Assembly: GCA_964540655.1 (NCBI GenBank) | Contig: CAZINR010000001.1 | Coordinates: 5,067 to 69,066 of the forward strand | Direction of reading: 5' to 3' | DNA from: an uncultured archaeon | Lineage (GTDB): Archaea > Altiarchaeota > Altiarchaeia > JAFGQM01 | DNA: 64,000 nt | In this document: one piece after another, positions 1 to 64,000 of the stretch | Numbering within the stretch: the stretch's first letter is position 1 | How the letters are laid out: every line of letters starts with the position of its first letter | Notes under the pieces: generated by a model | What the model saw: the letters and a program-made list of their open reading frames with translations, nothing else | What the model was told of the DNA's origin: nothing | Database searches by the model: none | Program-made: the position numbers and the translations under genes

Positions 1-670
1 AAAGCCCGATAAGGAGCACCCGTTCGGACATCACCGGGCGGAGCCGGTAGCTGCGCTCATCATCGCCATACTGGCCGGCATATTGGGCTTCGAGATAATC
101 AAGGAGGGTTTCATGGGTCTCTTTGCTTCACAGGCCCACATTTTCAGCATATTTGGGATCACCGCACTTCTGACTAGCATGGCCGTCAAATCCGGCATGT
201 GGGCCTATTTCAAGCGCGTGGCCAAGCGTCTGGACAGCCCGGCGATATCGGCCAGCTCGGTGGACAGCAGGAATGACGTTCTGGTTTCATTAGTGGCGCT
301 ATTGGGGTTTTCCGGACCGGCGATGGGTTTGCCGAATCTGGATTTCTACGCGAGCATACTGATAGGTGCCTTCATAATATGGTCCGGCTACGAAATCGGC
401 TCCAAGAATATAGACTACTTGATGGGCAGCTCCCCGGGTTCGAAGAAGCTTAAAGAAATACGAGAAAAAGTGGAATCTATAGAGGGCGTTCTGGGGATCC
501 ACGATACCCGCGCGCATTTCGTCGGCAACTATCTGCACGTGCAGATACACATAGAAGTGGACAAGGACCTGCATACGGACAAGGCCCACGAGATAGGCAA
601 GAGGGTCGAGACGGCCGTGGAGGGCATACCTTCCGTCGATAAGGCCTTCGTGCACATAGACCCGAAATAG
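1..670 (+). CDS. Cation diffusion facilitator (CDF) family metal efflux transporter, C-terminal part (5' end outside window)
   Basis: Reading frame is open from position 2 (KPDKEHPFGHHRAEPVAAL...), in frame with the 83..670 ORF. TM region followed by a cytoplasmic CDF-type C-terminal domain (HDTRAHFVGNYLHVQIHIEV). Confidence 0.7.
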   Translation, partial: KPDKEHPFGHHRAEPVAALIIAILAGILGFEIIKEGFMGLFASQAHIFSIFGITALLTSMAVKSGMWAYFKRVAKRLDSPAISASSVDSRNDVLVSLVALLGFSGPAMGLPNLDFYASILIGAFIIWSGYEIGSKNIDYLMGSSPGSKKLKEIREKVESIEGVLGIHDTRAHFVGNYLHVQIHIEVDKDLHTDKAHEIGKRVETAVEGIPSVDKAFVHIDPK

Positions 671-719
671 CCGACCTGAAGGCTTTTTAAGGCCGAGCGG
701 CAAAATATCGAGGTTCAAA

Positions 720-905
720 ATGGCAGTGAAAATCGAACAGACGATTGACGATTGCATAGGATGCGGGGCCTGCGTGGCCGTGTGCGACAACTGGGAGATG
801 GGCTCGGACGGCAAGTCCCGCCCCAAGGAGACCGAGCTCGACGAGGCCGGCTGCAACAAGGAGGCCGCGGACGTCTGCCCCGTCGGATGCATACACATAA
901 AATAA
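720..905 (+). CDS. Small 4Fe-4S ferredoxin-like protein
   Basis: 61 aa with CIGCGACVAVC and CPVGC cysteine clusters typical of 4Fe-4S ferredoxins. Confidence 0.6.
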   Translation: MAVKIEQTIDDCIGCGACVAVCDNWEMGSDGKSRPKETELDEAGCNKEAADVCPVGCIHIK

Positions 906-958
906 GATTCAGCCTTATCTTAAAAACCTATTTTTCTAAAACGCCTTCCTAGATTTAC

Positions 959-1180
959 ATGGCCGACATAGAGGTGGATTGTGTCAACCAGACCTGCCCC
1001 GTCCCGCTCATAGAGACGAGAAAGGCCATAAATTCGGCTAAAAAGGGTCAGACAATAGAGGTCAGAGGGACCCATCCCGCCTCGAAGAAAGAGATACCGA
1101 TGGCGGTCGAGGCGATGGGACTGAAGCTGCTGAAGGTCGAGGGGCCAGACAAGGACTGGAGAATATTAATAAAAAAATGA
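959..1180 (+). CDS. tusA: TusA-like sulfur carrier / sulfurtransferase
   Basis: 73 aa, N-terminal CPVPL (CPxP) motif and size typical of the TusA family. Confidence 0.7.
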   Translation: MADIEVDCVNQTCPVPLIETRKAINSAKKGQTIEVRGTHPASKKEIPMAVEAMGLKLLKVEGPDKDWRILIKK

Positions 1181-1602
1181 AAAAGCCGAAGAAGACCACC
1201 ATAGTATTGCATTCCGGGGACTTCGACAAGGTCTATAGCGCGCTTATAATAGGCACAGGCGCTCTTTCCATGGGCATGGAGTGCTCCATCTATTTCACCT
1301 TCTGGGGCCTGCAGCGCCTGAGGAAGGGTCAGCTATCCGGCGGCCCGCTATCCAAGATGAACATGCTCGGCCTGGGCAAGTGGTTCATGAGTAGGAAGAT
1401 GAAGGCCGCCAATGTCGCTCCGCTCGAGAAGCTGATAAAGGACTTCAAGGAGCTGGGCGGCAAGATAATCGCCTGCGACATGACTATGGAGGTCATGGGG
1501 TGCAGCATGGAGGACCTGGACAACGAGCTCATAGACGAGTGCGGGGCCGTCGGCACCTACATCAAAGAGGCGGCAGAGTCCGACATAAACCTATTTATAT
1601 GA
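1177..1602 (+). CDS. DsrE/DsrF-like family protein
   Basis: 141 aa; 4-nt overlap with the upstream TusA gene; DsrE-like fold signature (IVLHSGDFDK...GMECSIYFTFWGL...ACDMTME). Classic TusA-DsrE pairing. Confidence 0.55.
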   Translation: MKKPKKTTIVLHSGDFDKVYSALIIGTGALSMGMECSIYFTFWGLQRLRKGQLSGGPLSKMNMLGLGKWFMSRKMKAANVAPLEKLIKDFKELGGKIIACDMTMEVMGCSMEDLDNELIDECGAVGTYIKEAAESDINLFI

Positions 1603-1657
1603 GCAGAAGTAATAATATTCACTCCCTTATATTAAACTACCAGCGCCAACCTTAAGC

Positions 1658-1807
1658 ATGGAAACTGTCAAGTGCTGTCCTAAGTTCATCAAGAACGGAC
1701 CATGCGGAGGCTACGAGGATAGCCGGTGCGAGGTCCACCCGGACAAGAAGTGCATCTTCGTGGCCGCATGGGAGCGCAATCCCGACAGCCTGAGGAGGGA
1801 GATATGA
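1658..1807 (+). CDS. MetV-like zinc-ribbon small subunit associated with methylene-H4F reductase (MTHFR_C-like)
   Basis: Manually translated 49 aa: METVKCCPKFIKNGPCGGYEDSRCEVHPDKKCIFVAAWERNPDSLRREI. Cys-rich, and the stop overlaps the metF ATG (ATGA). Below the 60-aa cutoff of the ORF track. Confidence 0.45.
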   Translation: METVKCCPKFIKNGPCGGYEDSRCEVHPDKKCIFVAAWERNPDSLRREI

Positions 1808-2604
1808 GTTTTGTCGACAAACTCGGGAAAGAGTTCATAGTCACCGGGGAGGTGGAGCCAGAGGCGGCAGTCTCAGACTCGTTCCTGAAGAAAGCCGAGA
1901 AGTACGAACCGCACGCCGATGCGATAAACGTAATCGATTCCCCCCTAGGCATACCGCAGGTGTCTTCCCTCGCCGCCTCTCATCTTCTGAAGCAGAACGG
2001 ATACGAGCCGATCTTCCAGATATGCGCGCGAGACCGCAACCGGACTGCGATAGTCAACGACCTGCTGGGGGCGAATCTGCTAGGGATAGAAAACGTCCTT
2101 GCCATAACGGGCGACTATCCGCAGGAGTCCAAGCCGGTCTACGAGTTCGATTCTGTCAGCCTCCTGCGTCTGATTAAGAAAGAGATGCCCAAGAGCTATA
2201 AGGGATTCGGCATGAATGTGGGGGCCGCCTACAACCCCATGGCGCAACCGAACGAGCCGGAGCAGATAAAGCTGGAGAAGAAGCTGAAGTATGCCGATTT
2301 CATTCAGACCCAGATGGTCTTTGATTTGGAGAAGCTGGAGAGCAAGGTCGTCAAGAGGAACAGGAAGAAGATAATAGTCGGAATCTTCCCGCTCATACCC
2401 GGCATAGCCGACTACTTCAACAAGAACATCCCCGGGGTGAGCATACCGAGGGAAATGTCCGATTCGATAGAAACCGAGGACGACGGCGTCAGGTTGGCAA
2501 ACGACCTGGCGCTGGAGGTCAAAGAGCGCGGCTTCGCGGGCGTGCACCTGATGGTGTTCAAGATAGAGGACAGGATCGGCGAGATTTTGCAGGGTGTAGT
2601 GTAA
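1804..2604 (+). CDS. metF: 5,10-methylenetetrahydrofolate reductase (MetF family)
   Basis: MSFVDKLGKEF...ICARDRNR...ITGDYPQ; TIM-barrel MTHFR motifs. Start chosen at the internal ATG 1804 rather than the track start 1726. Confidence 0.8.
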   Translation: MSFVDKLGKEFIVTGEVEPEAAVSDSFLKKAEKYEPHADAINVIDSPLGIPQVSSLAASHLLKQNGYEPIFQICARDRNRTAIVNDLLGANLLGIENVLAITGDYPQESKPVYEFDSVSLLRLIKKEMPKSYKGFGMNVGAAYNPMAQPNEPEQIKLEKKLKYADFIQTQMVFDLEKLESKVVKRNRKKIIVGIFPLIPGIADYFNKNIPGVSIPREMSDSIETEDDGVRLANDLALEVKERGFAGVHLMVFKIEDRIGEILQGVV

Positions 2605-2608
2605 CCGC

Positions 2609-2851
2609 TCACTTCTCTCCCAGTTGCTTCAGCCTGACCTTCTTGTTCCTCTTCCTGCCCCTCCGCATCTTTCTCAAACGCTCTACCCGCTTCGGATTGG
2701 TGCTGCTGGGCTCCGTCTTGGCCAACTCTGCTTTCCTCTCCTGTTCTCTCCTTTCTCTATGGGGTTTTTGGAGGACCCAAGGGTCAAAAGCCTGAAAGAA
2801 CCAATTAAGCCCTTCGTTCTTGCTGGTAGTTCTGACTACTCTCCTGGGCAT
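2609..2851 (-). CDS. Possible small basic protein (80 aa), hypothetical
   Basis: C-terminal part of a long minus-strand ORF that does not overlap mtd: MPRRVVRTTSKNEGLNWFFQAF...KRVERLRKMRRGRKRNKKVRLKQLGEK. Purine-rich coding strand. Could be spurious. Confidence 0.2.
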   Translation of the reverse strand: MPRRVVRTTSKNEGLNWFFQAFDPWVLQKPHRERREQERKAELAKTEPSSTNPKRVERLRKMRRGRKRNKKVRLKQLGEK

Positions 2852-2889
2852 TGAGTATTTATGGTAAAGGGCAATATAAGTGCTATTTC

Positions 2890-3744
2890 CTACTTTGAAA
2901 GCTCTCTCGCCAATATAAGCGAGTCGTTGTAGTCGTAGAATTTGATTTCCTGCAGCGCCCTCTTTAGCATCTTCTTCTCCACCAGGTTCTTCAAATCCCC
3001 GATTGCGCACGGTCCCAGGCCCTTGGCGCCGCCGATGCGGTCGCCATCCATGTCCGGCTTTATGCTCTCTATGCCATAGGGCTGTATGGCATTTACGTCC
3101 GCAACTATCTTGGGGCTCAACTTGGAGAGTGTCTCCGAGTCCATCAACTGGGTGGCTTTGGCGCCCGTGGCTAGAATGATGTCCGCGTCCTTGCAGGCGG
3201 CTGCCCTCTCCGAGACGTTCATACCCTGCGCGCCCGTGACCTTCCCGCGCACGTCGTCTGAGAGCTTGTTGGCTATCTTGGTGGCCTTGTCTTTGGTCCT
3301 TGAAGTTATCGTAACCTCCGCCCCCAGATTCCTCAGGAGCAGCGCGGATATCTGCCCTATGGGCCCCGTCCCGGCCAGTATCGTGACTTTCTTTCCTTTG
3401 AGGCTGCCGGCCAGCTTCTCTATCTTGGCTATGGTCGCAGCTGCGGTCGTGCATGCCCCGTTGGGATCGAATATCACCGACATGCTGAACGGGTCGCGCA
3501 GCATGCGCTTCAGCTTCTGGAATATCTTCTCGGAGCCGTCCAAGTCGCTCCCCACCATTATGACGGTGTTCCTGAGTCCCTCCTCGTCTCTGGCGAACAT
3601 GGCATTGTGGATGATGTAATCCACATTATCAGCCGTCACACCGGCGTAGGGTATAACGGCATCATAGTCGGCGTCCAGGGCAAGGAGTAGGTCGAAGGGA
3701 TTGGCTACCTTGTTCGTGTCCAGGTAAAGCAGCGCCTTCTTCAT
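2890..3744 (-). CDS. NAD(P)-dependent methylene-H4MPT / methylene-H4F dehydrogenase, MtdA/FolD-like
   Basis: 284 aa; Rossmann motif KVTILAGTGPIGQISALLLRNLGAEVTITSR; size and layout of MtdA-type dehydrogenases; lies next to fae-hps. Confidence 0.5.
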   Translation of the reverse strand: MKKALLYLDTNKVANPFDLLLALDADYDAVIPYAGVTADNVDYIIHNAMFARDEEGLRNTVIMVGSDLDGSEKIFQKLKRMLRDPFSMSVIFDPNGACTTAAATIAKIEKLAGSLKGKKVTILAGTGPIGQISALLLRNLGAEVTITSRTKDKATKIANKLSDDVRGKVTGAQGMNVSERAAACKDADIILATGAKATQLMDSETLSKLSPKIVADVNAIQPYGIESIKPDMDGDRIGGAKGLGPCAIGDLKNLVEKKMLKRALQEIKFYDYNDSLILARELSK

Positions 3745-3750
3745 TTAGCC

Positions 3751-4953
3751 TTACTCCCAGTGCGTCCTGTACAGATCTGTGTCCTCGCCCAGAAGGGACA
3801 GCAGCTCCCTCGCGGCCCTCTCCGGGTCCTTCGACTGGGTTATGTACCTGCCGACTATCAGTATGTCGGCTCCGTTTATGAGCGCCTGCTTGGCGGTCTT
3901 GGGGTTTATGCCCCCGGCCACGGCGCACAGAATCTTGTCGGATACCTCGGACTTTATCTGTTTTATCAGCTTCCAGCGGGCGTCTTCCGACTGCTCTTCC
4001 TTGCCCCTGCCGGAATCCACGTTCCTGTGAAGAATGACCACGTCCGGCTGCTCCTTGAGTTCCTTGAGAACGCCCTTCGGGTCGCCGACGTTCATCATGT
4101 CCACGTAAGCGTAGATGCCCATACGATGCGCCTCGTATACTACGTTGTTTATGGTCTCTTTCGTGGACAATCCAGAGACGACCACCGCGTCGGCGCCCTG
4201 GTTGTAGGCGATGTCCACCTCTACCTTCCCCACGTCCAGGGTCTTCAAGTCCGCTATGAGGAATGTGTCGGACCTGACCTTCCGTATGTCCTTGAGGCCC
4301 CTGACGCCCCATTCCTTGATGAACGGTGTGCCGGCTTCCAGCAGCACCATGTCGTTGCGAGGTATCTGCTCGACCACCCTCTTTATCGCCGACAGATCGG
4401 TTATGTCGAGGGCTATCTGCAGGTACGGCGGCCTCCATAACCGCGTCATCTTGACCCCGGCTATCGCGTGGGTGGCCCTGTCCTTTTCGAAGTTTATCTT
4501 CTTCAAACTCGGGTATTTGTCCAGAGCCCTCTTTATAGCCATCTTGGTGGCAGAGTAGTTGTAGCGGTATATCCTATCGAAACTCTCCGCCTCAGGGTGT
4601 ATGAACACCGAGGCTATTATGACGTAATCTTCTGAGTATTCCTCGGGTATGGTGCCTTCGGAGACCGAGTCCGCGACCGCCTTCGCGACCGCCGCCTGGG
4701 CCGGCCCGAATATCTTGCCGGCGTCGTCTAGGTTCTTGACAGTGACTTTCGGTATTATCAAAGTAGCGGGCTTCGGTATTAGATTGGGCCGGATGACCGC
4801 CAGCAACGGGGTGTGGCCCTGCGAAAGCTGCGTCATGCCGTTCAGAAACGCCGACCCGACCGGGCCGTCCTTCTTCCCTATGGTCAAGTCCACGTGCGCT
4901 AACTCGTTGCCCTCTCCGACCAATGCCTCGCCGATCAAAAAATCGTTTTCCAT
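3751..4953 (-). CDS. fae-hps: Bifunctional formaldehyde-activating enzyme / 3-hexulose-6-phosphate synthase (Fae-Hps fusion)
   Basis: N-terminal Fae signature (IGEALVGEGNELAHVDLTIGKKDGPVG...GHTPLLAV) and C-terminal OMPDC-like Hps domain (LQIALDITDL...LLEAGTPF...ADLKTLDVG). Confidence 0.8.
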   Translation of the reverse strand: MENDFLIGEALVGEGNELAHVDLTIGKKDGPVGSAFLNGMTQLSQGHTPLLAVIRPNLIPKPATLIIPKVTVKNLDDAGKIFGPAQAAVAKAVADSVSEGTIPEEYSEDYVIIASVFIHPEAESFDRIYRYNYSATKMAIKRALDKYPSLKKINFEKDRATHAIAGVKMTRLWRPPYLQIALDITDLSAIKRVVEQIPRNDMVLLEAGTPFIKEWGVRGLKDIRKVRSDTFLIADLKTLDVGKVEVDIAYNQGADAVVVSGLSTKETINNVVYEAHRMGIYAYVDMMNVGDPKGVLKELKEQPDVVILHRNVDSGRGKEEQSEDARWKLIKQIKSEVSDKILCAVAGGINPKTAKQALINGADILIVGRYITQSKDPERAARELLSLLGEDTDLYRTHWE

Positions 4954-4968
4954 TATCTCCTCCAGTTA

Positions 4969-5373
4969 TTAAGCGTTCTTGGACAGCTTCACCGCCGATT
5001 CCACACCTCTCTTGGCGTAATCGTCTATCCTGCTCATGGCCTGCGCGCGCGTCTGGCCCGGTCCGCTGACCCCCAGTCCCACCGGCTTGTCGTATTCGAG
5101 CGACAAGTCGGTCAGCTTCCTTGCGAGCTGCCCGGCTATGACCTCGTCGTGTTCGGTCTCCCCCTCTATTATCGCGCCGAGCGCCACGACCGCGTCTACG
5201 CCCTTGTTCTTCAAGAGCTTTTTGACCATGATGGGCATGTCATATGAGCCGGGCACCGCGGCGACCTCTACCACCTTCGCACCGAGCAGTTTGGCGTGCT
5301 CCTTGGCCCTTTCCAGCATGGCGCTGGTTATGTCATAGTTAAACTCAGAAACAACTATACCAAGATTCGTCAT
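4969..5373 (-). CDS. ribH: 6,7-dimethyl-8-ribityllumazine synthase
   Basis: 134 aa; [13 protein letters not shown]...VPGSYDMP...[12 protein letters not shown], lumazine synthase motifs. Confidence 0.85.
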
Positions 5374-5421
5374 TTTTAGAAACCCCTATAATTTGTTTTT
5401 GTTTGAATTAAAATAAAAGCC

Positions 5422-6146
<725 letters not shown>

Positions 6147-6164
6147 TTATTACTAAAAGTAATA

Positions 6165-7382
6165 TCATTCCTCGAAGTGCCCCAGCTTGCGCTTCTTGGT
6201 GTTGATGTATCGCTCGTTGTGCGGGTTCGTCGGCAGGTAGAGCGGCACCCTCCCCACTACCCTCAGCCCGTAACCTTCGAGCCCCACAATCTTCCTCGGA
6301 TTGTTCGTCATCAACCTTATGGTGCTCAGCCCTAGGTCTCTCAGTATCTGGGCGCCGATGCCGTACTCCCTCAAATCGTCCTCGAAACCCAGGGCGTGAT
6401 TGGCCTCGACCGTGTCCAGGCCCTCATCCTGCAAGGCATACGCCCTCATCTTGTTCCTCAGGCCTATGCCTCTGCCCTCTTGCCTCATGTACAGAAGGAC
6501 TCCCTCGCCCTCCTCGTCAATCCTCCGCAAAGCCTCGTGCAGCTGCTCCCCGCAGTCGCATCTCAGGGAACCCAGCAGGTCGCCGGTCAGGCACTCGGAA
6601 TGAACCCTCACCAAAACGTTTTTCTCACCCTTGACATCTCCCCTGACAAGGGCCAGATGGTCCTTGTCGTCCACTACCGACCTGTAAAGAATGACTTTGA
6701 AATCACCGTGTCTGGTCGGAAGTTTGGCCTCGGTGATCCTCTCGATTAGCGGCTCCTTCTTCTTGCCTATGTATGTCTTGTCCTTCCTTATGCGGTACTC
6801 TATCAAATCTTCGATAGAGATTATCTTCAGACCGTGCTCATCGGCGAACTCTTCTAGCTGCGGGAGCCGGGCCATGGCCCCGTCCTCTTTGATTACCTCG
6901 CAGATGACACCGGCCGGATAGAAACCGGCCAGACGTGCCAGGTCCACCGCGGCCTCGGTATGGCCTGCCCTTTTCAGCACCCCACCCTCCTTTGCGCGCA
7001 GGGGGAATATGTGCCCAGGGCGACTGAAGTCCTCGGGCCTAGCCAGCGGATCCAGGAACTTCCTTATGGTGCGCGCGCGGTCATGAGCGGATATGCCGGT
7101 GGTCGTCCCGTCTTTCGCGTCTATAGAGACGGTGAAGGCAGTCTCTTTCTTGTCGGTGTTGTCCTTCACCATCTGCCTGATGTCCAGCTCGTCCAGACGG
7201 TCCCCGGAGGAGGCTAGACACACTAGTCCGCGGCCCTCTTTTATCATGAAATTGACCGCTTCTGGCGTCACCTTCTCGGCCGCCATAACCAGATCGCCCT
7301 CATTCTCCCTGTTCTCGTCGTCCACGACTATCACCATCTTCCCCTCTTCGATGTCCCCTATGGCCTCTTCTATCTTGTTCAC
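6165..7382 (-). CDS. ribBA: Bifunctional 3,4-dihydroxy-2-butanone-4-phosphate synthase / GTP cyclohydrolase II
   Basis: 405 aa; N-terminal DHBP synthase ([18 protein letters not shown]) and C-terminal GCH II (CDCGEQL...RGIG) motifs. Confidence 0.85.
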
Positions 7383-8443
7383 TTTTTCGCAGGATATCCC
7401 AGCAGGAGGAAATCTTCCCCCACCCTCTTCATCTCCACCCGCTCCAGGCGAGTGGCGTCTTTTATGTTCTTCGCCCCTCGACCGGTTATCACAGCCCCAC
7501 TCCCACTGATTATCTTCGGGGATATGAAGAACATGACTTTGTCCACTATGCCTGCGTCGAGGGCCGAGCCGATGAGCTCCCCCCCACCCTCTACCATTAT
7601 GGAGGTTATCTCCTCTGAGACAAGCTCTCCCAAGAGCTTCTTCAAATCCACTTCGCCATCGACATCATCCACGACCACGACCCTTTTCCCCCTTTTCCTG
7701 AGGGCCTCTATCCGGTCCATGGGAGCTTGGTTGGTCGTAGCTATTACAGTCTTGGCATCGTTGTTCAGTATCTTGGCGTCAGCCGGGATTCTCAGTCTGG
7801 AATCAGCGACAATCCTTATGGGATTTTTGCCCTCGCAGGTTCGGCAGGTCAATTCCGGGTCGTCCTTCAGGACAGTCTCAATCCCCACCATTACCGCGTC
7901 CACCTGCGCGCGCAAGTCGTGGACCGCACTCCTGGCTTCTTCGCCGGTTATCCACCTCGAACTCCCATCAGCCGCGGACATCTTGCCGTCCGCGGACAGC
8001 GCCGCCTTTGCGATTACGAACGGCTGCTTGGTCGTTATGAACTTCTCGTATGCCTCGTTCATCTCTCTCGCTTCCATCTCTAGGATTCCCTTCTCGACTT
8101 CGATGCCCGCGCGCGACAATTGCGCTATCCCCCGGCCCGAGACCTTCGGGTTCGGGTCCTCGGAGGCGATGACCACCCTGTTCACGCCCGCCTCGATTAT
8201 CGCGTCCGTGCAGGGAGGCGTCCTCCCCTCGCAGCAGCAGGGCTCCAGGGTGACGTACATGGTCGCACTCCTCGCCTGTTCCCTAGCCCCCTCCAGGGCC
8301 TTCACCTCGGCGTGAGCTTCTCCAGCCTTCTCGTGAAACCCGCTCCCCACTATTTTCCCGCTCTTGACTATTAAACATCCCACCGCGGGGTTCGGTGATG
8401 TCCTGCCCAGCCCCTTCCTGGCCAGATTCAGCGCCTCGCGCAT
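7379..8443 (-). CDS. ribD: Riboflavin biosynthesis deaminase/reductase
   Basis: CMP/dCMP deaminase zinc motif (HAEVKAL...TLEPCCCEG) plus a C-terminal RibD reductase domain. Start placed at the Met of [11 protein letters not shown]; the 152-aa N-terminal extension of the track ORF 7379..8899 is judged spurious. Confidence 0.75.
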
Positions 8444-8600
8444 ATATTCCTCGTCAGAATTCACGTTTAAACAGCCATATAATTCAGAACAACGGCTAAA
8501 AATCAGAATTTTCCACCGGTCTATTGACCTGTGGTTTTTGACAGGTGCCGCATCGGCGATGGTCCATATTTGTTCATTTAGACTCATAATATACGAAAAG
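8444..8600. promoter_or_regulatory. Divergent intergenic promoter region (ribD <-> DHPS-like gene)
   Basis: 157-bp AT-richer spacer with TATA-like elements (tttaaa, atataat) and a 6-bp inverted repeat acctgt-N8-acaggt. Confidence 0.3.
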
Positions 8601-10064
8601 ATGTCCGAACTCCTTCTGATAACGGGGAAGCTCGCAGAGGAGCAGGTCAGGGAATGCGCGCAGGAACTGGGCGCGGATGTCCTCGCCCTCCCAGTCAGCG
8701 TCGCCCAGTTCATCGGCCCCAAATTGGCCAGTTCCAGGATAAAAGATTTGGGCAAAACATACGGCCGCATAATCTTCCCCGGATTAGTCAGATTCGACGT
8801 GTCAAAGGTGGAAAGAGAGGTGGGCATGCCCTGCTTTAAAGGGCCCAAGCACCCCTGTGACCTCATCGAGGTTCTGAAAAAGGGCCTGCACCTATCCAAG
8901 ACGCAATCCGCGGACGCCCTGATGGAGAAATCGGGGGAAGAGGATTACAAAAAGCTGGTTGAAGAGGCTGAAAAATCGCACAAGGGCCTCACGGTCGGCG
9001 GACTCAAAGTCGCCGGCGGCCTGCCGCCCCGGATAATCGCGGAGATAGTCGACGCCCCCCTCCTCTCCGACGAGCAGCTCACAGAGCGCGCGCAGTATTA
9101 CCTCAACTCGGGCGCAGACATAATAGACGTGGGCGCGATAGCCGCGGAAGACAATTCCAAAAGACTGGGGCAAGCTGTCGCTCTTCTCAAAAAGAGGTTC
9201 TCCGTTCCGGTGAGCATAGACGCCCTAAACCCGAAAGAGATAAACGCGGGGATAGGGGCTGGAGCGGAATTGGTGCTCAGCCTGTGCGGCAGGAATATGG
9301 AGCAAGTCACAAAATCCGATGATGTCGCTTATGTGGTCATCGCAGAGGAGGACGAAGACCTGCGTGACAATATAAGGCGCGCGCAGGAGCTCGGCTTCAA
9401 GAACCTCATAGCCGACCCCATACTCGCCCCCCCGTTTAGAATAGCGCGGTCTCTGGCTGAATATCGCTCATTCGCCCAGGCCCCAGGCATGCCCCTCCTG
9501 ATGGGCATAGGCAACGTCACCGAGATGATGGATGTGGACTCTCCGGGCGTGAACGGCCTTCTGGCCGCTATAGCCGTAGAGCTGGATGTCTCCCTGATGC
9601 TGACTACAGAGAACAGCCACAAGACCCGCAATTCGGTAAGGGAGCTGAAGCGGGCAATAAAGCTGATGTTCCTGGCGAGGTCCAAGGGAACCCTTCCCAA
9701 GGACCTGGGCTTCGACCTCCTTCTCGCCAAGGGCAAGGGGGAGGGCCTGTCTTTTGATTTGGGAGATGCAAAGGTGATGCAGGTTCTCGACAGCAGCCAG
9801 GGCTTCAGACCCGACCCGAAGGGCCATTTCAACGTCTTCGTGGACTTCGGTAAAAACAAGATAATCGCCGCCCATTTCAAGGACGATTTCGACCGGGTCT
9901 TGTCGGGAGACAGCGCCGAGGCCTTATCAAAAGAGATAATAGACAAAGGCTTGGTATCTGACCTAAACCATGCCGCTTATCTGGGCAGGGAGCTGCAGAA
10001 GGCGGAACTTTGCCTCAAACTGGGCCGCGGGTACGTTCAGGACGACGATTTGCCCGGCTTGTGA
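8601..10064 (+). CDS. Dihydropteroate-synthase-like pterin-binding protein with C-terminal extension (H4MPT/folate-type cofactor biosynthesis)
   Basis: Start at MSELLLITG (ATG 8601). Central DHPS/Pterin_bind-like region (GADIIDVGAIA...VPVSIDALNP) plus a roughly 150-aa C-terminal domain, as in archaeal MJ0107-type proteins. Confidence 0.5.
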   Translation: MSELLLITGKLAEEQVRECAQELGADVLALPVSVAQFIGPKLASSRIKDLGKTYGRIIFPGLVRFDVSKVEREVGMPCFKGPKHPCDLIEVLKKGLHLSKTQSADALMEKSGEEDYKKLVEEAEKSHKGLTVGGLKVAGGLPPRIIAEIVDAPLLSDEQLTERAQYYLNSGADIIDVGAIAAEDNSKRLGQAVALLKKRFSVPVSIDALNPKEINAGIGAGAELVLSLCGRNMEQVTKSDDVAYVVIAEEDEDLRDNIRRAQELGFKNLIADPILAPPFRIARSLAEYRSFAQAPGMPLLMGIGNVTEMMDVDSPGVNGLLAAIAVELDVSLMLTTENSHKTRNSVRELKRAIKLMFLARSKGTLPKDLGFDLLLAKGKGEGLSFDLGDAKVMQVLDSSQGFRPDPKGHFNVFVDFGKNKIIAAHFKDDFDRVLSGDSAEALSKEIIDKGLVSDLNHAAYLGRELQKAELCLKLGRGYVQDDDLPGL

Positions 10065-10342
10065 ACTATGGTAGACTTCTCTATGAGCATTATGCCCATT
10101 ATGACTGCTATCGCGAGTATCAGCATCACACTTGCGTTGATAACTGTGGTGGGCCATCCGACCACCGTCCCATAAATCAGTATGGACATTATGGCCCCTA
10201 TAAGTACAAGAACATAGACCAGTTCTAGGACCTTCTTGTGGGCGTGGGGAAGCTCGAAGTGCAACGGGTCGGGGAGCTTGCTGAATGACTCTTTCACCGC
10301 GTCGTTGAGGGTCCCCTTCTCCCTTCTAGACTTTAGAACCAT
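10037..10342 (-). CDS. Small membrane protein, hypothetical
   Basis: Two hydrophobic helices (VLVLIGAIMSILIYGTVVGWPTTVINASVMLILAIAVIMGIML); overlaps both neighbouring gene ends slightly. Confidence 0.3.
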   Translation of the reverse strand: MVLKSRREKGTLNDAVKESFSKLPDPLHFELPHAHKKVLELVYVLVLIGAIMSILIYGTVVGWPTTVINASVMLILAIAVIMGIMLIEKSTIVHKPGKSSS

Positions 10343-11204
10343 CCTTCTCACGAATCTTCTTGAACTCTGCCATCAGCTTTTTTGTCAAATTGCCCGGCTT
10401 GCCGTCAGCTATCTTGCGCGCATCGCACTGCACGACAGGTATGACCTCTGCCGCCGTCCCGGTCATGAAGGCCTCATCGGCCGTGTAGACGTCGAAGAGT
10501 GTGAGGTTCTTTTCCTTGACTTTGACACCCATCTTCCCCGCCAACTCCATTATGGCGCCTCTGGTTATGCCTATGAGCACCCCGGCACCCGTGGGCGGCG
10601 TCCAGAGCTCTCCGTCCTTGACTATGAAGAAGTTGTCGCCCGTCCCCTCGGCGACATGGCCCAGGCTGTTGAGCATGAGGGCCTCGTCGCATTTGGCGAG
10701 ATTGGCCTGTATCTTGCCCATTATGTTGTTCAGGTAATTCAGAGTCTTTGCCTTTATGTCCAGCGCGTCGCAGGCGGTTCTTCTGGTTCCGACGGTAACG
10801 ACGCATATGCCCTTGTCATACAAATCGCCGTAGAGCGGGGCGAAATGCTGCGCTATGCATATTATCGTAGGCTTCGGGCACTTCCTCGGGTCGAGGCCCA
10901 AATCCCCGACGCCCCTTGTGACTATGAGCCGGACATAGGCGTCCTTCAGATTGTTCTTCCTTATGCTGCTTAGAACGATATCCGCCATCTCCTTCTTGGA
11001 GAGAGGGACCTCTAGATTTATAGCCTTGGCACTGTCATAGAGCCGGTCTATGTGCTGCTTCAGGCGGAAGACGTTGCCGTTGTAGCACCTTATGCCCTCA
11101 AAGACGCCGTCGCCGTAGAGCAGGCCGTGGTCGTAGACCGATATCTTCGCTTCCCCTTTGGGATAGAACTTCCCGTCGATGTAAATGACCTGTTCGGAAC
11201 TCAT
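10326..11204 (-). CDS. ilvE: Branched-chain amino acid aminotransferase
   Basis: 292 aa; fold-type IV aminotransferase signatures (GDGVFEGIRCY..., EAFMTGTAAEVIPV). Confidence 0.85.
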   Translation of the reverse strand: MSSEQVIYIDGKFYPKGEAKISVYDHGLLYGDGVFEGIRCYNGNVFRLKQHIDRLYDSAKAINLEVPLSKKEMADIVLSSIRKNNLKDAYVRLIVTRGVGDLGLDPRKCPKPTIICIAQHFAPLYGDLYDKGICVVTVGTRRTACDALDIKAKTLNYLNNIMGKIQANLAKCDEALMLNSLGHVAEGTGDNFFIVKDGELWTPPTGAGVLIGITRGAIMELAGKMGVKVKEKNLTLFDVYTADEAFMTGTAAEVIPVVQCDARKIADGKPGNLTKKLMAEFKKIREKDGSKV

Positions 11205-11240
11205 TCCGCTATATTTTGGGCTGGGGGTAGAAAAATGGGA

Positions 11241-12698
11241 TTATCCCTTCACTGATATCATCGGCTTGACCACAGCGACCTTCTTCGCTATGCCGGCATT
11301 GTGCATGACGTCCACGACGCGGTCAACGTCCTTGTAGGCCCCGGGCGCCTCCTCGGCGACTCCCGCCAAGCTGTGACCCCTGATGATGATGCCCTTCTTG
11401 GCCAGCTCTTGGACGAGCTTCTCGCCCCTCCATTTCCCCTTGGCCTGCTTGCGGGACATGGCCCGCCCGGCCCCGTGACACGAGCTGCCCCACGTTTCGG
11501 CCATGCCCTGCTCGGTGCCGCGGAGTATGTAGGAATGAGTGCCCATAGTGCCGCCTATCAGAACGGGCTGCCCCACTTTGCGGTAGGCCTTCGGGACCTC
11601 CTCCCTGCCGGGCCCGAATGCGCGCGTGCTGCCCTTCCTGAGAATGACAAGCTCTTTGGTTTCCCCATCGATTTCGTGCTCTTCCAGCTTTGCGGTGTTG
11701 TGTCCGATGTCGTAGAGCATCCGGACGTCCTGCTCGTCCGTGCCCATGGCCTTTTTCACCGCCTTTCTGGTCAGATGCGCTATCGCCTGCCGGTTGGCGA
11801 AGGCCATGTTTATTCCGCAGTTGACCGCGGAGAAATACTTCTGGCCCTCATCACTGCTGAAGGGCGCAGAGACCAGCTCCTTTTCGCGGATGGGGATATT
11901 GTACTTCTTGCTGGCCTTCTCCAGGACCTTGAGGTAATCCGAACCTATCTGGTGCCCAAGCGCCCGTGAGCCGCAGTGGATGGAAATCAGCACCTGCCCT
12001 TCTTCCAGGCCGTAGGCTCCGGCCGCCTTCTCATCGAATATCCTGTCCACATATTGGACCTCCAGATAGTGATTGCCGCTGCCGAGCGTGCCCACCTGCT
12101 TGAATTGGCGCTGCTTAGCCTGTCGGCTGACGTTATCAGGCTTGGCCCCCTTGACCTTGCCGCACTCTTCCGTGTATTCTAAATCCTCTTTGAAACCATA
12201 ACCCTGGTCGACGACGTACTCCGCGCCCCTGACAAGAACCTCGTCTATCTGGTCTACTGATAGCCTGATGTCTCCGGTGGAACCAAGACCTGCTGGTACT
12301 GTGTCGAACAAGGAATCGGCGAGTTCTTTCTTCCTTTTCTCAACCTCTTCGCGCGTTAAACCAGTCTTGAGTGTCCTGACGCCGCAGTTGCAGTCGAAAC
12401 CGACTCCGGCAACACTAATAACACCAGTCTCGGTGTCGAACGCCCCGACCCCCCCTATCGGGAACCCGTAGCCTGGATGGACGTCGCTCATCGCCAGGCT
12501 GGCCTTCTGTATGCCGGGGAGGCACGCCACGTTGACTATCTGCTTTAGGGCGTTCCAGTCCTTGCCCGCGCGCACGTCGGCCACGAGGTGGTCGATGATG
12601 GCCGTGTCACCGTATATCCTGCCCGGCACCAGCATCTCGCCCTTCTTCGGCACCTCCCAGCGGTAGTCGTCTATCTGTTTGACCTCTATCTCATCCAT
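11241..12698 (-). CDS. rtcB: RNA-splicing ligase RtcB
   Basis: 485 aa; conserved RtcB motifs (DVHPGYGFPIGG, GFDCNCG, HNTAKLEEH, GSSCHGAGR). Confidence 0.9.
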   Translation of the reverse strand: MDEIEVKQIDDYRWEVPKKGEMLVPGRIYGDTAIIDHLVADVRAGKDWNALKQIVNVACLPGIQKASLAMSDVHPGYGFPIGGVGAFDTETGVISVAGVGFDCNCGVRTLKTGLTREEVEKRKKELADSLFDTVPAGLGSTGDIRLSVDQIDEVLVRGAEYVVDQGYGFKEDLEYTEECGKVKGAKPDNVSRQAKQRQFKQVGTLGSGNHYLEVQYVDRIFDEKAAGAYGLEEGQVLISIHCGSRALGHQIGSDYLKVLEKASKKYNIPIREKELVSAPFSSDEGQKYFSAVNCGINMAFANRQAIAHLTRKAVKKAMGTDEQDVRMLYDIGHNTAKLEEHEIDGETKELVILRKGSTRAFGPGREEVPKAYRKVGQPVLIGGTMGTHSYILRGTEQGMAETWGSSCHGAGRAMSRKQAKGKWRGEKLVQELAKKGIIIRGHSLAGVAEEAPGAYKDVDRVVDVMHNAGIAKKVAVVKPMISVKG

Positions 12699-12707
12699 GA
12701 TGTTGAA

Positions 12708-13130
12708 TCAAATGTCCAGCACGCACTGTACGTGGTGCTTGCCGCTGTCCGTCCAGCACTTCAAGCCCGAATAAGTGGCTGCTTTGACTTCCGTTTTCAC
12801 GTTATGCCCTTCCGGATTCAGCCTCTCCCCCCATGCTTCGGCCTTAAGCTTGCACTCCTTCTTCGACGCGTCTATATGTACCCTGAACCTCGAGAAAACC
12901 ATGCCCTCTGTGTCCACCTTCGCCAGAAGGGCGTTCAAGAACTCGACGAAAAGCGAGTCGACACTATCGGCAGAGACGCTTACTTCTATTTTCTTAGCTG
13001 GCTTCACCCTCGCTATGTCTACCATCTGGTTGAACATGGCCTTGGCGCCTTCCTCGAAGGCTTGCCCTAGGGTGTCCGCATTGGCCAGTATCCCCACATC
13101 TGCCTCATGCTCTAGATATTCAAAAGCCAT
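12708..13130 (-). CDS. Archease (RtcB activator)
   Basis: 140 aa; MAFEYLEHEADVGI N-terminus and overall archease architecture; immediately upstream of rtcB. Confidence 0.85.
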   Translation of the reverse strand: MAFEYLEHEADVGILANADTLGQAFEEGAKAMFNQMVDIARVKPAKKIEVSVSADSVDSLFVEFLNALLAKVDTEGMVFSRFRVHIDASKKECKLKAEAWGERLNPEGHNVKTEVKAATYSGLKCWTDSGKHHVQCVLDI

Positions 13131-13139
13131 TAGATTGAA

Positions 13140-14600
13140 TCACACGTAACCGGTCGCCTTTTTTTCCTCTGAGACCAAATGCCCGCTCACGTGGTCCTTG
13201 GACTTGCCTTTCCAGACGCTGCCGTACTTGTCGACAAGCTGCTGCTCCACGCTGCGCGCGTTCTTTACCGCCTCCTTGATGTGCCTGGCCTCGATGAGGC
13301 TCGCCTCCTCCATCTTGGCCACATCCCCGGCCAGCCGTATGACGCCACCCAGGTCGCGGAGTCTCAATGTCAGGGCGTTCTTCGTGTCGTCAATCTCCTC
13401 GGCCCTCCGCTCACCCTCCTTTATCAGCTCTTTCACGGCCCCGCGCGTGCCGTGGGCTATCTTGGTGTCTATCAGGACCTCCTGGGCGAAGAACTGTGCA
13501 ATCCTCTCCACGTTCTCCTTGGTCTTCGGCATGGTGGTGTCCAGCAGCACCTCGTATCCTGCGCCGAGTATCCTGGACCTGAGCGGTGGCAGTATCCCAC
13601 CCAATTCGTTGATGTTGCAGGCGCCCATGAATATGAAGTCGCATGGCACTCGAGTCACCTTCACCGCGGCTCCCGAGGACGTAGGGTTCATGCCGCTTAT
13701 GGGGAAGTGCTTGTCCTGCATTGCCGTGAGTATGTGGTGCTGGAGGTTCTCCAGCTGCGGCAGCTCGTCTATGAACAGCACCCCCTCATGCGCCTCGTGT
13801 ATGGCCCCCGCGACTACCCTCTCATAGGGCAGAAGCCCCCCGGCCTCCGGCATGCCCCCCCAGGGGTCATGTCTTACATCCCCGAGCAGCTCCGTTTCCG
13901 AGGCCCCGGTCGCCTGCACGAAACTGTTCCTTTTGAGCGGGACCAGAACCTTGCTCTGCTTTATCTTGTCCAGCTTGTTGAGGACCTTGAAGGCGTCGTT
14001 GTCTATTATGCGGACCTTCTTGGAGTCCACGGCCTGGTATATTATTATCTCTTCCTTCCCGCTCTTGTCGGTGCGCGTGACATGCACCTCCTCTTCGGGA
14101 TATTCGCACATCTCCACATTGAACACCTGAGAGAGCAAATCGGAGAACGGAGACCGGCTGACGCTGTCTCCCACCTTGACCTCTTTGCATGAAGGGCAGA
14201 TGTCTTCTTCCGCAGAGCTCATCTTCCCGCAGTGAGTGCACCTGAAGCCCAGCCGCTCCGAGACGTCTTCAGGCACTTTCTCAGGTCCTACGACCTTCCC
14301 TTTCGCCTTCTTCTCCATGCTCTTCTGCTTCTTCAGATCGTCGGAATCCCTCACGAAGATGAACGGCCTCTCAGCGTTCTTGGGGTTATGCGCCACAACA
14401 ATCTCCTGCCTGGGTTTCGGGAGATGGTAGGCCAGAGCGCGGGCGATCATGCTCTTCCCTATGCCTGGCGGACCTACAAGAAGGAGATGCCTTTTCTGCT
14501 TTGCCGCGATTCGAGCTATCCCGACCGCCTTGTCCTGGCCGATGACCATGTCCAGGGGGTCCCTGGGAAGCTCTACCTGCGAAGTGTCCTCAAAGTCCAT
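13140..14600 (-). CDS. LonB-like AAA+ ATPase lacking a protease domain, with an inserted zinc ribbon
   Basis: Walker A LLLVGPPGIGKSM, Walker B GVLFIDELPQL, LonB-like sensor segment FIFMGACNINELGGILPPLRSRILGAGYEVLLD and lid LTLRLRDLGGVIRLAGDVA. A CTHCGK...CPSCK Zn-ribbon lies between Walker A and B. No S-K protease domain. Confidence 0.7.
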   Translation of the reverse strand: MDFEDTSQVELPRDPLDMVIGQDKAVGIARIAAKQKRHLLLVGPPGIGKSMIARALAYHLPKPRQEIVVAHNPKNAERPFIFVRDSDDLKKQKSMEKKAKGKVVGPEKVPEDVSERLGFRCTHCGKMSSAEEDICPSCKEVKVGDSVSRSPFSDLLSQVFNVEMCEYPEEEVHVTRTDKSGKEEIIIYQAVDSKKVRIIDNDAFKVLNKLDKIKQSKVLVPLKRNSFVQATGASETELLGDVRHDPWGGMPEAGGLLPYERVVAGAIHEAHEGVLFIDELPQLENLQHHILTAMQDKHFPISGMNPTSSGAAVKVTRVPCDFIFMGACNINELGGILPPLRSRILGAGYEVLLDTTMPKTKENVERIAQFFAQEVLIDTKIAHGTRGAVKELIKEGERRAEEIDDTKNALTLRLRDLGGVIRLAGDVAKMEEASLIEARHIKEAVKNARSVEQQLVDKYGSVWKGKSKDHVSGHLVSEEKKATGYV

Positions 14601-14652
14601 CTGAAAACCCCACAGGTAATTATCCTGTGGTCTAAGGAAAACCTTTAGGCCT

Positions 14653-15969
14653 TCAGAACTTCGTGACTATTATCTTGTCCTTCGGAGCTTTGAGATTACC
14701 GGCAGTCGTTATGCCCACCAGATATTTGCAGCCCTTGGCCAGCTCAAGTATCTCGTTGGTTATTATGTCATCGATTACCAGCGCATTGGCCTTCTTCAGG
14801 TCCTTTTCCTTCTTGAGGGCGTCCAGGCTGACCTTCTTGATGTCCTTGAACTTGTCGTCAAGCAGAAGCGCCTCGTTCTTTATGTCGCTCAGCTTCTCGA
14901 GCAGCATGCCGGATTCCGAAGGCTTTTTGGCTTCCTCCGCGCTCCCGGAAGCTGAGCTGCCCCGCGAGGGCCTGCTTCTCGAAGGCCGGTCCTTCTCGGA
15001 TGAGCGGCTGCTCCTCTTCCTCGAGCTGTCCCGGCTGCTCCTCTTCCTCGAGCTGCTCTTGGACCTGGACGAGCTCTTCCTGTCGGAGCGCTCCTTGCGC
15101 GAGTCCCGGTCTGAAGAGGGCGGCTTACTCGAACCGCCGCCTTCCATCTCCTTGAAGACCTCATCGGCCGGCTTCTTCCTTCGCAGGGCCATTATCACAT
15201 CCTTCCTGCTAAGGCCCTCGACTTCACGCCCGGGCGGCGCCTTGGCGATGCTCTCGATTTTAATCCCGGCATTCCTCAGGGATTTGAGTATCAACTCTCC
15301 GCCGCGGTCTCCGTCAACGAATGCCGTGACCGACTTGCCCCTTGCCACATCCGTTATCTCGTTCGGTATCTTTATTCCGCCCACGGCCACCCCGTTCTTT
15401 ATTCCGTTCCTCAGGAGGTTCAGAACGTCGGCTCTGCCCTCCACGATTATTATGTTGTCGCTGCTCTCCACAGCAGGACCGGCGTCCAAGCCCTTCACTG
15501 TGGTTATGTGGCCTCCGCGTATATCCTCCCTCAGCTCCTCGCTTATCTCCTTGGCGTCCGGGAGTTCGGTCGACATGAAGGTCTTCAGTATCTCCCTCGC
15601 CCGGTCGACTATGTCCTTCCTTTTTTCCTCTCTGACGTCCTCAACGAGGCTTATCTTGAACGTGGCATCGCAAGGGCCTATCCTGCTTATGGTCTCCACA
15701 GCGGCTGCGATTATGGATGTCGCAACCATGTCAAGGCTGGAAGGTATGGTCACTTTGACCTGGGTTTTGCCCCCTTTGCCCTTCAGGGTGGCATCTATCC
15801 TGCCTATCCTGCCGGACTTCTGCAATTCTCTCAAATCCAAATCTTCCCCTAAAAGCCCCTCGGTCTGTCCGAATATAGCCCCGATAAGGTCGGGCTTCTC
15901 GACAAGTCCGTTGGCTTCCGCTTCAGCGTGTATTACGTATTTTATTATATCCACAGGTGCTTTGCTCAT
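14653..15969 (-). CDS. dnaG: Archaeal DnaG primase (Toprim), with Ser/Arg-rich low-complexity insertion
   Basis: N-terminus MSKAPVDIIKYVIHAEAEANGLVEKPDLIGAIFGQTEGLLGEDLDLRELQKSGRIGRID is the archaeal DnaG signature; Toprim region IIIVEGRADV. Confidence 0.85.
   Translation of the reverse strand: MSKAPVDIIKYVIHAEAEANGLVEKPDLIGAIFGQTEGLLGEDLDLRELQKSGRIGRIDATLKGKGGKTQVKVTIPSSLDMVATSIIAAAVETISRIGPCDATFKISLVEDVREEKRKDIVDRAREILKTFMSTELPDAKEISEELREDIRGGHITTVKGLDAGPAVESSDNIIIVEGRADVLNLLRNGIKNGVAVGGIKIPNEITDVARGKSVTAFVDGDRGGELILKSLRNAGIKIESIAKAPPGREVEGLSRKDVIMALRRKKPADEVFKEMEGGGSSKPPSSDRDSRKERSDRKSSSRSKSSSRKRSSRDSSRKRSSRSSEKDRPSRSRPSRGSSASGSAEEAKKPSESGMLLEKLSDIKNEALLLDDKFKDIKKVSLDALKKEKDLKKANALVIDDIITNEILELAKGCKYLVGITTAGNLKAPKDKIIVTKF
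15006..15056. repeat. Tandem 27-bp direct repeat (2 copies) inside dnaG encoding an SR-rich stretch
   Basis: cggctgctcctcttcctcgagctg occurs at 15006-15029 and 15033-15056 (plus-strand text); encodes SSRKRSSRDSS/SRKRSSRSS. Confidence 0.5.
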
Positions 15970-15982
15970 TTTGATTTCTCCT

Positions 15983-16294
15983 TTAAAGTGTCTTTTGTTT
16001 TTTCAATGTGTCCGACACTTCTTTCAGGGTTGCGCCGAGAATCAGGATTTGCTTATCCCTGGACTTCGCACCAGTTGACAAGACGACTTCCTTCCCGAAA
16101 AGGGAATTGAAAAAATCTAACAACGAACGATTGGCCCTGCCTTTATCCGCGGGCTCTGACGTCTTGAACCTGATTGATTTTTTCCAGTTATCATATCCAT
16201 CGAGAGCGGTCTTGGAAGCGCCGGGCACGACCCGGAGCCTCATCACCACCCCATCCTCGACTTCCCTTAAAGCATCAAACATCATAAAGCGCAA
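15983..16294 (-). CDS. DUF167 (YggU/UPF0235) family protein
   Basis: 103 aa; characteristic motifs LRVVPGASK...LDGYDNW...GKANRSL; 13 nt upstream of dnaG on the same strand. Confidence 0.55.
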   Translation of the reverse strand: MRFMMFDALREVEDGVVMRLRVVPGASKTALDGYDNWKKSIRFKTSEPADKGRANRSLLDFFNSLFGKEVVLSTGAKSRDKQILILGATLKEVSDTLKKQKTL

Positions 16295-16536
16295 AAAGCG
16301 CCGTTAGCTTGATGCCTCCCGTAAATCCCGATCTCATCGTGCGCGAACGCGCTCTTGACCGAGTTGACCCTCGGGAGGCTGTATCGCACCGTGTTGTGAA
16401 TCCTTCATCTTTATACGCAGCAGAAATCAGGATTACGCCCCAATGCGATGTTTAAATTGCGGTTAGTGCTTTAAAAAGGGATATTTAAGGCAAAATCACT
16501 AAATAAATTTTAAATAACCCTCCCAGTAACATAAAT

Positions 16537-16932
16537 ATGAATAAAATCATCGCTGCGTTTATCATATTCTTAATCATCATAGCTTTGCTTGTTCTACTCA
16601 TCCCGACCCCTTTAAATAACAAAGATGCAGTGGCCTTTACTATGAAAGACGTATCTGGCAATAAGACGATAATGTCCAAACTCCCATTAGATGCTGCATC
16701 GGCAAGGAGTGTAGCAGAAGAGGTCATAACCGTGATGGATCAGCCAGATTATAGGTGGGAATGCTTGCTTTTTGATTCCGCAGAAAAAAGAGTTGATGCA
16801 CGAAACGGGAAGGAATTTTGGTCAGTCGGGTTTAGATGTAACGATGAATGTAACACTAAGTTTATTAATTGTGCGGCAGCAGTAATGATTGAAGAAAAAA
16901 CTCGCGAAGTGTCAGTCGCCTTTCCAGACTGA
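16537..16932 (+). CDS. Signal-anchored secreted protein, hypothetical; AT-rich, probably horizontally acquired
   Basis: 131 aa; N-terminal hydrophobic helix (IIAAFIIFLIIIALLVLLI), six Cys in the C-terminal half; local GC about 40% versus about 58% background. Confidence 0.5.
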   Translation: MNKIIAAFIIFLIIIALLVLLIPTPLNNKDAVAFTMKDVSGNKTIMSKLPLDAASARSVAEEVITVMDQPDYRWECLLFDSAEKRVDARNGKEFWSVGFRCNDECNTKFINCAAAVMIEEKTREVSVAFPD

Positions 16933-16939
16933 TTCTCCT

Positions 16940-17311
16940 TTACTCAATTATCTCGATTTCTTGGGGATTTCCAGTCCCGTCGTAGGCCGCCACGTCCTCT
17001 GCTCCCCGGTACGGGTACCCCAGAATCAGGTTGACGTTGCCGACCCTCGAGAACATCCGCAGGTCCGCGCGGCTGGGGCGGTTGCTGCCAGAAGGGTGGG
17101 AGTGGACCACGCCCACGGTCTTCGAGTCTATCGGCAGCATGTTCATGCGGAAGCTGGCGAATTTCCTGCCTTGGATGGTGCCGGGCAGCAATAGGACCTC
17201 CTTGATTCTGTTTCCCTCGCCCCTTATCATCGCCCCGAACTCGCTGGGGTATGCGGTGCGCGCGGCATGGAGCACGAGCTCCAGGACCCCGCGGGGTATC
17301 TGTATGGCCAT
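16940..17311 (-). CDS. JAMM/MPN+ family metalloprotease
   Basis: Exact JAMM motif E...HSHPSGSNRPSRAD (H-x-H-x7-S-x2-D) in a 123-aa protein. Confidence 0.8.
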   Translation of the reverse strand: MAIQIPRGVLELVLHAARTAYPSEFGAMIRGEGNRIKEVLLLPGTIQGRKFASFRMNMLPIDSKTVGVVHSHPSGSNRPSRADLRMFSRVGNVNLILGYPYRGAEDVAAYDGTGNPQEIEIIE

Positions 17312-17318
17312 GATGCGC

Positions 17319-19478
17319 CTATATGAGCAGCTCTTCCAGCCCCTTCTCCCAGAGCTCTCTGGCCTCGTCGAGTTCTACGGAGAACTTCCCATAGGAGAGC
17401 TTGACTCCTCCGACCTCGCCGATTGCCTGGGCCTTGATGCCGGCATCTTCTGCGGCCTCCAGGACGCTCTCAGCCTCTTTTGCCGTAACCACGAAACGGG
17501 CGTTGGATTCCGAGAAGAGCCTCTCAGCATCGCTGATTTTCTCGCCCATCTTCGAGACGTCGGCGTGGAAGCCTACGTCTCCCCGGAACGCCATCAGCGC
17601 GAGGCCGACGGCCAGCCCGCCCTTGGACAAATCATGAGCCGCGTTGATTTTTTTGTTTTTGATTAATGAGATGACAAGACCGTTCGTCTTCTTCTCCGTT
17701 TTGAAATCCACCTTCGGCGCGTCGCCCAGGTCGGCCTTTGTTTCCCCTATCAGGACAATTGCATCGCCCTCGTCCTTGAGGCCCATGGTCGTGAGGTTCT
17801 CCATCCGCAGCTTGCCCAGGACCGTCACGATTGGCGACGGCTCTATGGGCTCGCCGTCCGACTCGTTGTAGAAGCTGACGTTGCCCGAGACCACGGGGAT
17901 TTTGTAAGATTCCAGCCCCTCGGCCAGCCCCTCGACGGCCACCTTGAACTGCCAGAAGGCCTTGGGCTTCTCTGGGTTGCCGAAGTTCAGGCAGTCCACC
18001 GCCGCCAGCGGCTCCGCACCCATAGCGGTTATGTTCCTCACCGCCTCCGCGAGCGCCTCTTTGGCCCCCTCGCGCGGGTCTATCGAGCAGTGGGCGGAAT
18101 TGCAGCCTATGCCTAGAGCCGCCCCTTCCTTGTCGGTTATCCTGAGCACCGCTCCGTCCTGGCCCGGTTTGACTGCCGTTCTGGTCTGCACCTCGTGGTC
18201 GTACTGCCGATATATCCAACGCTTCGAGGCGATGTTCGGCTCCTTCAGGAGCTTCAGGAAGAAGTCTCGCATATCCGAGACTTTCGGCTTCTCGACCTTC
18301 GGCCGTTCCTTAGGTTCGAATTCCCTGTCGAACAGGGGACCATCGGTGAGCATGTGAGTCGGCAGGTCGACCATGGGCTTGCCCTTCCGGGTTATCACAT
18401 ACCTTCCGTCGTCCGTTACCACTCCCACGCGTGAATGCAGGACGTCCCATTTGTCGAGGATTCTCTCAACCTCTTCTTCTCGCCCCTTCTTGACTATCAG
18501 CATCATGCGCTCTTGAGTCTCCGACAGCAGAATCTCCCACGGCTCCATGCCCGCTTCCCTCAGCGGAATCTTCTCTAGCTTTATTCGCGCCCCCATGCCG
18601 CCCTTGTGGACGATTTCGGAAGTCGCGCAGGTGAAGCCCCCGCCGCCCAGGTCCTTGCAGCCCGCGTAGGCATCTGTGGTTCTGAAGATCTCCATGAACG
18701 AGTCAATCAGAAGCTTCTCGGAGAACGGATCTTCTATCTGGACCGCGGGTCTCGACTCCTCCTCGCTCTCGCTGCTCAGCTCCTCCGAGGCGAAGGTGAC
18801 GCCGTGTATCCCGTCCCTGCCCGTCTTGCTGCCGATGAGCATCATGGTGTCGCCGGCGTTGGGGGCTATGCCCCTCACGATGTTGCCCTGCTCAACCAGG
18901 CCCACGCAGACCACGTTGACCAGCGGGTTCTTGTTGAAGCTCTTGTGGAACTCCGCCTCGCCGCCTACAGTCGGCACGCCGATGCAGTTGCCGTAATCTG
19001 CGATACCTTTGATTATGTTCTCGAACAGATACTTGGACCGCTCGTGCTTCTTTATGTCCCCTAGCCTCAGCGGGTCCAGGCAGGCTATCGGCATCGCGCC
19101 CTTGGAGATTATGTCCCTGACTATGCCGCCTATTCCGGTCGCCGCCCCGGCCACGGGCTCGATGGCGGAGGGGTGGTTGTGCGATTCCATGCCTATGGCG
19201 ATGCCGTACTTGTCGTCGAATCTGACTATCCCGCAGTCGTCGCCCACGCCCATCAGGACGTTCTCGCCCTCGGTGGGGAAGAGCTTGAGGTATTTCCTGC
19301 TGGACTTGTAGGCGCAGTGCTCGGACCACATGACGTCTATCATCGCCCACTCCGTGGCATTCGGCTCCCTGCCGAGGCGCTTCCTCGCGAGGGCTATCTC
19401 CTCGTCGCTGAGCGCGACGTTCGGCCTTTCCTTCTTGCCCTCTTCACATCCCCAACAGGCCTTTTCTTCCTCGGTCAT
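17319..19478 (-). CDS. purL: Phosphoribosylformylglycinamidine synthase subunit PurL
   Basis: 719 aa; MWSEHCAYKSS motif and two AIRS-like domains; start overlaps the purQ stop. Confidence 0.9.
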   Translation of the reverse strand: MTEEEKACWGCEEGKKERPNVALSDEEIALARKRLGREPNATEWAMIDVMWSEHCAYKSSRKYLKLFPTEGENVLMGVGDDCGIVRFDDKYGIAIGMESHNHPSAIEPVAGAATGIGGIVRDIISKGAMPIACLDPLRLGDIKKHERSKYLFENIIKGIADYGNCIGVPTVGGEAEFHKSFNKNPLVNVVCVGLVEQGNIVRGIAPNAGDTMMLIGSKTGRDGIHGVTFASEELSSESEEESRPAVQIEDPFSEKLLIDSFMEIFRTTDAYAGCKDLGGGGFTCATSEIVHKGGMGARIKLEKIPLREAGMEPWEILLSETQERMMLIVKKGREEEVERILDKWDVLHSRVGVVTDDGRYVITRKGKPMVDLPTHMLTDGPLFDREFEPKERPKVEKPKVSDMRDFFLKLLKEPNIASKRWIYRQYDHEVQTRTAVKPGQDGAVLRITDKEGAALGIGCNSAHCSIDPREGAKEALAEAVRNITAMGAEPLAAVDCLNFGNPEKPKAFWQFKVAVEGLAEGLESYKIPVVSGNVSFYNESDGEPIEPSPIVTVLGKLRMENLTTMGLKDEGDAIVLIGETKADLGDAPKVDFKTEKKTNGLVISLIKNKKINAAHDLSKGGLAVGLALMAFRGDVGFHADVSKMGEKISDAERLFSESNARFVVTAKEAESVLEAAEDAGIKAQAIGEVGGVKLSYGKFSVELDEARELWEKGLEELLI

Positions 19479-20140
19479 CTTGATTCTATGTACTCCACCA
19501 TCGCCTCGAATATGCGTCGCCCGTCGGTACCGCCCAGCACCTTTTCGGATGCCCTCTCCGGGTGCGGCATGAGGCCCAGGACGTTGCCCTCTTCATTCAC
19601 CACTCCGGCTATGTCGTCCACCGAGCCGTTGGGGTTGTCGCGGTAGCGGAAGGCTATCTGGTCGTTGTCCTGCATCCTCTTGAGCGTCTTCTCATCGCAG
19701 TAATACCTCCCCTCTCCGTGGGCTACCGGCATGCGTATCTTCTCGTTCTTTTTGTATTTCTTGGTGAACACGCTGCTCTCGTTGGCCACATCCAGGTCGA
19801 CCCACTTGCAGATGAACTTGACGTTGGTGTTCCTTGTAAGCGCCCCCGGCAGCAGGCCGGAGTCGCACAACACCTGGAACCCGTTGCAGATGCCGAGAAC
19901 CGGCTTGCCCTCAGATGCCATGGCCTTGACCTGCTCCATGACCGGCATCTTGGCGGCTATCGCTCCCGCGCGCAGATGGTCTCCATAGGAGAACCCGCCC
20001 GGGACCACCAGCCCGTCCAGCCCAGACAAATCCTGGTTCTTGAAGAAGATTAGCTTGGCTTCGGTCCTGACTACGTCTGCCAGCGCGCGCATGACGTCCA
20101 TGTCGCAGTTGCTGCCCGGGAATTGAAGAACCCCTATCAT
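19475..20140 (-). CDS. purQ: Phosphoribosylformylglycinamidine synthase glutaminase subunit PurQ
   Basis: 221 aa; class I glutamine amidotransferase with GICNGFQ and HGEGR motifs. Confidence 0.9.
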   Translation of the reverse strand: MIGVLQFPGSNCDMDVMRALADVVRTEAKLIFFKNQDLSGLDGLVVPGGFSYGDHLRAGAIAAKMPVMEQVKAMASEGKPVLGICNGFQVLCDSGLLPGALTRNTNVKFICKWVDLDVANESSVFTKKYKKNEKIRMPVAHGEGRYYCDEKTLKRMQDNDQIAFRYRDNPNGSVDDIAGVVNEEGNVLGLMPHPERASEKVLGGTDGRRIFEAMVEYIESR

Positions 20141-20164
20141 TTGTTGAAACTCATTGGACCTATT

Positions 20165-20422
20165 TTATCCGACGGTTATCTTGTAGTCCTCGATGACCGG
20201 ATTGACCAGAATACGCCTGCACATCTCGTCCGCCTGCTTCTCCGCCTCTTTGGCCGACGGCGCATCCACCTTCATGAGGAAGACTCGCTTGGTGTCGAAC
20301 CCCGAGACGTTCTTGTAGCCCAGCAGGTTCAGGCTCCTCTCTATGGTCTTGGCCTCCGGGTTCAGCAGCCCGTCCTTCAGCTTCACAATTATCTCTACGT
20401 CCTGTTTCATCATTGCCCCCAA
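20165..20422 (-). CDS. purS: PurS subunit of FGAM synthase
   Basis: 85 aa; PurS fold signature (IIVKLKDGLLNPEAKTIE...LNPVIEDY). Confidence 0.8.
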   Translation of the reverse strand: MGAMMKQDVEIIVKLKDGLLNPEAKTIERSLNLLGYKNVSGFDTKRVFLMKVDAPSAKEAEKQADEMCRRILVNPVIEDYKITVG

Positions 20423-20470
20423 GGAGTTTAAGTTATTTTGACTATGTTAAAAAAGCAAACTTAAAGAGAG

Positions 20471-21811
20471 TCAGCTCAGCCTCTTCACGACTCTCTCGAC
20501 CTGCCCCACGGACGTCCCCACGTACCTCTCCGGGTCCATGGCCTCCTCGAGCTCTTTCTGCGAGAGCAGCTTCATGACCTCGGGGTCGTCCTCCAGGACG
20601 TCGATGAACAGCTCGCCCGTCTCGTAGACCCTCATGGCATTCTTGCGCACCAGCTCGTGTGCCTCCTGCCGGCCCATGCCCTTGTCCACAAGGGTCACCA
20701 TCAGCTTCTCAGCCATTATCAAACCGTGTGTGAAGTCCAGGTTCCTCTTGATGTTCTCTGGCTTGAACTCCAGGTTCCTGAGGACATCGATGCTCTTGAT
20801 GAGTATGTAGTCCGCGAGTATGCAGGCCTCTGGGATTATCACCCTCTCTGGCGAGGAGTTGGTCAAATCGCGCTCATGCCACAGCGGTATGTTGTCCATG
20901 GCCGCGAAGGCGTTGGCCTTGATTATGCGGCTTAAACCGCAGATGCGCTCGCACATTATGGGGTTGCGCTTGTGCGGCATGGTCGAAGAGCCGACCTGAT
21001 TGCCCTTCTTGAAGCCCTCGGCCACCTCGTCGATTTCAGTGCGCTGCAGGTTCCTGATTTCCGTGTTTATCTTGTTGAGAGTCTCGCCGATGAGCGCGAG
21101 GTTGAAGACGAACTCAGCATGGCGGTCGCGCTGAATGACTTGGTTGGAGACGTTGACAGACTCGAGCTCGAGATACTCCATCACCAGCTTTTGTATCTCC
21201 ATAGCCTTCGGCCCTAAGGCGGCCTGCGTCCCGACGGCCCCGGTCATCTGCCCCACGAGTATGCGCGGCTTGTACCCCTTGAGACGGTCGATGTGTCGCT
21301 GGACCTCCTCGGCGTAGATGGCGAACTTGAGGCCGTAGGTGGTCGGCACCGCGTGTTGCGCGTGCGTCCTGCCTATGCACACGGTCTTCTTGTGCTTGTC
21401 CGCGAGCTCCACGAGTATCTTCCGCAAATCGTACAGGTCCTGTTCAAGGAATTTGATGAAATCCCTGAGCTGGAGCGCGAGCGAGGTGTCCATGATGTCC
21501 GCGGACGTGGCGCCCAGATGGATGTATTTTCCGGCATCGCCCTCGCACTGCTCTGAGTAAGCCTTGACCATAGCCATCAAGTCGTGGTTTATCTGGGCCT
21601 CTATCTCCTTGACCCTCTTAACTGTGACATATTTAGTGGAGCATTTCCTCTCGACCTCTTTGGCCGCGGACTTGGGGATGTTGCCGACCTCTGAGTGCGC
21701 CTTCACCAGTGCGCACTCGACGTCCATGAGCCGCTGCAGCTTGTTCTCCTCGTCGAAGATGTCTTTAACCTCCTTCCGCCCATACCGGTTGTCTATAGGA
21801 TGTATCGCCAT
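20471..21811 (-). CDS. purB: Adenylosuccinate lyase
   Basis: 446 aa; fumarate-lyase family signature GSSTMPHKRNP and an ASL N-terminus. Confidence 0.9.
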   Translation of the reverse strand: MAIHPIDNRYGRKEVKDIFDEENKLQRLMDVECALVKAHSEVGNIPKSAAKEVERKCSTKYVTVKRVKEIEAQINHDLMAMVKAYSEQCEGDAGKYIHLGATSADIMDTSLALQLRDFIKFLEQDLYDLRKILVELADKHKKTVCIGRTHAQHAVPTTYGLKFAIYAEEVQRHIDRLKGYKPRILVGQMTGAVGTQAALGPKAMEIQKLVMEYLELESVNVSNQVIQRDRHAEFVFNLALIGETLNKINTEIRNLQRTEIDEVAEGFKKGNQVGSSTMPHKRNPIMCERICGLSRIIKANAFAAMDNIPLWHERDLTNSSPERVIIPEACILADYILIKSIDVLRNLEFKPENIKRNLDFTHGLIMAEKLMVTLVDKGMGRQEAHELVRKNAMRVYETGELFIDVLEDDPEVMKLLSQKELEEAMDPERYVGTSVGQVERVVKRLS

Positions 21812-21891
21812 TTTCCCCTTATCTCACCCGCATTATAATTAGAAGGGGAAGGGACTTAAAAAGAGACTTTAGGTTATTTTTAGAGGCGGAC

Positions 21892-22515
21892 TTATACACC
21901 CTTCTTTCTAGGCTTTCTTTTCCTTTTCAGCGGAGCCTTCAGGAGCTTCTCTATGGTGGTGTCTATCTCGCCGAGTTCCCTTTCCACCTCGCCTTCCCGC
22001 TTCTTGACCCAGCTAAGCTTCTTCCTGACTAAGGGGCTCTTCTTCTTGAAGCCTGAGAGCTTCCCCTCCAGCCGCTTCAGCTCTTGGTCTTCATTACTAA
22101 GCGCGTTCCTCACCTTGGACAAGCGGTTGACCTCTTTCATCCGCGACAGCTTGGCTCTCTCCAGCTCCTCTATCTCCTTTCTGGCTTCCCTGTCCATCTC
22201 GGCGATTCTCTTGGCCATCTCCCGCTCGGCCTCCCTCCGCTTTGCCTCGCTGCCCTTGATTGCAGATTCCACTCCCTTGGCATGCGCTACGGATTCGGGC
22301 TTGTGCGCGGTAGAGTAGTGTTCGTGAGCCCGGTGGAACCATTCCCTCCCCTTGCGTGTGCCTATAGTTATGAACGTGGCTTCCTCCCTCGCCCTCTTGC
22401 GTATCAGTTCGTTTATCTGCCTTGCGCTGGGGGCCTTTGCGCGGCTCTTGCGCGCGGTTGGATTGGTGTTCCGCTTTCTGGGTCTTCTCGGCATGATGCA
22501 ATATTCTAGGGACAA
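21892..22515 (-). CDS. Basic coiled-coil protein, hypothetical (first gene of the pur operon strand)
   Basis: 207 aa, Arg/Lys/Glu-rich with predicted coiled coil; possible start at the internal MPRRPRKR (22494). No recognisable family. Confidence 0.4.
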   Translation of the reverse strand: MSLEYCIMPRRPRKRNTNPTARKSRAKAPSARQINELIRKRAREEATFITIGTRKGREWFHRAHEHYSTAHKPESVAHAKGVESAIKGSEAKRREAEREMAKRIAEMDREARKEIEELERAKLSRMKEVNRLSKVRNALSNEDQELKRLEGKLSGFKKKSPLVRKKLSWVKKREGEVERELGEIDTTIEKLLKAPLKRKRKPRKKGV

Positions 22516-22553
22516 CCAATAAATGTTTATTACTGACCTTTCGTAATTATCCC

Positions 22554-23438
22554 ATGGACCCGAAGACCGCCGCCAAGAAAATCAAATCCATGGAAGTTCG
22601 CGGCGCGCTCAAGATCGCCCTGACTGCCGCGAGCGCACTCAAAGAATACGCTCAGAACTACAAGGGGACGGACTTCATCTCCGATTTCAAGAAGCAGGCC
22701 GAGCTGCTGAAGAAGGCCAGGCCGACGGCAGTGTCGCTTCCCAACACAGTCGACTATCTGACTTACCTGTCCCGCGAGTTCCCAAGGGAGCATCTCCCCA
22801 AGCTGATAGACACGTTCGTGGAGAAGCAGGAGACGGCGCTGGAGAAGATAGCCGTCATAGGGGCCAAGAGGATAAAGGACGGCGACACGATACTGACCCA
22901 TTGCAACTCCTCCACGGCTCTGGACGTAATAGCCGAGGCCGCCAAGACCAAGAATATAAAGGTCATCTGCACGGAGACCCGGCCGAGGAACCAGGGCTAC
23001 ATAACCGCCAAGTTCATGGCTAAAAAGAAGATACCCGTGACATTGGTAATAGACTCGGCAGTGAGGTACGCCATGGAGAAGTTCGATGTGGACAAGGTGG
23101 TGCTGGGAGCCGACACCGTCGCAGCCAACGGGGCAGTAGCCAACAAGATAGGCACCTCTCAGATAGCGCTAATAGCCAAGGAGACCAACGTCCCGGTGCT
23201 GGTCGCCTGCGAGACCCTGAAGTTCTCGCCGCAGACCTATGAGGGCGAGATGATAACCATCGAGGAGAGGGACCCCACCGAGATTCGCCCGACGCTAAAG
23301 GGTGTCAAGATGTGGAATCCGGCCTTCGATTTCACGCCGCCGGAATACGTGGACGCCATAATAACCGAGGATGGAATAATATCGCCTTACATGGCTTATG
23401 AAGTGCTGAAAGATAAGTTCGCATGGGAGATGGAATGA
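22554..23438 (+). CDS. Ribose-1,5-bisphosphate isomerase (eIF-2B alpha/beta/delta-like, e2b2)
   Basis: 294 aa eIF2B-like fold (ILTHCNSS...GADTVAANGAVANKIGT); heads an operon with type III RuBisCO and AMP phosphorylase. Confidence 0.8.
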   Translation: MDPKTAAKKIKSMEVRGALKIALTAASALKEYAQNYKGTDFISDFKKQAELLKKARPTAVSLPNTVDYLTYLSREFPREHLPKLIDTFVEKQETALEKIAVIGAKRIKDGDTILTHCNSSTALDVIAEAAKTKNIKVICTETRPRNQGYITAKFMAKKKIPVTLVIDSAVRYAMEKFDVDKVVLGADTVAANGAVANKIGTSQIALIAKETNVPVLVACETLKFSPQTYEGEMITIEERDPTEIRPTLKGVKMWNPAFDFTPPEYVDAIITEDGIISPYMAYEVLKDKFAWEME

Positions 23439-23962
23439 CTGACATAAAGACTCTCATAGGCCATTCGATAGACGCACTGGAGCAGAGGGACGCCCTCGCG
23501 CTCAGGACGGTCTCTGCGGAAGCTCTCTCTGAAGCGGCCATGGAGGGGCATCGCGAGCACATACTCCTGGCCTTGGTGGATTACGCACTCAGCAAGATAC
23601 TCTCCAAGACCCACTATCAGGACATCAAAGAGGCGTTCTATAAAAAAATTGAGCGCCATTTCAGGGATGCGCGCACCAGCGACAAGAAGGGCATGATAAG
23701 GCACCTGGAGAATATAGAGGACACGGTCATAAAGCTGGACGCGGCGGAGGGCCACTTCTCGGACAACGTCATGGACAAGGCCAGGATAAAGAAGGGCGCG
23801 AAGCTCTATGAGCAGGGACTTTCGCTGCGGAGGGCAGCGGAGCTGACGAGTGCTGACCCGGTCGCGGTGCTGCATTATGTGGGGCACAGCAAGATACACG
23901 AGTTCCGCGGTTCGGGCAGGAACGCTAAACGATTAAAAGCCGCGAAAGAGGTGTTCGGATGA
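23435..23962 (+). CDS. Alpha-helical protein of unknown function embedded in the AMP-salvage operon
   Basis: Start MTDIKTL with ATGA overlap on the e2b2 stop. About 175 aa, predicted all-alpha, no recognisable family. Confidence 0.5.
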   Translation: MTDIKTLIGHSIDALEQRDALALRTVSAEALSEAAMEGHREHILLALVDYALSKILSKTHYQDIKEAFYKKIERHFRDARTSDKKGMIRHLENIEDTVIKLDAAEGHFSDNVMDKARIKKGAKLYEQGLSLRRAAELTSADPVAVLHYVGHSKIHEFRGSGRNAKRLKAAKEVFG

Positions 23963-24621
23963 GAAAGAGGGTTATATGCGACTCGAGTTCGCTGATATCG
24001 ATGGCGATGAACTGCATGCTGCCGTTGATAGCGGAGCTCAGCCAGTCGGCGGACTTCATAATAACCAAGACAGTATACGACGAGATAATCACAAATCCCC
24101 AGCGCAGCAGGCATCACCGCATGGGGCCGCTCAAGTTCAAGGCTCTCCTGGACAACGGCATACTGAAGGTGGAGAGCGCCGACAGGAAAGAGGTCGGCGT
24201 CATCCTTGACATATCCAACAGCATCTATTATGCGCGTCACAATCCACTAACCATCATACAGAAAGGCGAAGCAGAGGCGCTGGCACTGGCCAACGACGGC
24301 GACGTCCTCCTGATGGACGAAAGGACCATGCGCCTTCTGATAGAGAACCCGCGGGATTTGAAGGGTCTGCTGCAGCACCGCATGCATAAAGGCGTAACCA
24401 TGGACAAGAAGCGGAGGGACATGTTCGAGCGGTACTGCAAAGGAGTCTCGGTCATACGCTCCAGCGAGATAGTCGCGGTGGCCTACGAGAAGGGAATATT
24501 GGAGAAGTACTTCTCCGGCCCGAAAAGAGAGCTACTGGAAGCCTGCCTCTGGGCTCTCAAGCACAAGGGGTGCTCACTCTCAGCAGAGGACATAAACGAA
24601 TACCTGAGGATGATGTCATAA
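23959..24621 (+). CDS. PIN-domain-like protein (putative nuclease fold) embedded in the AMP-salvage operon
   Basis: N-terminal VICDSSSLI, ITKTVYDEI, EAEALALANDGDVLLMDE pattern resembles PIN-domain acidic motifs; ATGA overlap upstream and 1 nt before the rbcL ATG. Confidence 0.45.
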   Translation: MRKRVICDSSSLISMAMNCMLPLIAELSQSADFIITKTVYDEIITNPQRSRHHRMGPLKFKALLDNGILKVESADRKEVGVILDISNSIYYARHNPLTIIQKGEAEALALANDGDVLLMDERTMRLLIENPRDLKGLLQHRMHKGVTMDKKRRDMFERYCKGVSVIRSSEIVAVAYEKGILEKYFSGPKRELLEACLWALKHKGCSLSAEDINEYLRMMS

Positions 24622-24622
24622 A

Positions 24623-25885
24623 ATGGCCTATGTAGACCTGAACTACAAACCGTCCAAGGACGACCTGATATGCAAGTACTATGTGGAACCGAACGGCATA
24701 CCTTTGAAGAAGGCGTGCGAGGAAATCGCTGCCGAGTCGAGCATCGGCACTTGGACCGATTTGACGACCCTGAAGCCCGAGACCAGGGAGCGGCTGCAGG
24801 CGAGGGTGTTCGAAATAGACCAGAAGAAGAAGACAGCGCTCATCGCCTATCCCCTGCCATTGTTCGAGCTGGGCAGCATGCCCGAGATACTCTCGAGCAT
24901 CGCCGGCAACATATTCGGCATGAAGGCCTTGAAGAACCTGAGGCTGCTGGACATCTCATTCCCCCTGAAGGCGGTCAAGTCCTTCAAGGGGCCGAAATTC
25001 GGGATACCGGGAGTGCGGGACGTCCTGAAGGTGTATGACCGTCCCCTGGTCGGAACCATAATAAAGCCGAAGGTCGGTCTGGACTACAAAAACCATGCGA
25101 GAGTAGCCTATGAAGCCTGGACCGGCGGCATGGACATAGTCAAGGACGACGAGAACCTGACCAGCCAGACCTTCAACCCGTTCAGGAAGAGGGTCAAGGA
25201 GACCCTGAAGCTGAGGGACGAGGCGGAGAAGGAGACGGGCGAGAGGAAGATGTACATGGCCAACGTCACCGCCGAGACCACCGAGATGATAAAGAGGGCG
25301 GAGTTCGTCAAGGAGCAGGGCGGCGAGTACGTCATGGTGGACATACTGACCTGCGGGTTTTCCGGCCTGCAGACACTGAGAGATGCCGATTTGGATCTTG
25401 TGCTGCATGCGCACAGGGCAGGCCATGCCATGCTGACGCGCAACAAGAAGCACGGCATGACCATGCTGACCCTGGCCAAGATTACCCGTTTGGTAGGGCT
25501 GGACCAGCTTCATATCGGGACCATAGTCGGCAAGATGCACGGCGGAAAGCAGGAGGTCATAGACATAGAAAGGTCTATACAGGACTCTTTCATCGAGGCG
25601 CACGGCGATGTCCTTGAGCAGGAGTGGTACGGAATGAAGCCGGTCTTCCCCGTCTGCTCCGGAGGGCTGCATCCCGGGCACGTCCCCTCGCTGGTCAAGT
25701 ATCTGGGGAGGGACATAATAATCCAAGCAGGCGGAGGATGCCACGGCCACCCGAAGGGCAGCTGCGCCGGTGCGGCTGCGATGCGGCAGGCGGTCGAGGC
25801 GGCCATGGAGGGCAGTTCGCTGAAGGAATATTCACAAAGTCATGAAGAGCTCAAAGCGGCTCTCAAGAAATGGGGTGAAGGATGA
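24623..25885 (+). CDS. rbcL: Ribulose-1,5-bisphosphate carboxylase/oxygenase, type III
   Basis: 420 aa; GGMDIVKDDENL, carbamylated-lysine region, GGGCHGHP loop; archaeal type III length. Confidence 0.9.
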   Translation: MAYVDLNYKPSKDDLICKYYVEPNGIPLKKACEEIAAESSIGTWTDLTTLKPETRERLQARVFEIDQKKKTALIAYPLPLFELGSMPEILSSIAGNIFGMKALKNLRLLDISFPLKAVKSFKGPKFGIPGVRDVLKVYDRPLVGTIIKPKVGLDYKNHARVAYEAWTGGMDIVKDDENLTSQTFNPFRKRVKETLKLRDEAEKETGERKMYMANVTAETTEMIKRAEFVKEQGGEYVMVDILTCGFSGLQTLRDADLDLVLHAHRAGHAMLTRNKKHGMTMLTLAKITRLVGLDQLHIGTIVGKMHGGKQEVIDIERSIQDSFIEAHGDVLEQEWYGMKPVFPVCSGGLHPGHVPSLVKYLGRDIIIQAGGGCHGHPKGSCAGAAAMRQAVEAAMEGSSLKEYSQSHEELKAALKKWGEG

Positions 25886-27435
25886 GCAGCAGACTGGACG
25901 ATGAGCGCATGGGACCGTTGAGCGAGAAGATAAATACGGCCCAACTGGGCGAAAGGCTGAAAGTAAAGATAATAGACATAGATGCTGGTCGGGCAATAGC
26001 CCTTATGCACGAGGACGATGCGCGCAGGCTTTCCATACACATGGGCGACAGGGCATTCCTCTGCAAGAAATCGGCCACATGCGGCGGAGTCGCAATAGTC
26101 GATGTCACGGACACTATGGTCAAGGAAGGGGAAATAGGCGTCTTCAACGATCTGGCGTCGGCGATGAAGCTGACCTCCAGATCTACGGTTTTCGTTTCAC
26201 CGCGAGAGAAGCCCGAATCGGTGTCATACATACGGAAGAAGATAGATGGCCAGGAGCTCTCCAGGAAAGAGATACATACAATCACCAAAGACATAGTCGA
26301 TGATAACCTCAGCGACATAGAGCTCACCTCCTTCGTAACAGCATCGGCCATACACGGCTTCAGCAAGAGAGAGACGGTCTCGCTTACGATGTCTATGGTC
26401 AATACGGGTGACAGACTCGATTTCAAGGGAACGGTAGTCGACAAGCATTGCATAGGCGGGGTCCCCGGCAACCGGACCACCATGATGATAGTCCCGATGC
26501 TGGCTGCTCTGGGCCTTAAGATACCCAAGACCTCCTCTAGGGCCATAACCTCCCCGTCGGGCACCGCAGACACCATGGAGGTCCTAGCACCGGTGAGCTA
26601 TGGGGCCAAGGACGTCAGGAGGTTCGTCAACAAAGTGGGCGGCTGCATAGTCTGGGGCGGCGCAATAAACCTGGCACCGGCCGACGACAAAATAATCCGG
26701 GTGGAATACCCCCTATCTATAGATTCGGAAGGTCAGGTCCTCGCGAGCATAATCTCCAAGAAGAAGAGCGTCGGCAGCGATTATGTCCTTCTGGACATAC
26801 CACACGGCGAAGGCGCAAAGATAGGGGATCGGAAGAGTGCGGATGAGCTGGGGCGCAAGTTCGTCGATCTGGCTGAGGAAGTGGGGATAGAGCTGCATTA
26901 TATACTGACTGACGGGACCCAACCGATAGGAAACGGGATAGGGCCCATACTGGAGGCGAGGGACGTCCTCGGCGCTCTCAATGGCGACGGACCGAAAGAC
27001 CTGGTCGAAAAGAGCGTAATGATGGTCGGCGAGCTGATGGAGTTCTGCGGAGCCGCCTCCAGGGGCGAGGGCAGGAAAGAGGCAAGGGTCTGCCTGGACG
27101 AGGGGGCTGCCAGGAAGAAGATGATGGAGATAATCAAGATACAAGGAGGCGACCCAAAAATCTGCTCTTCGGACTTAAAGCATGGCAAGTTCATGAAGCC
27201 CGTCGTCTCTAAGACGGGCGGCAGAGTCAAGCATATCGACAACATGTCCGTGGCCAAGATAGCGCGGACTGCCGGCTGCCCGAAAGATCCGGCTGCCGGG
27301 ATGCTGCTGGAGAAGAAGGTCGGGGACCGGGTGGACGCAGGTGAGATACTTTTCACAGTATATGCCGAGAACCCGACAAAGCTGAACTATGCGATGAAGC
27401 TTATCAAGAAGAGGAATCCCTTCACGCTTAAGTGA
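25882..27435 (+). CDS. deoA: AMP phosphorylase (thymidine phosphorylase family)
   Basis: 517 aa with the N-terminal extension typical of archaeal AMPpase plus glycosyl transferase family 3 motifs; ATGA overlap with rbcL. Confidence 0.85.
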   Translation: MSSRLDDERMGPLSEKINTAQLGERLKVKIIDIDAGRAIALMHEDDARRLSIHMGDRAFLCKKSATCGGVAIVDVTDTMVKEGEIGVFNDLASAMKLTSRSTVFVSPREKPESVSYIRKKIDGQELSRKEIHTITKDIVDDNLSDIELTSFVTASAIHGFSKRETVSLTMSMVNTGDRLDFKGTVVDKHCIGGVPGNRTTMMIVPMLAALGLKIPKTSSRAITSPSGTADTMEVLAPVSYGAKDVRRFVNKVGGCIVWGGAINLAPADDKIIRVEYPLSIDSEGQVLASIISKKKSVGSDYVLLDIPHGEGAKIGDRKSADELGRKFVDLAEEVGIELHYILTDGTQPIGNGIGPILEARDVLGALNGDGPKDLVEKSVMMVGELMEFCGAASRGEGRKEARVCLDEGAARKKMMEIIKIQGGDPKICSSDLKHGKFMKPVVSKTGGRVKHIDNMSVAKIARTAGCPKDPAAGMLLEKKVGDRVDAGEILFTVYAENPTKLNYAMKLIKKRNPFTLK

Positions 27436-28659
27436 TTAAGGCCCATAACCTCTCTTTAAGGCCTTTACCACGTTGAACTCCAGGCGGTATCGGGGGTCTA
27501 TCCTGCTCTTTATCTTCCAATAGACTTCAGCCAGTACGGCTTCATTGTCCACCCCGAAGTCGTAGACGACCACATGTATCCCATCCCTCTGTATCGTGAT
27601 GTCTCCAAGCCCCAAATCCTGATATTCTGGCTCGGAGAAGACCTTGGATATCTCCTTTGCCGGGGCGCTGGTCACTATGTTTTCGTAGGTGAACCATATC
27701 AGGGGTATGGTCAGTATCACTATCAGGACTAAGCCGTATCTCACTATCCTGCTTACTGTGTCTTGGGTTATGTGGTAATCGTAAGCCAGATGTATGTGCT
27801 CCCTCTGCGGCCCCACGAACCAGAAAACGACGACCATTGACAGGACTATGGCCAGCATGGTTATGATTAGCAGAAGAAAGCCCCCGAAGACCACGAACGG
27901 GTTGAGGAAGACTACACCAAGACCTATTCCGCACATCACGGGCAACAGAGCTGCCGCGATCATGACGCCCACTATGCTGGAACCCCTCCCGCTCACGAGG
28001 ACGTAGCCCCCGGCCGCGCCGGCGGCAAGGCCTATGAACAAATCGAATATTGTCGGCAGCATCTTAGTCTGCAGTTCAGGGGTGAGCTCCACTCCCGGCA
28101 GCAGGAAACCCATCGCAGCAGCGGTCGCGACAGCGAGTAGCATTCCCATCAGCTCCGCCTTGATGCCGTCCTTGAACAAGTCCATCCGGTTCACGACCGC
28201 ACCCACGGCCACGCTGGAGATGGGTCCGAACGCGGGGGCTATTATCATAGCCCCGACCAAAACGGCTATGTTGTTGGTTATGAGCCCCATCGTTGCGACA
28301 ACTGCCGAAAAAAAGAAGAGGGCCAGGAATTTCGAGTCAGCATAGGAGTTCTGTTCGGCGTACTCTATTATGCACTCTTTAGCATACTTCTCATGGGTCT
28401 TCTTCTCCTTGTCTTCCTCCCGGGGGTAGATGGCATCGGGGCGCGATATTATTATGCTCCTCCGGTCGTCCCCCTCGAAGTCGAATTCCTCCCGGAGCTT
28501 GTCTATTATGCTGTCTGTCTTGTCAAGGGGATGTTTCACTATCAGAAGGTCGCCGGTTTCCGACTTCATCAGATTGAAGTCCCTGACCTCCAAATCCCTG
28601 ACTATCCTGGCAGCAGTCTCCCCCTCCCCCGGCGCAAGATAGACCTCGATAATCTGCAT
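27436..28659 (-). CDS. DUF389 family membrane protein
   Basis: 407 aa; N-terminal soluble part then multiple TM helices with Gly-rich segments (GLAAGAAGGYVLVSGRGSSIVGV), typical of DUF389/TIGR00341. Confidence 0.55.
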   Translation of the reverse strand: MQIIEVYLAPGEGETAARIVRDLEVRDFNLMKSETGDLLIVKHPLDKTDSIIDKLREEFDFEGDDRRSIIISRPDAIYPREEDKEKKTHEKYAKECIIEYAEQNSYADSKFLALFFFSAVVATMGLITNNIAVLVGAMIIAPAFGPISSVAVGAVVNRMDLFKDGIKAELMGMLLAVATAAAMGFLLPGVELTPELQTKMLPTIFDLFIGLAAGAAGGYVLVSGRGSSIVGVMIAAALLPVMCGIGLGVVFLNPFVVFGGFLLLIITMLAIVLSMVVVFWFVGPQREHIHLAYDYHITQDTVSRIVRYGLVLIVILTIPLIWFTYENIVTSAPAKEISKVFSEPEYQDLGLGDITIQRDGIHVVVYDFGVDNEAVLAEVYWKIKSRIDPRYRLEFNVVKALKRGYGP

Positions 28660-28694
28660 CTTGTTTATAAGGAGAGGGTCGTTAAAAATATTTA

Positions 28695-29801
28695 ATGGTG
28701 TTGCTACAACTTGTGCTGCTGGCCGGACTGCTTTTGGTACTCATAAAGAGCAGCGATTATTTCGTCGAATCCGTGGCGCGGATTGCGGAATACCTTGGGA
28801 TTTCGAAGTTCGTGATAGGCCTTACGGTCATAGCGCTTGGAACATCCCTCCCGGAGCTGGGCTCTTCGGTAATGGCCTCTTTCGCAGGGCAGACGGAACT
28901 GGCAATAGGCAATATTCTGGGTTCCAATATCGCTAACATAGGCCTGATTCTGGGCATAAGCGCCTTCTTCCTGAACATCAAGACGAACCGGCAGATATTC
29001 CTCAGAGACTGCATAATACTCATGGGCATATCTCTCGCTTTCTCCCTCTTCGCTATAGACGGCACCATCTCATTACTGGACGGGCTGGCGATGCTGGCGA
29101 TGCTGCCGATGTATATAGCCTATCTCTTCCATTTCAGGCCCCAGTTCAGAAAGCACGTCTACAAGCTCACTAAATATCTGGCCCTCTCCCATCGTTTCAG
29201 CCGCATAATACACTTCGGCGTCCCGGAGGTGTCGGAAAAGGAGGTGGAGAATGAGCTGAAAAAAGAGCCCTTCGAGGATTTCGTAGGCAAGGGGTTCGAT
29301 CTGGAAGGCTACAAGAGCGTAAGGAATAGGGTATCCTTATTCAAGAAGGGCATAATCAGGGATGCATTCATAACGGTACTAAGCGGAATATTCATCTACA
29401 TCAGCGCCAAATACCTTATTCCGGTTGCCGTTGACCTGGCGATGGAGCTGGGGGTGACCCAGAACGTCATAGGCGCCACGCTCATAGCAGTAGGAACCTC
29501 CGTACCCGAGCTGTTCGTCTCAATATCCTCTCTCAGAAAGGGCTTCGACAGCATGCTGTTGGGCAATGTCATAGGCTCTAACGTATTCAACTTAGCGCTG
29601 GTCGGCGGACTGTCGGCGGTAGTGCATCCATTGAATATACTCCAGGGGACCCTGCTGTTCTCCATACCCTTCATGATAACCATGACGGGGGTTCTCGTCA
29701 TATTCGTCAGGACGGACTGGAAGATAAAGAAAATTGAGGGGATGAGTCTCTTAGCCCTCTACTTGATATTCTTGTACCTGCTTCTCGCGAGCAGGTTTTG
29801 A
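28695..29801 (+). CDS. Ca2+/Na+ (cation) antiporter, CaCA family
   Basis: Two alpha-repeats GTSLPEL and GTSVPEL in a 368-aa polytopic protein. Confidence 0.8.
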   Translation: MVLLQLVLLAGLLLVLIKSSDYFVESVARIAEYLGISKFVIGLTVIALGTSLPELGSSVMASFAGQTELAIGNILGSNIANIGLILGISAFFLNIKTNRQIFLRDCIILMGISLAFSLFAIDGTISLLDGLAMLAMLPMYIAYLFHFRPQFRKHVYKLTKYLALSHRFSRIIHFGVPEVSEKEVENELKKEPFEDFVGKGFDLEGYKSVRNRVSLFKKGIIRDAFITVLSGIFIYISAKYLIPVAVDLAMELGVTQNVIGATLIAVGTSVPELFVSISSLRKGFDSMLLGNVIGSNVFNLALVGGLSAVVHPLNILQGTLLFSIPFMITMTGVLVIFVRTDWKIKKIEGMSLLALYLIFLYLLLASRF

Positions 29802-29836
29802 GACCCTTAAAAAAGCGACCAAGGACTTAAATAAGC

Positions 29837-29924
29837 ATTTTTATACTTTTACATTGTATAATATCCGGCGGGGTGGTAAGTGGGATGCCTTTCCTCCAGT
29901 TGGCGTTCTTTTTCTAACCCCGCC
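29837..29924 (+). promoter_or_regulatory. TATA-like box plus long leader hairpin upstream of aRF1
   Basis: atttttatac at 29837-29846; 8-bp inverted repeat ggcggggt (29867-29874) / accccgcc (29917-29924) enclosing about 42 nt, in an untranslated region of about 140 nt. Confidence 0.25.
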
Positions 29925-30009
29925 ATCTCATTCTTCTTTAAGGCCGTTATGCACCCATCCAATCCCAGCCGCCGCCCTTTTTGTCAAACCTGGTTCAAAA
30001 CTACACCGC

Positions 30010-31104
30010 ATGGATAAAACCAAGTACAAGATAAGGAAGATTCTGGAGAAGCTGAACGGCGTCAGGGGCAGGCACACCGAGCTCATAACAGTCTACATAC
30101 CCCCCGACACCGACATAATCCAGGTGATAAACCAGCTGTCACAGGAGCAGGGCACCGCCTCCAACATCAAGAGCAAGCCTACCCGCAAGAACGTCACCGA
30201 CGCCCTCGAGAAGATAATCCAGCATCTGCGCCTCTACAAGGAGACGCCCAAAAACGGGCTGGCAGTGTTCTGCGGCAACGTCTCGGAGAGGGAGGGGCAG
30301 CAGGATATAGAGCTTTGGGCGATAGAGCCCAGCGAGCCGATATCGGTCAAGCTCTACAGATGCGACCAGGAGTTCGTGACCGGACCCCTGGAGCAGATAC
30401 TGGCCCCGAAGAACAGGTACGGACTCATCGCCATCGACAACAAGATGGCCACACTTGGGATACTGAGGGGGGGGAACTACGAGGTACTGACCAAGCTCAC
30501 ATCCGGCTATTCCGGCAAGCATCGGGCCGGCGGCCAAAGCCACAGAAGATTCGAAAGGCTCATAGAAGAAGAGTCGCACAACTTCAAGAAGCGGGTGGCG
30601 GAGCATGCCGCGAAGGCTTTCCTCCCCGATATCAAAGACCTGACGGGCATAATAATCGGCGGGCCGGCGGGGACGAAAGACGAGTTCGTCGAGGGCGACT
30701 ACCTACACTACGAGCTCAAGAACAAGATAATAGCGGTCAAGGACATCACATACACCGACGAATCCGGGATAAGGGAGCTAGTGAACGCCAGCAGCGAGGA
30801 TCTGAGGGAGGTGGAGACTTCGCAGCACAGGAAGAAGCTGCAGGAGTTCATGAAGGCTTTGATGAAGAGCCCGGGCATGGTCGCCTACGGGCTGAAGGAG
30901 GTCGAGAAGGCGATGAAGATGAACGCGGTGGAGACTTTACTCCTGTCCGAGAAACTCGACGACGATAAGATAGACAAGTTCATGGAGGAGGCCGAGACCA
31001 GCGGCACCGAGGTGGAAATAGTCAGCGACGATTTCGAGGAGGGCAACCAGCTGTGGGTGGCTTTCGGAGGGATTGCCAGCATTTTGAGATATAAAATAGT
31101 CTGA
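30010..31104 (+). CDS. prf1: Peptide chain release factor aRF1
   Basis: NIKS motif (ASNIKSKPTR) and GGQ motif (HRAGGQSHRRF). Start at the internal MDKTKYK (30010); the 52 upstream codons of the track ORF are low-complexity. Confidence 0.85.
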   Translation: MDKTKYKIRKILEKLNGVRGRHTELITVYIPPDTDIIQVINQLSQEQGTASNIKSKPTRKNVTDALEKIIQHLRLYKETPKNGLAVFCGNVSEREGQQDIELWAIEPSEPISVKLYRCDQEFVTGPLEQILAPKNRYGLIAIDNKMATLGILRGGNYEVLTKLTSGYSGKHRAGGQSHRRFERLIEEESHNFKKRVAEHAAKAFLPDIKDLTGIIIGGPAGTKDEFVEGDYLHYELKNKIIAVKDITYTDESGIRELVNASSEDLREVETSQHRKKLQEFMKALMKSPGMVAYGLKEVEKAMKMNAVETLLLSEKLDDDKIDKFMEEAETSGTEVEIVSDDFEEGNQLWVAFGGIASILRYKIV

Positions 31105-31112
31105 AATCCTGC

Positions 31113-32816
31113 TCAGGAATGCTCCTGATGCGCGCGCACCTCGTCCCTCAGTTCTTTTAGAATCTCCCCGAGCTCCTCAACGTTCACAGAAAGCATTCTT
31201 TCGTAACCCCCGTCTTTTGTATCGATAATTGTCGTCACCTTTCCATTACCTTCACCCACCCCTCCCAAGTCCCTTATGACCGAGTCAACTTCCTCTACGG
31301 ACGGTCTGCTGCCCGTGCCCTTGTAAGACAGTAATTTTCCAATTCCGCGACGCACATCTCTTAGACTGGGCGACATTCTGACTCTCGCATTTGAAGGAGG
31401 ATTCGCCCTCCTGCCCCTAGAACCCCTCAGTACCCTGTGGTGTTCCGAGAGCTTTTCCAGCAGGGTGTCAGCAGTCAGCATATCTCTCCTCAATGGCGGA
31501 GACCCGCCTTTAACCGGGCGGCGCATGCCTCCCCAAAGAGTGACTTGACCCTCTGAAAAATAACTATCATACAACCTCTTCATGCCTCTGACGCCCACGC
31601 CGTGCTTTCGGGCTATATCCGTTAGACTCGCTGCCCCCCTCCTGACCTCCTGGAAGTCTCCCTCCAAATCGGTCTTCAAATAATCAAAATATTTTTTGAC
31701 CTGCCCCTCGCTTAGCCCCGTCGTGCCGACATGCGATTTCTGGGACCATCTCCCCGAGGCCCTGCGCAGGATTTCTCTTCTTATCCGATGGCCATGCCCC
31801 TCTCCACCCTCTATTATCTCTCTCTGACGATCGTTTATGAGGCCGGCCTCATGAAGGCACATGGCGGCGGCCTCGTGTCCGCTCACAGAATATTTTCGCT
31901 TATACCATCGTATAACTTTGTCGGGGAAATGCTTAGGCTGGACCTCCAAAGCTTTGCCCCCAGCCGCCTCTAAAGCCTTCTTAGCTTCTTCTGCTCTTCT
32001 CTCAGGCGTCCACCTGGTCGTATGCTGCCTAAGTTCGCCCCGGCTGAAAGGCTCCAGCATAGCTCTTCTTGCGTCTCTGCGGTCACCGTGTATGCCGCGC
32101 AGGGTCCTGAAATGTTGGGGTATCGCCCGTATGGACTCCACCCTCTTCAATATTCCCGGTCTGTTACTCCTAGGGACCCCTACCATCCCCATGGCCCCCT
32201 CCGGGTCGGTCCTGAGCAGCTCGGCAAATCTTTTTTCATTGCTTGCGGACCCGCGCTCCGGCCTGCCTATGAGTTTCCAGTAAAGGGCTCTAGCGTATCT
32301 CCGCTCAGCCTTTTCCAAATCCGCGACGCTCAATTCATGGGGGCCCCTGGCTTCTCCCCCCCATATATGCCGTGGCATGTAACCTCTGACTTCGGAGACT
32401 GCCCTAGTGTAATCTTTTAGTGCAGATCCAAGTTCCTTTTCATTGGGGGGCGTTGACACGTTCGGATTGAACACATGCTTCATTGCGCCCATCTGTCGCA
32501 GACGGTGGACTCTTTCACCCCATTCCTGGCCCAACGGCGGCCCCCCCTCGACCAACCGCACCCCCGCCACTTCACTAGGGCTTTCCCTGCCTGCGATAGA
32601 TTCTTCCAGAGAAGACCTCAGATGTCTCTTCAGAGCTTCGGTCCTGTTTCTCAGAGTAGTTTCGGCCAGATGCCTCCCGAAGACCCTCCTGCCGAGCTCC
32701 AGCGTAGAAAGGTCTGGGCCGTGGTCTATAAGCAATTTGAGGGCACGTCGCCTGACTTCTACAGGGAAACTGGAATATTTTTTATATTCGCCCCCAGACC
32801 GCCGTCGCCTGGCCAT
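31113..32816 (-). CDS. Large Arg-rich protein of unknown function (567 aa)
   Basis: Uninterrupted 1.7-kb ORF in a high-GC context; no recognisable catalytic motifs; a possible HTH-like segment (SLTDIARKHGVGVRGMKRLY). Confidence 0.5.
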   Translation of the reverse strand: MARRRRSGGEYKKYSSFPVEVRRRALKLLIDHGPDLSTLELGRRVFGRHLAETTLRNRTEALKRHLRSSLEESIAGRESPSEVAGVRLVEGGPPLGQEWGERVHRLRQMGAMKHVFNPNVSTPPNEKELGSALKDYTRAVSEVRGYMPRHIWGGEARGPHELSVADLEKAERRYARALYWKLIGRPERGSASNEKRFAELLRTDPEGAMGMVGVPRSNRPGILKRVESIRAIPQHFRTLRGIHGDRRDARRAMLEPFSRGELRQHTTRWTPERRAEEAKKALEAAGGKALEVQPKHFPDKVIRWYKRKYSVSGHEAAAMCLHEAGLINDRQREIIEGGEGHGHRIRREILRRASGRWSQKSHVGTTGLSEGQVKKYFDYLKTDLEGDFQEVRRGAASLTDIARKHGVGVRGMKRLYDSYFSEGQVTLWGGMRRPVKGGSPPLRRDMLTADTLLEKLSEHHRVLRGSRGRRANPPSNARVRMSPSLRDVRRGIGKLLSYKGTGSRPSVEEVDSVIRDLGGVGEGNGKVTTIIDTKDGGYERMLSVNVEELGEILKELRDEVRAHQEHS

Positions 32817-32856
32817 GTACTCTTAACGCCCCAAGGCAGAAAAAGGCTAATGGATG

Positions 32857-34113
32857 CTAGGAGAGCTCCCCGATTAACTCGCTCTTCCTGGACCCGACGA
32901 TTTTTACGCTACAGGTCTTCCCCAGCAGATTCTTCCCCTCAACCAAAACCGGGCGGTAGAGCGAATTCCGTCCAACGAAGCACTCGCCCTTTTTGTCCGT
33001 GAAAGTTACATTACACGCCTTCCCGATCCAGTCTCTGTTCTTCTTTTTAACCATCTTGGAGAACAATTCTGCGACCTTCCTGCTGCGCGCGGCTATTGTA
33101 TCCCGGGGAAGCTGCTTCATCTCTCCCGCCTTCGTTTTCTTCCTCGGCCAGTATTTGGAAAGGTTCAAAAAGTCGGGGTGCGCGCGCTTCAGGAGCTGGA
33201 CGGTTTCCTGGAAATCCCCTTCAGTCTCGGTCGGGAAGCCGACTATGATGTCCGTAGAGACGGTCAGCTCCATGGCCTCCCTGAACTTGGATACAATTCG
33301 CAGGAAATCCTTTGTAGTGTAACATCGGTTCATGTCCTTCAGGACCTTGTCTGAACCGGATTGGACGGGGATGTGCAAGAACTTGAAAATCTTCTCGCTC
33401 TGGTAGATTTCAATCAAATCATCAAGGAAGCCTCGCATATGCGATGGATTCATCATACCTACCCTGACTCTGAAATCTCCCGGAATCTCAACTACTGCGC
33501 CCAGCAGTTCGGCCAGATTAGTGCCTATGTCGAAGCCGTAGCATCCGTTGTCCTGAGAGGTCAGCCAGATCTCCTTTGCCCCATCTTTGACTGCCCGGCG
33601 AATTCCATCCAATAGCGCTTCAGGATTGTAGGAGACCAGATTGCCGCGCGCGAACTTGACCGCACAATAAGAGCAAGAGCCTAGGCAGCCCTCTGATAGT
33701 GGGATTATCTCGATGAACTCGTTGTATTTCACTCTCTTGGGAAAGACCTTTCCTGACTTGTGACCCTTCTTGCCTATCATGGTCTGCCCCAAATAGTCCC
33801 TCACCACGCCCACGATGTCGAAGCTGTTTATGCCGAGCACCGCGAAATCCGGGAACCTTCGGGCCAGATGCGGGTACGCTTCCGGCATGCAGCCTGCGAT
33901 GATGACTCCTTTGCCCGCCTCCTGCAAATCCTTCAGTTTACGCAGAATCTTGTTCTCGGTCGGTCCTTTGACTATACAAGTATTTACCACCAATAAGTCA
34001 GGCTTTTCAGTCTCCAATTCGGGCTCGAATCCGGCCTTGGCTAGCAGAGTGGCCATCAGCTCAGAATCCGATCTGTTAACGGAGCACCCGTAGGTGAGGA
34101 TGCCTATCTTCAT
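32857..34113 (-). CDS. MiaB-like tRNA methylthiotransferase (archaeal e-MtaB/CDKAL1-type radical SAM)
   Basis: N-terminal MTTase domain (ILTYGCSVN...VNTC), radical SAM CSYCAV motif, C-terminal TRAM-like domain. Confidence 0.85.
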   Translation of the reverse strand: MKIGILTYGCSVNRSDSELMATLLAKAGFEPELETEKPDLLVVNTCIVKGPTENKILRKLKDLQEAGKGVIIAGCMPEAYPHLARRFPDFAVLGINSFDIVGVVRDYLGQTMIGKKGHKSGKVFPKRVKYNEFIEIIPLSEGCLGSCSYCAVKFARGNLVSYNPEALLDGIRRAVKDGAKEIWLTSQDNGCYGFDIGTNLAELLGAVVEIPGDFRVRVGMMNPSHMRGFLDDLIEIYQSEKIFKFLHIPVQSGSDKVLKDMNRCYTTKDFLRIVSKFREAMELTVSTDIIVGFPTETEGDFQETVQLLKRAHPDFLNLSKYWPRKKTKAGEMKQLPRDTIAARSRKVAELFSKMVKKKNRDWIGKACNVTFTDKKGECFVGRNSLYRPVLVEGKNLLGKTCSVKIVGSRKSELIGELS

Positions 34114-34847
34114 CAGGATTTCTTCTTGGAGGTCTTGGGTTTCTTTTTTGCTTTCTTTTCGGTCTTCTTATCTTCCTCTTTTTTCCCGGGCTCTTCGTAC
34201 TCGACCTCTTTGACGTCCAGGTACTTCTCGGCGTCCGCCTTGAACACCGCCTTCATGACTGGGTAATACTTGTCCTTCGACGTCTCCTCTGGGATCTTGA
34301 CGATGAGCTTCTTCTCGCCCTTCTTTCCGGAGGTTTTGAACTCCAGGGAGTCATCGCGGAAATCGCGCTCCAGGAGGAATCCTATCTTATCCCTCTCGGT
34401 CTTCGCCTGCGCTTCCACCTTCAGCTCGTACTCGACCTCCTTGCCGGCCAGCGGGTGGTTGAAATCCACTCTCACCCTGCCGCTCGAGACCGACTGTATC
34501 TTGGCTGGCCTGCCCTCGATTTGGAGCACCATGCCCGGGAACGGGCTGACGTTCTGCTTTTTGAAGTCTCGCATCGGGACCAGCTTTATGAGCTTGAAGC
34601 TCCTCTCTCCGAAGGCGTCTTTGGCCTCTAACTCAAGCTTCTTCTTCTCGCCGACCTTGAGCTTCTCCAATCCTTTGTCCAGGCCTGGGAGGACCATGCC
34701 CTCGCCGACTATGACAACGGCCGGCTCGTACTGCCGCTTCTCGTCGTAGGCGTCCTCTTTCTTCGCGGTCTTCTCGTCCGTCGTCTCTATGAGCTCCCCG
34801 TCCACCCGTCCGGTGTAGGAGACCTTGACGAAATCGCCTTTTTTCAT
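34113..34847 (-). CDS. Long-type FKBP peptidyl-prolyl cis-trans isomerase with Lys-rich tail
   Basis: FKBP domain with IF insertion (VKVSYTGRVDGELIETTD...VIVGEGMVLPGLDKGL) and a C-terminal KKxEKKAKKKPK tail. Confidence 0.8.
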   Translation of the reverse strand: MKKGDFVKVSYTGRVDGELIETTDEKTAKKEDAYDEKRQYEPAVVIVGEGMVLPGLDKGLEKLKVGEKKKLELEAKDAFGERSFKLIKLVPMRDFKKQNVSPFPGMVLQIEGRPAKIQSVSSGRVRVDFNHPLAGKEVEYELKVEAQAKTERDKIGFLLERDFRDDSLEFKTSGKKGEKKLIVKIPEETSKDKYYPVMKAVFKADAEKYLDVKEVEYEEPGKKEEDKKTEKKAKKKPKTSKKKS

Positions 34848-34889
34848 TGTTAGATGATGCGCAGTATTCGAAGATGGGCATATAAAAAA

Positions 34890-35363
34890 TCAGAATTTTA
34901 CAAAACGTGATTCCTTCGTATCTTTCTTAGTGTGCTCTGGATCAAAAACATGATTATCTATGCAAATGTAAACTCCTGGATTCAGACTCTTAACCTTTGA
35001 TATTGAATATCTCAAATTCTTAGGAGCATCGGAATTTTCATTCACGAGTGGCTGGAAAGAGCCTGTAAGTACGGCAGTCTTATCAGAACCGAGTCGCTGT
35101 TTTAGAAAACTTCCCGTCTTCGCTATCGTGTACGTGCCGTGTGTTATTATGACTTCGTCGTGTTCAGACTCTTCGATAATCTTCAGGATTTTATCCAAAT
35201 CGTGTTGGGTAATATTCCTACTATCCTTCATACAGACAATTTTGAAATCAGCATCTATGTCCTCTTCCTTAATGAAATTTGGTATATTAGATTCTTTGCC
35301 ACATACTAATCCATTACATGAATCTATGGTTCCGCCCGTAATTATAAACAGAATTCTACCCAT
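34890..35363 (-). CDS. Asparaginase N-terminal-domain-like small protein; AT-rich, probably foreign
   Basis: MGRILFIITGGTIDS resembles the asparaginase/GatD threonine-nucleophile motif (TGGTIAG); only 157 aa; gene GC about 38%. Confidence 0.4.
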   Translation of the reverse strand: MGRILFIITGGTIDSCNGLVCGKESNIPNFIKEEDIDADFKIVCMKDSRNITQHDLDKILKIIEESEHDEVIITHGTYTIAKTGSFLKQRLGSDKTAVLTGSFQPLVNENSDAPKNLRYSISKVKSLNPGVYICIDNHVFDPEHTKKDTKESRFVKF

Positions 35364-36440
35364 CTAGAAGTCCAATAGGATTCCCTCCATGACCTCGAGC
35401 ATCTCTTCGGCATCGCCCATGTGGACGTTGCCCATGTTTCCGACGCGGAAGCTCTCCTCCTTGAGCTTTCCGTAGCCCGAGCCGACGATGTAGCCCTTGG
35501 CCTTCATCTTCGCCAGGAGCTCCTTGGCGTTGATGCCCTTCTCCCCGGTGCTTATGCAGCTGAGGGTCTGTGACGCGTAATCCTGGTCGGGGAACAGCTC
35601 GAAGCCCATGTCCTCGACGCACCGCTTCTTGACGAAGTCGGAGACCTTCTTGTGCCGGGCCCAGACGCTCTCCAGGCCCTCATCAAAAATCAGGTCCAAC
35701 GCCTTCGACAAGCCGAATATTTGCGGCATCGGCGGCGTTGCCGGAGTGTTGTTCTTGAGATGGTACTTCTCCAGAAGCTTCATATCGAAGTAGTAGCCCT
35801 TGTTCTCCGCTTTTTCGGAGCGCTCCAATGCTCGCCCGCTTATGGACGCGCAGGCCAGACCCGGCGGGACCGCCAGGCACTTCTGGACCGAGAACAGGCA
35901 TACGTCGATGCCCCATTTATCCACATACAGTGGGGCCCCTGCGACCGATGAAACGACATCCACCATGCTGACAACATCATGGTCTTTGCAGACCTTGGCC
36001 AGCTCCTCCAGAGGATTCATGATTCCGGTAGAAGTCTCGTTGTGGACTATTGACACCGAATCGGCGTCGCTCTTCGAGAGCGCGGCGTCCAGCTCCTCCG
36101 GCAGGATGGCTTGCCCCATCGGCTTTTCCAGGACCTCCACAGCCTTCCCGTTGGCCTCTATGACCTGCCCGAAGCGTTTGGAGAAGGCGCCGTTCACGCA
36201 GATGAGCGCCTTTTTCTCGACCACGTTGCGTGCGCAGGACTCCCAGACGCCTGTCGCTGATGAGGGGTATATGAAAGTAGGATTCTCCGTCTGGAGGAGC
36301 TTCTGCACCTTCGGTGTCAGGCCGCTGTGCAGGTCCACGTATTCCGAGCTGCGGTGGCTGAACATCTGCTTGCCCATCTCCTCGCGCACCTCGTCTCTCA
36401 CATACACCGGTCCGACAGTGAAAAGCTTGGGGAAGTCCAT
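35364..36440 (-). CDS. Class V aminotransferase (serine-pyruvate/alanine-glyoxylate/phosphoserine aminotransferase family)
   Basis: 358 aa; fold-type I PLP enzyme with SVQKCL (PLP-lysine) and VHNETSTG motifs. Confidence 0.8.
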   Translation of the reverse strand: MDFPKLFTVGPVYVRDEVREEMGKQMFSHRSSEYVDLHSGLTPKVQKLLQTENPTFIYPSSATGVWESCARNVVEKKALICVNGAFSKRFGQVIEANGKAVEVLEKPMGQAILPEELDAALSKSDADSVSIVHNETSTGIMNPLEELAKVCKDHDVVSMVDVVSSVAGAPLYVDKWGIDVCLFSVQKCLAVPPGLACASISGRALERSEKAENKGYYFDMKLLEKYHLKNNTPATPPMPQIFGLSKALDLIFDEGLESVWARHKKVSDFVKKRCVEDMGFELFPDQDYASQTLSCISTGEKGINAKELLAKMKAKGYIVGSGYGKLKEESFRVGNMGNVHMGDAEEMLEVMEGILLDF

Positions 36441-36527
36441 CTTTAGAAATCGGTTAATTAGAAAGAGCCGGGATAAAAAGCGGCCCTATAAGATTAACTT
36501 TTTAACTCTTATCCCTATAACCATCCT

Positions 36528-36863
36528 ATGCCGCATATGCGTGGAGGGACGCACAAGTCTCAGAAAAGGACGGCTCAGCAGGTCTTCGCCCGACGCCGGG
36601 GCCTGATTGAGAAGAGGCTCGCGGGTCGAGAGAAGCATAGGGACAGGGCCCTGCAGACACTCGATTTATTCTGGAAGCGGCATGGCTCAGGCATTGCGAA
36701 TGAGGCTGCCAAACTGCTGGCCAACGCTTCGACTCACTCCCCTAGCGTTCTTCCGAGGGTGTTGGACGAGATAAAGGGGGCGAGCAATGGAGGGTCGGCA
36801 GAATTGCAGTCTCTGCTGTGGCATCTGAATCGTAGGTATGGCGAAGTCAGGAAAAGGCGCTAG
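36528..36863 (+). CDS. Hypothetical basic protein
   Basis: 111 aa, Arg-rich, convergent with purM with a 4-nt overlap; no family recognised. Confidence 0.3.
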   Translation: MPHMRGGTHKSQKRTAQQVFARRRGLIEKRLAGREKHRDRALQTLDLFWKRHGSGIANEAAKLLANASTHSPSVLPRVLDEIKGASNGGSAELQSLLWHLNRRYGEVRKRR

Positions 36864-37798
36864 AACCTCAGTTTCTTGCGGGGGACGCTCACATCTTCCC
36901 CCTTGACTATTCTGCCGACGACTTTTGCTTTTGATTCCAAGTTGCTTACTATTCCGCCCACGGCCCCCGGCTCGCAGACTATTGCGAAGCCCATCCCCAT
37001 GTTGAACGTCCTGTACATCTCCCGGTCGGAGACCTTGCCCTGCTTTTTAATCTCCGCGAAGACCTCCTGCGGTTCTAGCGGGTCTGTGATTTCCGCGCCC
37101 AGACCCCTGGGAAGGATGCGCTTGAGCTTCTTCAGCCCGCCGCCGGTTATGTGTGACAGGCCATGTACTCTCGGCGTTAGGACGGAGAGAACCTCCTTGA
37201 CATAAATCCTGGTCGGCGTCAATAGCTCCTTGCCCCACGAGTCCAAATCCAGGACCTTGCGCGCAAGGGTGAGACCATTCGAGTGGATGCCGCTGGACTC
37301 GAGACCGATTATCGCGTCGCCCTCCTTGATGTCTTCACCAGTTATGATTTCGTCTTTCTTCACGGCACCCAAGCAGGTGCCGGCCAGGTCAAAGCCGTTG
37401 ATGACATCTGGCAGAGTCGCGGTCTCACCGCTAATGACTTCGCAGCCCGCTTGTTTAGCTCCCTCGGCCACCCCCTTCATAATCTCGGAGATCTGCTTTG
37501 ACTCGACCTTCTCTACCGCCAGATAATCAACGAGCGCGATGGGCTTGGCGCCGATGGCTATAGCGTCATTAACCACCATCCCAATCATATCGATTCCGAC
37601 GGTGTCGTACTTTTTCAAATGCTCGGCAACAAGAATCTTACTGCCAACCCCATCAGTGCAAAGAGCGAGATAGTAATCGCCGAACTCTACAACCCCCGCA
37701 AAGTGCCCAGATAGTTTAGTCGGCAATATCGAGAGAATATTCTTGATGGCTTCATCCTCCGCCTCAATATCAACTCCCGACTCTTTATAATCAACCAT
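36860..37798 (-). CDS. purM: Phosphoribosylformylglycinamidine cyclo-ligase (AIR synthase)
   Basis: 312 aa; AIRS N and C domains (LCTDGVGSK, GGGLKKL). Confidence 0.9.
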   Translation of the reverse strand: MVDYKESGVDIEAEDEAIKNILSILPTKLSGHFAGVVEFGDYYLALCTDGVGSKILVAEHLKKYDTVGIDMIGMVVNDAIAIGAKPIALVDYLAVEKVESKQISEIMKGVAEGAKQAGCEVISGETATLPDVINGFDLAGTCLGAVKKDEIITGEDIKEGDAIIGLESSGIHSNGLTLARKVLDLDSWGKELLTPTRIYVKEVLSVLTPRVHGLSHITGGGLKKLKRILPRGLGAEITDPLEPQEVFAEIKKQGKVSDREMYRTFNMGMGFAIVCEPGAVGGIVSNLESKAKVVGRIVKGEDVSVPRKKLRF

Positions 37799-38125
37799 TA
37801 TAGAAATCTATTTAGAGTCATTAACAATTAAAAGGTCGGGCCCCTGACCGAAAGAACCTTGACCCAAGTAGCATTTTCAGGGCTCTTTGCTCCCCCTCTT
37901 AAGGCTTTTTAGCCTCGCGTGAGTCCCTTGGGCTTCCTGAACAAGACTCTGCGTGCTTCTTCGGCTTCTCTATACTACTTTCCCTTTCCCCCAACCATAA
38001 TTCTATCCGATTGGCTTAGATGGGATGGGAAGTTAAGTCGCCTCTTGTCTCGAATTCATATTTGAGAGCGCTAAATCTAGCTAGTAATGCTTTTCCTAAA
38101 ACCGGTATGCGAGGAGGCTCCAGAC

Positions 38126-38470
38126 CTATTGCGCGTTAAGCTTCTTCCACTCCGAAACCACAAGCTCCTTGAACATCTCCCTGAGCTCTTCTACTGACAT
38201 GTCTCTCAGAGACCTGGCAGACTGGCTTTTCAGGCTCACTTTCTGCCCGCCTTTAGTGGAGAAACTCGCCCTTGACCGGAAGAAACTCGAATTCGAGAGT
38301 AGGGTCAGCGCCTCTCTGGTCTGCCCTGTTCTGAGCCCTCCGAGCTTTGCATGCGTGCTCTGGGCTTGCCTGAATAAGATCTCCTGCTCTTCACGTGTGT
38401 CCGCTGCGTCCTGGTCTTTCGAAGGCATAATGAATAGTCTTGGTTCTAAGGGCTGTTGTATAGTCCCCAC
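38126..38470 (-). CDS. Doubtful ORF in a gene-poor region (hypothetical)
   Basis: 114 aa with no family resemblance; sits in the 780-bp low-coding-density stretch between purM and csp. May be non-coding. Confidence 0.2.
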   Translation of the reverse strand: MGTIQQPLEPRLFIMPSKDQDAADTREEQEILFRQAQSTHAKLGGLRTGQTREALTLLSNSSFFRSRASFSTKGGQKVSLKSQSARSLRDMSVEELREMFKELVVSEWKKLNAQ

Positions 38471-38579
38471 ATATATTGAAGGTCTGCACTCTTAAATGCG
38501 CCGCGACCCCTCAAGATTGGTTTTTAAACATCTACTGACTAAACCAACGCAAGACCTTCGCGTCTTGTTAAGTTGAAAA

Positions 38580-38771
38580 ATGGAAGGAAAAGTAAAGTGG
38601 TTCAACGAAAGGAAGGGCTACGGTTTCATTGAAGGCGAGGATGGCAACGACTACTTCGTCCACTATACCGCTGTGGAGAGCGGCGGTTACCTCAATGACG
38701 GCGACGCTGTTTCTTTCGAGCCTACAGATGGCGACCGAGGAAAAAAGGCTGAGAAAGTCAAAAAGGCATAA
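38580..38771 (+). CDS. Cold-shock protein (CspA family)
   Basis: 63 aa; KWFNERKGYGFI (RNP1) and VHYTAV motifs. Confidence 0.85.
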   Translation: MEGKVKWFNERKGYGFIEGEDGNDYFVHYTAVESGGYLNDGDAVSFEPTDGDRGKKAEKVKKA

Positions 38772-38797
38772 GCAATAGGTTAGCGCTTATTCTTATC

Positions 38798-38830
38798 AGG
38801 TCCGAAACGGACCGGAATTCATTTCTTTTT
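38798..38830 (+). terminator. Hairpin plus T-tract downstream of csp
   Basis: ggtccg-aaa-cggacc perfect stem followed by ggaattcatttctttttac; oligo-T tracts act as archaeal terminators. Confidence 0.35.
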
Positions 38831-38863
38831 ACGCTTATTTTCTCCCTCCCGCAAAATACTAAG

Positions 38864-39811
38864 ATGGATGTCAAACTCTTTGTCATTCTGATAATCGTCA
38901 TGTTGATAGCAGCTCTTGCTCTCGTGCTTCTCAGCCCGGTACCTGGGGGCGGGGGATGTGCGGAAGATGGGGACTGCCCCCCGGGTTTCATATGTCAGCA
39001 GGAGACCTTCTGCAGCCAGGACGAACCGGAGAACTGCTTTGAAATGAACAGGTGCCGCCAGGCGCCGGAGTCAGATGGGGCTGTTTGCGGAAACCTGATT
39101 TGCGAGCAGGAAGAGCTGCAAACTTGCTCAGAAGATTGCATAGAGCCGGCGAACAAGATAGCCGGCACACCGTGTGTGGGTAACGAGCAGTTCGTCGATG
39201 TAGGGTTCGGGGGCTGGCGGACCTGCACCACAGACCCAGAGCAAAGGGGTGTCATGTGCAAAGAGGCGGGGGATGCGGCATCAGATTATGGACTGCCCTC
39301 CGATTCCCCAAGCGGGTGGTGGTGCGTTGTAGAGGAAGCGCCCTGTGCCGCGCCCTTCTGCTGGGGGACATTCGGAGACTATTCTAGCGAAGCCGACTCC
39401 ACAACAGTATATGAATGCAATTCTCCGGGCGGGTGCATCAGGACCAAGCCCACTCCCTCTCTCTGTGAGAACGGCGTTTGTGAAGCGGGTGAAGAGACAT
39501 CCTGCCCCCAGGACTGCAGAGAGCCGTATCCTGGTCCGCCCGAACTCTCGTGCGATGAAATAGATGGGGAGATGGAACGGGTGATGACGTGCCAACAGGA
39601 CTCGGACTGTGTTTTCAGCGAGGACATAACTGGATGTGGGTTCCCATGCGGAATGGCCCACAACAAGGGCTACGGCGCGGGAGAGATCCAGGCGCTCATA
39701 AGCCAGTGGGACAATTGCCACGAGTGGCCGTGCCCCGCTTATGGCTGCCCGACGGATGCCACGGCCAATGCCGTATGTGAGAACGGCGCTTGCGCGGAGG
39801 TGACGACATAG
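38864..39811 (+). CDS. Cys-rich acidic secreted/membrane-anchored protein (32 Cys in 315 aa)
   Basis: N-terminal TM/signal anchor (LFVILIIVMLIAALALVLL), repeated CENGxCxE and GDCPPGFIC-type motifs; 6 nt upstream of the Cas4-like gene. Confidence 0.6.
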   Translation: MDVKLFVILIIVMLIAALALVLLSPVPGGGGCAEDGDCPPGFICQQETFCSQDEPENCFEMNRCRQAPESDGAVCGNLICEQEELQTCSEDCIEPANKIAGTPCVGNEQFVDVGFGGWRTCTTDPEQRGVMCKEAGDAASDYGLPSDSPSGWWCVVEEAPCAAPFCWGTFGDYSSEADSTTVYECNSPGGCIRTKPTPSLCENGVCEAGEETSCPQDCREPYPGPPELSCDEIDGEMERVMTCQQDSDCVFSEDITGCGFPCGMAHNKGYGAGEIQALISQWDNCHEWPCPAYGCPTDATANAVCENGACAEVTT

Positions 39812-39817
39812 ATTAAA

Positions 39818-40723
39818 ATGGATATCAAAAACCGATTCTCCTGGTCGCAGTCGCGCCAGAAGATGTTTGACCAGTGCAAGCGCAGGTACTACTACAACTA
39901 CTACGGCTTCTGGGGGGGCTGGGAGTTCACCGCCGACCGGAGGACCCGCGAGATATACATCCTCAAGAAGCTTCAGAGCATGCCCATGTTCCTGGGGGAC
40001 AGCGTCCACAGGACCATCGAGAACTATCTCAACCAGCTGCGCAAGCGGCGCGAGATGCCTCTGAACTCGATGGTGCGCCAGTTCCGCGGTTACATGAACC
40101 ATGGGTTCGAGGAGTCGAAGGGAAAGAAGTACAGGGTCAACCCCAAGAAACACTGCGGGCTCTGGGAGCACGAGTACGGCGCCCCCATTGACGAGGGCGC
40201 ATTGGAGGACTTGATCCGCCAGGGAGAGCTGTGCCTGAAGAACTTCTACAACTCCAAGGTGCTCGAGGGGATAAAGGCCACCGACATAAACGACTGGCTT
40301 CCCATAGAGACGTTCCAGGACTTCAATTTCGAGGGGACGACAGTCTACGTCAAAATAGACTTCGCCATGATGAGCGGGGGCAAGACCACCATCTACGACT
40401 GGAAGACCGGGAAGACCGACAGCGGCACCGACTCTCAGCTGGCCGCCTACGCCCTCTACGCCACCAAGAAGTGGGGAGCGCAGCTGCCCATAACGACACG
40501 CGAGTACAACTGCCGCTTCGACGAGCTGAAGGAATCGAATGTGGGTGAGAGGGAGATAGAAGAGGCAAAAGAGCTGATAAGGAGCAGCATCGCCGAGATG
40601 AAGGAGCTCTTGTTCAACCCGGAAACCAACGCCGCGAGGGAAGCGGACTTCGAGAAGTGCGAGGGGCCGGAGTGCGATTACTGCAATTTCAGGAAAATCT
40701 GCTTTGAGGAAGAAAAGCTTTAA
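39818..40723 (+). CDS. Cas4-like PD-(D/E)xK nuclease with 4Fe-4S cluster (PDDEXK_1 family), standalone
   Basis: N-terminal Cys (FDQCKRRYYY), PD-(D/E)xK elements (VKIDFAM, IYDWKTGK, QLAAYALY) and C-terminal C-x2-C-x5-C (CDYCNFRKIC) preceded by CEGPEC. No CRISPR array in the window. Confidence 0.7.
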   Translation: MDIKNRFSWSQSRQKMFDQCKRRYYYNYYGFWGGWEFTADRRTREIYILKKLQSMPMFLGDSVHRTIENYLNQLRKRREMPLNSMVRQFRGYMNHGFEESKGKKYRVNPKKHCGLWEHEYGAPIDEGALEDLIRQGELCLKNFYNSKVLEGIKATDINDWLPIETFQDFNFEGTTVYVKIDFAMMSGGKTTIYDWKTGKTDSGTDSQLAAYALYATKKWGAQLPITTREYNCRFDELKESNVGEREIEEAKELIRSSIAEMKELLFNPETNAAREADFEKCEGPECDYCNFRKICFEEEKL

Positions 40724-41706
40724 TCCAATACCTTCAGTACTTCGGGCTTCTTCTTGAAATACTTCCTCACAGGCTCGAGATAATCGATTAGATAGCGCGC
40801 GCAGGCTTTCTTCAGGTCGGCCGGGTGCAGCCCTTCCACGAACGCCTTCTCTAGCTCGTCATAAGACTGGAGTTCCAAATCTCCGCCGAACTTCTCCGGC
40901 CGCTCGATGACCACCTTCTCATTCTTCGCGAATATGAAGAACCTGAACACGTCGAGTATCGGGTTGTTCTCCGCCTGGCCCGCCGGGCAGTAGGCCTTCT
41001 GGATCTTGGCCTCGGTGCTCTTCGGGTCTTCGTGGACCGCGATTATCGTCTCCGGTTTGCTCGAGCTCATCTTCGTCTCCGGCCCGCCCAGCGAGACTAT
41101 CAGCGGGGTGTGTATGCAGACTGGCTTCTTGCCTCCTATCTTTTCCAGCTCCTCGCGCGCCAGCATGTGTATCTTGCGCTGTTCGATTCCGCCGTAGCAG
41201 ATGTCGGCCTTGAGATGCTTCACGTCGGCGGCCTGCATGATTGGGTAGATCATCTGCGACACGTGCGCATGCTCCAAATCGCGCGCAACATCCTGCATGG
41301 AGCGTGTCGCCCTGTTAACAGTCACGTCGGTACCCAGCGCCAGAACGTCATGAAAATACTCGGGCTTCAGCTGGAACTCCGAGCCCTTGATGAACCGGGT
41401 ATTCTTCGGGTCCAGACCCAGAGCGATAAAGCAGTGGCGCCAGTACTCCACCATCTTGGCTATCCACTCCTCCCTACCCTTCATGTTGAGGAGGGTGTGC
41501 AGGTCGGCAAAAAGGACGGTCACATCCAGTCCAGCTTTTTGAAATTCGATAAGCTTCTGGACGGTCACCATGGTCCCTATGTGCACGGCCCCGCTGGTCT
41601 CGTAGCCGCAGTAGACGCGAGCTTTGCCCTTTTTAATCATCGCATCCAGCTCACTCTCCTCTACGACCTCTATGACGTTCCGCATGATAAGCCCTTTGTC
41701 CATCAT
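40720..41706 (-). CDS. tyrS: Tyrosyl-tRNA synthetase
   Basis: 328 aa archaeal-type TyrRS; HIGT (HIGH-like) motif and a KMSSS motif. Confidence 0.9.
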   Translation of the reverse strand: MMDKGLIMRNVIEVVEESELDAMIKKGKARVYCGYETSGAVHIGTMVTVQKLIEFQKAGLDVTVLFADLHTLLNMKGREEWIAKMVEYWRHCFIALGLDPKNTRFIKGSEFQLKPEYFHDVLALGTDVTVNRATRSMQDVARDLEHAHVSQMIYPIMQAADVKHLKADICYGGIEQRKIHMLAREELEKIGGKKPVCIHTPLIVSLGGPETKMSSSKPETIIAVHEDPKSTEAKIQKAYCPAGQAENNPILDVFRFFIFAKNEKVVIERPEKFGGDLELQSYDELEKAFVEGLHPADLKKACARYLIDYLEPVRKYFKKKPEVLKVLD

Positions 41707-42266
41707 AGCTCTATCCCCATGGCATGCTCCGACTCGAACCCTATGGTCGAGGTCCTTAGGTAGGCAGAGTCTTCGTCCAGCTCGTATAGATCGAAAACCA
41801 TGGTCTCGTTGGTCATGTTGGTTATCAGGCAGTCGAAATCCTCGCAGACCCCCACGGTGTAGATTATGAAATCCCCCCTCGCTTCGTCCGATATCTCATC
41901 CTCGCTGGCGTTGGTCAGGATGAGCTGCGAAAGCCCGTTGTCCAGGAGATAGAGGTCCCCTTCCAGCCTGCCGCTCAGGTCTTGTGGCACCTCCAGCTGG
42001 CCGAACAACGCCCGGTTGCCGGTCAGCTCTTCAACTGTCGCCTGGCCGGTCCCCGCAGGGAAACCAGTTCCGAAATCCATATTGTCATCCTCGACTGGCT
42101 CTTCAGGCGCCGTGTTCTGAGGCGAGAAACCCCAGTAGGCGGCCACAGTGAATCCAAGGAAAAGAAGCACGAGCACGAACATAGTCCCGATCTTAATCTT
42201 TCTGTCCTTCTTCTTCTGGAGCTTTATCTCCTTGCCGGTCTTCCTGCGCTTCTTAGCCTTGACCAT
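41703..42266 (-). CDS. Membrane-anchored acidic protein, hypothetical
   Basis: Basic N-terminus, one TM helix (MFVLVLLFLGFTVAAYWGF), acidic C-terminal domain; 4-nt overlap with the tyrS start. Confidence 0.45.
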   Translation of the reverse strand: MVKAKKRRKTGKEIKLQKKKDRKIKIGTMFVLVLLFLGFTVAAYWGFSPQNTAPEEPVEDDNMDFGTGFPAGTGQATVEELTGNRALFGQLEVPQDLSGRLEGDLYLLDNGLSQLILTNASEDEISDEARGDFIIYTVGVCEDFDCLITNMTNETMVFDLYELDEDSAYLRTSTIGFESEHAMGIEL

Positions 42267-42298
42267 CGTGGGTATAGTTGCTAGCCCTGACTAAAAAA

Positions 42299-43192
42299 TC
42301 ATTTCTTGGGCTTGCTTTTCTCGGATTTCTTTTTAGCCTTATTGGCCCTTCCCTCGGATTTCTTCTTAGCCCTGTCAGACTTGCCTTTGGATTTCTTCTT
42401 GGCCTTTCTTCTCTTGGAGACGCCCAGCCTGATGTCAAAGCAGTACCTGAAAGATCCGGGGGCGTAGTCTCCGGCCTTCGTCACGTCTATCTTGACCCTC
42501 GTCAGGCTCTTCTTGAGCTCCTGGATGAAATCCTCCAGCTCGTTCTCGTGGAGTATCTTGTAGAGGTGTATGCGCCCCCTCTTCTTTATCCTCTTCAGAG
42601 CCAGATAGAGGAAGTTCTCGCTGTCCTTGGGCAGCGGCATGACCACGCGGTCGAACTCCTCCTTCAGCTTCGGCACCTCCGCCTTGACGTCTCCCTCTAT
42701 CGCCCGTACCTTGCCTTCCAGCTTGTTCAGGACTATGTTGTCCTCGAAGAAGAGAACCGCGTATGGGTTTATCTCCACGCCCACAACCAGCTCCGGCTCC
42801 GCCAGCTTGGCTATGTTGATGGCATAGGGCCCGACGCCTGCGAACATGACCAGCACCCTTTCCCCCGGCTTGACCATCTCGGCGACTCGCTGCCGCTCAG
42901 TGCCCAACCGCACCGAGAAATAAGCCTCGGTCGGGTCGACCTTGAACCGGCACCCGTTCTCCTTGTGCACGGTCTCGGTCAGCTTCCTCGGCCTCAGCAG
43001 CGCGGAGACGTCCGAGAAGTCTCTGGCCTCCGCCCTGCTTGCCAAGATCTCATAGTCGCGTATTCGGTACTCGCCCTCGACATCGCCCTTCTTGGCTAGC
43101 ACTACGTTGACGTTCTTGTGCTTTTTCAGAAAATCCTCGCCGTCCGTCTCCGGCTCGACGATGGCGATGTCGCCGACTACGTCAAAGGCCAT
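42299..43192 (-). CDS. trm5: tRNA (guanine37-N1)-methyltransferase Trm5 family, with Lys-rich C-terminal tail
   Basis: Class I SAM MTase motifs (VLVMFAGVGPYAI, EINP). Start set at the internal MAFDVVGD so the overlap with taw3 is about 11 nt rather than 74 nt. Confidence 0.65.
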   Translation of the reverse strand: MAFDVVGDIAIVEPETDGEDFLKKHKNVNVVLAKKGDVEGEYRIRDYEILASRAEARDFSDVSALLRPRKLTETVHKENGCRFKVDPTEAYFSVRLGTERQRVAEMVKPGERVLVMFAGVGPYAINIAKLAEPELVVGVEINPYAVLFFEDNIVLNKLEGKVRAIEGDVKAEVPKLKEEFDRVVMPLPKDSENFLYLALKRIKKRGRIHLYKILHENELEDFIQELKKSLTRVKIDVTKAGDYAPGSFRYCFDIRLGVSKRRKAKKKSKGKSDRAKKKSEGRANKAKKKSEKSKPKK

Positions 43193-43760
43193 GTTCCAGT
43201 CTGCTCTGTAATCTAGCCAGTTTCCTGCGACCAGAATTAAACTTGATGTTGGCAATATTTACGAGATGGTCTAAATAAATGTCGCCGACCAGGATATCGC
43301 CGTTCTCGGCCACCGGGACCTCCAGCATCTCGGTGGAGCAGACCTCGACCAAAACCCGCTCGGGATTGACCGCCTGTATGCCGCTGCGCTTGAACCCCGA
43401 CTGCTGGGCGGCGAAGAGGAACCTCTCCGCAGCATCCAAGTTGCGCGCGACCACGTGCAGGATGGGACACTCCGACTGGAGGTAGGCCTCGTCGCGATCG
43501 TGCTTCTCGAGAGCACCTTTCAAATCCTGCAGCGTGACCTCTCTGTGCCACTTACCCAGCCAGTCGGACTTCAGCTTGTCGTGCTCTCTGGGAGTCTGCA
43601 GGACAGCTATCCTCCCGGCGCAGGAGGAGGTGGTGTAAAGGCCCTCATTAGAATTAATAAGATTGACTAACTCGGCGATGTCCTCGTCCGCCTTCCCCTC
43701 TTTGCGCGCGTCGGCAAGCTGCTTAAGGGCCTTCGCGCGCTGCATCGAGAATTTGCCCAT
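43182..43760 (-). CDS. taw3: tRNA wybutosine-synthesizing protein 3 (Taw3/TYW3 family)
   Basis: 192 aa; the TSSCAGRI motif is characteristic of TYW3. Confidence 0.7.
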   Translation of the reverse strand: MGKFSMQRAKALKQLADARKEGKADEDIAELVNLINSNEGLYTTSSCAGRIAVLQTPREHDKLKSDWLGKWHREVTLQDLKGALEKHDRDEAYLQSECPILHVVARNLDAAERFLFAAQQSGFKRSGIQAVNPERVLVEVCSTEMLEVPVAENGDILVGDIYLDHLVNIANIKFNSGRRKLARLQSRLEHGL

Positions 43761-43778
43761 TCTTTTCTTGGATGATTT

Positions 43779-44144
43779 TTATCTCCGGCCGCGCCGGTGC
43801 CGCTTCCCAGCCCTCATAGCCCTGGCATGCGCCTCACGTTCCTCGGCACCTCTCTTGCCCCAGACCTCCCTCATCGCATCACCGCGCTTTTCAGACGTGT
43901 GCAGGTTGGCCTTCCATCTCCTATACGCCGCCCAGGCATCCTCCCCTGCGAGGTGCTTTCTCAGATATTTATGAGCCCGGCGGACCGTAAGCCCCGGATA
44001 AGACCTGGCGAGCTCTTTGGCCGCATCGAGCCTGCTCCTGCCCGCGGCCACCATGCCCGCGGCCACCACCATCGCACCAGGGTTCTCCACCCAGTTGAAG
44101 TTCTTCCTGCCCCTTTGCGCCATATGACTCATTTTTAAAAACAA
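43779..44144 (-). CDS. Hypothetical Arg-rich protein
   Basis: 121 aa; divergent from topA across the inverted-repeat region; no family recognised. Confidence 0.3.
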   Translation of the reverse strand: MFLKMSHMAQRGRKNFNWVENPGAMVVAAGMVAAGRSRLDAAKELARSYPGLTVRRAHKYLRKHLAGEDAWAAYRRWKANLHTSEKRGDAMREVWGKRGAEEREAHARAMRAGKRHRRGRR

Positions 44145-44152
44145 ACCTCAAA

Positions 44153-44218
44153 AAGGAAACTCGCAAGGAGTTTCCTTGTCCCGCAAGATGGCTAAATGCC
44201 ATTTAAATCATCTTGCGG
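44153..44218. promoter_or_regulatory. Two perfect 10-bp inverted repeats flanking the topA TATA-like box (candidate operator)
   Basis: IR1 aaggaaactc-gcaag-gagtttcctt (44153-44177); IR2 ccgcaagatg-N18-catcttgcgg (44181-44218) encloses atttaaat about 30 nt upstream of the topA ATG. Confidence 0.4.
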
Positions 44219-44235
44219 TCAAAAACTGAGACGTT

Positions 44236-47200
44236 ATGACGCAGCTCATCATCGCCGAGAAGCCGAGCGTGGCAGGCAAGATAGCCAACGCCATAGGCCG
44301 CGCGCACAAGAAGAGCCGCAACGGAGCGCCCTACTACGAGGTGGATGCCCCCGACGGCAAGGCGATAGTCGCCCCCGCGGTCGGGCATGTCTACACGTTA
44401 CAGGAGACGCAAAACAAGAAGTGGAACCTTGAGTATCCGGTCTTCGACATCCAGTGGGTGCCCATCTACCAGGCGGAGAAGGGCGCTTCATACACGAAAT
44501 CCTATGTCAGCAACATCAAAGAGCTGTGCAAGGAGGCCGACTCTTATGTCAACGCGTGCGACTATGATGTCGAGGGCAGCGTTATCGGATACAATGTCCT
44601 CAAGCACGCCTGCGGCGCAGACCCGGAGAAAGACAAGATTAAACGAATGCACTTCTCGACCGTGACCACGCCCGACCTGGTCAGGGCCTACAACGAGATG
44701 GAGGAGTTCGACGACGGCCAGACCCAGGCCGGCCTGACCCGCCATGTCCTGGACTGGTACTACGGCATAAACCTCTCCCGCGCGCTCATCTCCGCCCTGC
44801 GCTCCACCCGCACCAGGGGGACCCTGAGCATAGGCAGGGTGCAGGGCCCCGCGCTGAAGCTGATAGTCGACAAGGAGCGCGAGATAAGGGCTTTCGTGCC
44901 AGAGCCGTATTGGGTGATAAGCGCTCTCCTAAACAAGGACAAGGATTTTGAGGCCGTCCATGTCAAGGAGAAGTTCGAGAAAGAGGAAGAGGCCAAGGCA
45001 GCGTATGAGAAGGTCAAGGGGCAGAAGACCGGCACGGTCAAGAGCGTCGACCGGAAGAAATACAAGCAGCCTCCTCCCAACCCCTTCGATCTGACGTCGC
45101 TGCAGGTGGAGGCACACCGCCATCACCGCATAGCTCCCAAGCAGACTCTGGAGATTGGCCAGACCCTATACGAGAGAGGATACATCTCATATCCGAGGAC
45201 ATCCTCGCAGCAGCTGCCGCCGAGCATCGGTTACAAAAAGATACTGGACAAGATAGCGCAGCAGTCCGAATACTCCGAGGGCGCGGAAAAACTGCTCTCC
45301 AAGCCTTCGCTGCGGCCGAACAACGGCAAGAAGAAGGACCCGGCGCACCCGGCCATCTATCCGACCGGCGAGGTCCCGAAGGGAATCGCCGACCGTGAGA
45401 AGAGGGTCTACGACTTAATAGTCCGCAGGTTCATGGCCACCTTCGGAGAGTGGGCGGTGAGGGAGAGCATGAAGGCGATAATCGACATCAACACCGAAGA
45501 CTTCAAGGCCGAGGGCAAGCGCACCGTGGAGAAGAACTGGCACGAGCTCTACGGCAAGTACGCCAAGTTCGACGAGGTGATGCTGCCCGATTTGAAGGAG
45601 GGCGAATCCGTAGACATCAAGAAGCTCGGACTCGACAAGAAGATGACCCAGCCGCCGAAGCGCTACACCGAGTCGTCCATAATCAGCGAGCTGGAGAAGA
45701 GGAACCTGGGCACAAAGTGCGCAGAGTATGGCACGGAAATCTATATCAAAAGAAACGGCAAAATTAGTAAGGTCCCCATAGGAAAGTTTGTTGATAAACA
45801 ACTTAAATCGGGCCTGAACTCAAAAGAAATAAAAAAAGGGACCCATACCCTATGCTGCGATATTAAAAATCATAGAATGGTATGGAAACCCATCAGTTCA
45901 GTCAGTAGGAGACCTGTTGAGGAGAATGAGCTCAAAGAAGTAATGGCAGCAGGGTCCTCAATAAAACTTACAAATGAGCATCCCGTTGCAATCTTAAAGG
46001 AGAATGCGATTAAATTCAAAGAAGTAAAAAAACTTAAGATAGGGGATAACTTAATTCGGGCAAGACCTATACGATGGGATCCTAAATCCAGAGTAATCGC
46101 AAATATGATTGGCGATGGAAGCATCTCTATAAGAAAAGATATCCATGAAAAGACCCCGGACATGCGTTATCACAATAAAGAGCTGGCCCTTATCGACGTT
46201 TTTTCATCCGCTGCCAATATTGCCTTTTGCGCCGGGGCCATTAAGAGAAAGGCTTCAAGAGGTAGATACTATGTTGCCTTGCCCTTGGCTGCAGGCAGAA
46301 AAATTCTGCAACAGTATCCGGAAATTGAAAAAGGGGAGTTTCCTGAGTCGATTGATAAACCTACTGCAATAGGAGCCTTTTTTGATGACGAAGGTTGTGT
46401 TTATTTAGAGCAAATAAAAGAATATGGCAACATTCAGTCCTCGGGGGTGCCCAAGATAAAGATGGCACAAAAGATCAGAGGACCCCTGGACCAGATTTCC
46501 CTATGGTTGCGTGATTTGGGCATATCATCTAAGGTTTACAAAACCAATGTTAATTATCGTGGCTCTAAACGGGAATGCTATGAGCTATGGGTGCGCGGCA
46601 GGAAGAATCTTGAAAGATTTATGCGGAACATCCCCTTTTTCCATCCAAGAAAGTTTGAGAAACTTATGCTCGGCCTGTCCAGATATCCATCGGTTTTGAA
46701 GAAAGCCCGGATTTACAGGAATATAGATCTACAGGGCAACACACATGACAGCGATTTAAGCAAATCTCTGGGATTATCCCTAACTCACACTAGGGCCTTA
46801 TGCCGGGAATTGGAAGAAGACGGCCTAATAAAAATAACGAGAAAGCCAAATCTTAAGAGGCGAAGCGCCAATAACTCACTATGCCTTACTGTCTCTTTAC
46901 CTTACTTTGACACCTTCTATTCAAGACTTGGCGATATTTGTCTAAGTTCGAAAATGACTGCGGTCCCAGTATCCGGAATAAGGCCGGCATGGTCTACCCA
47001 TAAATTTGTGTACGATATAACCGTGGATTCGGAAACTCCAAATTACTTTGCGGGACATTGTGGCCTTCTAATACACAACTCCACTCGCGCGACCGTCATA
47101 GACACGCTGTTCAAGCGCAATTACATAATCGGCAAGTCCATAGAGGCGACCGACCTGGGGGTAAAGACGGTCGAGACCCTGGAGAAGCACAGCCCGGAGA

Positions 47201-47664
47201 TTCTGGATGAGGAGCTGACCCGCAGTTTCGAGGAGGAGATGGACGAGCTGATGGGGGGGAAGAAGACTGGCGAGGAGGTTGAAGCCAAGAACCGACACGT
47301 CTTGCTGAAGGTGCTGGAGAAATTCAAGAAGGAGGAGAAAGAGATAGGCGAAGAGCTGAGGAGCGCTCTCTTCAAGGCACAAGAGGAGAAGGCGGAGAGC
47401 GACGCGCTCGGCAAGTGTCCCGTTTGTAAAGAGGGATTGCTCGTCATCAGGAGGAACCCCAAGACCAAGAAGCGCTTCCTGGGCTGCAGCAACTATCCAA
47501 AATGCACCGAGACGCAGCCCCTCCCGCAGAAGGGATCTGTCAAGCCGGCCAAGAAGGACTGCCCGACCTGCGGCTACCCGATGGCCAACGTCTGGAGCAG
47601 AGGCAAGAAGGCCCCTTGGGTCATATGCACGAACATCAACTGCCCGAGCAAGAAGAAAAAGTAA
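44236..47664 (+). CDS. topA: DNA topoisomerase I (type IA) interrupted by an intein; C-terminal zinc ribbons
   Basis: Toprim N-terminus (LIIAEKPSVAGKIA), active-site GYISYPRTSS, C-terminal CPVCK...CSNYPKC and CPTCG...CTNINC ribbons. Mature protein would be about 688 aa. Confidence 0.85.
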   Translation: MTQLIIAEKPSVAGKIANAIGRAHKKSRNGAPYYEVDAPDGKAIVAPAVGHVYTLQETQNKKWNLEYPVFDIQWVPIYQAEKGASYTKSYVSNIKELCKEADSYVNACDYDVEGSVIGYNVLKHACGADPEKDKIKRMHFSTVTTPDLVRAYNEMEEFDDGQTQAGLTRHVLDWYYGINLSRALISALRSTRTRGTLSIGRVQGPALKLIVDKEREIRAFVPEPYWVISALLNKDKDFEAVHVKEKFEKEEEAKAAYEKVKGQKTGTVKSVDRKKYKQPPPNPFDLTSLQVEAHRHHRIAPKQTLEIGQTLYERGYISYPRTSSQQLPPSIGYKKILDKIAQQSEYSEGAEKLLSKPSLRPNNGKKKDPAHPAIYPTGEVPKGIADREKRVYDLIVRRFMATFGEWAVRESMKAIIDINTEDFKAEGKRTVEKNWHELYGKYAKFDEVMLPDLKEGESVDIKKLGLDKKMTQPPKRYTESSIISELEKRNLGTKCAEYGTEIYIKRNGKISKVPIGKFVDKQLKSGLNSKEIKKGTHTLCCDIKNHRMVWKPISSVSRRPVEENELKEVMAAGSSIKLTNEHPVAILKENAIKFKEVKKLKIGDNLIRARPIRWDPKSRVIANMIGDGSISIRKDIHEKTPDMRYHNKELALIDVFSSAANIAFCAGAIKRKASRGRYYVALPLAAGRKILQQYPEIEKGEFPESIDKPTAIGAFFDDEGCVYLEQIKEYGNIQSSGVPKIKMAQKIRGPLDQISLWLRDLGISSKVYKTNVNYRGSKRECYELWVRGRKNLERFMRNIPFFHPRKFEKLMLGLSRYPSVLKKARIYRNIDLQGNTHDSDLSKSLGLSLTHTRALCRELEEDGLIKITRKPNLKRRSANNSLCLTVSLPYFDTFYSRLGDICLSSKMTAVPVSGIRPAWSTHKFVYDITVDSETPNYFAGHCGLLIHNSTRATVIDTLFKRNYIIGKSIEATDLGVKTVETLEKHSPEILDEELTRSFEEEMDELMGGKKTGEEVEAKNRHVLLKVLEKFKKEEKEIGEELRSALFKAQEEKAESDALGKCPVCKEGLLVIRRNPKTKKRFLGCSNYPKCTETQPLPQKGSVKPAKKDCPTCGYPMANVWSRGKKAPWVICTNINCPSKKKK
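45718..47079 (+). mobile_element. Intein (454 aa) with LAGLIDADG homing-endonuclease domain in topA
   Basis: Begins with Cys after LGTK and ends HN before STRATVI. Block B TNEHP, LAGLIDADG-like VIANMIGDGSI and AIGAFFDDEGCVY, terminal VYDITVDS...GLLIHN. AT-rich internal segment. Removal restores an LGTK-STRATVI motif like E. coli GIGRPSTYASI. Confidence 0.8.
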
Positions 47665-47693
47665 TTTTTTACCGAAGCGCGTCTAATATCGCG

Positions 47694-48179
47694 ATGGACG
47701 AGAAACTTCTTCTGGAGATACTGCAGAAGGACGCCAGGATATCGGACGGCAGCTTGGCCAAGATGCTGAACGCCTCCGAGAGTGATGTAAAAGAGAAGAT
47801 AAAAGAGCTCCGGAGCAAGGGAATCATAAAAGGGTTCAGGACATATGTCGACTGGGAGATGGCCGGAGAGGAATTCGTCACCGCCTACATAGATGTCAAG
47901 GTCACGCCGGAGGCGAGGACCGGGTTCTCCGAGCTGGGGGAGCAGCTTGCCTCCAATGAGAAGGTGGAGGAGGTAATCGTGGCGTCTGGAGAATACGACC
48001 TGATGGTGAAGATAAAGGCCCACGACATAAAGGATGTGAGCAACTTCGTGACCGAGGTGCTCGCACCCAAGAAGGAGGTCACCGGCACATACACCCATTT
48101 CGTCCTCAAGAAGTTCAAGGAGAACGGCGTCGTCCTGGCCGACGGCGCCAAGGACAAGAAACTCGTCATATCCGCCTGA
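47694..48179 (+). CDS. lrp: Lrp/AsnC family transcriptional regulator
   Basis: 161 aa; N-terminal HTH (LLLEILQKDARISDGSLAKMLNASESDVKEKIKEL) plus a RAM domain. Confidence 0.8.
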   Translation: MDEKLLLEILQKDARISDGSLAKMLNASESDVKEKIKELRSKGIIKGFRTYVDWEMAGEEFVTAYIDVKVTPEARTGFSELGEQLASNEKVEEVIVASGEYDLMVKIKAHDIKDVSNFVTEVLAPKKEVTGTYTHFVLKKFKENGVVLADGAKDKKLVISA

Positions 48180-48183
48180 TTCT

Positions 48184-49323
48184 ATGGTCTCCGAACGCGT
48201 CAGGGATGTGCCCCCCTCCGGAATCAGAAGGTTCTTTGACCTAGCCTCGCAGGAGAAGGACATAGTCACACTGGGTGTGGGAGAGCCGGACTTCGACACG
48301 CCCTACCGTATAAAAGACAAGGGTCTGGAGGCGATAGAGCTGAACCGCACGCACTACACCGGCAACGCCGGCCTGCCCGAGCTCAGGGAGAAGGTGGCGG
48401 AAAAGCTCAAGAAGGAGAACCTCGTCGATGTGACCGAGAAGGACGTCCTGATAACCGCCGGCTCCAGCGAGGGCCTGGACCTCGCGCTGCGGGCGATTCT
48501 CAATCCGGGCGACGAAGTCCTGATACCGGACCCGGCGTATGTCGCATACGGCCCCCTCACCCAATTGGCCGGCGGAAAGCCGGTCATGGTTCCGACGAAA
48601 GAGGAGCACGATTTCAGGGTGAGGGTCTCGGATCTAAGGAAGAGCCTCACTAACAAGACCCGGGCTATATTGTTCTGCTCCCCCAACAATCCCACAGGTG
48701 CCGTCCTCAATAAAAAGGACCTGCAGGAGATAGCGGACTTCGCGATAAAGAACAAGCTTACAGTCATCTCAGACGAGATATACGAGAAGCTCATCTACGG
48801 AGAGAAGCACGTGTCCATAGCGTCCCTGCCGGGTATGGCTGAGAAGACGATAACCCTCAACGGCTTCTCGAAAGCATATGCGTCCACCGGATGGCGGGTC
48901 GGGTATGTCGCCGCAAAGGGAGAGCTCATGAAGGCGATGTTCAAGATACACCAGTACTGCATGCTGTGCGCGCCTACGCCGTCGCAGTACGCCATGCTGG
49001 CCGCGTTCGACGAAAAAGACGGCGTCAAGAGCATGGTGAAGATGTACGATGCGCGCAGGCGGCTGCTGGTCGACGGCCTCAACGAGATACAAGGCATAAA
49101 GTGCCATATGCCGAAGGGAGCATTCTATGCCTTCCCCAACATAACCGGGACCGGGTTGAGCTCCGAAGAGTTCGCCGAGAAGCTGATAACAGAGGCGAAG
49201 GTTGCAGTGGTTCCCGGCAGCGTATTCGGCCCCGCCGGCGAAGGGCATGTACGCTGCTCTTATTCCGTCTCCACCGGCGAGATAACCGAAGCCTTGGAGA
49301 GGATTTCCAAACTGTTCTCCTGA
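48184..49323 (+). CDS. Class I/II aminotransferase (aspartate/aromatic aminotransferase-like)
   Basis: 379 aa; GEPDFDTP, NNPTG and SKAYA (PLP lysine) motifs. Confidence 0.8.
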   Translation: MVSERVRDVPPSGIRRFFDLASQEKDIVTLGVGEPDFDTPYRIKDKGLEAIELNRTHYTGNAGLPELREKVAEKLKKENLVDVTEKDVLITAGSSEGLDLALRAILNPGDEVLIPDPAYVAYGPLTQLAGGKPVMVPTKEEHDFRVRVSDLRKSLTNKTRAILFCSPNNPTGAVLNKKDLQEIADFAIKNKLTVISDEIYEKLIYGEKHVSIASLPGMAEKTITLNGFSKAYASTGWRVGYVAAKGELMKAMFKIHQYCMLCAPTPSQYAMLAAFDEKDGVKSMVKMYDARRRLLVDGLNEIQGIKCHMPKGAFYAFPNITGTGLSSEEFAEKLITEAKVAVVPGSVFGPAGEGHVRCSYSVSTGEITEALERISKLFS

Positions 49324-49325
49324 CT

Positions 49326-50015
49326 ATGGAATTCATCCAAGACGAACCGGCTCTCCTCATAAACAAAGATCTTGTCGTCGCCGACCTGCACAACGGCATA
49401 GAGTTCGAGATGGAGCGAAGGGGCGCCGCCATGCCGAGCCAGACCAAAAGGAAGCTTGAGAGGCTCAAGGGTATAATCAAGGACACCGGACCGGACAAAC
49501 TTATAATACTGGGAGACCTCAAGCACAACGTCCCCGTGACGTCTTACCAGGAGAAGCTGGAGGTGCCCTTCTTTCTGAGGGAGCTGCAAGGGCTAGTCTC
49601 CAAGATCGTCATAACCAAGGGCAACCACGACGGCAGCATAGAGCGGCTGGTCCCGCCGAGCGTTTTGGTGACGGACGAATTCATCGAAGACGGTGTGGGG
49701 TATTTCCACGGGCACAAGAAGCCCAGCGAGGAGCTTCTCTCCCAGGAGCTCATAGTCTGCGCCCACACCCATCCATCGATTCTCCTCAAAGACATCCGCG
49801 CCAACATACAGCAGGCTTGGATTGAGACGAAGGTCAAGGGTTCTGATACCAAGGTCCTCGTTGTCCCTGCCTTCGATGACTCCACCCGCGGCTCCGCGGT
49901 CAACAACACCGAGCCGTTGGGCCCCTTTCTGAAGCGCATGATAGATTTGGACAGCGCGGACATCTATCTCCTGGACGGCAGCTACCTGGGAAGCCTCGAC
50001 GAGCTGAGGGTTTAA
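49326..50015 (+). CDS. Metallophosphoesterase (MPE) partner of Lhr helicase
   Basis: Start MEFIQDE (ATG 49326); calcineurin-like motifs GDLKHN, GNHD, GHKK, CAHTHP; immediately upstream of lhr. Confidence 0.7.
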   Translation: MEFIQDEPALLINKDLVVADLHNGIEFEMERRGAAMPSQTKRKLERLKGIIKDTGPDKLIILGDLKHNVPVTSYQEKLEVPFFLRELQGLVSKIVITKGNHDGSIERLVPPSVLVTDEFIEDGVGYFHGHKKPSEELLSQELIVCAHTHPSILLKDIRANIQQAWIETKVKGSDTKVLVVPAFDDSTRGSAVNNTEPLGPFLKRMIDLDSADIYLLDGSYLGSLDELRV

Positions 50016-50076
50016 ACTCTTCTTTTTAAGCGCCCAACCTCAATCTGAGTTTCGCGAACGTTGGGGAGAATAGTAT

Positions 50077-52878
50077 ATGACTAAGCTGCTTAGCCGTTTC
50101 AGCCCCGAGATGCGGGATTTGATAAAGGCCAACTTCAAGGATTTCACCCAGATACAGAAGCAGGCCATGCCCTCGATACTCGGCGGCAGGAACACCCTGG
50201 TCATAGCCCCGACCGGGAGCGGGAAGACCGAGGCGGCCTTCCTGCCGGTGATGAACGAGCTGGCTGGAGCGGCTGATGGCAAGAGCGCAAAGGGCAAGAG
50301 CGCTAAAGGTATTGTGGCTCTGTACATCGCCCCTCTCCGCTCCCTCAACCGGGACATGCTCAGGCGCATGGGGGACTGGTGCGAGTCTCTCGGCTGCCGT
50401 GTGGAGGTGAGGCACGGCGACACCACCCAGTACCAGCGCAGCAAGCAACGAACCAACCCTCCGCAGATGCTGATAACCACCCCCGAGACCCTGCAGGCCA
50501 TACTGCCGGCAAAGATAATGAGGAAGCATCTCCAGTCCGTGAGATATGTCATAATCGACGAGGTCCACGAGCTGGTCTCCGACAAGCGGGGGACCCAGCT
50601 GGCCGTGGCCCTGGAGCGGCTCCGGAATGCCTGCGGCAAGTTCCAGACGATCGGCCTCTCCGCGACCGTGGGGACTCCTAAGCTTGTGGCTGACTACTAT
50701 GGGCTGGATGAGATCGTCATAGACAAGAGCTTCAAGGGGTTGCAGCTCAAAGTGGAGAAGCCGGAGGGCGTGGTTGCGCGCATAGGGCAGCTCACCGGCA
50801 AGAAGCCGACTTTGATATTCACCAACACCCGGGTCGCAACCGAGCTCCTGACCAAGCAGCTGCGGGCAGTGAAGGACGTGGGCATACACCATTCCTCCCT
50901 CTCAAAAGAGGAGCGCATCGAGACGGAGCGGCAGCTCAAGGAAGGCGAGCTCAAGACGCTCGTTTGCACGTCAAGCATGGAGCTGGGCATAGACGTGGGG
51001 GAGATCGAGCAGGTCATACAGCTCAACTCGCCCCGCCAGGTCGCGCGCCTGATACAGAGGGTAGGCCGGAGCGGACATGCCGAGCACAGGATATCCAGGG
51101 GGACGGTCATGGCCACGGACTTCGACGACATATTGGAAGCGTCCGTCATAGCCAAGCACGCACTCAAGTCGGAGATAGAGGAGACCGACTGCTTTGAGGG
51201 CTCTCTGGACATACTCGCACATCAGATAGTGGGTCTTGCCCTGGACTACGGCGACATATCCATGAAGGACGCCTATCTGATAATCAAGCGAGCGTACCCA
51301 TACCGCAAGCTCACGCGGGAGCAGTTCGACAGGGCTGTGGACGTGCTCAAGCGCCTGCGGCTGGTCGGCTGGAGGGAAGACCACCTAAACAGAAAGCGCA
51401 GCTCCCTCTTCTACTATTATGCGAACCTTTCGACCATACCTACGTACAACCGCTATACCGTCATAGACCTAGCTTCGCACAAGCCGGTAGGGGTCCTGGA
51501 CGAGGAGTATATAGTGGATTGCTACGTCAACTCGCTGTTCATCCTCAAGGGCGAGGCCTGGAGGATAGTGGACTTCAGGGACAGGCGAGTCATGGTGGTC
51601 CCGGTGAGCGAGATCGGCGCCGACACGCCGATATGGGTTGGCGAGGACATACCCGTTCCCTACGAGGTGGCGCAGGAGGTGGGGCGGATAAGGAGGAGGA
51701 TGTCCGCACTTCTGTCAAAAGGGAAGGGTCGGAAGGCGATAGCCAAAGAGCTGGACCTGCCCCTCGACTCCAAAGGTTTGTCTGCGGCCTTGGGGGCTAT
51801 AGAGAAGCAGAGGAAACAGGGAGCTGTCCCCACTGACAAAAAGATAACCGTCGAGAAGTTCATCGAGCGCTATCACCAGATAGTAATCAACACCTGCTTC
51901 GGGACGAAGGTCAACGACGCCATCAGCCGCATACTCGCTTCCATGCTGAGCAGCCAGTACGGTGAGACGGTCGGCGTCAGGGTGGACCCCTACCGCATAG
52001 TCCTTACCGGCATGGTGCTTGAGGAAAAAGACGTCGTGGACGTGCTGAAGAGCCTCAACCCGGAAAGCGCCAGGCAGATTTTGGAGAAGACGGTCTCACA
52101 GACCAACCTCTTCCGCTTCTCGTTCGTCCACGTCGGAAAGAGATTCGGCGTCTTCAAGGAGGGCACCAACTTCCGGGAAATAAACATCAAACGCGTCATC
52201 GACGCATATAAAGACACGGCAGTCTATCAGGAGACGCTCAACGAACTGTTCAAGAAGTACTTCGACCTGGAGAACTCAAAGCGCGCGCTGGAGAGGATAA
52301 AGAGCGGGGAAATCAAGATAGCGACCCAGCCCCTCAGCACCTTGTCCCAGTTCGGACTGGAGCAGTTCAAGGACGCCGTCTTGGCGGAGACGCCGGAGAG
52401 GGCCATAATCGAGACGGTCAAGAAGCGGCTGATGAACCGCAAGGTCAATCTGGTCTGTCTGAACTGCGGAGAGGTCATGCGTCATCGTACAATCAGCAAG
52501 CTGGACTATCCCCTGAACTGCCCGGTCTGCGACTCCTGGATGGTATCGTACATGGGGAAGACGGAAGAGGAGCTGAGCAGGATAGTCAGGATGCAGAAGA
52601 GGGGCGACGAGCTGACCAAGGACGAACAGCGCTTCCTCAAGCGGGCCAGACAGTCGGCCGGGCTGGTGCATTCCTACGAGGCAAGGGCTCTGATAGCCCT
52701 CAATGCGCGCGGGGTGGGCCCTAGGACTGCAAGCCGCATACTGGATCTGAACCTCTACGACGACGAGTTCTACAAGGAGATACTGCGCGCGGAGAGGGAG
52801 TTCATCCGGACCAGCCGATTCTGGAAGGGGAAGAAGAAGCAGTGGAAGAAGGGCGGCCGGAAAAAGTCGAAAGGATGA
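50077..52878 (+). CDS. lhr: Lhr-family large ATP-dependent DEAH-like helicase
   Basis: 933 aa; Walker A APTGSGKT, DEVHE box, SAT (LSATVGT), Lhr-type C-terminal domains, Lys-rich tail. Confidence 0.8.
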   Translation: MTKLLSRFSPEMRDLIKANFKDFTQIQKQAMPSILGGRNTLVIAPTGSGKTEAAFLPVMNELAGAADGKSAKGKSAKGIVALYIAPLRSLNRDMLRRMGDWCESLGCRVEVRHGDTTQYQRSKQRTNPPQMLITTPETLQAILPAKIMRKHLQSVRYVIIDEVHELVSDKRGTQLAVALERLRNACGKFQTIGLSATVGTPKLVADYYGLDEIVIDKSFKGLQLKVEKPEGVVARIGQLTGKKPTLIFTNTRVATELLTKQLRAVKDVGIHHSSLSKEERIETERQLKEGELKTLVCTSSMELGIDVGEIEQVIQLNSPRQVARLIQRVGRSGHAEHRISRGTVMATDFDDILEASVIAKHALKSEIEETDCFEGSLDILAHQIVGLALDYGDISMKDAYLIIKRAYPYRKLTREQFDRAVDVLKRLRLVGWREDHLNRKRSSLFYYYANLSTIPTYNRYTVIDLASHKPVGVLDEEYIVDCYVNSLFILKGEAWRIVDFRDRRVMVVPVSEIGADTPIWVGEDIPVPYEVAQEVGRIRRRMSALLSKGKGRKAIAKELDLPLDSKGLSAALGAIEKQRKQGAVPTDKKITVEKFIERYHQIVINTCFGTKVNDAISRILASMLSSQYGETVGVRVDPYRIVLTGMVLEEKDVVDVLKSLNPESARQILEKTVSQTNLFRFSFVHVGKRFGVFKEGTNFREINIKRVIDAYKDTAVYQETLNELFKKYFDLENSKRALERIKSGEIKIATQPLSTLSQFGLEQFKDAVLAETPERAIIETVKKRLMNRKVNLVCLNCGEVMRHRTISKLDYPLNCPVCDSWMVSYMGKTEEELSRIVRMQKRGDELTKDEQRFLKRARQSAGLVHSYEARALIALNARGVGPRTASRILDLNLYDDEFYKEILRAEREFIRTSRFWKGKKKQWKKGGRKKSKG

Positions 52879-52907
52879 TTTTAGTTGCCTGCGGATAGAA
52901 TTAAGCG

Positions 52908-53291
52908 ATGACCATGCTGCTGCTGGCCGACACGGTTCCCGGATTTGAGAAGACGGTCCATGAAGTCGAGGCGATGTGCCATGAAGCCGGCCTGGGGCTG
53001 ATGATACATCACGAGGGCGAGGACCTGGACGACATACTCGACCACGCGCGCATCAAGGCGGTCGTGTTCTCTCCTCAAGGAGAGCTGACTCTGGACGAGA
53101 TGGTCGAGAAGTACGGGCGGGACGTCCTGCTCGTGGTGGGCGGATTCACCGAGGAGCGCGACTTCAAGAGCGACGTGTATGCGCGCGCGGATGCGACCGT
53201 CTCGCTGGGGGGCGATTTTTTACCAATCCCCGAAGTAATTAAGAGGATAATCCAAGCCTATGAGAAGAAAGCAGAAAGAGCAGGCGATTGA
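52908..53291 (+). CDS. Hypothetical protein (127 aa), overlaps the rpp21 start
   Basis: No confident family. The VLLVVGGFTEE segment is faintly reminiscent of SPOUT/RlmH-like folds. 32-nt overlap with the Rpp21 gene. Confidence 0.35.
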   Translation: MTMLLLADTVPGFEKTVHEVEAMCHEAGLGLMIHHEGEDLDDILDHARIKAVVFSPQGELTLDEMVEKYGRDVLLVVGGFTEERDFKSDVYARADATVSLGGDFLPIPEVIKRIIQAYEKKAERAGD

Positions 53292-53568
53292 GATAGCCCA
53301 GGAGAGGGTCGACAGACTCTTCGAGATGGCCGAGAAGGCGGCGGCAGAGGGAGATTTCCAGAGCGCCGACCGCTACGTCGAGATGGCCTGGGGCATCAAG
53401 CAGAAGTTCCGCATAAAGCTGAACGATTATCAGAAACGTCTCTTTTGCAGGAAGTGCCGAAGCTTCCTCGCCGAGGGTGACACCGGCCGCTACAGGACTG
53501 AGGGCGGGATGGCGGTGGTGACCTGTTTGAAATGCGGGAACGTGAGGAGATACCCTCTAAATCCCTAG
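53260..53568 (+). CDS. rnp4: RNase P protein component 4 (Rpp21/Rpr2)
   Basis: 102 aa; helical N-terminus plus zinc ribbon CRKC...CLKCG, characteristic of Rpp21. Confidence 0.7.
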   Translation: MRRKQKEQAIEIAQERVDRLFEMAEKAAAEGDFQSADRYVEMAWGIKQKFRIKLNDYQKRLFCRKCRSFLAEGDTGRYRTEGGMAVVTCLKCGNVRRYPLNP

Positions 53569-54393
53569 GTCCTCTTTCTCCCCGAAGACGGCCGCCGCGC
53601 ACAATGCCATCTGGTAGAACAGTGCGAAGACTAGGGACAGCAGTCCCAGGAAGAGCTTGAGGAGGGTGGTCACCGTGACGGAGTCAAGGTTGAGTATAAG
53701 CGGGGTCGTGAAGATGAGGAGCCCTATGGGTATCATTATTGCCGCCCCCATGCACCCGATGTAGCTGGCGATGACCCGGCCCAGGTTCTTGGACATGAAC
53801 CTGAACGCCTTGAAGATGCTCTCCCCCAGCGGCTCCCCCGCCGCGGCGAAGGGGATTGAGAAGGTGAAGAAAAGGCCGAAGTTTATCATCAGCAGGAGCT
53901 TGAAGCCACCTAAAGAGAATGAGGTTATGAATATCATCAAGAATGCGGCTATCAGACTGAGGACTATGGTGGCCGGGTTTATGCCCTTTAGTGAGGAGCC
54001 CTTTTTATCCTGCCCTATGAGCGAGCTGACCGAACGCGCCACTACGGCGTAGCTGACGAACCCCAGGAAGAGCACGGTGAACACCAGCAGGAAATTGGCC
54101 GAAAGCGGGCTGTTCAGCTCGCTGATGTCGCTGACCTCGGCGATGCCCCCTAGCCGTATTATGGGTATCTGCACGTTGGTCGAGAGCTCGTTGAAGGCGG
54201 TGAGATTAGCGGCGGAGAGGTACATGGTCCCGCCCAGGTATTCGTCCGTCTTCTCGAGCAGGGCAGTGGGTTCTCCAACGCCGCCCATCATGACAAAATA
54301 CGCCATGAGGAAGAGAACGGGTATCGCGGGCACAAGCACCAGCCCTATCCTCTTGCGCGCAATCTTGAACGGGGCCATGAGGAAGGATTCCAT
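53557..54393 (-). CDS. Polytopic membrane protein, hypothetical
   Basis: 278 aa with about 6 hydrophobic helices; convergent with rpp21. Confidence 0.5.
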   Translation of the reverse strand: MESFLMAPFKIARKRIGLVLVPAIPVLFLMAYFVMMGGVGEPTALLEKTDEYLGGTMYLSAANLTAFNELSTNVQIPIIRLGGIAEVSDISELNSPLSANFLLVFTVLFLGFVSYAVVARSVSSLIGQDKKGSSLKGINPATIVLSLIAAFLMIFITSFSLGGFKLLLMINFGLFFTFSIPFAAAGEPLGESIFKAFRFMSKNLGRVIASYIGCMGAAIMIPIGLLIFTTPLILNLDSVTVTTLLKLFLGLLSLVFALFYQMALCAAAVFGEKEDLGI

Positions 54394-54541
54394 GGGATTT
54401 TTAAGCCCAAGGAGAATAAAAACATAGGTTCATCTGAATGAACCTTTAAGACTATTTTTATACCCCTCCCTTCAAACATACCGCAATCTCCCTCCGACGA
54501 GGGGCATCGGACCGCAAGGTCCAGTTCTGAGATTCGCGTAA

Positions 54542-54961
54542 ATGACTACAGTATACGATGTCGAGCCTGAGGCGCTCATAAACGCCGCGGCCCAGGACTT
54601 GAAGACGAAGGTCAAAGCGCCCGACTGGGCGCCGTTCGTCAAGACGGGCGTAGCCAAGGAGCGGCCGCCCGAGGCCCCCGACTGGTGGTACGTCAGGGAG
54701 GCGTCCATACTGAGGAAGATTTATGTCAAGGGTCCGCTCGGCATATCGCGCTTAAGGAACGAGTACCGCAGCAAGAAGAACAAGGGTGTGCAGCCGGAAG
54801 AGTCGCGCAAGGCCTCCGGAAAAGTGACCCGGCTTGCTGTACAGCAGTTAGAGGAGCTCAAGCTGGTGAGGAAGGCCCAGGACAAGAAGGGCCGGGAGAT
54901 AAGCCCCGCCGGCATGAAGTACCTCGACAATCTCGCTCACAAAGTCAAGAACAATGGATGA
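54542..54961 (+). CDS. rps19e: 30S ribosomal protein S19e
   Basis: 139 aa; APDWAPFVKTGVAKERPPE...WWYVREASILRKIY matches eS19. Confidence 0.85.
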   Translation: MTTVYDVEPEALINAAAQDLKTKVKAPDWAPFVKTGVAKERPPEAPDWWYVREASILRKIYVKGPLGISRLRNEYRSKKNKGVQPEESRKASGKVTRLAVQQLEELKLVRKAQDKKGREISPAGMKYLDNLAHKVKNNG

Positions 54962-55280
54962 GCTGGAGGCCATCAGGGCCAGGAAACTGCAGCAGATGCA
55001 GCAGCAACAGATGCAGCAGGAGGTGCAGCAGCAACACCAGGTCCAGAAGGCGCTGAGGCATATAGACGCGCTGGTGCGCCGTTTCCTCACGCAGAAGGCT
55101 CAGGACAGGCTGGCAAACCTCAAGCTCGTCGACCCAGAGCTCGTCCAGAAGCTGAAGATATACCTGGCGCAGATGTATGCGGGCGGCCAGATAAAGGACA
55201 AGATGACCGACGAGCAGCTGAAGTCGATACTGATGAAGATAAAGTCTTCGCAGAAAGAGACCACGATAAAACGGATGTAA
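54954..55280 (+). CDS. PDCD5/TFAR19-like dsDNA-binding protein with poly-Gln stretch
   Basis: 108 aa; conserved position after S19e in archaeal clusters; QQMQQQQMQQEVQQQHQ low-complexity segment. Confidence 0.65.
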   Translation: MDELEAIRARKLQQMQQQQMQQEVQQQHQVQKALRHIDALVRRFLTQKAQDRLANLKLVDPELVQKLKIYLAQMYAGGQIKDKMTDEQLKSILMKIKSSQKETTIKRM

Positions 55281-55281
55281 C

Positions 55282-55437
55282 ATGAGTTCGAACAAAGACC
55301 AGGAGACCAAGAAGGAGCTCAAGAAGGCGGAGAAGGAATCCAGGCGAGCCCCGATATGGGCGTTCGCCGCAACCAACCGCAAGGTCAGGCGCTCCCCGAA
55401 GAGCGGTCGCAACTGGCGCAGAGACAACATCTACTGA
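55282..55437 (+). CDS. rpl39e: 50S ribosomal protein L39e
   Basis: Manually translated 51 aa: MSSNKDQETKKELKKAEKESRRAPIWAFAATNRKVRRSPKSGRNWRRDNIY; below the ORF-track size cutoff; conserved eL39 pattern (R.P.W...NWRR). Confidence 0.7.
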   Translation: MSSNKDQETKKELKKAEKESRRAPIWAFAATNRKVRRSPKSGRNWRRDNIY

Positions 55438-55439
55438 AG

Positions 55440-55964
55440 ATGGCCGGCAAGGAAGAAGACAGGGAAAAGAAGAAGCCTGAAGAAGGCAAGGCCGAGGATA
55501 ATACTAAAGAGGTAAAAGAAGCAAAGGAAGAAAAGACCTCCGAGGACGGGAAGTCCAAGACCAAGGCCGGAAAAGAGGAGGCGAAGACCGAATCCAAGAA
55601 AGATTCAAAATCCGGGAAAGAAGAGAAGGGCAAAAAGGCAAAGAAGAAAGCCGATGAAAAGCCCAAGGAAGAAAAGAAGAACGAGAAAAAGAAGGGGGAG
55701 AAGGTCGACGTAGTTTCCGAGGACATCTACACGATTCCCCTCAGCAAGGTCTACCGAACCAAGCCCAACTACAAAAGGACCAACAAGGCGGTCCGCATGC
55801 TAACCCAATATCTCAAGCGTCACACCAAATCCGAGGACATAGTGATAGACGGCCAGCTCAACCGCCACATCTGGAGCAGGGGCTCCAAGAAGCCTCCTCG
55901 AAGGGTTCAGGTAAAGGCCGTCAAGGACTCAGAAGGCAGAATAACCGCCACCCTCCTCAAATAA
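55440..55964 (+). CDS. rpl31e: 50S ribosomal protein L31e with about 85-aa Lys/Glu-rich N-terminal extension
   Basis: C-terminal 90 aa match eL31 (IYTIPLSKVYRTKPNYKRTNKAVRML...RHIWSRGSKKPPRRVQV). Start at MAGKEEDREKK directly after the L39e stop. Confidence 0.75.
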   Translation: MAGKEEDREKKKPEEGKAEDNTKEVKEAKEEKTSEDGKSKTKAGKEEAKTESKKDSKSGKEEKGKKAKKKADEKPKEEKKNEKKKGEKVDVVSEDIYTIPLSKVYRTKPNYKRTNKAVRMLTQYLKRHTKSEDIVIDGQLNRHIWSRGSKKPPRRVQVKAVKDSEGRITATLLK

Positions 55965-56626
55965 TGGCTATATACCAGACCGATTTTCTGGGGGAGGGCT
56001 ACCTTGGCCTCTTCGGCTTCGCGACCGACGAGTATTGCCTGATTTCAAATCGCCTAAACCAGCGGAAGTTGAAGGAAATAGAGGATACTCTCGGAGTCGA
56101 GACAATCTCCACACCCATATTCAACTTCTCTTTGTCCGGCATAATGTCGGCCGGCAACTCCCGGGGGGCGTTGCTCCCCTATCTGATCGAGGATGACGAG
56201 CTGGAAAGGATCGGCAAGAAGGTGGGCGTTGCCATAGTCCCAGACAAGTTCACCGCCCTGGGCAACCTCATAGTCGCCAATGACCGCGGCGGGATGATAA
56301 GCGACGTCTTCTCCCAGCGGGCCAAGGTGTCCATCGACGAGGCTCTGGGAATCAACACGATTCAGGGCCAAATCGCCGGCTCCAGCGAGGTCGGAGCGCT
56401 CTGCGCAGCCACAAACAAAGGTTTCGTCGTCAGCCCCGACGTCAATGATGCTGAACTGAAGCAGCTGGAGAAGGTCTTCGGCGTCCCGGGTGGAAGGGCT
56501 TCGGCTAATATGGGCTCCAAGGTCGTGGGCGCCTGTCTGATAGCCAATTCCAACGGCTTCATAGCTGGCCAGGACACCACGCCCATCGAGCTGGAGTACA
56601 TAAACGAGGCGCTGGGCTTCTTATAG
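55964..56626 (+). CDS. eif6: Translation initiation factor 6 (aIF6)
   Basis: 220 aa; pentein repeats with eIF6 signature. Confidence 0.85.
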   Translation: MAIYQTDFLGEGYLGLFGFATDEYCLISNRLNQRKLKEIEDTLGVETISTPIFNFSLSGIMSAGNSRGALLPYLIEDDELERIGKKVGVAIVPDKFTALGNLIVANDRGGMISDVFSQRAKVSIDEALGINTIQGQIAGSSEVGALCAATNKGFVVSPDVNDAELKQLEKVFGVPGGRASANMGSKVVGACLIANSNGFIAGQDTTPIELEYINEALGFL

Positions 56627-56648
56627 GAATACCTTCAAAATTAGCGAA

Positions 56649-56828
56649 ATGAAATACGTTCTGAAAGGCAAACTCAGGATAGGCTCCAAGATTGAGAAGT
56701 TCAAAAAAGGGGTCGAGGCAAAGGATGAGGGCGAGGCCAGGGAGCTCACTCTCTCGCTGTTCGGGAGCGAGCACGGCACCAAGAGGCGCCATATAACCAT
56801 AGACAGCGTGGAGAAATCAGAAGGATAA
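56649..56828 (+). CDS. rplX: 50S ribosomal protein LX (eL20/L18Ae)
   Basis: Manually translated 59 aa: MKYVLKGKLRIGSKIEKFKKGVEAKDEGEARELTLSLFGSEHGTKRRHITIDSVEKSEG; expected position between aIF6 and prefoldin alpha; stop overlaps the pfdA ATG. Confidence 0.6.
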   Translation: MKYVLKGKLRIGSKIEKFKKGVEAKDEGEARELTLSLFGSEHGTKRRHITIDSVEKSEG

Positions 56829-57259
56829 TGCCGGAAGAAAATGACCAAAGGAAACTGCAGTCCCTTCTGATTCAGATTCAGTCCTATCAGAGCACCCTGC
56901 AGGCCGTCTCCAGGCAGACTGCCCTGATCGAGAGGAGCCTCGAGGACGTCTATATGACTCTCCAAGCGCTCGAGGAACTGCCCAAGACCAAAGAGTCTGA
57001 GTCTTTGGTCCCCATAGGCGCGGGCGTGTACGTCAAGGCCGACATAACCGACAAGAAGAAGGCTCTGGTCTCCGTAGGGGACGGAGTATTCATCGACAAG
57101 ACAATGGCCGAGGCGAAGGCCTACCTGAAAGAGCGCCAGGCTGAGATGGAGAAGAACGAGAAGCTTCTGCGGGAGCGGGGCCAGAAGATAAGCGAGGAGC
57201 TCAACGCCGCTAATCAGTCTGCAGAAGAGCTCTACGCGAAACTCCAATCCGGCCAGTGA
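56828..57259 (+). CDS. pfdA: Prefoldin alpha subunit
   Basis: 143 aa coiled-coil/beta-hairpin/coiled-coil layout (VPIGAGVYVKADI...), conserved cluster position. Confidence 0.8.
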   Translation: MPEENDQRKLQSLLIQIQSYQSTLQAVSRQTALIERSLEDVYMTLQALEELPKTKESESLVPIGAGVYVKADITDKKKALVSVGDGVFIDKTMAEAKAYLKERQAEMEKNEKLLRERGQKISEELNAANQSAEELYAKLQSGQ

Positions 57260-57292
57260 GCGGATTTATTAAATCCTAGCCATTAATCCTAC

Positions 57293-58657
57293 ATGGCACC
57301 TGACAGACTTCTCCGAGAGATAGTCTCCGACATCACTCCCACCGAAAAGGAGAAGGAAAAAGAGAAGAACCTCATAAAGGAGGTGATTGCCATTCTCAGC
57401 GCAGTCATCCAGAGGACCAACCCAAAGGTCAAGCCGGTGATGGTCGGCTCTATAGCCAAGGGCACAGACCTTCGCGGCGACAAGGACTTCGACATCTTCA
57501 TCCAGTTCCCCCAGGAGACCAGCCGCGAGCTGCTGGAAGAGCATGGCCTTCTCATAGGCAGGAACTTCTTCGAGCTGGTGAAATCCGAGCCGGAGATAAG
57601 CTATGCGGAGCACCCCTACGTCAAGGGCCAGTATCACGGGTTCGTGGTCGAGATAGTCCCCTGCTACAAGCTGGACAAGTCCAGGAAGAGGATAAAGAGC
57701 GCGGTCGACCGCAGCCCCCTGCACACCAAGTTCGTGCTGGGTGAGCTGGAGAAGAAACCCCGACTTCGCGACGAGATACGCCTCCTGAAGAAATTCATGA
57801 AGTCTAACGGTCTGTACGGCGCGCATGCTGCCGTCGAGGGCTTCTCCGGCTATCTGTGCGAGCTGCTGACCATAAAATACGGTTCTTTCATGGATGTGAT
57901 AGAGGCGGCTGAAGAGTGGAAGAAGAACGAGCATCTCCATCTGGGCAGGAAGGCCGGAAAGAAGAAGTTCGCCGATGCGCCCCTGGTCTTCATCGATCCC
58001 GTGGACCAGGACCGCAATGTGGCGGCCGCGGTCTCTGTTGAGAAGATGGCTAGGTTCGTCTACCTGGCCGAGGCCTTCCACAGCTATCCAAGCCACGAGT
58101 TCTTCAAGGAGAAGGAGACAGAGCCGATGAGCAAGAAGGAGTTCTACAAGAGCATCAAGGATCGGGGCACTCAGCTGATATGCGTCCATTTCCAGACCCC
58201 ACGACTGGTCGAGGACACCCTGATACCGCAGATGTACAAGAGCCTCAAGAACCTTGCCAACGAGTGCGAGCGGGCGGAGTTCAAGATACTGAAGAAAGAC
58301 TACTGGACCGACGGGAAGGAAGGGGCCTTCCTCATGGAGTTCGAGGTCTGGAAGCTTCCAAGGGTGATGAAGAAGGAGGGCCCGTTCTTCGACTCCAAAG
58401 TGGCCGACATGAGAGGATTCGTAAGCAGCAACCGGGGCAAGGCCATGTCGCAGCCGTATCTGGAGAGCGACCGGTGGGCCATAGATGTCGAGCGGCCTTA
58501 TCGCCACGCCGACGATCTGGTCAAGGCCTACCTCAAGGAGCCCAAGGGGTTCGGCAAGAACCTGCGGGACATAAAGGACTTCAAGCTGGAGATAAACTCG
58601 GACATAACCAAGCTCAAGAACCGGGACTTCTGGAGGTTCATGGGGGAGTTCTGGTAG
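57293..58657 (+). CDS. cca: CCA-adding enzyme (archaeal class I tRNA nucleotidyltransferase)
   Basis: 454 aa; GSIAKGTDLRGDKDFDIF nucleotidyltransferase motif and archaeal CCA body/tail domains. Confidence 0.85.
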   Translation: MAPDRLLREIVSDITPTEKEKEKEKNLIKEVIAILSAVIQRTNPKVKPVMVGSIAKGTDLRGDKDFDIFIQFPQETSRELLEEHGLLIGRNFFELVKSEPEISYAEHPYVKGQYHGFVVEIVPCYKLDKSRKRIKSAVDRSPLHTKFVLGELEKKPRLRDEIRLLKKFMKSNGLYGAHAAVEGFSGYLCELLTIKYGSFMDVIEAAEEWKKNEHLHLGRKAGKKKFADAPLVFIDPVDQDRNVAAAVSVEKMARFVYLAEAFHSYPSHEFFKEKETEPMSKKEFYKSIKDRGTQLICVHFQTPRLVEDTLIPQMYKSLKNLANECERAEFKILKKDYWTDGKEGAFLMEFEVWKLPRVMKKEGPFFDSKVADMRGFVSSNRGKAMSQPYLESDRWAIDVERPYRHADDLVKAYLKEPKGFGKNLRDIKDFKLEINSDITKLKNRDFWRFMGEFW

Positions 58658-58687
58658 TTTTTATCCGTTTATAGATAATCTTGTGAA

Positions 58688-59581
58688 ATGGCCCGAGGGC
58701 CCCGGAGTAAAAGAAGGTCAGTAAAAGGTCTTGCTGAAGATTTGGTTCAGAAGGTGCCCGCTAAAAACGGGGAAACTCCCGAAAGCTGGTTAAGAAGATT
58801 CAAAACCCTTCTGAGACGTCATCCAGATATCAAGGCCGCATTATTCCATGGTAGCGCGCTTTGGGGTCATGAGCCTAACAGATCGAGAAAGGAACCAAGG
58901 AAAAGGAAAGTCCAGAGAGATTATGATTTCCTTGTCGTTGCGAGGGGAAAAGCCGAAGAGAGCGAAGCCGCATATGTCCCTCAAAAAGTCAGGCGCCCGG
59001 ACGGTTCTGTCCTCATGCAAGTGACGCCGGTCGTGGCTACACAAGACCATCTCACTTCTGAAGCCATCCCTGTGACGGGCGGATTGGGACATTTTGCATC
59101 CTATGCGCTCTCTCCGAGGGAAATAGTCAAAGGCCGTCCCCTCATCGATGAGCACATGACTAGACTTTGGCAGACTACATTACCGGATTTAGTCCAATAT
59201 GGGATTATCCCCCGGGAAATCAAACTGAAGAAAGGAGAAGAAGGCGATTTCCTATTTGATGTTGCCAAAAAATATTTCACCCGCATGGAACCGGACAAAT
59301 ACCACCCGATAAAGTCGGTATTGTTCGGTTGGGGCGCTAGGCCGAATGCAGTCTCTAATTTCCAGAAGGAGAGCGTCGGCCCCTTCGTCAAGGCTCTTAA
59401 AAGAGCTGGTTTCAAGGTAAGAGAGACCGAATCAGGACTCCATGCTATGGCCCCCGATACCATGAAGAGGTCACGCTTCCCTAGACTCTCGGCTTTGACT
59501 ACCACGCCTCAAACCCTAAAGTGGCGCGGAGGCGCAAGAAAGGCGTTACGGATGGCGCGGGAAGATAGAAATGCCAAATAA
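58688..59581 (+). CDS. Pol-beta-superfamily nucleotidyltransferase-fold protein of unknown function
   Basis: AALFHGSALWG...RDYDFLVV fits the hG[GS]...[DE]h[DE]h minimal NTase motif, with a basic insertion; 30 nt downstream of cca, same strand; GC lower than surroundings. Confidence 0.45.
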   Translation: MARGPRSKRRSVKGLAEDLVQKVPAKNGETPESWLRRFKTLLRRHPDIKAALFHGSALWGHEPNRSRKEPRKRKVQRDYDFLVVARGKAEESEAAYVPQKVRRPDGSVLMQVTPVVATQDHLTSEAIPVTGGLGHFASYALSPREIVKGRPLIDEHMTRLWQTTLPDLVQYGIIPREIKLKKGEEGDFLFDVAKKYFTRMEPDKYHPIKSVLFGWGARPNAVSNFQKESVGPFVKALKRAGFKVRETESGLHAMAPDTMKRSRFPRLSALTTTPQTLKWRGGARKALRMAREDRNAK

Positions 59582-59709
59582 CAGTATCAATCCACCCTCA
59601 TCCATTTTTATACCCCCAGTTTCTAATAACCAGGTAACCCGAGCGGGAATACATTTGTTTTCTTGAATTTTCTTTTCAACCAATCTTAGCACCTTTAACG
59701 GGGGATAAC

Positions 59710-60333
59710 ATGGAGAATCAGAACAAAACAGGAACCACCACCGTCGCTCTGAAATGCAAGGACGGGGTGATACTGGCTGCCGACAAGAGAGCCACTATGG
59801 GCAATTTCATCTCCAACAAGGAAGCGTTGAAGATATACCCTGTGGACGAGAGGATAGCCGCCACCATAGCCGGCGGCGTGGGAGACGCCCAGAACGTGAT
59901 ACGCATACTGCGCGCGGAGGCTAAGCTCTTCAAGATGAACCGCAAGCAGCCGATGACTGTAAAGGGCGCGGCCACATTGATGTCCAACATACTCAACGGC
60001 AACAGGTATTTCCCTTATCTGGTCATGAGCATAATAGCCGGGATAGACGAATCCCCGAGGGTCTTCTCCATAGACCCCGTCGGCGGTCTGATGGAAGAGG
60101 ATTACATCTCAACAGGTTCGGGCTCCCCGATAGCATACGGCGTGCTGGAGAGCGATTATAAGAAAGACAAGTCCGTGGAAGAGAACGTCTCCATAGCCGC
60201 CAAGGCGATAAAGGTGGCGCAGGAGAGGGACTCGGCATCCGGCAACGGCGTGACGCTTGCTTCCGTGACCGGCAAGGGATACAAGCAGTACACTGAATCC
60301 GAGGTCCAGGAAATACTCAAAACCCTAAATTAA
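59710..60333 (+). CDS. psmB: Proteasome subunit beta
   Basis: Propeptide MENQNKTG followed by catalytic TTTVAL; 20S beta fold motifs. Confidence 0.9.
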   Translation: MENQNKTGTTTVALKCKDGVILAADKRATMGNFISNKEALKIYPVDERIAATIAGGVGDAQNVIRILRAEAKLFKMNRKQPMTVKGAATLMSNILNGNRYFPYLVMSIIAGIDESPRVFSIDPVGGLMEEDYISTGSGSPIAYGVLESDYKKDKSVEENVSIAAKAIKVAQERDSASGNGVTLASVTGKGYKQYTESEVQEILKTLN

Positions 60334-60357
60334 TGAATCTTTTTTTCTAAGGCGAAA

Positions 60358-62256
60358 ATGCCCACACTAGAAGAGCTACAAGAGCAGATAAAAGAATTCT
60401 TGCCCAAGGAAGTAGGCGTGCAGAGCATATCTGCCGAGGCATCGAAGATAGTCTTGACCACGGACCGGCCTGACGTGTTCATAGACCATCCCGACATAAC
60501 CAAGGACCTTGCCAAGACCATAAAGAAGAGGATACTCATCAGGCCAAAGTCGTCGATGCTGGTTGAGCCTTCCGAAGCGGAATCCATGATAAAGAAGATA
60601 GCCGGCGAGGAGAGCGGCATAACCAACGTCATATTCAACCCCTACCAGAAAGAGGTCATGATCGAGGCTGAGAAGCTCGGCAACGTCATCGGCCCCAATG
60701 GTGAGAACATCAAGAAGATAATCAAGGCTACCGGATGGAGCCCCATGCTGGAGAGGGCCACGCCCCTGAAGAGCAACATACTCGCCTCCCTCAGGAAGAC
60801 TCTCTGGGACAAGAAGGTCTGCAGGAGGAGGAAGGACTTTCTAGAAAGGGTTGGCCGCGGAATATACTCCAAGCCTGACCACACAACCGACTGGATACGC
60901 GTCACCCCGCTGGGAGGGGCGGCCGAGGTAGGCAGGTCTTGCTTTTTGGTGCAGACGCCGAACAGTAACATACTCCTCGACTGCGGCATAAACGTCGCGG
61001 CGTCGGACTCCAAGCGCATGTTCCCGGACTTCAGGGCAATGCAGCTGACAATCGACGACCTGGACGCGGTCGTGCTCTCGCACGCTCACCTGGACCACTG
61101 CGGCTTCATACCCTACCTTTACAGATACGGCTTCGACGGCCCCATATACGCCACCAAACCGACCAGGGACATAATGGCGATGCTCCAGCTGGACGCGGTG
61201 GAGATATCCATGAAGGAAGACAAGGAGCTGCCCTATTCCAGCACGGACATAAGGAATGTCATAGAGCACGTGATACCTCTCGAATACGAGGAGGTGGCAG
61301 ACATAACCACTGACGCCCGGCTGACGCTCTATAACGCCGGCCACATACTTGGCTCTTCGATAGTCCATCTTCACATAGGGGACAGCCTCTACAACATAGT
61401 CTACACGGGCGACATGAAGTTCGGCGAGACTAGGCTTCTTAACCCGGCTGAATATCAGTTCCCGCGCCTCGAGACGCTGATAATAGAATCTACTTACGGT
61501 GGCAGGAAGAGCATCCAGCCCAAAAGGAAAGAGGCCGAGGAGCAGCTGATAGACGCGATAAAGAAGACTATCAAAAGGGGCGGCAAGGTCCTCATACCCG
61601 TATTCGGCGTCGGCCGTTCGCAGGAGGTCCTCGTCACGCTTGATGAATACCGCAACCAGCTGTCCGATATACCAATCTACATAGATGGGATGGTCTACGA
61701 AGCCACGGCCATACACACCGCCTATCCGGAATACTTGAAGAGGCGGCTCATGAACATGATACTGAGGGGTGCCAATCCCTTCCTGGCCAAGAACTTCGAG
61801 AAGGTGGATGCAAAGGAGCGCATAGACCTGGCGGAGAGCGACGAGCCGTGCATAATAGTGACCCCGTCGGGCATGCTTACCGGCGGCCCGTCCGTGGAGT
61901 ATTTCAAGCGGATGGCCGGCAACAAAAAGGACACCATACTCTTTGTAGGCTACCAGGCCGAGGGCTCTCTGGGGCGGAGGGTCCAGAAGGGCATGCGCGA
62001 GGTCGTCGTGATGGAGGGCAAAAAACCGAAGAAGATCGATGTTAACATAGAGGCGGTCACTGTCGAAGGATTCTCCGGCCACGCCGACCGCAGGCAGCTT
62101 CTGGGCTATGTAAAGCGCATGAATCCCAAGCCGGAGAGGGTGCTGTGCGTGCACGGAGAGGCCAGAAAGTGCCAGGATCTAGCCAAGGGCCTCAACCGCA
62201 TATTCCACATGGAGACTCGAGTCCCCATGGACCTGGACACCATAAGGATACTTTAA
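60358..62256 (+). CDS. aCPSF1/FttA-type KH-domain beta-CASP ribonuclease
   Basis: Two N-terminal KH domains, metallo-beta-lactamase HAHLDHCG, beta-CASP and RMMBL region; 632 aa. Confidence 0.85.
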   Translation: MPTLEELQEQIKEFLPKEVGVQSISAEASKIVLTTDRPDVFIDHPDITKDLAKTIKKRILIRPKSSMLVEPSEAESMIKKIAGEESGITNVIFNPYQKEVMIEAEKLGNVIGPNGENIKKIIKATGWSPMLERATPLKSNILASLRKTLWDKKVCRRRKDFLERVGRGIYSKPDHTTDWIRVTPLGGAAEVGRSCFLVQTPNSNILLDCGINVAASDSKRMFPDFRAMQLTIDDLDAVVLSHAHLDHCGFIPYLYRYGFDGPIYATKPTRDIMAMLQLDAVEISMKEDKELPYSSTDIRNVIEHVIPLEYEEVADITTDARLTLYNAGHILGSSIVHLHIGDSLYNIVYTGDMKFGETRLLNPAEYQFPRLETLIIESTYGGRKSIQPKRKEAEEQLIDAIKKTIKRGGKVLIPVFGVGRSQEVLVTLDEYRNQLSDIPIYIDGMVYEATAIHTAYPEYLKRRLMNMILRGANPFLAKNFEKVDAKERIDLAESDEPCIIVTPSGMLTGGPSVEYFKRMAGNKKDTILFVGYQAEGSLGRRVQKGMREVVVMEGKKPKKIDVNIEAVTVEGFSGHADRRQLLGYVKRMNPKPERVLCVHGEARKCQDLAKGLNRIFHMETRVPMDLDTIRIL

Positions 62257-62321
62257 GACTTTTTTCCGCCAAGCCCTAATATACCCGACTAAGTCTGCAA
62301 GAGCAGGCCTTAGCGGGAAAA

Positions 62322-63407
62322 ATGGAATTCGACCCCTGGCAGATAGGAGACATCACCGACTACGAGCAGCTGTTCAAGTTCGGCATCTCCCCCATGGCCA
62401 AGTTCAAGGACCGATACAGCGACAACCGCTACATACGGCGCGGCATGATATTCGGCCACAGGGGGTTCGAGAAGATAGACAAGGCCATAAGGAACGGCGA
62501 CCCGTTCGTGATGATGACCGGGCTGATGCCGTCGGGAAAGTTCCACTTCGGCCACAAGATGGTCGCCGACGAGATAATCTGGTTCCAGGAGAAGGGGGCC
62601 AAGACATATATCGCCGCCGCCGATATCGAATCTTATCTCATGCGCAGCGTGCCCCTCAAAGATGCGCGCAGCATAGCGGTGGAAGAGTACTTGACCAACT
62701 ACATAGCCCTTGGCCTCGACCCCAGAGCTACGAACTTCTGGTTCCAGAGCGACTATGTGCCGGACTATTATAGGCTTGCCGACGTTGCGGCTAACGAGGT
62801 CACCTTCAACGAGCTGCGCGCGATATATGGGGACATGAGCCCCAACAAGATAGTCTCGGTACTCAAGCAGGCGGCAGACATACTGCACCCTCAACTCCCC
62901 GCTTTCGAGGGCAAGATGCCCACTATCGTCCCAGTGGGCGCGGACCAGGACCCGCACATCAGGCTCACGCGCGACATAGCCTCGAGACTCAACCAGCTCC
63001 ACGACTTCGAGGTTCCATCCGCCACATTCCACCGTTTCATGGAGGGCCTGCAAGGCGGGAAGATGTCGTCTTCCGACCCAAAGAGTTATATAGCGCTCAG
63101 CGAAGACCCCAAGAGCGCGCGCAAGAAGCTGATGTCCGCAACAACCGGCGGGCGCGAGACTGCCGAAGAGCAGAAGAAGCTGGGCGGCATGCCCGACGTA
63201 TGCTCTGTCTACAAGTTCTATTATTACCATCTCGTGGACGACGACGAGAGGATGAAAGAGATGTATGAGGAGTGCAAGTCCGGCGACATATTGTGCGGGG
63301 AGTGCAAGCAGAGGTGCGCCGACATGCTGGAGGCCTTTTTGGAAGAGCACCAGAAGAAGATGGGCAAGGCCCGAAAAGCCGCCAGGAAGCTGGTCGAATC
63401 AAGATGA
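62322..63407 (+). CDS. trpS: Tryptophanyl-tRNA synthetase
   Basis: 361 aa; HIGH-region HFGH, KMSSS variant KMSSSDP, archaeal/eukaryotic-type TrpRS. Confidence 0.9.
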   Translation: MEFDPWQIGDITDYEQLFKFGISPMAKFKDRYSDNRYIRRGMIFGHRGFEKIDKAIRNGDPFVMMTGLMPSGKFHFGHKMVADEIIWFQEKGAKTYIAAADIESYLMRSVPLKDARSIAVEEYLTNYIALGLDPRATNFWFQSDYVPDYYRLADVAANEVTFNELRAIYGDMSPNKIVSVLKQAADILHPQLPAFEGKMPTIVPVGADQDPHIRLTRDIASRLNQLHDFEVPSATFHRFMEGLQGGKMSSSDPKSYIALSEDPKSARKKLMSATTGGRETAEEQKKLGGMPDVCSVYKFYYYHLVDDDERMKEMYEECKSGDILCGECKQRCADMLEAFLEEHQKKMGKARKAARKLVESR

Positions 63408-64000
63408 AAATAGTGTTTGCGTTAGGGGGCTCTGTGGTAGTGCCCGACAAGGTCGACGAGAAGTATGTGGAGAGATTCGCTGGATTCGCGCTCGAATTGG
63501 CCAAGAAGAACTCTCTTGCCATAGTCGTCGGAGGGGGCAAGACCGCGCGCCGGGCAATAGCAGCCGCGCGCAAGAGGGGCGAGAACGAGGCCCGCTGCGA
63601 CTATGCCGGTATAGAGGCTTCCCGATACAACGCATCCATAATATCACAGGCCATGGGAATCGAACCCCATGTACCGGAAACGCTAATGGGGGCGGAGAAG
63701 GTCCTGAAGACCGAGGGCATCGTCCTGATGGGCGGCACCGAGCCAGGCCACTCGACCGATGCGGTCGCGGCCCTTCTCGCCGAACTTACTGACGCGGACC
63801 TGGTCCTCAAGGTTACGGACGTCGACGGCATCTACGACAAGGACCCGCAGAGACACAAGAAGGCCACGATGTTCCAGGAGCTCTCCATAGACCAAGTCGA
63901 GAAGATGGTTTTGGGGCTCTCGCAGGATGCGGGCAAGTATGAGCTCTTCGACATGCTGGCGGTCAAGATACTCAAGCGCTCCGGCATCAAGTGCGTGGTC
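63404..64000 (+). CDS. pyrH: UMP kinase, archaeal type (3' end outside window)
   Basis: MKIVFALGGSVVVP...VVGGGKTAR...MGGTEPGHSTDAVAALLAE matches archaeal UMP kinase; ATGA overlap with the trpS stop. Confidence 0.8.
   Translation, partial: MKIVFALGGSVVVPDKVDEKYVERFAGFALELAKKNSLAIVVGGGKTARRAIAAARKRGENEARCDYAGIEASRYNASIISQAMGIEPHVPETLMGAEKVLKTEGIVLMGGTEPGHSTDAVAALLAELTDADLVLKVTDVDGIYDKDPQRHKKATMFQELSIDQVEKMVLGLSQDAGKYELFDMLAVKILKRSGIKCVV

Follow-up and report, generated by a model that had tools for sequence, protein, structure and literature searches.

The window analysed here, a stretch of 64,000 nucleotides from an uncultured archaeon of the Altiarchaeota (contig CAZINR010000001.1), encodes an AAA+ ATPase that resembles the membrane protease LonB and is followed by the genes for archease and the RNA ligase RtcB. 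This arrangement raises the question of whether the ATPase is a dedicated partner of RtcB and archease in an RNA-repair module, as the original prediction held, or is linked to some other protein.

Organization of the ATPase locus

The minus-strand order ATPase, archease, RtcB proved correct (Table 1), whereas the spacers, put at 7-9 nt in the original prediction, are both 9 nt long (TGA-ttcaatcta-ATG ahead of archease and TGA-ttcaacatc-ATG ahead of RtcB). The ATPase gene was also thought to head the operon, but genes for DUF167 and DnaG lie ahead of it in the same orientation, with gaps of 13 nt between DUF167 and DnaG and of 52 nt between DnaG and the ATPase. The DnaG protein scores 435.6 bits against PRK04031, above the family cutoff of 300. 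The DnaG-ATPase spacer contains a hairpin of 7 bp (CCACAGG-ataatta-CCTGTGG, 14610-14630) with GGTTTTC after it; the window as a whole gave no matches in Rfam and tRNA scans. The archease-RtcB pair itself appears as an ordinary, already known gene pair in the work of Desai et al. (2014), as cited in PMC10630183.

Table 1. Features of the ATPase locus (nucleotide positions in the window; residue numbers refer to the ATPase)
Feature	Position	Strand	Basis or remark
RtcB RNA ligase, lineage-specific downstream neighbour	11241..12698	-	Pfam RtcB PF01139, E 7e-163
Archease, lineage-specific downstream neighbour	12708..13130	-	Pfam Archease PF01951, E 6e-41
Protease-less, soluble LonB-type AAA+ ATPase, 486 aa	13140..14600	-	ORF, Pfam/NCBIfam profiles, structure matches, AF2 model
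Disordered tail, residues 472-486, ending G-Y-V, HbYX-like [small]-[Y/F]-x	13143..13187	-	AF2 pLDDT below 50
LRLRDLGG, residues 412-419, sensor-2 region, LonB-type lid domain	13344..13367	-	Motif read and PF20436
Sensor-1 GACN (N329) and PLRSR, residues 339-343, arginine-finger region (R341/R343)	13572..13625	-	Invariant in 68 homologues
Walker B VLFIDE, residues 274-279	13764..13781	-	Invariant in 68 homologues
HDP[W/Y]G, presumed pore-loop-1 aromatic W247	13857..13871	-	Aligns with HDPFQ of TonLonB
Walker A-Walker B insert, residues ~62-222	13935..14417	-	Position of the LonB membrane anchor
CxxC-x10-CxxC zinc ribbon, C121/C124/C135/C138	14187..14240	-	Invariant in homologues
Walker A GPPGIGKS, residues 43-50	14451..14474	-	Invariant in 68 homologues
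DnaG-ATPase spacer, 52 nt	14601..14652	-	Read from sequence
Archaeal DnaG (Toprim), evolutionarily conserved upstream neighbour	14653..15969	-	NCBIfam PRK04031
DUF167/YggU gene, first of a tightly spaced co-directional run	15983..16294	-	ORF and profile match

A LonB-type ATPase without a protease domain

As predicted, the ATPase is LonB-like. It shares with LonB (3k1j/4zpx, TIGR00764, MEROPS S16) the same AAA+ module and LonB-type lid, with Walker A and B, sensor-1, the arginine finger, sensor-2 and the LLGDVRHDP-aromatic loop, and the Walker, sensor and lid motifs, LRLRDLGG included, are invariant in an alignment of 68 homologues. The closest solved structure is LonB of Thermococcus onnurineus (3k1j; profile E 6e-115, Foldseek E 6e-37), which is ~55% identical to the ATPase over residues 228-465, a region that includes LLGDVRHDP[Y/F]; Pfam LonB_AAA-LID (PF20436) matches the lid, and the AF2 model has a pLDDT of 81.9 and a pTM of 0.70. 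The aromatic residue of the HDP[W/Y]G motif is retained as W or Y in the homologue alignments and in divergent representatives; its role in pore loop 1 is presumed, chiefly from the alignment with TonLonB. Because the best matches are to Lon-family proteins and the Pfam AAA match (PF00004) is restricted to the Walker A stretch, we place the ATPase outside the classical AAA clade that includes PAN, Cdc48 and AMA.

The Ser-Lys protease domain of LonB is indeed missing, its place being taken by a flexible [G/S]-[Y/F]-x tail. Pfam Lon_C had no match in the ATPase or in any of the 120 best-scoring homologues, and in the comparison with the LonB profile TIGR00764 (E 4e-100; 336.2 bits, below the curated cutoff of 516.6), the best-scoring stretch reaches no further than position 404 of the 608 in the profile. 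A decayed LonB pseudogene, truncated by a frameshift, would account for the missing domain and for nothing else, and we rejected this vanishingly improbable reading because the stop codon, 9 nt ahead of the archease start, leaves no room for a downstream remnant, every full-length homologue listed is equally long (about 480-515 aa), all catalytic residues are invariant, and the C-terminal motif is conserved.

The ATPase is intact and belongs to a family of soluble, protease-less Lon-type ATPases that is widespread among archaea and uncharacterised. Among 8000 candidates scored, there were 2918 matches, a set that also includes true LonB proteins, and ~8 full-length clusters (50% identity) outscore these. 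Members of the family occur in Methanobacterium congolense, M. formicicum, M. aggregans, M. petrolearium and M. ferruginis, in Methanothermobacter, and in Thermoplasmata, Methanomassiliicoccales, Altiarchaeales and Micrarchaeota. Existing annotations read “ATP-binding protein”, “Lon protease family protein”, “ATP-dependent Lon protease” or “peptidase”; the protease and peptidase labels are wrong for this family because its members have no protease domain. Our literature search turned up no account of either a protease-less LonB family or the pairing of DnaG with a Lon-like gene, although an earlier mention is possible. Derivation from the membrane protease LonB appears to be the best explanation for the sequence features of the family, which would then be a clean example from nature of a self-compartmentalised protease that became a free-standing ATPase.

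In LonB and the ATPase alike, the insertion falls between Walker A and Walker B, but where LonB has a transmembrane anchor, the ATPase carries a soluble, hydrophilic zinc-ribbon insert, in agreement with the original prediction. The four cysteines are present in 120 of 120 homologues, in all 114 Methanobacteriaceae members and in all divergent full-length representatives, and the ribbon is modelled as short strands with a pLDDT of about 84. No transmembrane segment was detected in the ATPase by the Kyte-Doolittle method with a 19-residue window (maximum 1.16 overall and 0.36 within the insert), and a search of the insert for known folds recognised none, including nucleic-acid-binding folds. 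[quoted passage not shown] The two are mirror images: LonC keeps the protease while its ATPase is dead (PMC3391209), whereas in the family described here, the motor motifs are intact and the protease is missing.

An HbYX-like C-terminal tail

The tail is variable among homologues save for two positions. Position -2 is aromatic in 113 of 120 homologues (Y in 103, F in 10) and position -3 is mostly small (G in 87, S in 15, M in 10), with a variable residue at -1; a [S/G]-Y-x C-terminus is found in 114 of 114 Methanobacteriaceae members, and the C-terminal Tyr is lost in three divergent members (P0126, P0132 and P0139). The G-Y-V end of the ATPase fits the rule by which Forouzan et al. (2012, PMC3493965) assigned HbYX motifs, namely, Phe or Tyr at -2 preceded by a residue at -3 that is small or hydrophobic; the survey in that work was limited to classical AAA proteins. 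By this likeness, the ATPase might possibly dock on a partner ring, for example the 20S proteasome.

PAN, archaeal Cdc48/VAT, AMA and Mpa (GQYL) are likewise unfoldase-type ATPases without a protease of their own, and the tail of the ATPase shares with theirs the disorder, the small residue at -3 and Tyr/Phe at -2, 20S binding being a candidate function only. Unlike PAN, Cdc48 and AMA, the ATPase falls within the Lon branch of AAA+ rather than to the classical AAA proteins, and it lacks the coiled-coil/OB or double-psi-barrel N-domain of the HbYX ATPases. PAN is found in the Methanobacteriales, a lineage that also bears the protease-less family; given this coexistence, the family is not a simple PAN substitute. 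If the tail does dock on 20S, the archaeal proteasomal ATPase network would reach beyond the classical AAA proteins.

Conserved gene neighbourhood

We surveyed 86 non-redundant related loci. Metagenome contigs were scanned with a 52-residue family-specific alignment and the best 80 of the 489 matches were used, so that the sample is biased towards Thermoplasmata-like sequences; a profile search of genome contigs with the full-length alignment yielded at least 5 true loci. Loci with an ATPase identity of at least 60% were classified as close, and the rest as distant.

Across archaea, the conserved neighbour of the ATPase is DnaG, not RtcB. With the scan matches taken from the best 80 of 489, DnaG lies immediately upstream on the same strand in 58 of 60 loci (8 of 8 close and 50 of 52 distant). 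The median gap in 57 unique pairs is 79 nt, and in 12 of these, it is 20 nt or less, including 6 overlaps. Two very divergent members retain the linkage in modified form, DnaG-OsmC-ATPase in P0128 and Toprim, a 90-aa gene and then the ATPase in P0140. Beyond the pair, the genes on both sides vary between lineages; in divergent members, the Holliday-junction resolvase Hjc (two independent clusters) or uracil-DNA glycosylase is encoded directly downstream, overlapping in L122 and L123.

Archease and RtcB, in contrast, are encoded downstream in 5 of 6 close loci, only in the window's own lineage, and in 0 of 44 distant loci in which at least 2.5 kb and at most about 6.4 kb of the downstream flank is sequenced. 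The proposal that the ATPase serves RNA ligation by archease and RtcB as a dedicated AAA+ unfoldase, remodeller or sensor, in a new RNA-repair operon analogous to RtcR-RtcBA, could draw on the three co-directional genes with their 9-nt spacers and on the recurrence of this order in relatives with 64-81% ATPase identity. However, a 201-aa ORF (L040) or a Methyltransf_28 gene on the opposite strand (L038) separates the genes even among close relatives, and in the window's lineage, the entire eight-gene block JAB-DUF167-DnaG-ATPase-archease-RtcB-aminotransferase-RibD is kept whole, unrelated metabolic genes included. The adjacency is ordinary synteny peculiar to this lineage. Linkage to rtcB and archease is not conserved in related genomes, and with DnaG as the conserved neighbour, the RNA-repair module loses its footing; the survey largely refutes the partnership, which we now regard as very unlikely.

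The analogy with RtcR fared no better. RtcR, the regulator of the bacterial rtcBA RNA-repair operon, is likewise an AAA+ protein encoded beside rtcB, but it acts as a sigma-54 activator and has a CARF sensor domain and a DNA-binding domain, whereas the resemblance of the ATPase to it is generic to AAA+: 34.8 bits against NF038308 (cutoff 650), with the best stretch at residues 264-303 (about 40), and a match to Pfam Sigma54_activat over about 40 residues only. With no full-length RtcR match and no conserved rtcB linkage, an RtcR-type regulator was rejected. To our knowledge, archaea have no sigma-54, which also speaks against such a partnership.

JAB/JAMM and DUF167 linkage was seen only in the close lineage, where DUF167 is syntenic with the ATPase locus. 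Given that the tblastn screen may overlook divergent JAB or DUF167 genes, this linkage was not counted as evidence.

Possible functions of the ATPase

The adjacency of DnaG shows a functional link to the ATPase, not the nature of this link. We lean towards the ATPase being a soluble, LonB-derived unfoldase or remodeller that is functionally coupled to DnaG and possibly docks on a partner ring. Under this scenario, the LonB motor and lid would have been kept complete, with the membrane anchor exchanged for the soluble Cys4 insert and the Ser-Lys protease domain replaced by a short helix and the flexible [G/S]-[Y/F]-x tail. The ATPase would most likely form a LonB-like ring that threads or remodels polypeptides using ATP. 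The zinc ribbon could lie on the entry face of the ring and select the client, and the tail, on the exit face where LonB has its protease domain, could dock the ring onto a separate partner. The functional partner would be DnaG rather than RtcB or archease, perhaps through physical contact.

Archaeal DnaG is a Toprim protein, an RNA-exosome subunit and a putative primase, and whether it serves as a cap subunit of the exosome, as a second primase or in both roles is a long-standing puzzle. A conserved, tightly linked AAA+ motor provides a concrete handle on the puzzle, and with members in cultured Methanobacterium species, the family is amenable to pull-down, deletion and reconstitution. In the two sources cited here (PMC4227792, PMC3672285), archaeal DnaG appears best documented as an exosome subunit.

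The invariant Cys4 zinc ribbon, the conserved DnaG adjacency and the Hjc or uracil-DNA glycosylase genes downstream in divergent members would be just as compatible with a role on nucleic acids. The ATPase could then be a motor acting with DnaG, either a hexameric helicase or translocase similar to DnaB-DnaG or T7 gp4, a motor for branch migration akin to RuvB, or a translocase that feeds RNA to the DnaG-capped exosome, with the zinc ribbon binding nucleic acid. DnaB-DnaG and T7 gp4 are pairs of a ring ATPase and a Toprim primase, and here, too, an ATPase gene is tightly linked to one for a DnaG-type Toprim protein; their motor, however, is a RecA-type helicase, whereas that of the window is a Lon-type AAA+ in which no helicase features were found. 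RuvB and MCM do occur among the weaker structural and sequence matches, but far behind LonB (Foldseek E about 1e-7 vs 1e-37), and across the core, HDP-aromatic loop included, the motor is ~55% identical to that of a true protein-degrading LonB. Furthermore, the Hjc and uracil-DNA glycosylase contexts are single loci in fast-evolving lineages, and the insert shows no detectable nucleic-acid-binding fold. On balance, we consider such a motor rather unlikely.

Similarly doubtful is a more specific possibility, that the family represents a third, Lon-derived class of archaeal proteasome-docking unfoldases, which would insert their [G/S]-Y-x tails into the 20S alpha-ring, with DnaG as a recruiter or substrate. 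If true, this would physically link the RNA exosome/primase machinery to protein degradation, echoing the exosome-proteasome gene linkage that has long been noted in archaea.

Finally, the ATPase might be a soluble LonB paralogue with a housekeeping role as general chaperone or unfoldase, tied to neither of its neighbours, and its place next to DnaG might be an ancient frozen gene order that has no function. The intact motor and the broad distribution of the family are compatible with this interpretation, but it is distinctly unlikely: the pair is retained in those 58 of 60 loci from several phyla while the flanks turn over, which would be unexpected without selection, and the DnaG and ATPase genes often overlap or are separated by very short spacers.

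Gene neighbourhood of the ATPase

The protease-less LonB-type AAA+ ATPase belongs to a tightly packed, co-directional run on the minus strand that reads DUF167, DnaG, ATPase, archease, RtcB and aminotransferase, with spacers, in this order, of 13, 52, 9, 9 and 36 nt. The original prediction placed these genes correctly and gave their 7-9 nt spacers correctly (both spacers in ATPase-archease-RtcB are 9 nt); the ATPase, taken there for the head of an operon, comes third in the run, after DUF167 and DnaG.

Features of the window and, where a locus is named, of related loci
Feature	Position	Strand	Evidence or remark
Prok-JAB/JAMM metalloprotease-like gene, 123 aa	16940-17311	-	motif HSHPSGSNRPSRAD
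DUF167/YggU	15983-16294	-	Pfam
Archaeal DnaG	14653-15969	-	NCBIfam PRK04031, 435.6 bits vs cutoff 300
Hairpin CCACAGG-ataatta-CCTGTGG	14610-14630	-	perfect 7-bp stem, followed by GGTTTTC
AAA+ ATPase, 486 aa	13140-14600	-	LonB-like by profile, Pfam lid and structure
Archease	12708-13130	-	Pfam, E 6e-41
RtcB, 485 aa	11241-12698	-	Pfam, E 7e-163
Class IV aminotransferase	10326-11204	-	Pfam
Form III RuBisCO large subunit and phosphorylase-type gene	24623-27435	+	4-nt overlap
ORF, 567 aa	31113-32816	-	no Pfam match at E 1e-5
Topoisomerase I/III-type gene	44236-47664	+	Toprim, Topoisom_bac, Zn ribbon
Toprim-only protein, ~137 aa, locus L034	4270-4683		just upstream of DnaG
RtcB with intein, 987 aa, locus L038	9967-12930		67% ATPase identity to the window
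UDG or Hjc gene, locus L122	1542-2129		overlaps ATPase end
UDG or Hjc gene, locus L123	1755-2120		overlaps ATPase end

Our set of 93 related loci (86 non-redundant) combines a genome scan, several look-ups of exact proteins and a metagenome scan that used a family-specific pattern (best 80 of 489 matches). We mapped DnaG, archease, RtcB and other genes of the window onto these loci with tblastn, counting DnaG in loci with at least 1.5 kb of upstream sequence and archease/RtcB in those with at least 2.5 kb downstream. Linkage to DnaG emerges as much stronger than linkage to archease/RtcB. Among close loci (ATPase at least 60% identical to that of the window), DnaG lies directly upstream on the same strand in 8 of 8, and archease/RtcB lie downstream in 5 of 6; among distant loci (identity below 60%), the corresponding counts are 50 of 52 and 0 of 44. 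DnaG is not adjacent in two loci, L005 from Micrarchaeota and L056, where it is 3.5 kb away. The median gap between the DnaG stop and the ATPase start is 79 nt (57 unique pairs), and 12 of the 57 gaps are at most 20 nt, six of these being overlaps. Among the very divergent members examined, one (P0128) has the order DnaG-OsmC-ATPase, another (P0140) has Toprim, a 90-aa gene and the ATPase, and P0126 alone has no DnaG nearby.

The ATPase had been proposed as a dedicated partner of archease and RtcB in a candidate RNA-repair module reminiscent of RtcR. The ATPase is not RtcR-like, and the archease linkage is broken even in close relatives, by a 201-aa ORF in L040 and by an opposite-strand methyltransferase gene in L038. 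Because this linkage is not conserved outside the close lineage, the proposal is not borne out, and it ranks below the nucleic-acid motor considered below. Since the close relatives share the order of the whole JAB-to-RibD block, the ATPase-archease/RtcB arrangement reflects synteny within this lineage and not an obligate operon. A frozen gene order as the explanation of the DnaG adjacency likewise ranks below the motor; the genes flanking the DnaG-ATPase pair vary by lineage, and those downstream of the ATPase include an integrase, aspartate dehydrogenase, GNAT, Hjc and UDG.

Several further features of these loci were observed. The small Toprim-only protein encoded just upstream of DnaG occurs in L034, L099 and 8 other loci, some of them Methanobacterium-like, and gives the order small Toprim, DnaG, ATPase. 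The window DnaG carries, at residues ~275-345, a long low-complexity Ser/Arg/Lys-rich linker (…SSDRDSRKERSDRKSSSRSKSSSRKRSSRDSSRKRSSRSSEKDRPSRSRPSRG…) between the Toprim and C-terminal domains, reminiscent of eukaryotic RS domains. The hairpin in the DnaG-ATPase spacer might act as an attenuator or terminator; alternatively, its AT-rich loop might be a promoter element. The window RtcB is intein-free, yet its best NCBIfam match is an intein-containing RtcB model. The JAB gene, separated from DUF167 by ~650 nt without annotation, keeps its synteny with DUF167-DnaG-ATPase in every close relative, and the tblastn screen picked it up in none of the distant loci; a JAMM gene beside an unfoldase-type ATPase brings to mind Rpn11 and the Rpt ring.

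A LonB-like ATPase without the protease domain

By every measure, the ATPase is LonB-like. It matches the NCBIfam LonB model TIGR00764 with E 4e-100, although at 336 bits, below the cutoff of 516.6, and with the best-scoring stretch ending at profile position 404 of 608; Pfam detects the LonB-specific lid and no Lon_C. A 68-sequence family profile matches Thermococcus onnurineus LonB (TonLonB, PDB 3k1j; E 6e-115) in two stretches that skip residues ~92-227, and the AF2 model (pLDDT 81.9, pTM 0.70) matches 3k1j in Foldseek with E 6e-37. The family retains Walker A, Walker B, sensor-1 N329, R341/R343 and R413/R415 without variation, and its HDP[W/Y]G loop lines up with the TonLonB segment HDPFQ, which we take to be the aromatic pore loop. 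The ATPase nevertheless lacks three of the four LonB-defining features, namely, the membrane anchor, the protease domain and a score above the family cutoff, and should not be named “Lon protease”. A truncated pseudogene, the weakest of the explanations considered and also ranked below the motor, is rejected because the ATPase stops 9 nt before archease and full-length homologues span ~480-515 aa.

In place of the protease domain stands a tail, the last 15 residues of which are disordered in the AF2 model. Across 120 homologues, it is variable except for two positions: -2, with Tyr in 103 and Phe in 10, and -3, with Gly in 87, Ser in 15 and Met in 10; any residue may stand at -1. The ending [S/G]-Y-[M/L/I] is common to all 114 full-length members from Methanobacteriaceae. 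Among divergent members, P0126, P0132 and P0139 are without the Tyr. Forouzan et al., whose survey was confined to classical AAA proteins, assigned the proteasome-interacting HbYX motif by a small or hydrophobic residue at -3 and Phe or Tyr at -2 (PMC3493965). The tail shows this sequence pattern in a different clade, and 20S binding is putative. If the architecture follows that of LonB, the tail would emerge from the ring on the face where substrate exits.

Breadth of the family

The first search scored 8000 candidates and yielded 2918 matches, a set that includes true LonB proteins; Lon_C is missing from all of the best 120. Among the 50%-identity clusters of a further library, about eight full-length and two degenerate family clusters outrank the true LonB proteins, whose lengths are 600-1100 aa and whose matches fall into two stretches. 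Named members are found in Methanobacterium isolates (M. congolense, M. formicicum, M. aggregans, M. petrolearium, M. ferruginis), Methanothermobacter, Thermoplasmata, Methanomassiliicoccales, Altiarchaeales and Micrarchaeota, and are annotated as “ATP-binding protein”, “Lon protease family protein”, “AAA family ATPase”, “peptidase” or “ATP-dependent Lon protease”. NCBIfam has no model of its own for the family, and a search of open-access full texts found no published description of the family or its DnaG pairing.

Two representatives of 442-443 aa, P0136 and P0138, keep the zinc ribbon and Walker A and lack the Walker B Glu (ISDL/LPDL), the HDP-aromatic loop and the tail; they are probably inactive paralogues. 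P0123 (539 aa) follows the ATPase to residue ~370 and continues into a histidine-kinase HATPase_c-like C-terminus; a frameshift or an assembly chimera is a more probable cause than a genuine fusion.

Possible function

Read most parsimoniously, the ATPase would be a polypeptide unfoldase or remodeller that is soluble and derives from LonB. Its zinc-ribbon insert would select clients, its tail would dock the ring onto a separate partner, and the enzyme would either work alongside DnaG or act on it. Archaeal DnaG is described as an RNA-binding subunit of the exosome cap (PMC4227792, PMC3672285) and has also been proposed to function in replication or repair (PMC2643942). As a related precedent, the Haloferax unfoldase Cdc48a is reported to associate with an RNase complex in an ATP-dependent manner (PMC10470531). 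The main rival reading pairs a motor for nucleic acids with a Toprim enzyme. It is favored by the zinc ribbon and by the occurrence of Hjc or UDG next to the ATPase in divergent lineages; against it stands the very high similarity of the ATPase motor, including the pore loop, to that of a protein-degrading LonB. The family is of interest mainly for the testable partner that it offers for archaeal DnaG and as a possible Lon-derived proteasome activator.

The uracil-DNA glycosylase UDG (once) or the Holliday-junction resolvase Hjc (twice) is encoded immediately downstream of the ATPase in L122, L123 and the P0140 locus, which hints at a DNA-repair context in those divergent lineages.

Elsewhere in the window, an intein carrying a LAGLIDADG homing-endonuclease domain splits the topoisomerase gene, and the RuBisCO gene together with the AMP/pyrimidine-nucleoside phosphorylase-type gene downstream is the archaeal AMP-salvage pair.

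What the first reader, a model, noticed from the sequence alone, without database searches (positions are those of the whole stretch)
22554..27435. Type III RuBisCO AMP-salvage operon carries two inserted genes of unknown function, one PIN-like
e2b2, rbcL and deoA (AMP phosphorylase) are the three known enzymes of the archaeal AMP/pentose-bisphosphate pathway. Here five genes are translationally coupled (ATGA overlaps and a 1-nt gap): e2b2 - 175-aa helical protein - 220-aa PIN-like protein - rbcL - deoA. Such tight coupling implies co-function, yet no PIN-like or helical accessory component of this pathway is known. Candidates are a nucleotide/RNA-feeding nuclease supplying NMPs, a regulatory pair, or an embedded toxin-antitoxin-like addiction pair.
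Basis: partly seen in the sequence, partly recalled or inferred. Interest (0 to 1): 0.55.

Follow-up and report, generated by a model that had tools for sequence, protein, structure and literature searches.

The report
DPANN-wide HTH–PIN gene pair inside AMP-salvage operon
The two unknown genes inside this archaeal RuBisCO/AMP-salvage operon are an old, vertically inherited pair (a helix-turn-helix protein plus a PIN-type nuclease, distantly like a predicted toxin-antitoxin pair) that occurs across DPANN archaea in unrelated gene neighbourhoods, so they are probably co-expressed passengers and not a missing pathway enzyme.

Summary
Five + strand genes (e2b2, X of 175 aa, Y of 220 aa, type III rbcL, AMP phosphorylase) are joined by three ATGA overlaps and one 1-nt gap, behind a single conserved TATA-like promoter.

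- **Y** is a confident PIN-fold protein (pLDDT 93.9; Nob1 and VapC structures are the best fold matches). Its acidic residues D8, E42, E104 and D120 are invariant in 87 sequences.
- **X** is all-helical, and its C-terminal HTH resembles UPF0175. The literature finds UPF0175 only next to COG2405/DUF3368 PIN proteins, a predicted toxin-antitoxin pair.

X-Y is not specific to the RuBisCO pathway.
- Relatives of Y occur in at least 488 species genomes, nearly all DPANN.
- X sits directly upstream in 72 fetched loci, most often with the same ATGA overlap.
- Neighbourhoods differ by lineage: oapABC, FEN1, XPF, SpoU.
- The Y tree follows DPANN phyla, and X-Y fusion proteins exist.
- Canonical Altiarchaeia keep an intact Y with no X within the 6 kb read.

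Only one Altiarchaeota-related clade places the pair between e2b2 and rbcL/deoA. Within that clade rbcL is repeatedly lost, once as an in-place deletion remnant, while X-Y stays intact.

Verdict: this is a fixed HTH-PIN nuclease module, a new variant of the UPF0175/COG2405 kind. It is co-transcribed with the pathway genes but is unlikely to be a dedicated pathway component.

The parts
22516..22553 (+). Promoter region of the operon. It holds a TATA-like box (AATAAATGTTTATTA, 22518-22532) and a palindromic ATAATTAT element (22545-22552) just upstream of the e2b2 ATG.
   Evidence: This is the only AT-rich cluster that lies outside coding sequence in 22516-27435. The TTTATTA-like box near -30 and the (C)ATAATTAT-like element near -10 recur upstream of e2b2 in relatives L093, L009/L092, L095, L001 and L005. 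Promoter function is inferred.
22554..23438 (+). e2b2, ribose-1,5-bisphosphate isomerase (294 aa).
   Evidence: PF01008 E 1.3e-88. TIGR00511 equivalog, 353 bits against a cut-off of 314.
23435..23962 (+). X, 175 aa. It has an N-terminal five-helix bundle (about residues 1-105, with a conserved YALSK motif) and a C-terminal UPF0175-like helix-turn-helix (about residues 110-156, KARIKK..LYEQGLSLRRAAELT). It is the partner of Y.
   Evidence: The ATGA overlap with e2b2 is seen. The model is all-helical with pLDDT 86 and has no PDB fold match. 19 of 25 family members give sub-threshold UPF0175 hits, and the hits inspected map about residues 109-170 to profile positions 6-60. A homologue lies directly upstream of Y in 72 fetched loci. 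X is fused to Y in at least 9 representative clusters.
23959..24621 (+). Y, 220 aa. A PIN-fold putative metal-dependent nuclease with a helical insertion (about residues 122-163) and a C-terminal helical extension (about residues 168-218).
   Evidence: The AlphaFold2 model has pLDDT 93.9 and pTM 0.88. Foldseek's best PDB matches are the Nob1 PIN and many VapC PIN structures, with probability 0.97-1.0 and E-values of 2.5e-3 to 0.1. D8, E42, E104, D120, E121, R122, T123, R125, E129, R167 and S168 are invariant in 87 sequences. Precomputed tables list PF11848 (DUF3368) for most homologues, but direct hmmscan did not reproduce this.
24623..25885 (+). rbcL, type III RuBisCO large subunit (420 aa).
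   Evidence: PF00016 and PF02788 match. TIGR03326 scores 596 bits against a cut-off of 497. It lies 1 nt after the Y stop. It is present at this position in L009, L010, L012, L093, L094 and L095; absent in L001, L005, L006 and L011; and an internally deleted remnant in L096.
25882..27435 (+). deoA, AMP phosphorylase (517 aa).
   Evidence: TIGR03327 scores 594 bits against a cut-off of 535. It has an ATGA overlap with rbcL.

Best explanation
X and Y form a two-protein module: an HTH protein with an added N-terminal helical domain, and a PIN-fold metal-dependent nuclease with an added insertion and C-terminal extension. The module descends from, or is sister to, the UPF0175(COG2886)/COG2405(DUF3368) pairs that are predicted toxin-antitoxin systems. 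In DPANN archaea it has become a fixed, single-copy, vertically inherited chromosomal module.

**Shown**
- Y has a PIN fold with invariant acidic residues.
- X carries a UPF0175-like HTH.
- X-Y adjacency and translational coupling recur across DPANN phyla.
- X-Y fusion proteins exist.
- The Y phylogeny follows the phyla.
- Only one Altiarchaeota-related clade places the pair inside the e2b2-(rbcL)-deoA cluster.
- X-Y persists where rbcL is lost.

**Inferred**
- X binds Y stoichiometrically. It either tethers or targets Y to nucleic acid through its HTH, or gates the Y active site.
- Y cleaves RNA (less likely DNA) using Mg2+ or Mn2+ held by D8, E42, E104 and D120.
- In this window the pair is transcribed from the single promoter upstream of e2b2 and translated by termination-reinitiation together with the three enzymes.
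- Its expression therefore tracks nucleotide salvage, but it catalyses no step of the AMP pathway.
- The placement arose once in the ancestor of the clade and is retained as part of a generally syntenic, tightly packed region.
For: **Identity of the two proteins**
- Y model: pLDDT 93.9. PIN structures dominate the Foldseek hits.
- Eleven positions, including D8, E42, E104, D120 and E121, are 100% conserved in 87 sequences.
- X family: sub-threshold UPF0175 hits in 19 of 25 members, in a consistent position in the hits inspected.
- PMC5499597 states that UPF0175 is found exclusively next to COG2405/DUF3368 PIN genes. PMC2701414 predicts COG2886-PIN as a TA pair.

**Distribution**
- 488 genomic stretches encode Y relatives, and the best 80 are almost all DPANN MAGs.
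- X lies directly upstream in 72 fetched loci. The junction is -4 in 29 of them and 8 nt or less in 55.
- Contexts differ by lineage: oapA/B/C in Woesearchaeota, FEN1/SpoU or XPF in Micr-/Iainarchaeota, TBP in Altiarchaeia.

**Mode of inheritance**
- The NJ tree of Y groups the Woese/Nano, Micr, Iain and Alti lineages.
- X and Y are single-copy in the window.
- Y diverges at about the same rate as deoA and e2b2 within the clade.

**Stable complex**
- 9 full-length and 3 partial X-Y fusions occur among 147 representatives.
- One fusion was recovered from independent assemblies.

**Independence from RuBisCO**
- e2b2-X-Y-deoA without rbcL: L005, L006, L011.
- A DUF2207_C membrane gene in the rbcL position: L001.
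- An rbcL remnant (aa 1-23 joined to 289-417) and no deoA downstream, with X-Y intact: L096.

**Background packing and synteny**
- purB upstream and DUF389 and aRF1 downstream are also conserved across the clade.
- 44% of same-strand junctions in the window are 10 nt or shorter.
Against: - No biochemical function is shown for either protein.
- Sequence-level membership in PF11848 and PF03683 is not established. Direct hmmscan gives no PF11848 hit, and the UPF0175 hits score 15-22 bits against a cut-off of 27.9.
- The Y profile finds nothing among PDB sequences. A profile comparison with Shigella VapC fails. Foldseek E-values are modest.
- The spatial clustering of the acidic residues was not measured.
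- The e2b2-X-Y-(rbcL)-deoA order is retained across a fairly deep clade (Y identity 51-100%), with overlapping codons in several members.
- A second lineage (Micrarchaeia L029/L078) has rbcL about 0.7 kb from X on the opposite strand.
- A lineage-specific functional link to nucleotide salvage therefore cannot be excluded.
Confidence: 0.55

Rival explanations
1. Pathway accessory. In this clade Y, guided by X, is an RNA-degrading nuclease that feeds the AMP pathway. It cuts scavenged or cellular RNA so that downstream exonucleases yield NMPs for AMP phosphorylase, e2b2 and RuBisCO.
For: - Five-gene translational coupling behind one promoter.
- The order e2b2-X-Y-(rbcL)-deoA is kept in 13 clade loci, down to 51% Y identity.
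- An independent Micrarchaeia lineage has HAD-rbcL divergent from X by 12 bp.
- DPANN RuBisCO is thought to serve nucleotide salvage (PMC6389311).
Against: - More than 60 loci from other DPANN lineages carry X-Y with no e2b2, rbcL or deoA within 6 kb.
- X-Y stays intact where rbcL is deleted or decayed and deoA is not adjacent (L096).
- PIN endonucleases do not produce mononucleotides (established knowledge of the family).
- The flanking region is syntenic as a whole and the genome is tightly packed.
Confidence: 0.12
2. Classical type II toxin-antitoxin (addiction) module. Y is a growth-arresting RNase toxin and X a labile, autoregulating antitoxin, and the pair landed inside the operon.
For: - Antitoxin-first two-gene layout with a 4-nt overlap.
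- PIN fold closest to the VapC toxins.
- A UPF0175-like HTH partner, as in the predicted COG2886-COG2405 TA pairs.
- Weak hits to the PADLOC candidate defence family PDC-S70.
Against: - The Y tree follows DPANN phyla instead of showing patchy, mobile inheritance.
- The pair is single-copy in the window.
- Thirteen X-less Altiarchaeia Y genes keep every invariant residue.
- X-Y fusion proteins recur. A covalent fusion does not fit control by differential proteolysis.
- X is twice the size of typical antitoxins.
- Y evolves as slowly as the neighbouring enzymes.
Confidence: 0.15
3. Operon regulator. X is an HTH repressor or activator that binds the conserved palindromic ATAATTAT element at the e2b2 promoter, with Y as co-regulator or sensor, and so controls AMP-salvage expression in this clade.
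For: - X has an HTH.
- A perfect palindrome ATAATTAT lies between the TATA-like box and the e2b2 start, and similar elements recur in relatives.
- TA-type HTH-PIN pairs commonly autoregulate their own promoter (established knowledge).
Against: - The element is short and AT-rich, and it overlaps the expected transcription start, so it may simply be a promoter or initiator sequence.
- No binding data exist.
- X-Y sits behind quite different upstream genes in other lineages.
- The strictly conserved catalytic-type residues of Y argue for an enzymatic role and not a purely regulatory one.
Confidence: 0.1

Closest known systems
UPF0175 (PF03683, COG2886) / COG2405 (PF11848, DUF3368) PIN pairs, predicted type II toxin-antitoxin systems (Makarova 2009, PMC2701414; Matelska 2017, PMC5499597)
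   Same: - The two genes have the same order: the HTH protein upstream, the PIN protein downstream, with overlapping codons.
- The X C-terminus aligns to the UPF0175 profile.
- Precomputed tables assign PF11848 to most Y homologues.
- Both families are uncharacterised experimentally.
   Different: - X is about 175-190 aa and has an extra ~105-aa N-terminal helical domain. By my own recollection, typical UPF0175 proteins are about 80-90 aa.
- Y is about 220-235 aa and has a ~40-aa helical insertion and a C-terminal extension. By my own recollection, typical COG2405 proteins are about 150-160 aa.
- Hits are below Pfam thresholds or were not reproduced here.
- Inheritance is vertical and single-copy across DPANN phyla.
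- X-Y fusions occur, and Y survives without X in Altiarchaeia.
VapBC toxin-antitoxin systems (PIN toxin VapC, e.g. 3tnd, 5x3t, 4xgr)
   Same: - PIN fold (Foldseek probability 0.96-1.0).
- Conserved acidic residues at the expected strand ends.
- An upstream DNA-binding partner.
   Different: - No sequence-profile similarity.
- A different partner fold: HTH, not the AbrB, RHH or Phd folds.
- Larger proteins.
- Not mobile or patchy in distribution.
Nob1 (archaeal/eukaryotic PIN endonuclease that matures the 3' end of small-subunit rRNA; 2lcq)
   Same: It is the best Foldseek match (E 2.5e-3, probability 1.0). Like Y, it is a housekeeping, vertically inherited PIN nuclease.
   Different: - Y lacks the Nob1 zinc ribbon.
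- TM-scores are low (0.35/0.46).
- There is no sequence similarity.
- Y has a dedicated HTH partner.
HARP (PIN_5 protein-only RNase P), proposed to be a domesticated TA-type PIN nuclease (PMC6380272)
   Same: It is a precedent for a VapC-group PIN protein of about 200 aa repurposed for a housekeeping RNA-processing role.
   Different: - Y does not match PIN_5.
- HARP was reported absent from DPANN.
- HARP has no HTH partner.
- The comparison is an analogy only.
Archaeal AMP / pentose-bisphosphate pathway operons (deoA, e2b2, type III rbcL)
   Same: The three enzymes here are bona fide equivalogs and are clustered, as reported for DPANN/CPR form III RuBisCO loci (PMC6389311).
   Different: No described version of the cluster includes an HTH-PIN pair. 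Here the pair splits e2b2 from rbcL/deoA.

Membership tests
PIN domain-like superfamily (VapC structural group) | Three-layer alpha/beta/alpha fold with a central parallel beta-sheet. | tested here: met
   The model has pLDDT 93.9. Nearly all of the top 50 Foldseek PDB matches are PIN domains (Nob1, VapC, PAE2754, SMG5/6), with probability 0.9-1.0 and target-normalised TM of 0.55-0.68. E-values are only 2.5e-3 to 0.2.
PIN domain-like superfamily (VapC structural group) | Three to four strictly conserved acidic residues at the C-terminal ends of strands or N-termini of helices, forming the metal site. | tested here: met
   D8 (end of strand 3-7), E42 (helix after strand 31-36), E104 and D120/E121 (end of strand 116-118) are invariant in 87 sequences; E170 is E or D in all. 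Their clustering in 3D was not measured.
PIN domain-like superfamily (VapC structural group) | Mg2+/Mn2+-dependent nuclease activity. | not testable with these tools
   This needs enzymology.
COG2405 / DUF3368 (PF11848) | A match to the family profile above threshold. | tested here: inconclusive
   Precomputed tables list PF11848 for most of the 82 homologues, some marked weak. Direct hmmscan against the 2025 Pfam copy finds no PF11848 hit for the window protein or for 51 relatives. The Y profile finds no PDB sequence, including 2mdt, the structure Matelska et al. list for COG2405.
COG2405 / DUF3368 (PF11848) | A UPF0175 (COG2886) gene directly upstream. | tested here: inconclusive
   X is directly upstream in 72 loci. 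19 of 25 X-family members hit PF03683, with the inspected hits in a consistent position, but at 15-22 bits against a cut-off of 27.9. The window's own X gives no hit.
Type II toxin-antitoxin system | A bicistronic antitoxin-toxin operon with a DNA-binding antitoxin. | tested here: met
   The HTH protein lies upstream of the PIN protein, and the -4 overlap is the modal junction (29 of 72 loci).
Type II toxin-antitoxin system | Mobile, patchy, often multi-copy distribution that is incongruent with the species tree. | tested here: not met
   The Y tree separates the Woese/Nano, Micr, Iain and Alti lineages. The pair is single-copy in the 64-kb window. Synteny is conserved within lineages.
Type II toxin-antitoxin system | The toxin is not stably maintained in active form without its separate, labile antitoxin. 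| tested here: not met
   Thirteen Altiarchaeia loci have Y with all invariant residues and no X within 6 kb. X-Y fusion polypeptides occur in at least 9 representative clusters. X could still lie elsewhere in those genomes; this was not tested.
Type II toxin-antitoxin system | The toxin arrests growth and the antitoxin neutralises it. | not testable with these tools
   This needs expression assays.
AMP / pentose-bisphosphate (type III RuBisCO) pathway component | Co-occurrence or co-location with rbcL, e2b2 and deoA across lineages. | tested here: not met
   Co-location is seen only in the window's clade (13 loci) and beside rbcL in one Micrarchaeia lineage (L029, L078). More than 60 other loci have none of the three genes within 6 kb. 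Whole-genome co-occurrence was not tested.
AMP / pentose-bisphosphate (type III RuBisCO) pathway component | Retention depends on an intact pathway. | tested here: not met
   X-Y is intact where rbcL is absent from the locus (L005, L006, L011, L001). It is also intact where rbcL is an internally deleted remnant and deoA is not adjacent (L096). rbcL might be encoded elsewhere in some of these genomes.

The most novel reading that the evidence does not exclude
X-Y is a DPANN-signature housekeeping nuclease complex. On this reading, a toxin-antitoxin-type HTH-PIN pair was domesticated early in DPANN evolution, as has been proposed for HARP. It gained extra domains and now carries out a conserved nucleic-acid processing step. 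That step could be RNA maturation or turnover, or, given recurrent neighbours such as oapABC, FEN1, XPF, TBP and PolD, something tied to replication or repair. In the window's clade its expression has been wired to nucleotide salvage.
Probability: 0.3. Interest if true: 0.65.

Novelty: new variant of a known kind. Interest (0 to 1): 0.4.

Why it matters
- **For RuBisCO and AMP-pathway biology, the result is mainly corrective.** The two extra genes are not evidence for an unknown pathway component. The variable element of this locus is rbcL itself, which is repeatedly lost while e2b2, X, Y and usually deoA stay.
- **For DPANN biology, it flags an uncharacterised gene pair.** The pair is strongly conserved and vertically inherited in genomes that have shed most non-essential genes. 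Such retention, the fusions, and the invariant catalytic-type residues all suggest a real cellular function for a module that would otherwise be dismissed as a toxin-antitoxin system.
- **It is a tractable target.** The two proteins are small and presumably soluble, and they would be a possible example of TA domestication.

Tried and rejected
- **Single-sequence family and structure searches.** Pfam, NCBIfam, PHROGs and PDB-sequence searches with X and Y gave nothing usable.
- **Profile searches against PDB sequences.** These gave only chance-level hits: a designed CAP repeat, Vps28 and a designed DPBB protein.
- **Profile comparison with VapC.** hhalign of the Y profile against Shigella VapC failed. 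The VapC sequence was recalled from memory and then verified as 3tnd_A.
- **Fold search with the X model.** Only designed helical repeats and nuclear-receptor domains came back, at probability 0.5 or lower, so no fold was assigned to the N-terminal domain.
- **A second 202 + 220 aa pair in the window (55356-56626).** I suspected a paralogue, but it is L31e plus eIF6.
- **HARP / protein-only RNase P identity.** I considered and rejected it. There is no PIN_5 match, and HARP is reported absent from DPANN.
- **Metagenome scan with e2b2.** It returned only two loci because single-protein patterns are narrow.
- **The idea that rbcL is the inserted gene.** The first relatives lacked rbcL, which suggested this. 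I rejected it after finding rbcL at the same position in seven loci and a decayed remnant in L096.
- **P0001.** This exact protein could not be located in the contig index.

Full report
**1.

| Gene | Coordinates | Length | Evidence |
|---|---|---|---|
| e2b2 | 22554-23438 | 294 aa | TIGR00511, 353 bits vs cut-off 314 |
| X | 23435-23962 | 175 aa | no family hit |
| Y | 23959-24621 | 220 aa | no family hit |
| rbcL | 24623-25885 | 420 aa | TIGR03326 type III, 596 bits vs 497 |
| deoA | 25882-27435 | 517 aa | TIGR03327 AMP phosphorylase, 594 bits vs 535 |

The junctions are ATGA overlaps at e2b2/X, X/Y and rbcL/deoA, and TAA-A-ATG at Y/rbcL.

The only AT-rich cluster outside coding sequence is the 38-bp spacer upstream of e2b2. 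It carries a TATA-like AATAAATGTTTATTA and a palindromic ATAATTAT. Similar elements recur upstream of e2b2 in relatives. A single five-gene transcript is therefore likely, but this is inferred.

The weight of the coupling must be discounted. Crude gene calls give 91% coding density, and 18 of 41 same-strand junctions are 10 nt or shorter.

**2. What the two proteins are**

Neither protein hits Pfam, NCBIfam or PDB sequences on its own.

*Y*
- 82 homologues were found. An alignment of 51 of them shows invariant D8, E42, N87, E104, D120-E121-R122-T123, R125, E129 and R167-S168-E170.
- AlphaFold2 on that alignment gives pLDDT 93.9 and pTM 0.88.
- The Foldseek hit list against the PDB is almost entirely PIN domains: P. 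horikoshii Nob1, then many VapC toxins, PAE2754 and SMG5/6. Probabilities are 0.9-1.0 but E-values are modest, 2.5e-3 to 0.2.
- The invariant acidic residues sit at the ends of predicted strands or in the following helices, as PIN catalytic residues do. Their 3D clustering was not measured.
- Y is therefore PIN-like, with a helical insertion (about residues 122-163) and a C-terminal helical extension.

*X*
- X is all-helical (pLDDT 86) and has no PDB fold match.
- Its C-terminal KARIKK..LYEQGLSLRRAAELT segment is an HTH.
- 19 of 25 family members give UPF0175 (PF03683) hits. In the hits inspected, X residues about 109-170 map to profile positions 6-60. The scores are below threshold, 15-22 bits against 27.9.

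*Literature*
- Matelska et al. state that UPF0175 is found exclusively beside COG2405/DUF3368 PIN genes and that these are potential TA toxins (PMC5499597).
- Makarova et al. predicted COG2886-PIN as a TA pair with an HTH antitoxin (PMC2701414).
- Precomputed tables assign PF11848 (DUF3368) to most Y homologues. Direct hmmscan did not reproduce this, so formal membership remains open.

**3. The pair is a DPANN-wide module, not a RuBisCO accessory**

- A scan of one genome per species found 488 stretches that encode Y relatives. The best 80 are almost all Woese-, Nano-, Micr-, Iain- and Altiarchaeota MAGs.
- Profile searches of the fetched loci find an X homologue on the same strand directly upstream of Y in 72 loci. 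The junction is -4 in 29 of them and 8 nt or less in 55.
- The neighbourhoods differ by lineage:
  - GTPase, OapB and OapC homologues, then X-Y, in Woesearchaeota.
  - FEN1-X-Y-SpoU, or X-Y-XPF(ERCC4), in Micr- and Iainarchaeota.
  - Y alone beside TBP, or beside PolD, in canonical Altiarchaeia.
- An exhaustive profile search of 1.84 billion representatives finds a compact family: 355 clusters at E ≤ 1e-30 and 790 at E ≤ 1e-3.
- Among the top 147 representatives, 9 are full-length and 3 are partial X-Y fusion proteins. One fusion was recovered from independent assemblies.
- A neighbour-joining tree of 87 Y sequences separates the DPANN phyla. It places the window's clade as sister to the X-less Altiarchaeia.
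- The 13 X-less sequences keep the invariant positions; only E170 is replaced, by D, in two of them.
- X and Y are single-copy in the window.

Together these features argue against a classical mobile addiction module. They favour a fixed complex with a cellular role.

**4. The link to the AMP pathway is clade-specific**

Only the window's clade has e2b2 upstream of X-Y and rbcL/deoA downstream. Its named relatives are labelled Altiarchaeota.

| State of the locus | Loci |
|---|---|
| e2b2-X-Y-rbcL-deoA | window, L009, L010, L012, L093, L094, L095 |
| e2b2-X-Y-deoA, no rbcL | L005, L006, L011 |
| DUF2207_C membrane gene in the rbcL position | L001/L002 |
| e2b2-X-Y + rbcL remnant (residues 1-23 joined to 289-417), no deoA downstream | L096 |

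- The ancestral state of the clade was therefore e2b2-X-Y-rbcL-deoA. rbcL has been lost several times, and X-Y has remained intact in every locus sampled.
- Trees of the flanking genes show that rbcL presence is patchy.
- Identity to the window runs 59-82% for e2b2, 48-78% for X, 51-79% for Y and 59-81% for deoA. Y is thus under constraint comparable to that on the enzymes.
- The wider region (purL/Q/S/B upstream; DUF389, Na/Ca exchanger and aRF1 downstream) is syntenic across the clade. Conserved order here is no more than the background.
- One observation keeps a functional link alive. Two related Micrarchaeia loci (L029, L078) have a HAD hydrolase-rbcL unit divergent from X, 12 bp away in L029. 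This is one independent event, and by a rough estimate it is compatible with chance.

**5. Most likely mechanism**

*Shown*
- A PIN fold with invariant catalytic-type residues.
- An HTH partner.
- Conserved adjacency and coupling.
- Fusions.
- Vertical inheritance.
- Independence from rbcL.

*Inferred*
- X and Y form a stoichiometric complex.
- X's HTH binds nucleic acid, either for targeting or for autoregulation, and may gate the active site.
- Y is a Mg2+/Mn2+-dependent endonuclease, most probably acting on RNA.
- In this window the pair is transcribed and translated with the salvage enzymes, so its dosage follows theirs, but it performs no step of the pathway.

I give this reading 0.55. 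The rivals are a classical TA module (0.15), a nuclease feeding the pathway (0.12) and an operon-specific regulator acting at the ATAATTAT palindrome (0.10).

**6. Comparison with known systems, and novelty**

- The closest known kind is the uncharacterised UPF0175/COG2405 predicted TA pair. This module differs from it in several ways:
  - Both proteins are larger.
  - X has an extra N-terminal domain.
  - Y has an insertion and an extension.
  - Inheritance is vertical and DPANN-wide.
  - The two proteins are fused in some lineages.
  - Y survives without X in Altiarchaeia.
- At the fold level Y resembles VapC and Nob1.
- HARP is a conceptual precedent for the domestication of a TA-type PIN nuclease (PMC6380272), but it is not a relative.
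- The full-text searches run here found no paper that describes this pair or its presence in RuBisCO loci.
- I rate it a new variant of a known kind, with moderate interest (0.4). The RuBisCO-accessory idea is largely set aside. A conserved DPANN HTH-PIN complex of unknown function is a worthwhile experimental target.

Noticed in passing
L020:4042-6708 (also L024, L028, L031, L038 and other Woesearchaeota loci): In Woesearchaeota the X-Y pair follows a GTPase gene (MMR_HSR1), an OapB homologue (PF09846) and an OapC homologue (PF09845). In L020 all five genes are contiguous, and OapC overlaps X by 4 nt. The pair may therefore lie near the replication origin in that lineage.
   Followed up: partly
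L029:2603-7298 and L078:100-3454: In two related Micrarchaeia MAGs, a HAD-hydrolase gene followed by rbcL lies on the opposite strand. In L029 it starts 12 bp from the X start. X-Y is followed there by an ERCC4/XPF nuclease gene. This is a second, independent proximity of X-Y to RuBisCO and may be chance.
   Followed up: partly
L096:3072-3499 (Candidatus Altiarchaeota GCA_016935655.1): An rbcL remnant lies directly after Y. Residues 1-23 are joined to residues 289-417 of the window RbcL, about 265 residues are deleted, and no deoA follows. e2b2, X and Y remain intact.
   Followed up: yes
L001:5906-7607 and L002:3030-4731: In this relative a called 32-aa ORF sits between X and Y, and a 315-aa DUF2207_C membrane protein occupies the position that rbcL has in the window.
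   Followed up: partly
P0118, P0160, P0204, P0211, P0224, P0228, P0245, P0248, P0249 (L089-L091 for P0204): These are natural X-Y fusion proteins of 403-430 aa with almost no linker. P0204 is encoded identically on contigs from independent assemblies.
   Followed up: yes
window:22545-22552 and upstream of e2b2 in L093, L009, L092, L095, L001, L005: A perfect palindrome ATAATTAT, or close variants, lies between the TATA-like box and the e2b2 start codon. It could be an operator or simply an initiator or leaderless-start element.
   Followed up: partly
window:21892-22515 (- strand): A 207-aa Lys/Arg/Glu-rich predicted coiled-coil protein is divergent from e2b2. It matches no family, giving only chance-level coiled-coil hits.
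   Followed up: no
Y homologues P0002-P0082: The precomputed Pfam annotation lists PF11848 (DUF3368) for most homologues, even for an N-terminal fragment (P0082). Direct hmmscan against the 2025 Pfam-A copy returns no PF11848 hit for any of them. The cause may be a difference in model version or in filters.
   Followed up: partly
L008, L013-L019, L021, L023, L025, L030, L041, L097: Canonical Altiarchaeia carry Y without any X within 6 kb. Y usually lies divergent from a TBP gene, and in L097 it lies beside an intein-containing PolD DP2 gene.
   Followed up: partly
window:1-64000: There is no tRNA gene and no Rfam family above gathering score in the whole 64-kb window.
   Followed up: no
L051, L086, L040, L045, L069: Several contigs carrying this DPANN-type pair are labelled Falkowbacteria, 'bacterium', Methanosarcinales or Thaumarchaeota in their records. 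In the Y tree they nest within Iain- or Woesearchaeota groups, so mis-binning or mislabelling is likely.
   Followed up: no

Follow-up and report, generated by a model that had tools for sequence, protein, structure and literature searches.

The stretch of DNA analysed here, referred to as the window, is 64 kb long and comes from an archaeon whose named aCPSF1 homologues place it in the lineage Altiarchaeota. Two reading frames of the window, ORF A and ORF B, lie in tandem, with only 6 nt between the stop codon of the former (TAG, 39809-39811) and the ATG of the latter (39818). Both are real and are as the earlier note described them: a 315-aa protein with 32 cysteines and an N-terminal hydrophobic segment, followed 6 nt downstream by a 301-aa protein. 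The features of the locus are as follows:

38580-38771, forward strand: cold-shock-domain (CSD) protein gene, 63 aa (Pfam CSD, 1.4e-21)
38799-38830, forward strand: hairpin GGTCCG-AAA-CGGACC (38799-38813) with a T-rich run (38822-38830), read from the sequence
38833-38841, forward strand: GCTTATT(T/A) box, a putative archaeal TATA-like promoter element, 31 nt before the ATG of ORF A (alignment)
38864-39811, forward strand: ORF A, gene of a Cys-rich acidic mosaic protein, 315 aa, read from the sequence
39796-39803, forward strand: Shine-Dalgarno-like GGAGGTGA in the 3'-terminal part of ORF A and 14 nt ahead of the nuclease ATG, read from the sequence
39818-40723, forward strand: ORF B, gene of a stand-alone Cas4-family nuclease (PF12705 PDDEXK_1), 301 aa (Pfam PDDEXK_1, 2e-16)
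40720-41706, reverse strand: tyrosyl-tRNA synthetase (TyrRS) gene, the syntenic anchor (Pfam tRNA-synt_1b, 6.4e-49)

The TyrRS gene is convergent with the nuclease gene, and their 3' ends overlap by 4 nt, an arrangement that is also seen in two relatives, L001 and L006. The genes around the nuclease include PurM, TyrRS, TYW2/3, TopA, Lhr, aCPSF1, RtcB and similar ones, and every neighbour scanned was an archaeal (Altiarchaeota) housekeeping gene. The TRF and spaced direct-repeat scans detected no CRISPR array in the 64-kb window, the Rfam and tRNA scans gave no matches, and no cas or Piwi/Argonaute gene was found among the approximately 25 window ORFs scanned with Pfam, in agreement with the earlier observation that the window holds neither a CRISPR array nor a cas gene. 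The Pfam scans of these ORFs returned only housekeeping genes, which speaks against a provirus or a defence island.

ORF A encodes a strongly acidic protein (net charge of about -41; 53 D/E against 12 K/R) with one segment of strong hydrophobicity, which lies near the N-terminus (residues 5-23) and has a mean Kyte-Doolittle value of 3.5. Its cysteines fall into blocks of 6, 4, 8, 4 and 10, each of them even, and the protein can be divided as follows:

Residues 3-22: N-terminal anchor or signal helix
Residues 29-66: module A, 6 Cys
Residues 73-94: CGNxxCE module, 4 Cys
Residues 95-199: middle region, 8 Cys, poorly modelled
Residues 199-220: second module, CENGxCE
Residues 228-315: C-terminal alpha/beta module (module C), 10 Cys

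The repeated CENGxCxE modules reported before hold only loosely, since the exact motif occurs once, at residue 305 (CENGACAE), and is accompanied by the close variants CENGVCEAGE at 201 and CGNLICEQEE at 75. No curated Pfam or NCBIfam family and no PADLOC or PHROGs entry matched ORF A; the scores against TIGR04201 (15.5 bits, cutoff 25) and Pfam Squash (13.4 bits, cutoff 22) stayed below threshold. The TIGR04201 family (Myxo_Cys_RPT, with CGNGxCE-type repeats) resembles ORF A in having short acidic modules of 4-6 Cys in a secreted protein, and residues 30-48 show a weak likeness to it (E 0.014) under the curated cutoff, whereas modules A and C fit no described family. An exhaustive HMMER search of 1.84 billion representative proteins gave 13 weak matches (E<=1e-3), each spanning single modules, and a word-indexed search returned the self-match alone. 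The AF2 model had an overall pLDDT of 67, with modules A and C at about 90 and the middle region below 50, and Foldseek found no fold match for it in the PDB, nothing falling under E=1. The GC3 of ORF A is 0.65, against 0.85 for the nuclease gene. ORF A is a near-orphan, fast-evolving mosaic. It is presumably a modular surface protein rich in disulfides, which would be secreted or anchored in the membrane and located outside the cell.

The hairpin and T-run downstream of the CSD gene likely end its transcript, and matching structures were observed in L001, L006 and L087. In L006, the GCTTATT box precedes the Cys-rich start by 30 nt; L001 and L087 have no Cys-rich gene, and there the alignment places the box 30 nt ahead of the nuclease start. 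This box is a putative promoter of a leaderless bicistronic mRNA. Neither inspection of the sequence nor an intrinsic-terminator scan revealed a terminator-like site between ORF A and ORF B, though the sigma-70 promoter and intrinsic-terminator scans are ill-suited to an archaeon and their counts were at chance level. The spacing of GGAGGTGA to the nuclease ATG exceeds the optimum, and its role as a Shine-Dalgarno sequence is a presumed one. From the 6-nt gap, this element and the lack of an intervening terminator-like site, the two genes are probably co-transcribed.

ORF B displays the Cas4 residue pattern of one N-terminal and three C-terminal cysteines around a D...(D/E)xK site, and the whole nuclease signature listed in the earlier note was recovered: the predicted ligands of the Fe-S 'staple' are C20, C286, C289 and C295 (C286-x2-C289-x5-C295), and the active site consists of D181, D194 and K196 (D194-W-K196), followed by Q207xxxY211. 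In an alignment of 31 homologues, most of these catalytic and cluster residues were invariant or nearly so, and a family-specific motif, YxYYGxWGGW, was recognized at residues 24-35. The HMM classification passed PF12705 PDDEXK_1 with 61.1 bits (cutoff 22; residues 8-295 against positions 1-246 of 247), while both Cas4 models failed, namely TIGR00372 (23.6 bits, cutoff 65) and PF01930 (11.9 bits, cutoff 22.7). The term 'Cas4-like' used before is apt only if taken broadly, to mean an iron-staple PD-(D/E)XK nuclease of the Cas4 family. The PHROG matches were generic exonuclease families. The AF2 model (pLDDT 92.9) has the fold of solved iron-staple nucleases, and Foldseek placed ACE1 (9iab/9iac) at the top (E 3e-8, TM 0.62/0.69, identity of about 14-15%), followed by AdnA, Dna2 and Cas4 SSO0001, with AddAB also among the matches. 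ACE1 was likewise the best sequence-profile match in the PDB (1e-8), the aligned part being the C-terminal half alone, and in the profile alignment to CtACE1, D181 and D194 fall on the two aspartates whose replacement defines the catalytic mutant of CtACE1 (PMC12094033). Stand-alone Cas4-family PD-(D/E)XK nucleases about 300 aa long form a large family, found for the most part in bacteria, and ORF B is one of its members.

Comparison with known systems places this family more closely. ACE1 is an Fe4S4 ssDNA endonuclease (PMC12094033) and shares with ORF B the D-DxK triad, the Fe4S4 'iron staple' of 1+3 Cys, the single-domain size class and the lack of a helicase domain; it is restricted to cyanobacteria and usually shares its operon with a long-A pAgo, whereas ORF B is archaeal, has no pAgo nearby and carries the distinctive N-terminal YxYYGxWGGW. 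The pAgo-associated PADLOC profile Aga_Cas4-like_Nuc, which we equate by assumption with the ACE2 clade, matches ORF B over its full length (7.5e-26; residues 8-299 against positions 2-307 of 308), and the 301 aa of ORF B compare with an ACE2 average of 313 aa (PMC12094033). However, the score is a modest 89 bits, against 165-550 bits inside the family of ORF B itself, which suggests that this family is a sister of ACE2 and not a part of it. No Argonaute context was seen at any sampled locus of this family. AdnA/AddB and Dna2 have nuclease domains that also possess the iron-staple PD-(D/E)XK fold (Foldseek 7sjr, 6ppu, 5eax), but they are parts of large helicase-nuclease machines, whereas ORF B stands alone; the scope of Pfam PDDEXK_1, which ORF B passes, includes AddB-type nuclease domains. 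With solo-Cas4 (PF01930/COG1468), ORF B has in common the four-Cys cluster signature, the RecB-like motifs, an apparently vertical inheritance and a genome region without CRISPR-Cas. The similarity to Cas4 consists of a weak, sub-threshold profile match and the structural match to SSO0001; unlike Cas4, ORF B is about 100 aa longer, lies under the TIGR00372 and PF01930 thresholds and falls in pfam12705, which a 2017 study set aside as having no major CRISPR-associated branches (PMC5704561).

Full-length homologues of ORF B were confirmed at at least 555 sites in GTDB species-representative genomes, spread over many bacterial phyla, which form the majority, together with Altiarchaeota and Nanoarchaeia. 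Only 2 of 2.9 million IMG/VR contigs carried a member, which speaks against a viral origin of the nuclease. All-against-all ORF clustering found no conserved partner, as no neighbour family occurred at more than 10 of 81 loci, although several family loci lie on short contigs and the neighbourhood sampling is limited to that extent. LemA was the commonest Pfam family among 89 adjacent same-strand genes, with 5 occurrences, and a UvrD-type helicase was near the homologues at a small minority of loci. Among 135 large genes within 6 kb from 80 loci, Piwi and Cas were absent from the 25 most frequent Pfam families per search. This is a cellular family of very wide distribution that has no fixed partner. 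The locus in the window is a housekeeping one, and the link to viruses and defence islands that had been raised for such nucleases is not supported here.

Across the close archaeal clade, the nuclease gene is retained in synteny with the CSD gene, which adjoins it in the window, L001, L002/L006, L005, L086, L087 and L088; at the 79 other family loci, the flanks fetched from genome contigs contained no CSD gene. ORF A sits in a variable slot between these two genes. In L001, whose nuclease is 75% identical, the order is CSD-nuclease-TyrRS with a gap of 120 nt and no Cys-rich gene, whereas L006/L002 harbor in the same slot a Cys-rich homologue of 239 aa that is built from another set of modules, separated in L006 by 24 nt from a nuclease 74% identical to that of the window; the two Cys-rich versions share the anchor and modules A and C and differ in the remainder. 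The slot is empty in L087 and is occupied by an RHH/ParE pair (toxin-antitoxin) in L088, while L086 has two CSD genes after the nuclease, the order being reversed but the adjacency kept, and no Cys-rich gene is present. Other Altiarchaeota, L008 and L011, lack the Cys-rich gene, and L089 has a distant homologue that does not adjoin a nuclease. Of the two independent close relatives, L001 thus lacks the Cys-rich gene and only L006/L002 retains it, in the 239-aa version, and every more distant relative is without it. With the nuclease conserved and syntenic across the lineage, this is for the most part the outcome that the earlier note had named as refuting it, and a functional pairing is not supported. 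The pair is kept in two of the three sub-clade genomes, with gaps of 6 and 24 nt. This retention and the tight spacing speak against the two genes having no common function at all, and co-expression may have selective value.

We consider it probable that ORF A and ORF B are neighbours, probably on one transcript, with no common function. In one sub-lineage, the Cys-rich gene sits between a widely conserved nuclease and its putative promoter, so that gene order seems to have paired the two by chance, and a new system is not indicated. The opposite possibility, that the genes form a two-gene functional module, for instance an envelope sensor or virus decoy with a cytoplasmic DNA-degrading effector, co-transcribed because they act together, would agree with the gaps of 6 nt in the window and 24 nt in L006, with the one promoter-like box before the pair and with its survival in two genomes whose nucleases have diverged to 74% identity. 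It is nevertheless highly improbable, for L001 and every family locus fetched outside these two genomes do without the Cys-rich gene in the slot, L088 fills it with a toxin-antitoxin pair, the two versions are alike only in anchor, module A and module C, and the distant homologues of the modules are unlinked to nucleases. The Cys-rich protein also has no PADLOC match, and the pair would consist of an extracellular and a cytoplasmic protein, both so predicted, with no transmembrane signalling domain.

Two further explanations look for the partner of the nuclease elsewhere. That ORF B is a defence nuclease with a distal pAgo, generating or trimming guides in the manner of ACE2, is quite improbable. 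The best profile match is indeed the full-length PADLOC Aga_Cas4-like_Nuc (7.5e-26), the best structural matches are ACE1, and ACE proteins are reported to be encoded in some cases away from pAgo, with 92 of 115 ACE2 in genomes without one (PMC12094033). On the other hand, the scanned ORFs of the 64-kb window include no Piwi-domain gene, Piwi is not among the families listed for the large genes within 6 kb at 80 loci, the nuclease family has no conserved neighbour, its score of 89 bits is far under the within-family range and points to a sister family, and a wide, housekeeping-like distribution ill fits a defence accessory. A true partnership of the nuclease with the CSD protein, which would bind single-stranded nucleic acid and present or protect it, the Cys-rich gene being an irrelevant insertion, accounts for the one or two CSD genes beside the nuclease in seven of seven close-clade contigs, and for an adjacency that survives the reversed order of L086. 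Yet this linkage is restricted to one clade (nuclease identity of at least 57%) and was seen at 0 of 79 other loci, the CSD gene is followed by a hairpin/T-run that is likely a terminator of its own, insertions occur between it and the nuclease, and inherited gene order could suffice, so that we regard such a partnership as unlikely. A combined reading, which we also hold to be improbable, would make ORF B a member of an unrecognised clade of iron-staple nucleases that stand alone, are very widespread (at least 555 sites), carry an invariant YxYYGxWGGW, are related to ACE and have their own housekeeping role in ssDNA processing; in this sub-lineage, the nuclease would work with the adjacent CSD protein, and the co-expression of the Cys-rich gene would be selected.

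Under the preferred reading of neighbours with no common function, ORF B would be a general DNA-maintenance enzyme, vertically inherited in Altiarchaeota and acting outside CRISPR, Argonaute and other defence modules. By homology, it would hold a [4Fe-4S] cluster on C20, C286, C289 and C295 and cut ssDNA, be it at ends, in flaps or in duplex that has been unwound, by means of a metal ion that D181, D194 and K196 bind, and it may thread the strand through a narrow channel like ACE1 and the AdnA/AddB nuclease domains. This substrate is extrapolated from relatives at about 15% identity in structural alignment, and substrate preference varies within the superfamily, because the characterised solo-Cas4 of the archaeon M. 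mazei prefers supercoiled dsDNA (PMC12501428). In the one sub-clade where ORF A has come to lie between the putative nuclease promoter and the start codon, the nuclease would for that reason now be read as the second cistron.

In summary, the corrected annotation of the locus is a lineage-conserved PDDEXK_1/Cas4-family nuclease with an accessory gene inserted before it; the locus is no hidden element of CRISPR, viral or defence type. An accessory gene was apparently put between a promoter and its native gene, resulting in an operon of unrelated genes, and this cautions that tight spacing is a poor guide to function. ORF A enlarges a tiny family of presumably extracellular modules from uncultured microbes. 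The family of ORF B, a large, uncharacterised and sharply conserved group of stand-alone iron-staple nucleases, is now defined; as the closest relative of the recently characterised ACE enzymes that is not linked to Argonaute, it makes a reasonable biochemical target for learning what such nucleases do outside defence systems.

The two open reading frames are present exactly as the earlier note described, with the gene of a Cys-rich acidic protein (ORF A) directly before that of a Cas4-like nuclease (ORF B), and a short conserved box lies ahead of both:

38833-38841: GCTTATT(A/T) box
38864-39811, plus strand: ORF A, 315 aa with 32 Cys, and 53 D/E versus 12 K/R
39818-40723, plus strand: ORF B, beginning 6 nt past the ORF A stop codon

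By its profile match, ORF B is a member of Pfam PDDEXK_1 (PF12705; 61 bits, whole domain covered), and it carries C20, D181, D194-W-K196, Q207xxxY211 and C286-x2-C289-x5-C295. The Cas4-like description therefore holds for the cysteine and catalytic signature and for the folds matched, but not by the curated Cas4 models, both of which scored well below their thresholds (PF01930, 11.9 bits against 22.7; TIGR00372, 23.6 bits against 65); these thresholds and the genomic context rule out Cas4. Hudaiberdiev et al. excluded pfam12705 from Cas4 proper for want of major CRISPR-associated branches, and described vertical inheritance as the main mode for solo Cas4-family genes (PMC5704561). The top profile match across libraries was the PADLOC model of the Argonaute-associated Cas4-like nuclease (7.5e-26, full length), and PHROGs returned generic exonuclease families only. 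[quoted passage not shown] ACE1 was again the top PDB sequence match of the family profile, in whose alignment D181 and D194 fall on the two aspartates mutated in catalytic-dead CtACE1 (PMC12094033). ACE1 is an ssDNA endonuclease that contains Fe4S4 and passes the single strand through a narrow channel (PMC12094033), and by homology ORF B would hold a [4Fe-4S] 'iron staple' on C20/C286/C289/C295, cleave in a metal-dependent manner via D181/D194/K196 and probably act on single-stranded substrates; its mechanism should resemble that of ACE1 and the AdnA/AddB nuclease domains. Substrate choice varies within the superfamily, as shown by a characterised solo-Cas4 of an archaeon whose preferred substrate is supercoiled dsDNA (PMC12501428).

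Full-length homologues of ORF B (about 300 aa, 34-47% identity) are abundant, and when one genome from each GTDB species was scanned by pattern, at least 555 sites were confirmed to encode a relative. These are mostly bacterial, including Planctomycetota, Verrucomicrobiota, Clostridia, Desulfobacterota-like groups, Omnitrophota, Acidobacteriota, Lentisphaerota, Myxococcota and others, with archaeal sites in Altiarchaeota and Nanoarchaeia. The alignment displays a family signature, YxYYGxWGGW, directly after the N-terminal Cys, together with conserved H64, E117-H118, DWKTG and QxxxY. No neighbour gene family was common to more than 10 loci among 80 fetched loci and the window; the commonest Pfam family among 89 adjacent same-strand genes was LemA (n=5). 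Among 135 large genes within 6 kb, Piwi and Cas were absent from the 25 most frequent families listed per search, and UvrD-type helicases accounted for few of the genes among the families listed. A viral association, raised in the earlier note, was not borne out, for family members occur on 2 of 2.9 million viral contigs. By this profile of spread and neighbours, the family is a cellular, stand-alone, housekeeping-type gene. Seven Clostridia-like loci (L009, L010, L014, L016, L036, L052 and L080) carry an ORF with the N-terminal motif of UvrD/AddA-type helicases, at a distance of about 4-5 kb downstream from the nuclease, and a second PDDEXK_1 protein was noticed among the large neighbours at 2 loci; an AddAB/AdnAB-like repair neighbourhood may exist in the Clostridia-like clade only.

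The genes around ORFs A and B are ordinary archaeal housekeeping genes. Upstream are a class-V aminotransferase-like gene, PurM and a 63-aa cold-shock domain (CSD) gene; tyrosyl-tRNA synthetase (TyrRS) is convergent with ORF B, their 3' ends overlapping by 4 nt. TYW2, TYW3, topoisomerase I, Lhr helicase, a MiaB-like radical-SAM enzyme and FKBP are also close, with PurL, RtcB, RibD, RibBA, PurB, CCA-adding enzyme and aCPSF1 farther off. Nearly all named homologues of the window's aCPSF1 come from Candidatus Altiarchaeota or Altiarchaeales (nearest 79% identical; main Altiarchaeales group about 57%), which identifies the window as Altiarchaeota chromosome. The scanned ORFs gave no Piwi/Argonaute, cas, integrase or phage structural match, and a tandem and spaced repeat search found nothing CRISPR-array-like, in agreement with the earlier note; Rfam and tRNA searches of the window gave no matches. 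The topoisomerase I gene (44236-47664, plus strand, 1142 aa) harbors an intein with a LAGLIDADG homing-endonuclease domain, and in TopA at the equivalent place in L006, a relative's contig (9872-12031, 719 aa), intein domains were not seen. A 567-aa ORF amid the housekeeping genes (31113-32816, minus strand) has no Pfam match at E<=0.001. A 187-aa protein (41703-42266, minus strand), basic at the N-terminus, acidic in its C-terminal part and with a single hydrophobic segment, also lacks a Pfam match; in L001 and L006 its gene is likewise found in synteny downstream of TyrRS.

Conservation of the pair was judged on the contigs with the closest nuclease homologues, listed here with nuclease identity to the window:

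L001, 75%: CSD, 120-nt spacer, nuclease, TyrRS; Cys-rich gene absent
L006/L002 (one organism), 74%: CSD, 239-aa Cys-rich homologue, 24-nt gap, nuclease, TyrRS
L087, 61%: CSD-CSD-nuclease
L088, 60%: CSD-CSD-RHH-ParE-nuclease
L086, 60%: nuclease-CSD-CSD
L003/L005, 59%: CSD remnant upstream; different Cys-rich gene convergent downstream

The comparison indicates that the nuclease is stable, that CSD-nuclease adjacency is stable within the clade and that the gene in between is variable. The conservation of the nuclease across the lineage, the absence of the Cys-rich gene from L001 and the variable slot elsewhere largely go against the pairing highlighted in the earlier note. The window, L001 and L006/L002 are roughly equidistant (nuclease identity 74-77%, TyrRS 86-88%), and the simplest history of the Cys-rich gene is one gain, then one loss in L001. 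One or two 63-aa CSD genes (window 38580-38771) always adjoin the nuclease in the close clade loci L001, L002/L006, L005, L086, L087 and L088, with the order reversed in L086; no CSD gene was found at 79 other nuclease-family loci fetched from genomes, and in the more distant Altiarchaeota L008 and L011 (42% identity) the nuclease adjoins unrelated genes. Mobile or accessory genes cluster at the nuclease locus in three relatives: an RHH/ParE toxin-antitoxin pair occupies the CSD-nuclease slot in L088 (3734-4293), L087 has a HicAB pair (739-1199) upstream of its CSD genes, and L001 has a Y1 (IS200/IS605-type) transposase (222-698) upstream of CSD. A YkuD (L,D-transpeptidase) gene, absent from the window, stands between PurM and CSD in L006 (4370-4819, minus strand) and L002 (1225-1668, minus strand).

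ORF A is outside every described family. It fits no curated Pfam or NCBIfam family, and PADLOC and PHROGs gave no matches whatever. When 5.8 billion proteins were searched by word index, nothing but the protein itself came back; with HMMER, run exhaustively on 1.84 billion representatives, 13 matches were obtained at E<=1e-3, each to a single module. The protein is a mosaic that starts with an anchor or signal helix (one very hydrophobic segment, residues 5-23, helical in the AlphaFold model), followed by a 6-Cys module A (CxxDxDCxxGFxCxQ..C....P..C....C), two copies of a CGNxxCE..E...C..DC unit, a poorly conserved 8-Cys middle region and a C-terminal 10-Cys module C of about 85 aa (C..DSDCVF...C..PCGMAHNK...CPAYGC...C....C). 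The Cys blocks (6, 4, 8, 4 and 10) are each even, which is what an extracellular protein with all its cysteines in disulfide bonds should show. The repeated CENGxCxE modules reported earlier survive in part: the literal motif occurs once, at residue 305, with near-variants at 201 (CENGVCEAGE) and 75 (CGNLICEQEE). Modules A and C alone are confident in the AlphaFold model, which matched no PDB fold. In the L006 orthologue the anchor and modules A and C are retained, the middle of about 160 aa is missing and an unrelated Cys-rich tail of 80 aa is added. Several distant homologues have lipobox signal peptides, and the neighbour of one of this group is not a nuclease but an unrelated protein predicted to be extracellular. 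ORF A is best read as a disulfide-rich protein of the envelope, either membrane-anchored or secreted, that evolves by module shuffling. The different Cys-rich protein of L003 (1068-1871, minus strand), convergent on a nuclease of 59% identity, has a pilin-like (class III) signal sequence and adjoins a surface protein of 4162 aa that combines NosD/beta-helix, glycosidase and peptidase C1 domains (2706-11079, minus strand); Cys-rich envelope proteins appear common in this lineage.

In an intergenic alignment of four genomes, the first start codon past the CSD terminator follows the GCTTATT(A/T) box by 30-31 nt; this start codon is that of the nuclease in L001 (box at ~1158) and L087 (~2293) and that of the Cys-rich gene in L006 (~5227) and the window. 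This conserved position suggests that an archaeal TATA-like element gives rise to leaderless transcripts, and we read the box as the putative native promoter of a leaderless nuclease mRNA; where the slot is filled in the sub-clade, the former nuclease promoter would drive both genes. Co-transcription of ORFs A and B is plausible, given the 6-nt gap, the GGAGGTGA sequence that precedes the nuclease ATG by 14 nt, and the lack of a terminator-like site at the junction, but it would be a result of the accessory gene's position and not evidence of shared function. The GC3 of the two genes (0.65 for the Cys-rich gene versus 0.85 for the nuclease) fits different histories or expression levels, though weakly, since PurM and CSD are low in GC3 too.

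We consider it likely that ORFs A and B are functionally unrelated neighbours, in which ORF B would be a lineage-conserved stand-alone iron-staple nuclease serving general DNA maintenance on DNA ends or ssDNA, and ORF A an accessory surface-protein gene sitting in a variable slot. That they form a sensor/effector or defence pair is highly improbable, as the pair is conserved in just two sampled genomes, the slot is variable and no defence-family matches were obtained; the defence-island association suggested earlier likewise gives way to housekeeping surroundings. Profile and fold similarity hint at a distal Argonaute partner and an ACE-like role, but no context supports one and the family distribution argues against it, making this very unlikely; with the defining Argonaute association absent, ORF B is not demonstrably an ACE. 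A partnership between the CSD protein and the nuclease would account for the sole conserved linkage; it is nevertheless unlikely, being limited to one clade where inherited gene order may suffice, and the adjacency could reflect a functional link or mere inherited synteny.

Under the preferred reading of unrelated neighbours, this is no new kind of system; a known nuclease superfamily gains a member beside an orphan gene. Its residual value lies in a large uncharacterised WGGW-motif nuclease family, and in an accessory gene apparently placed between a promoter and its native gene.
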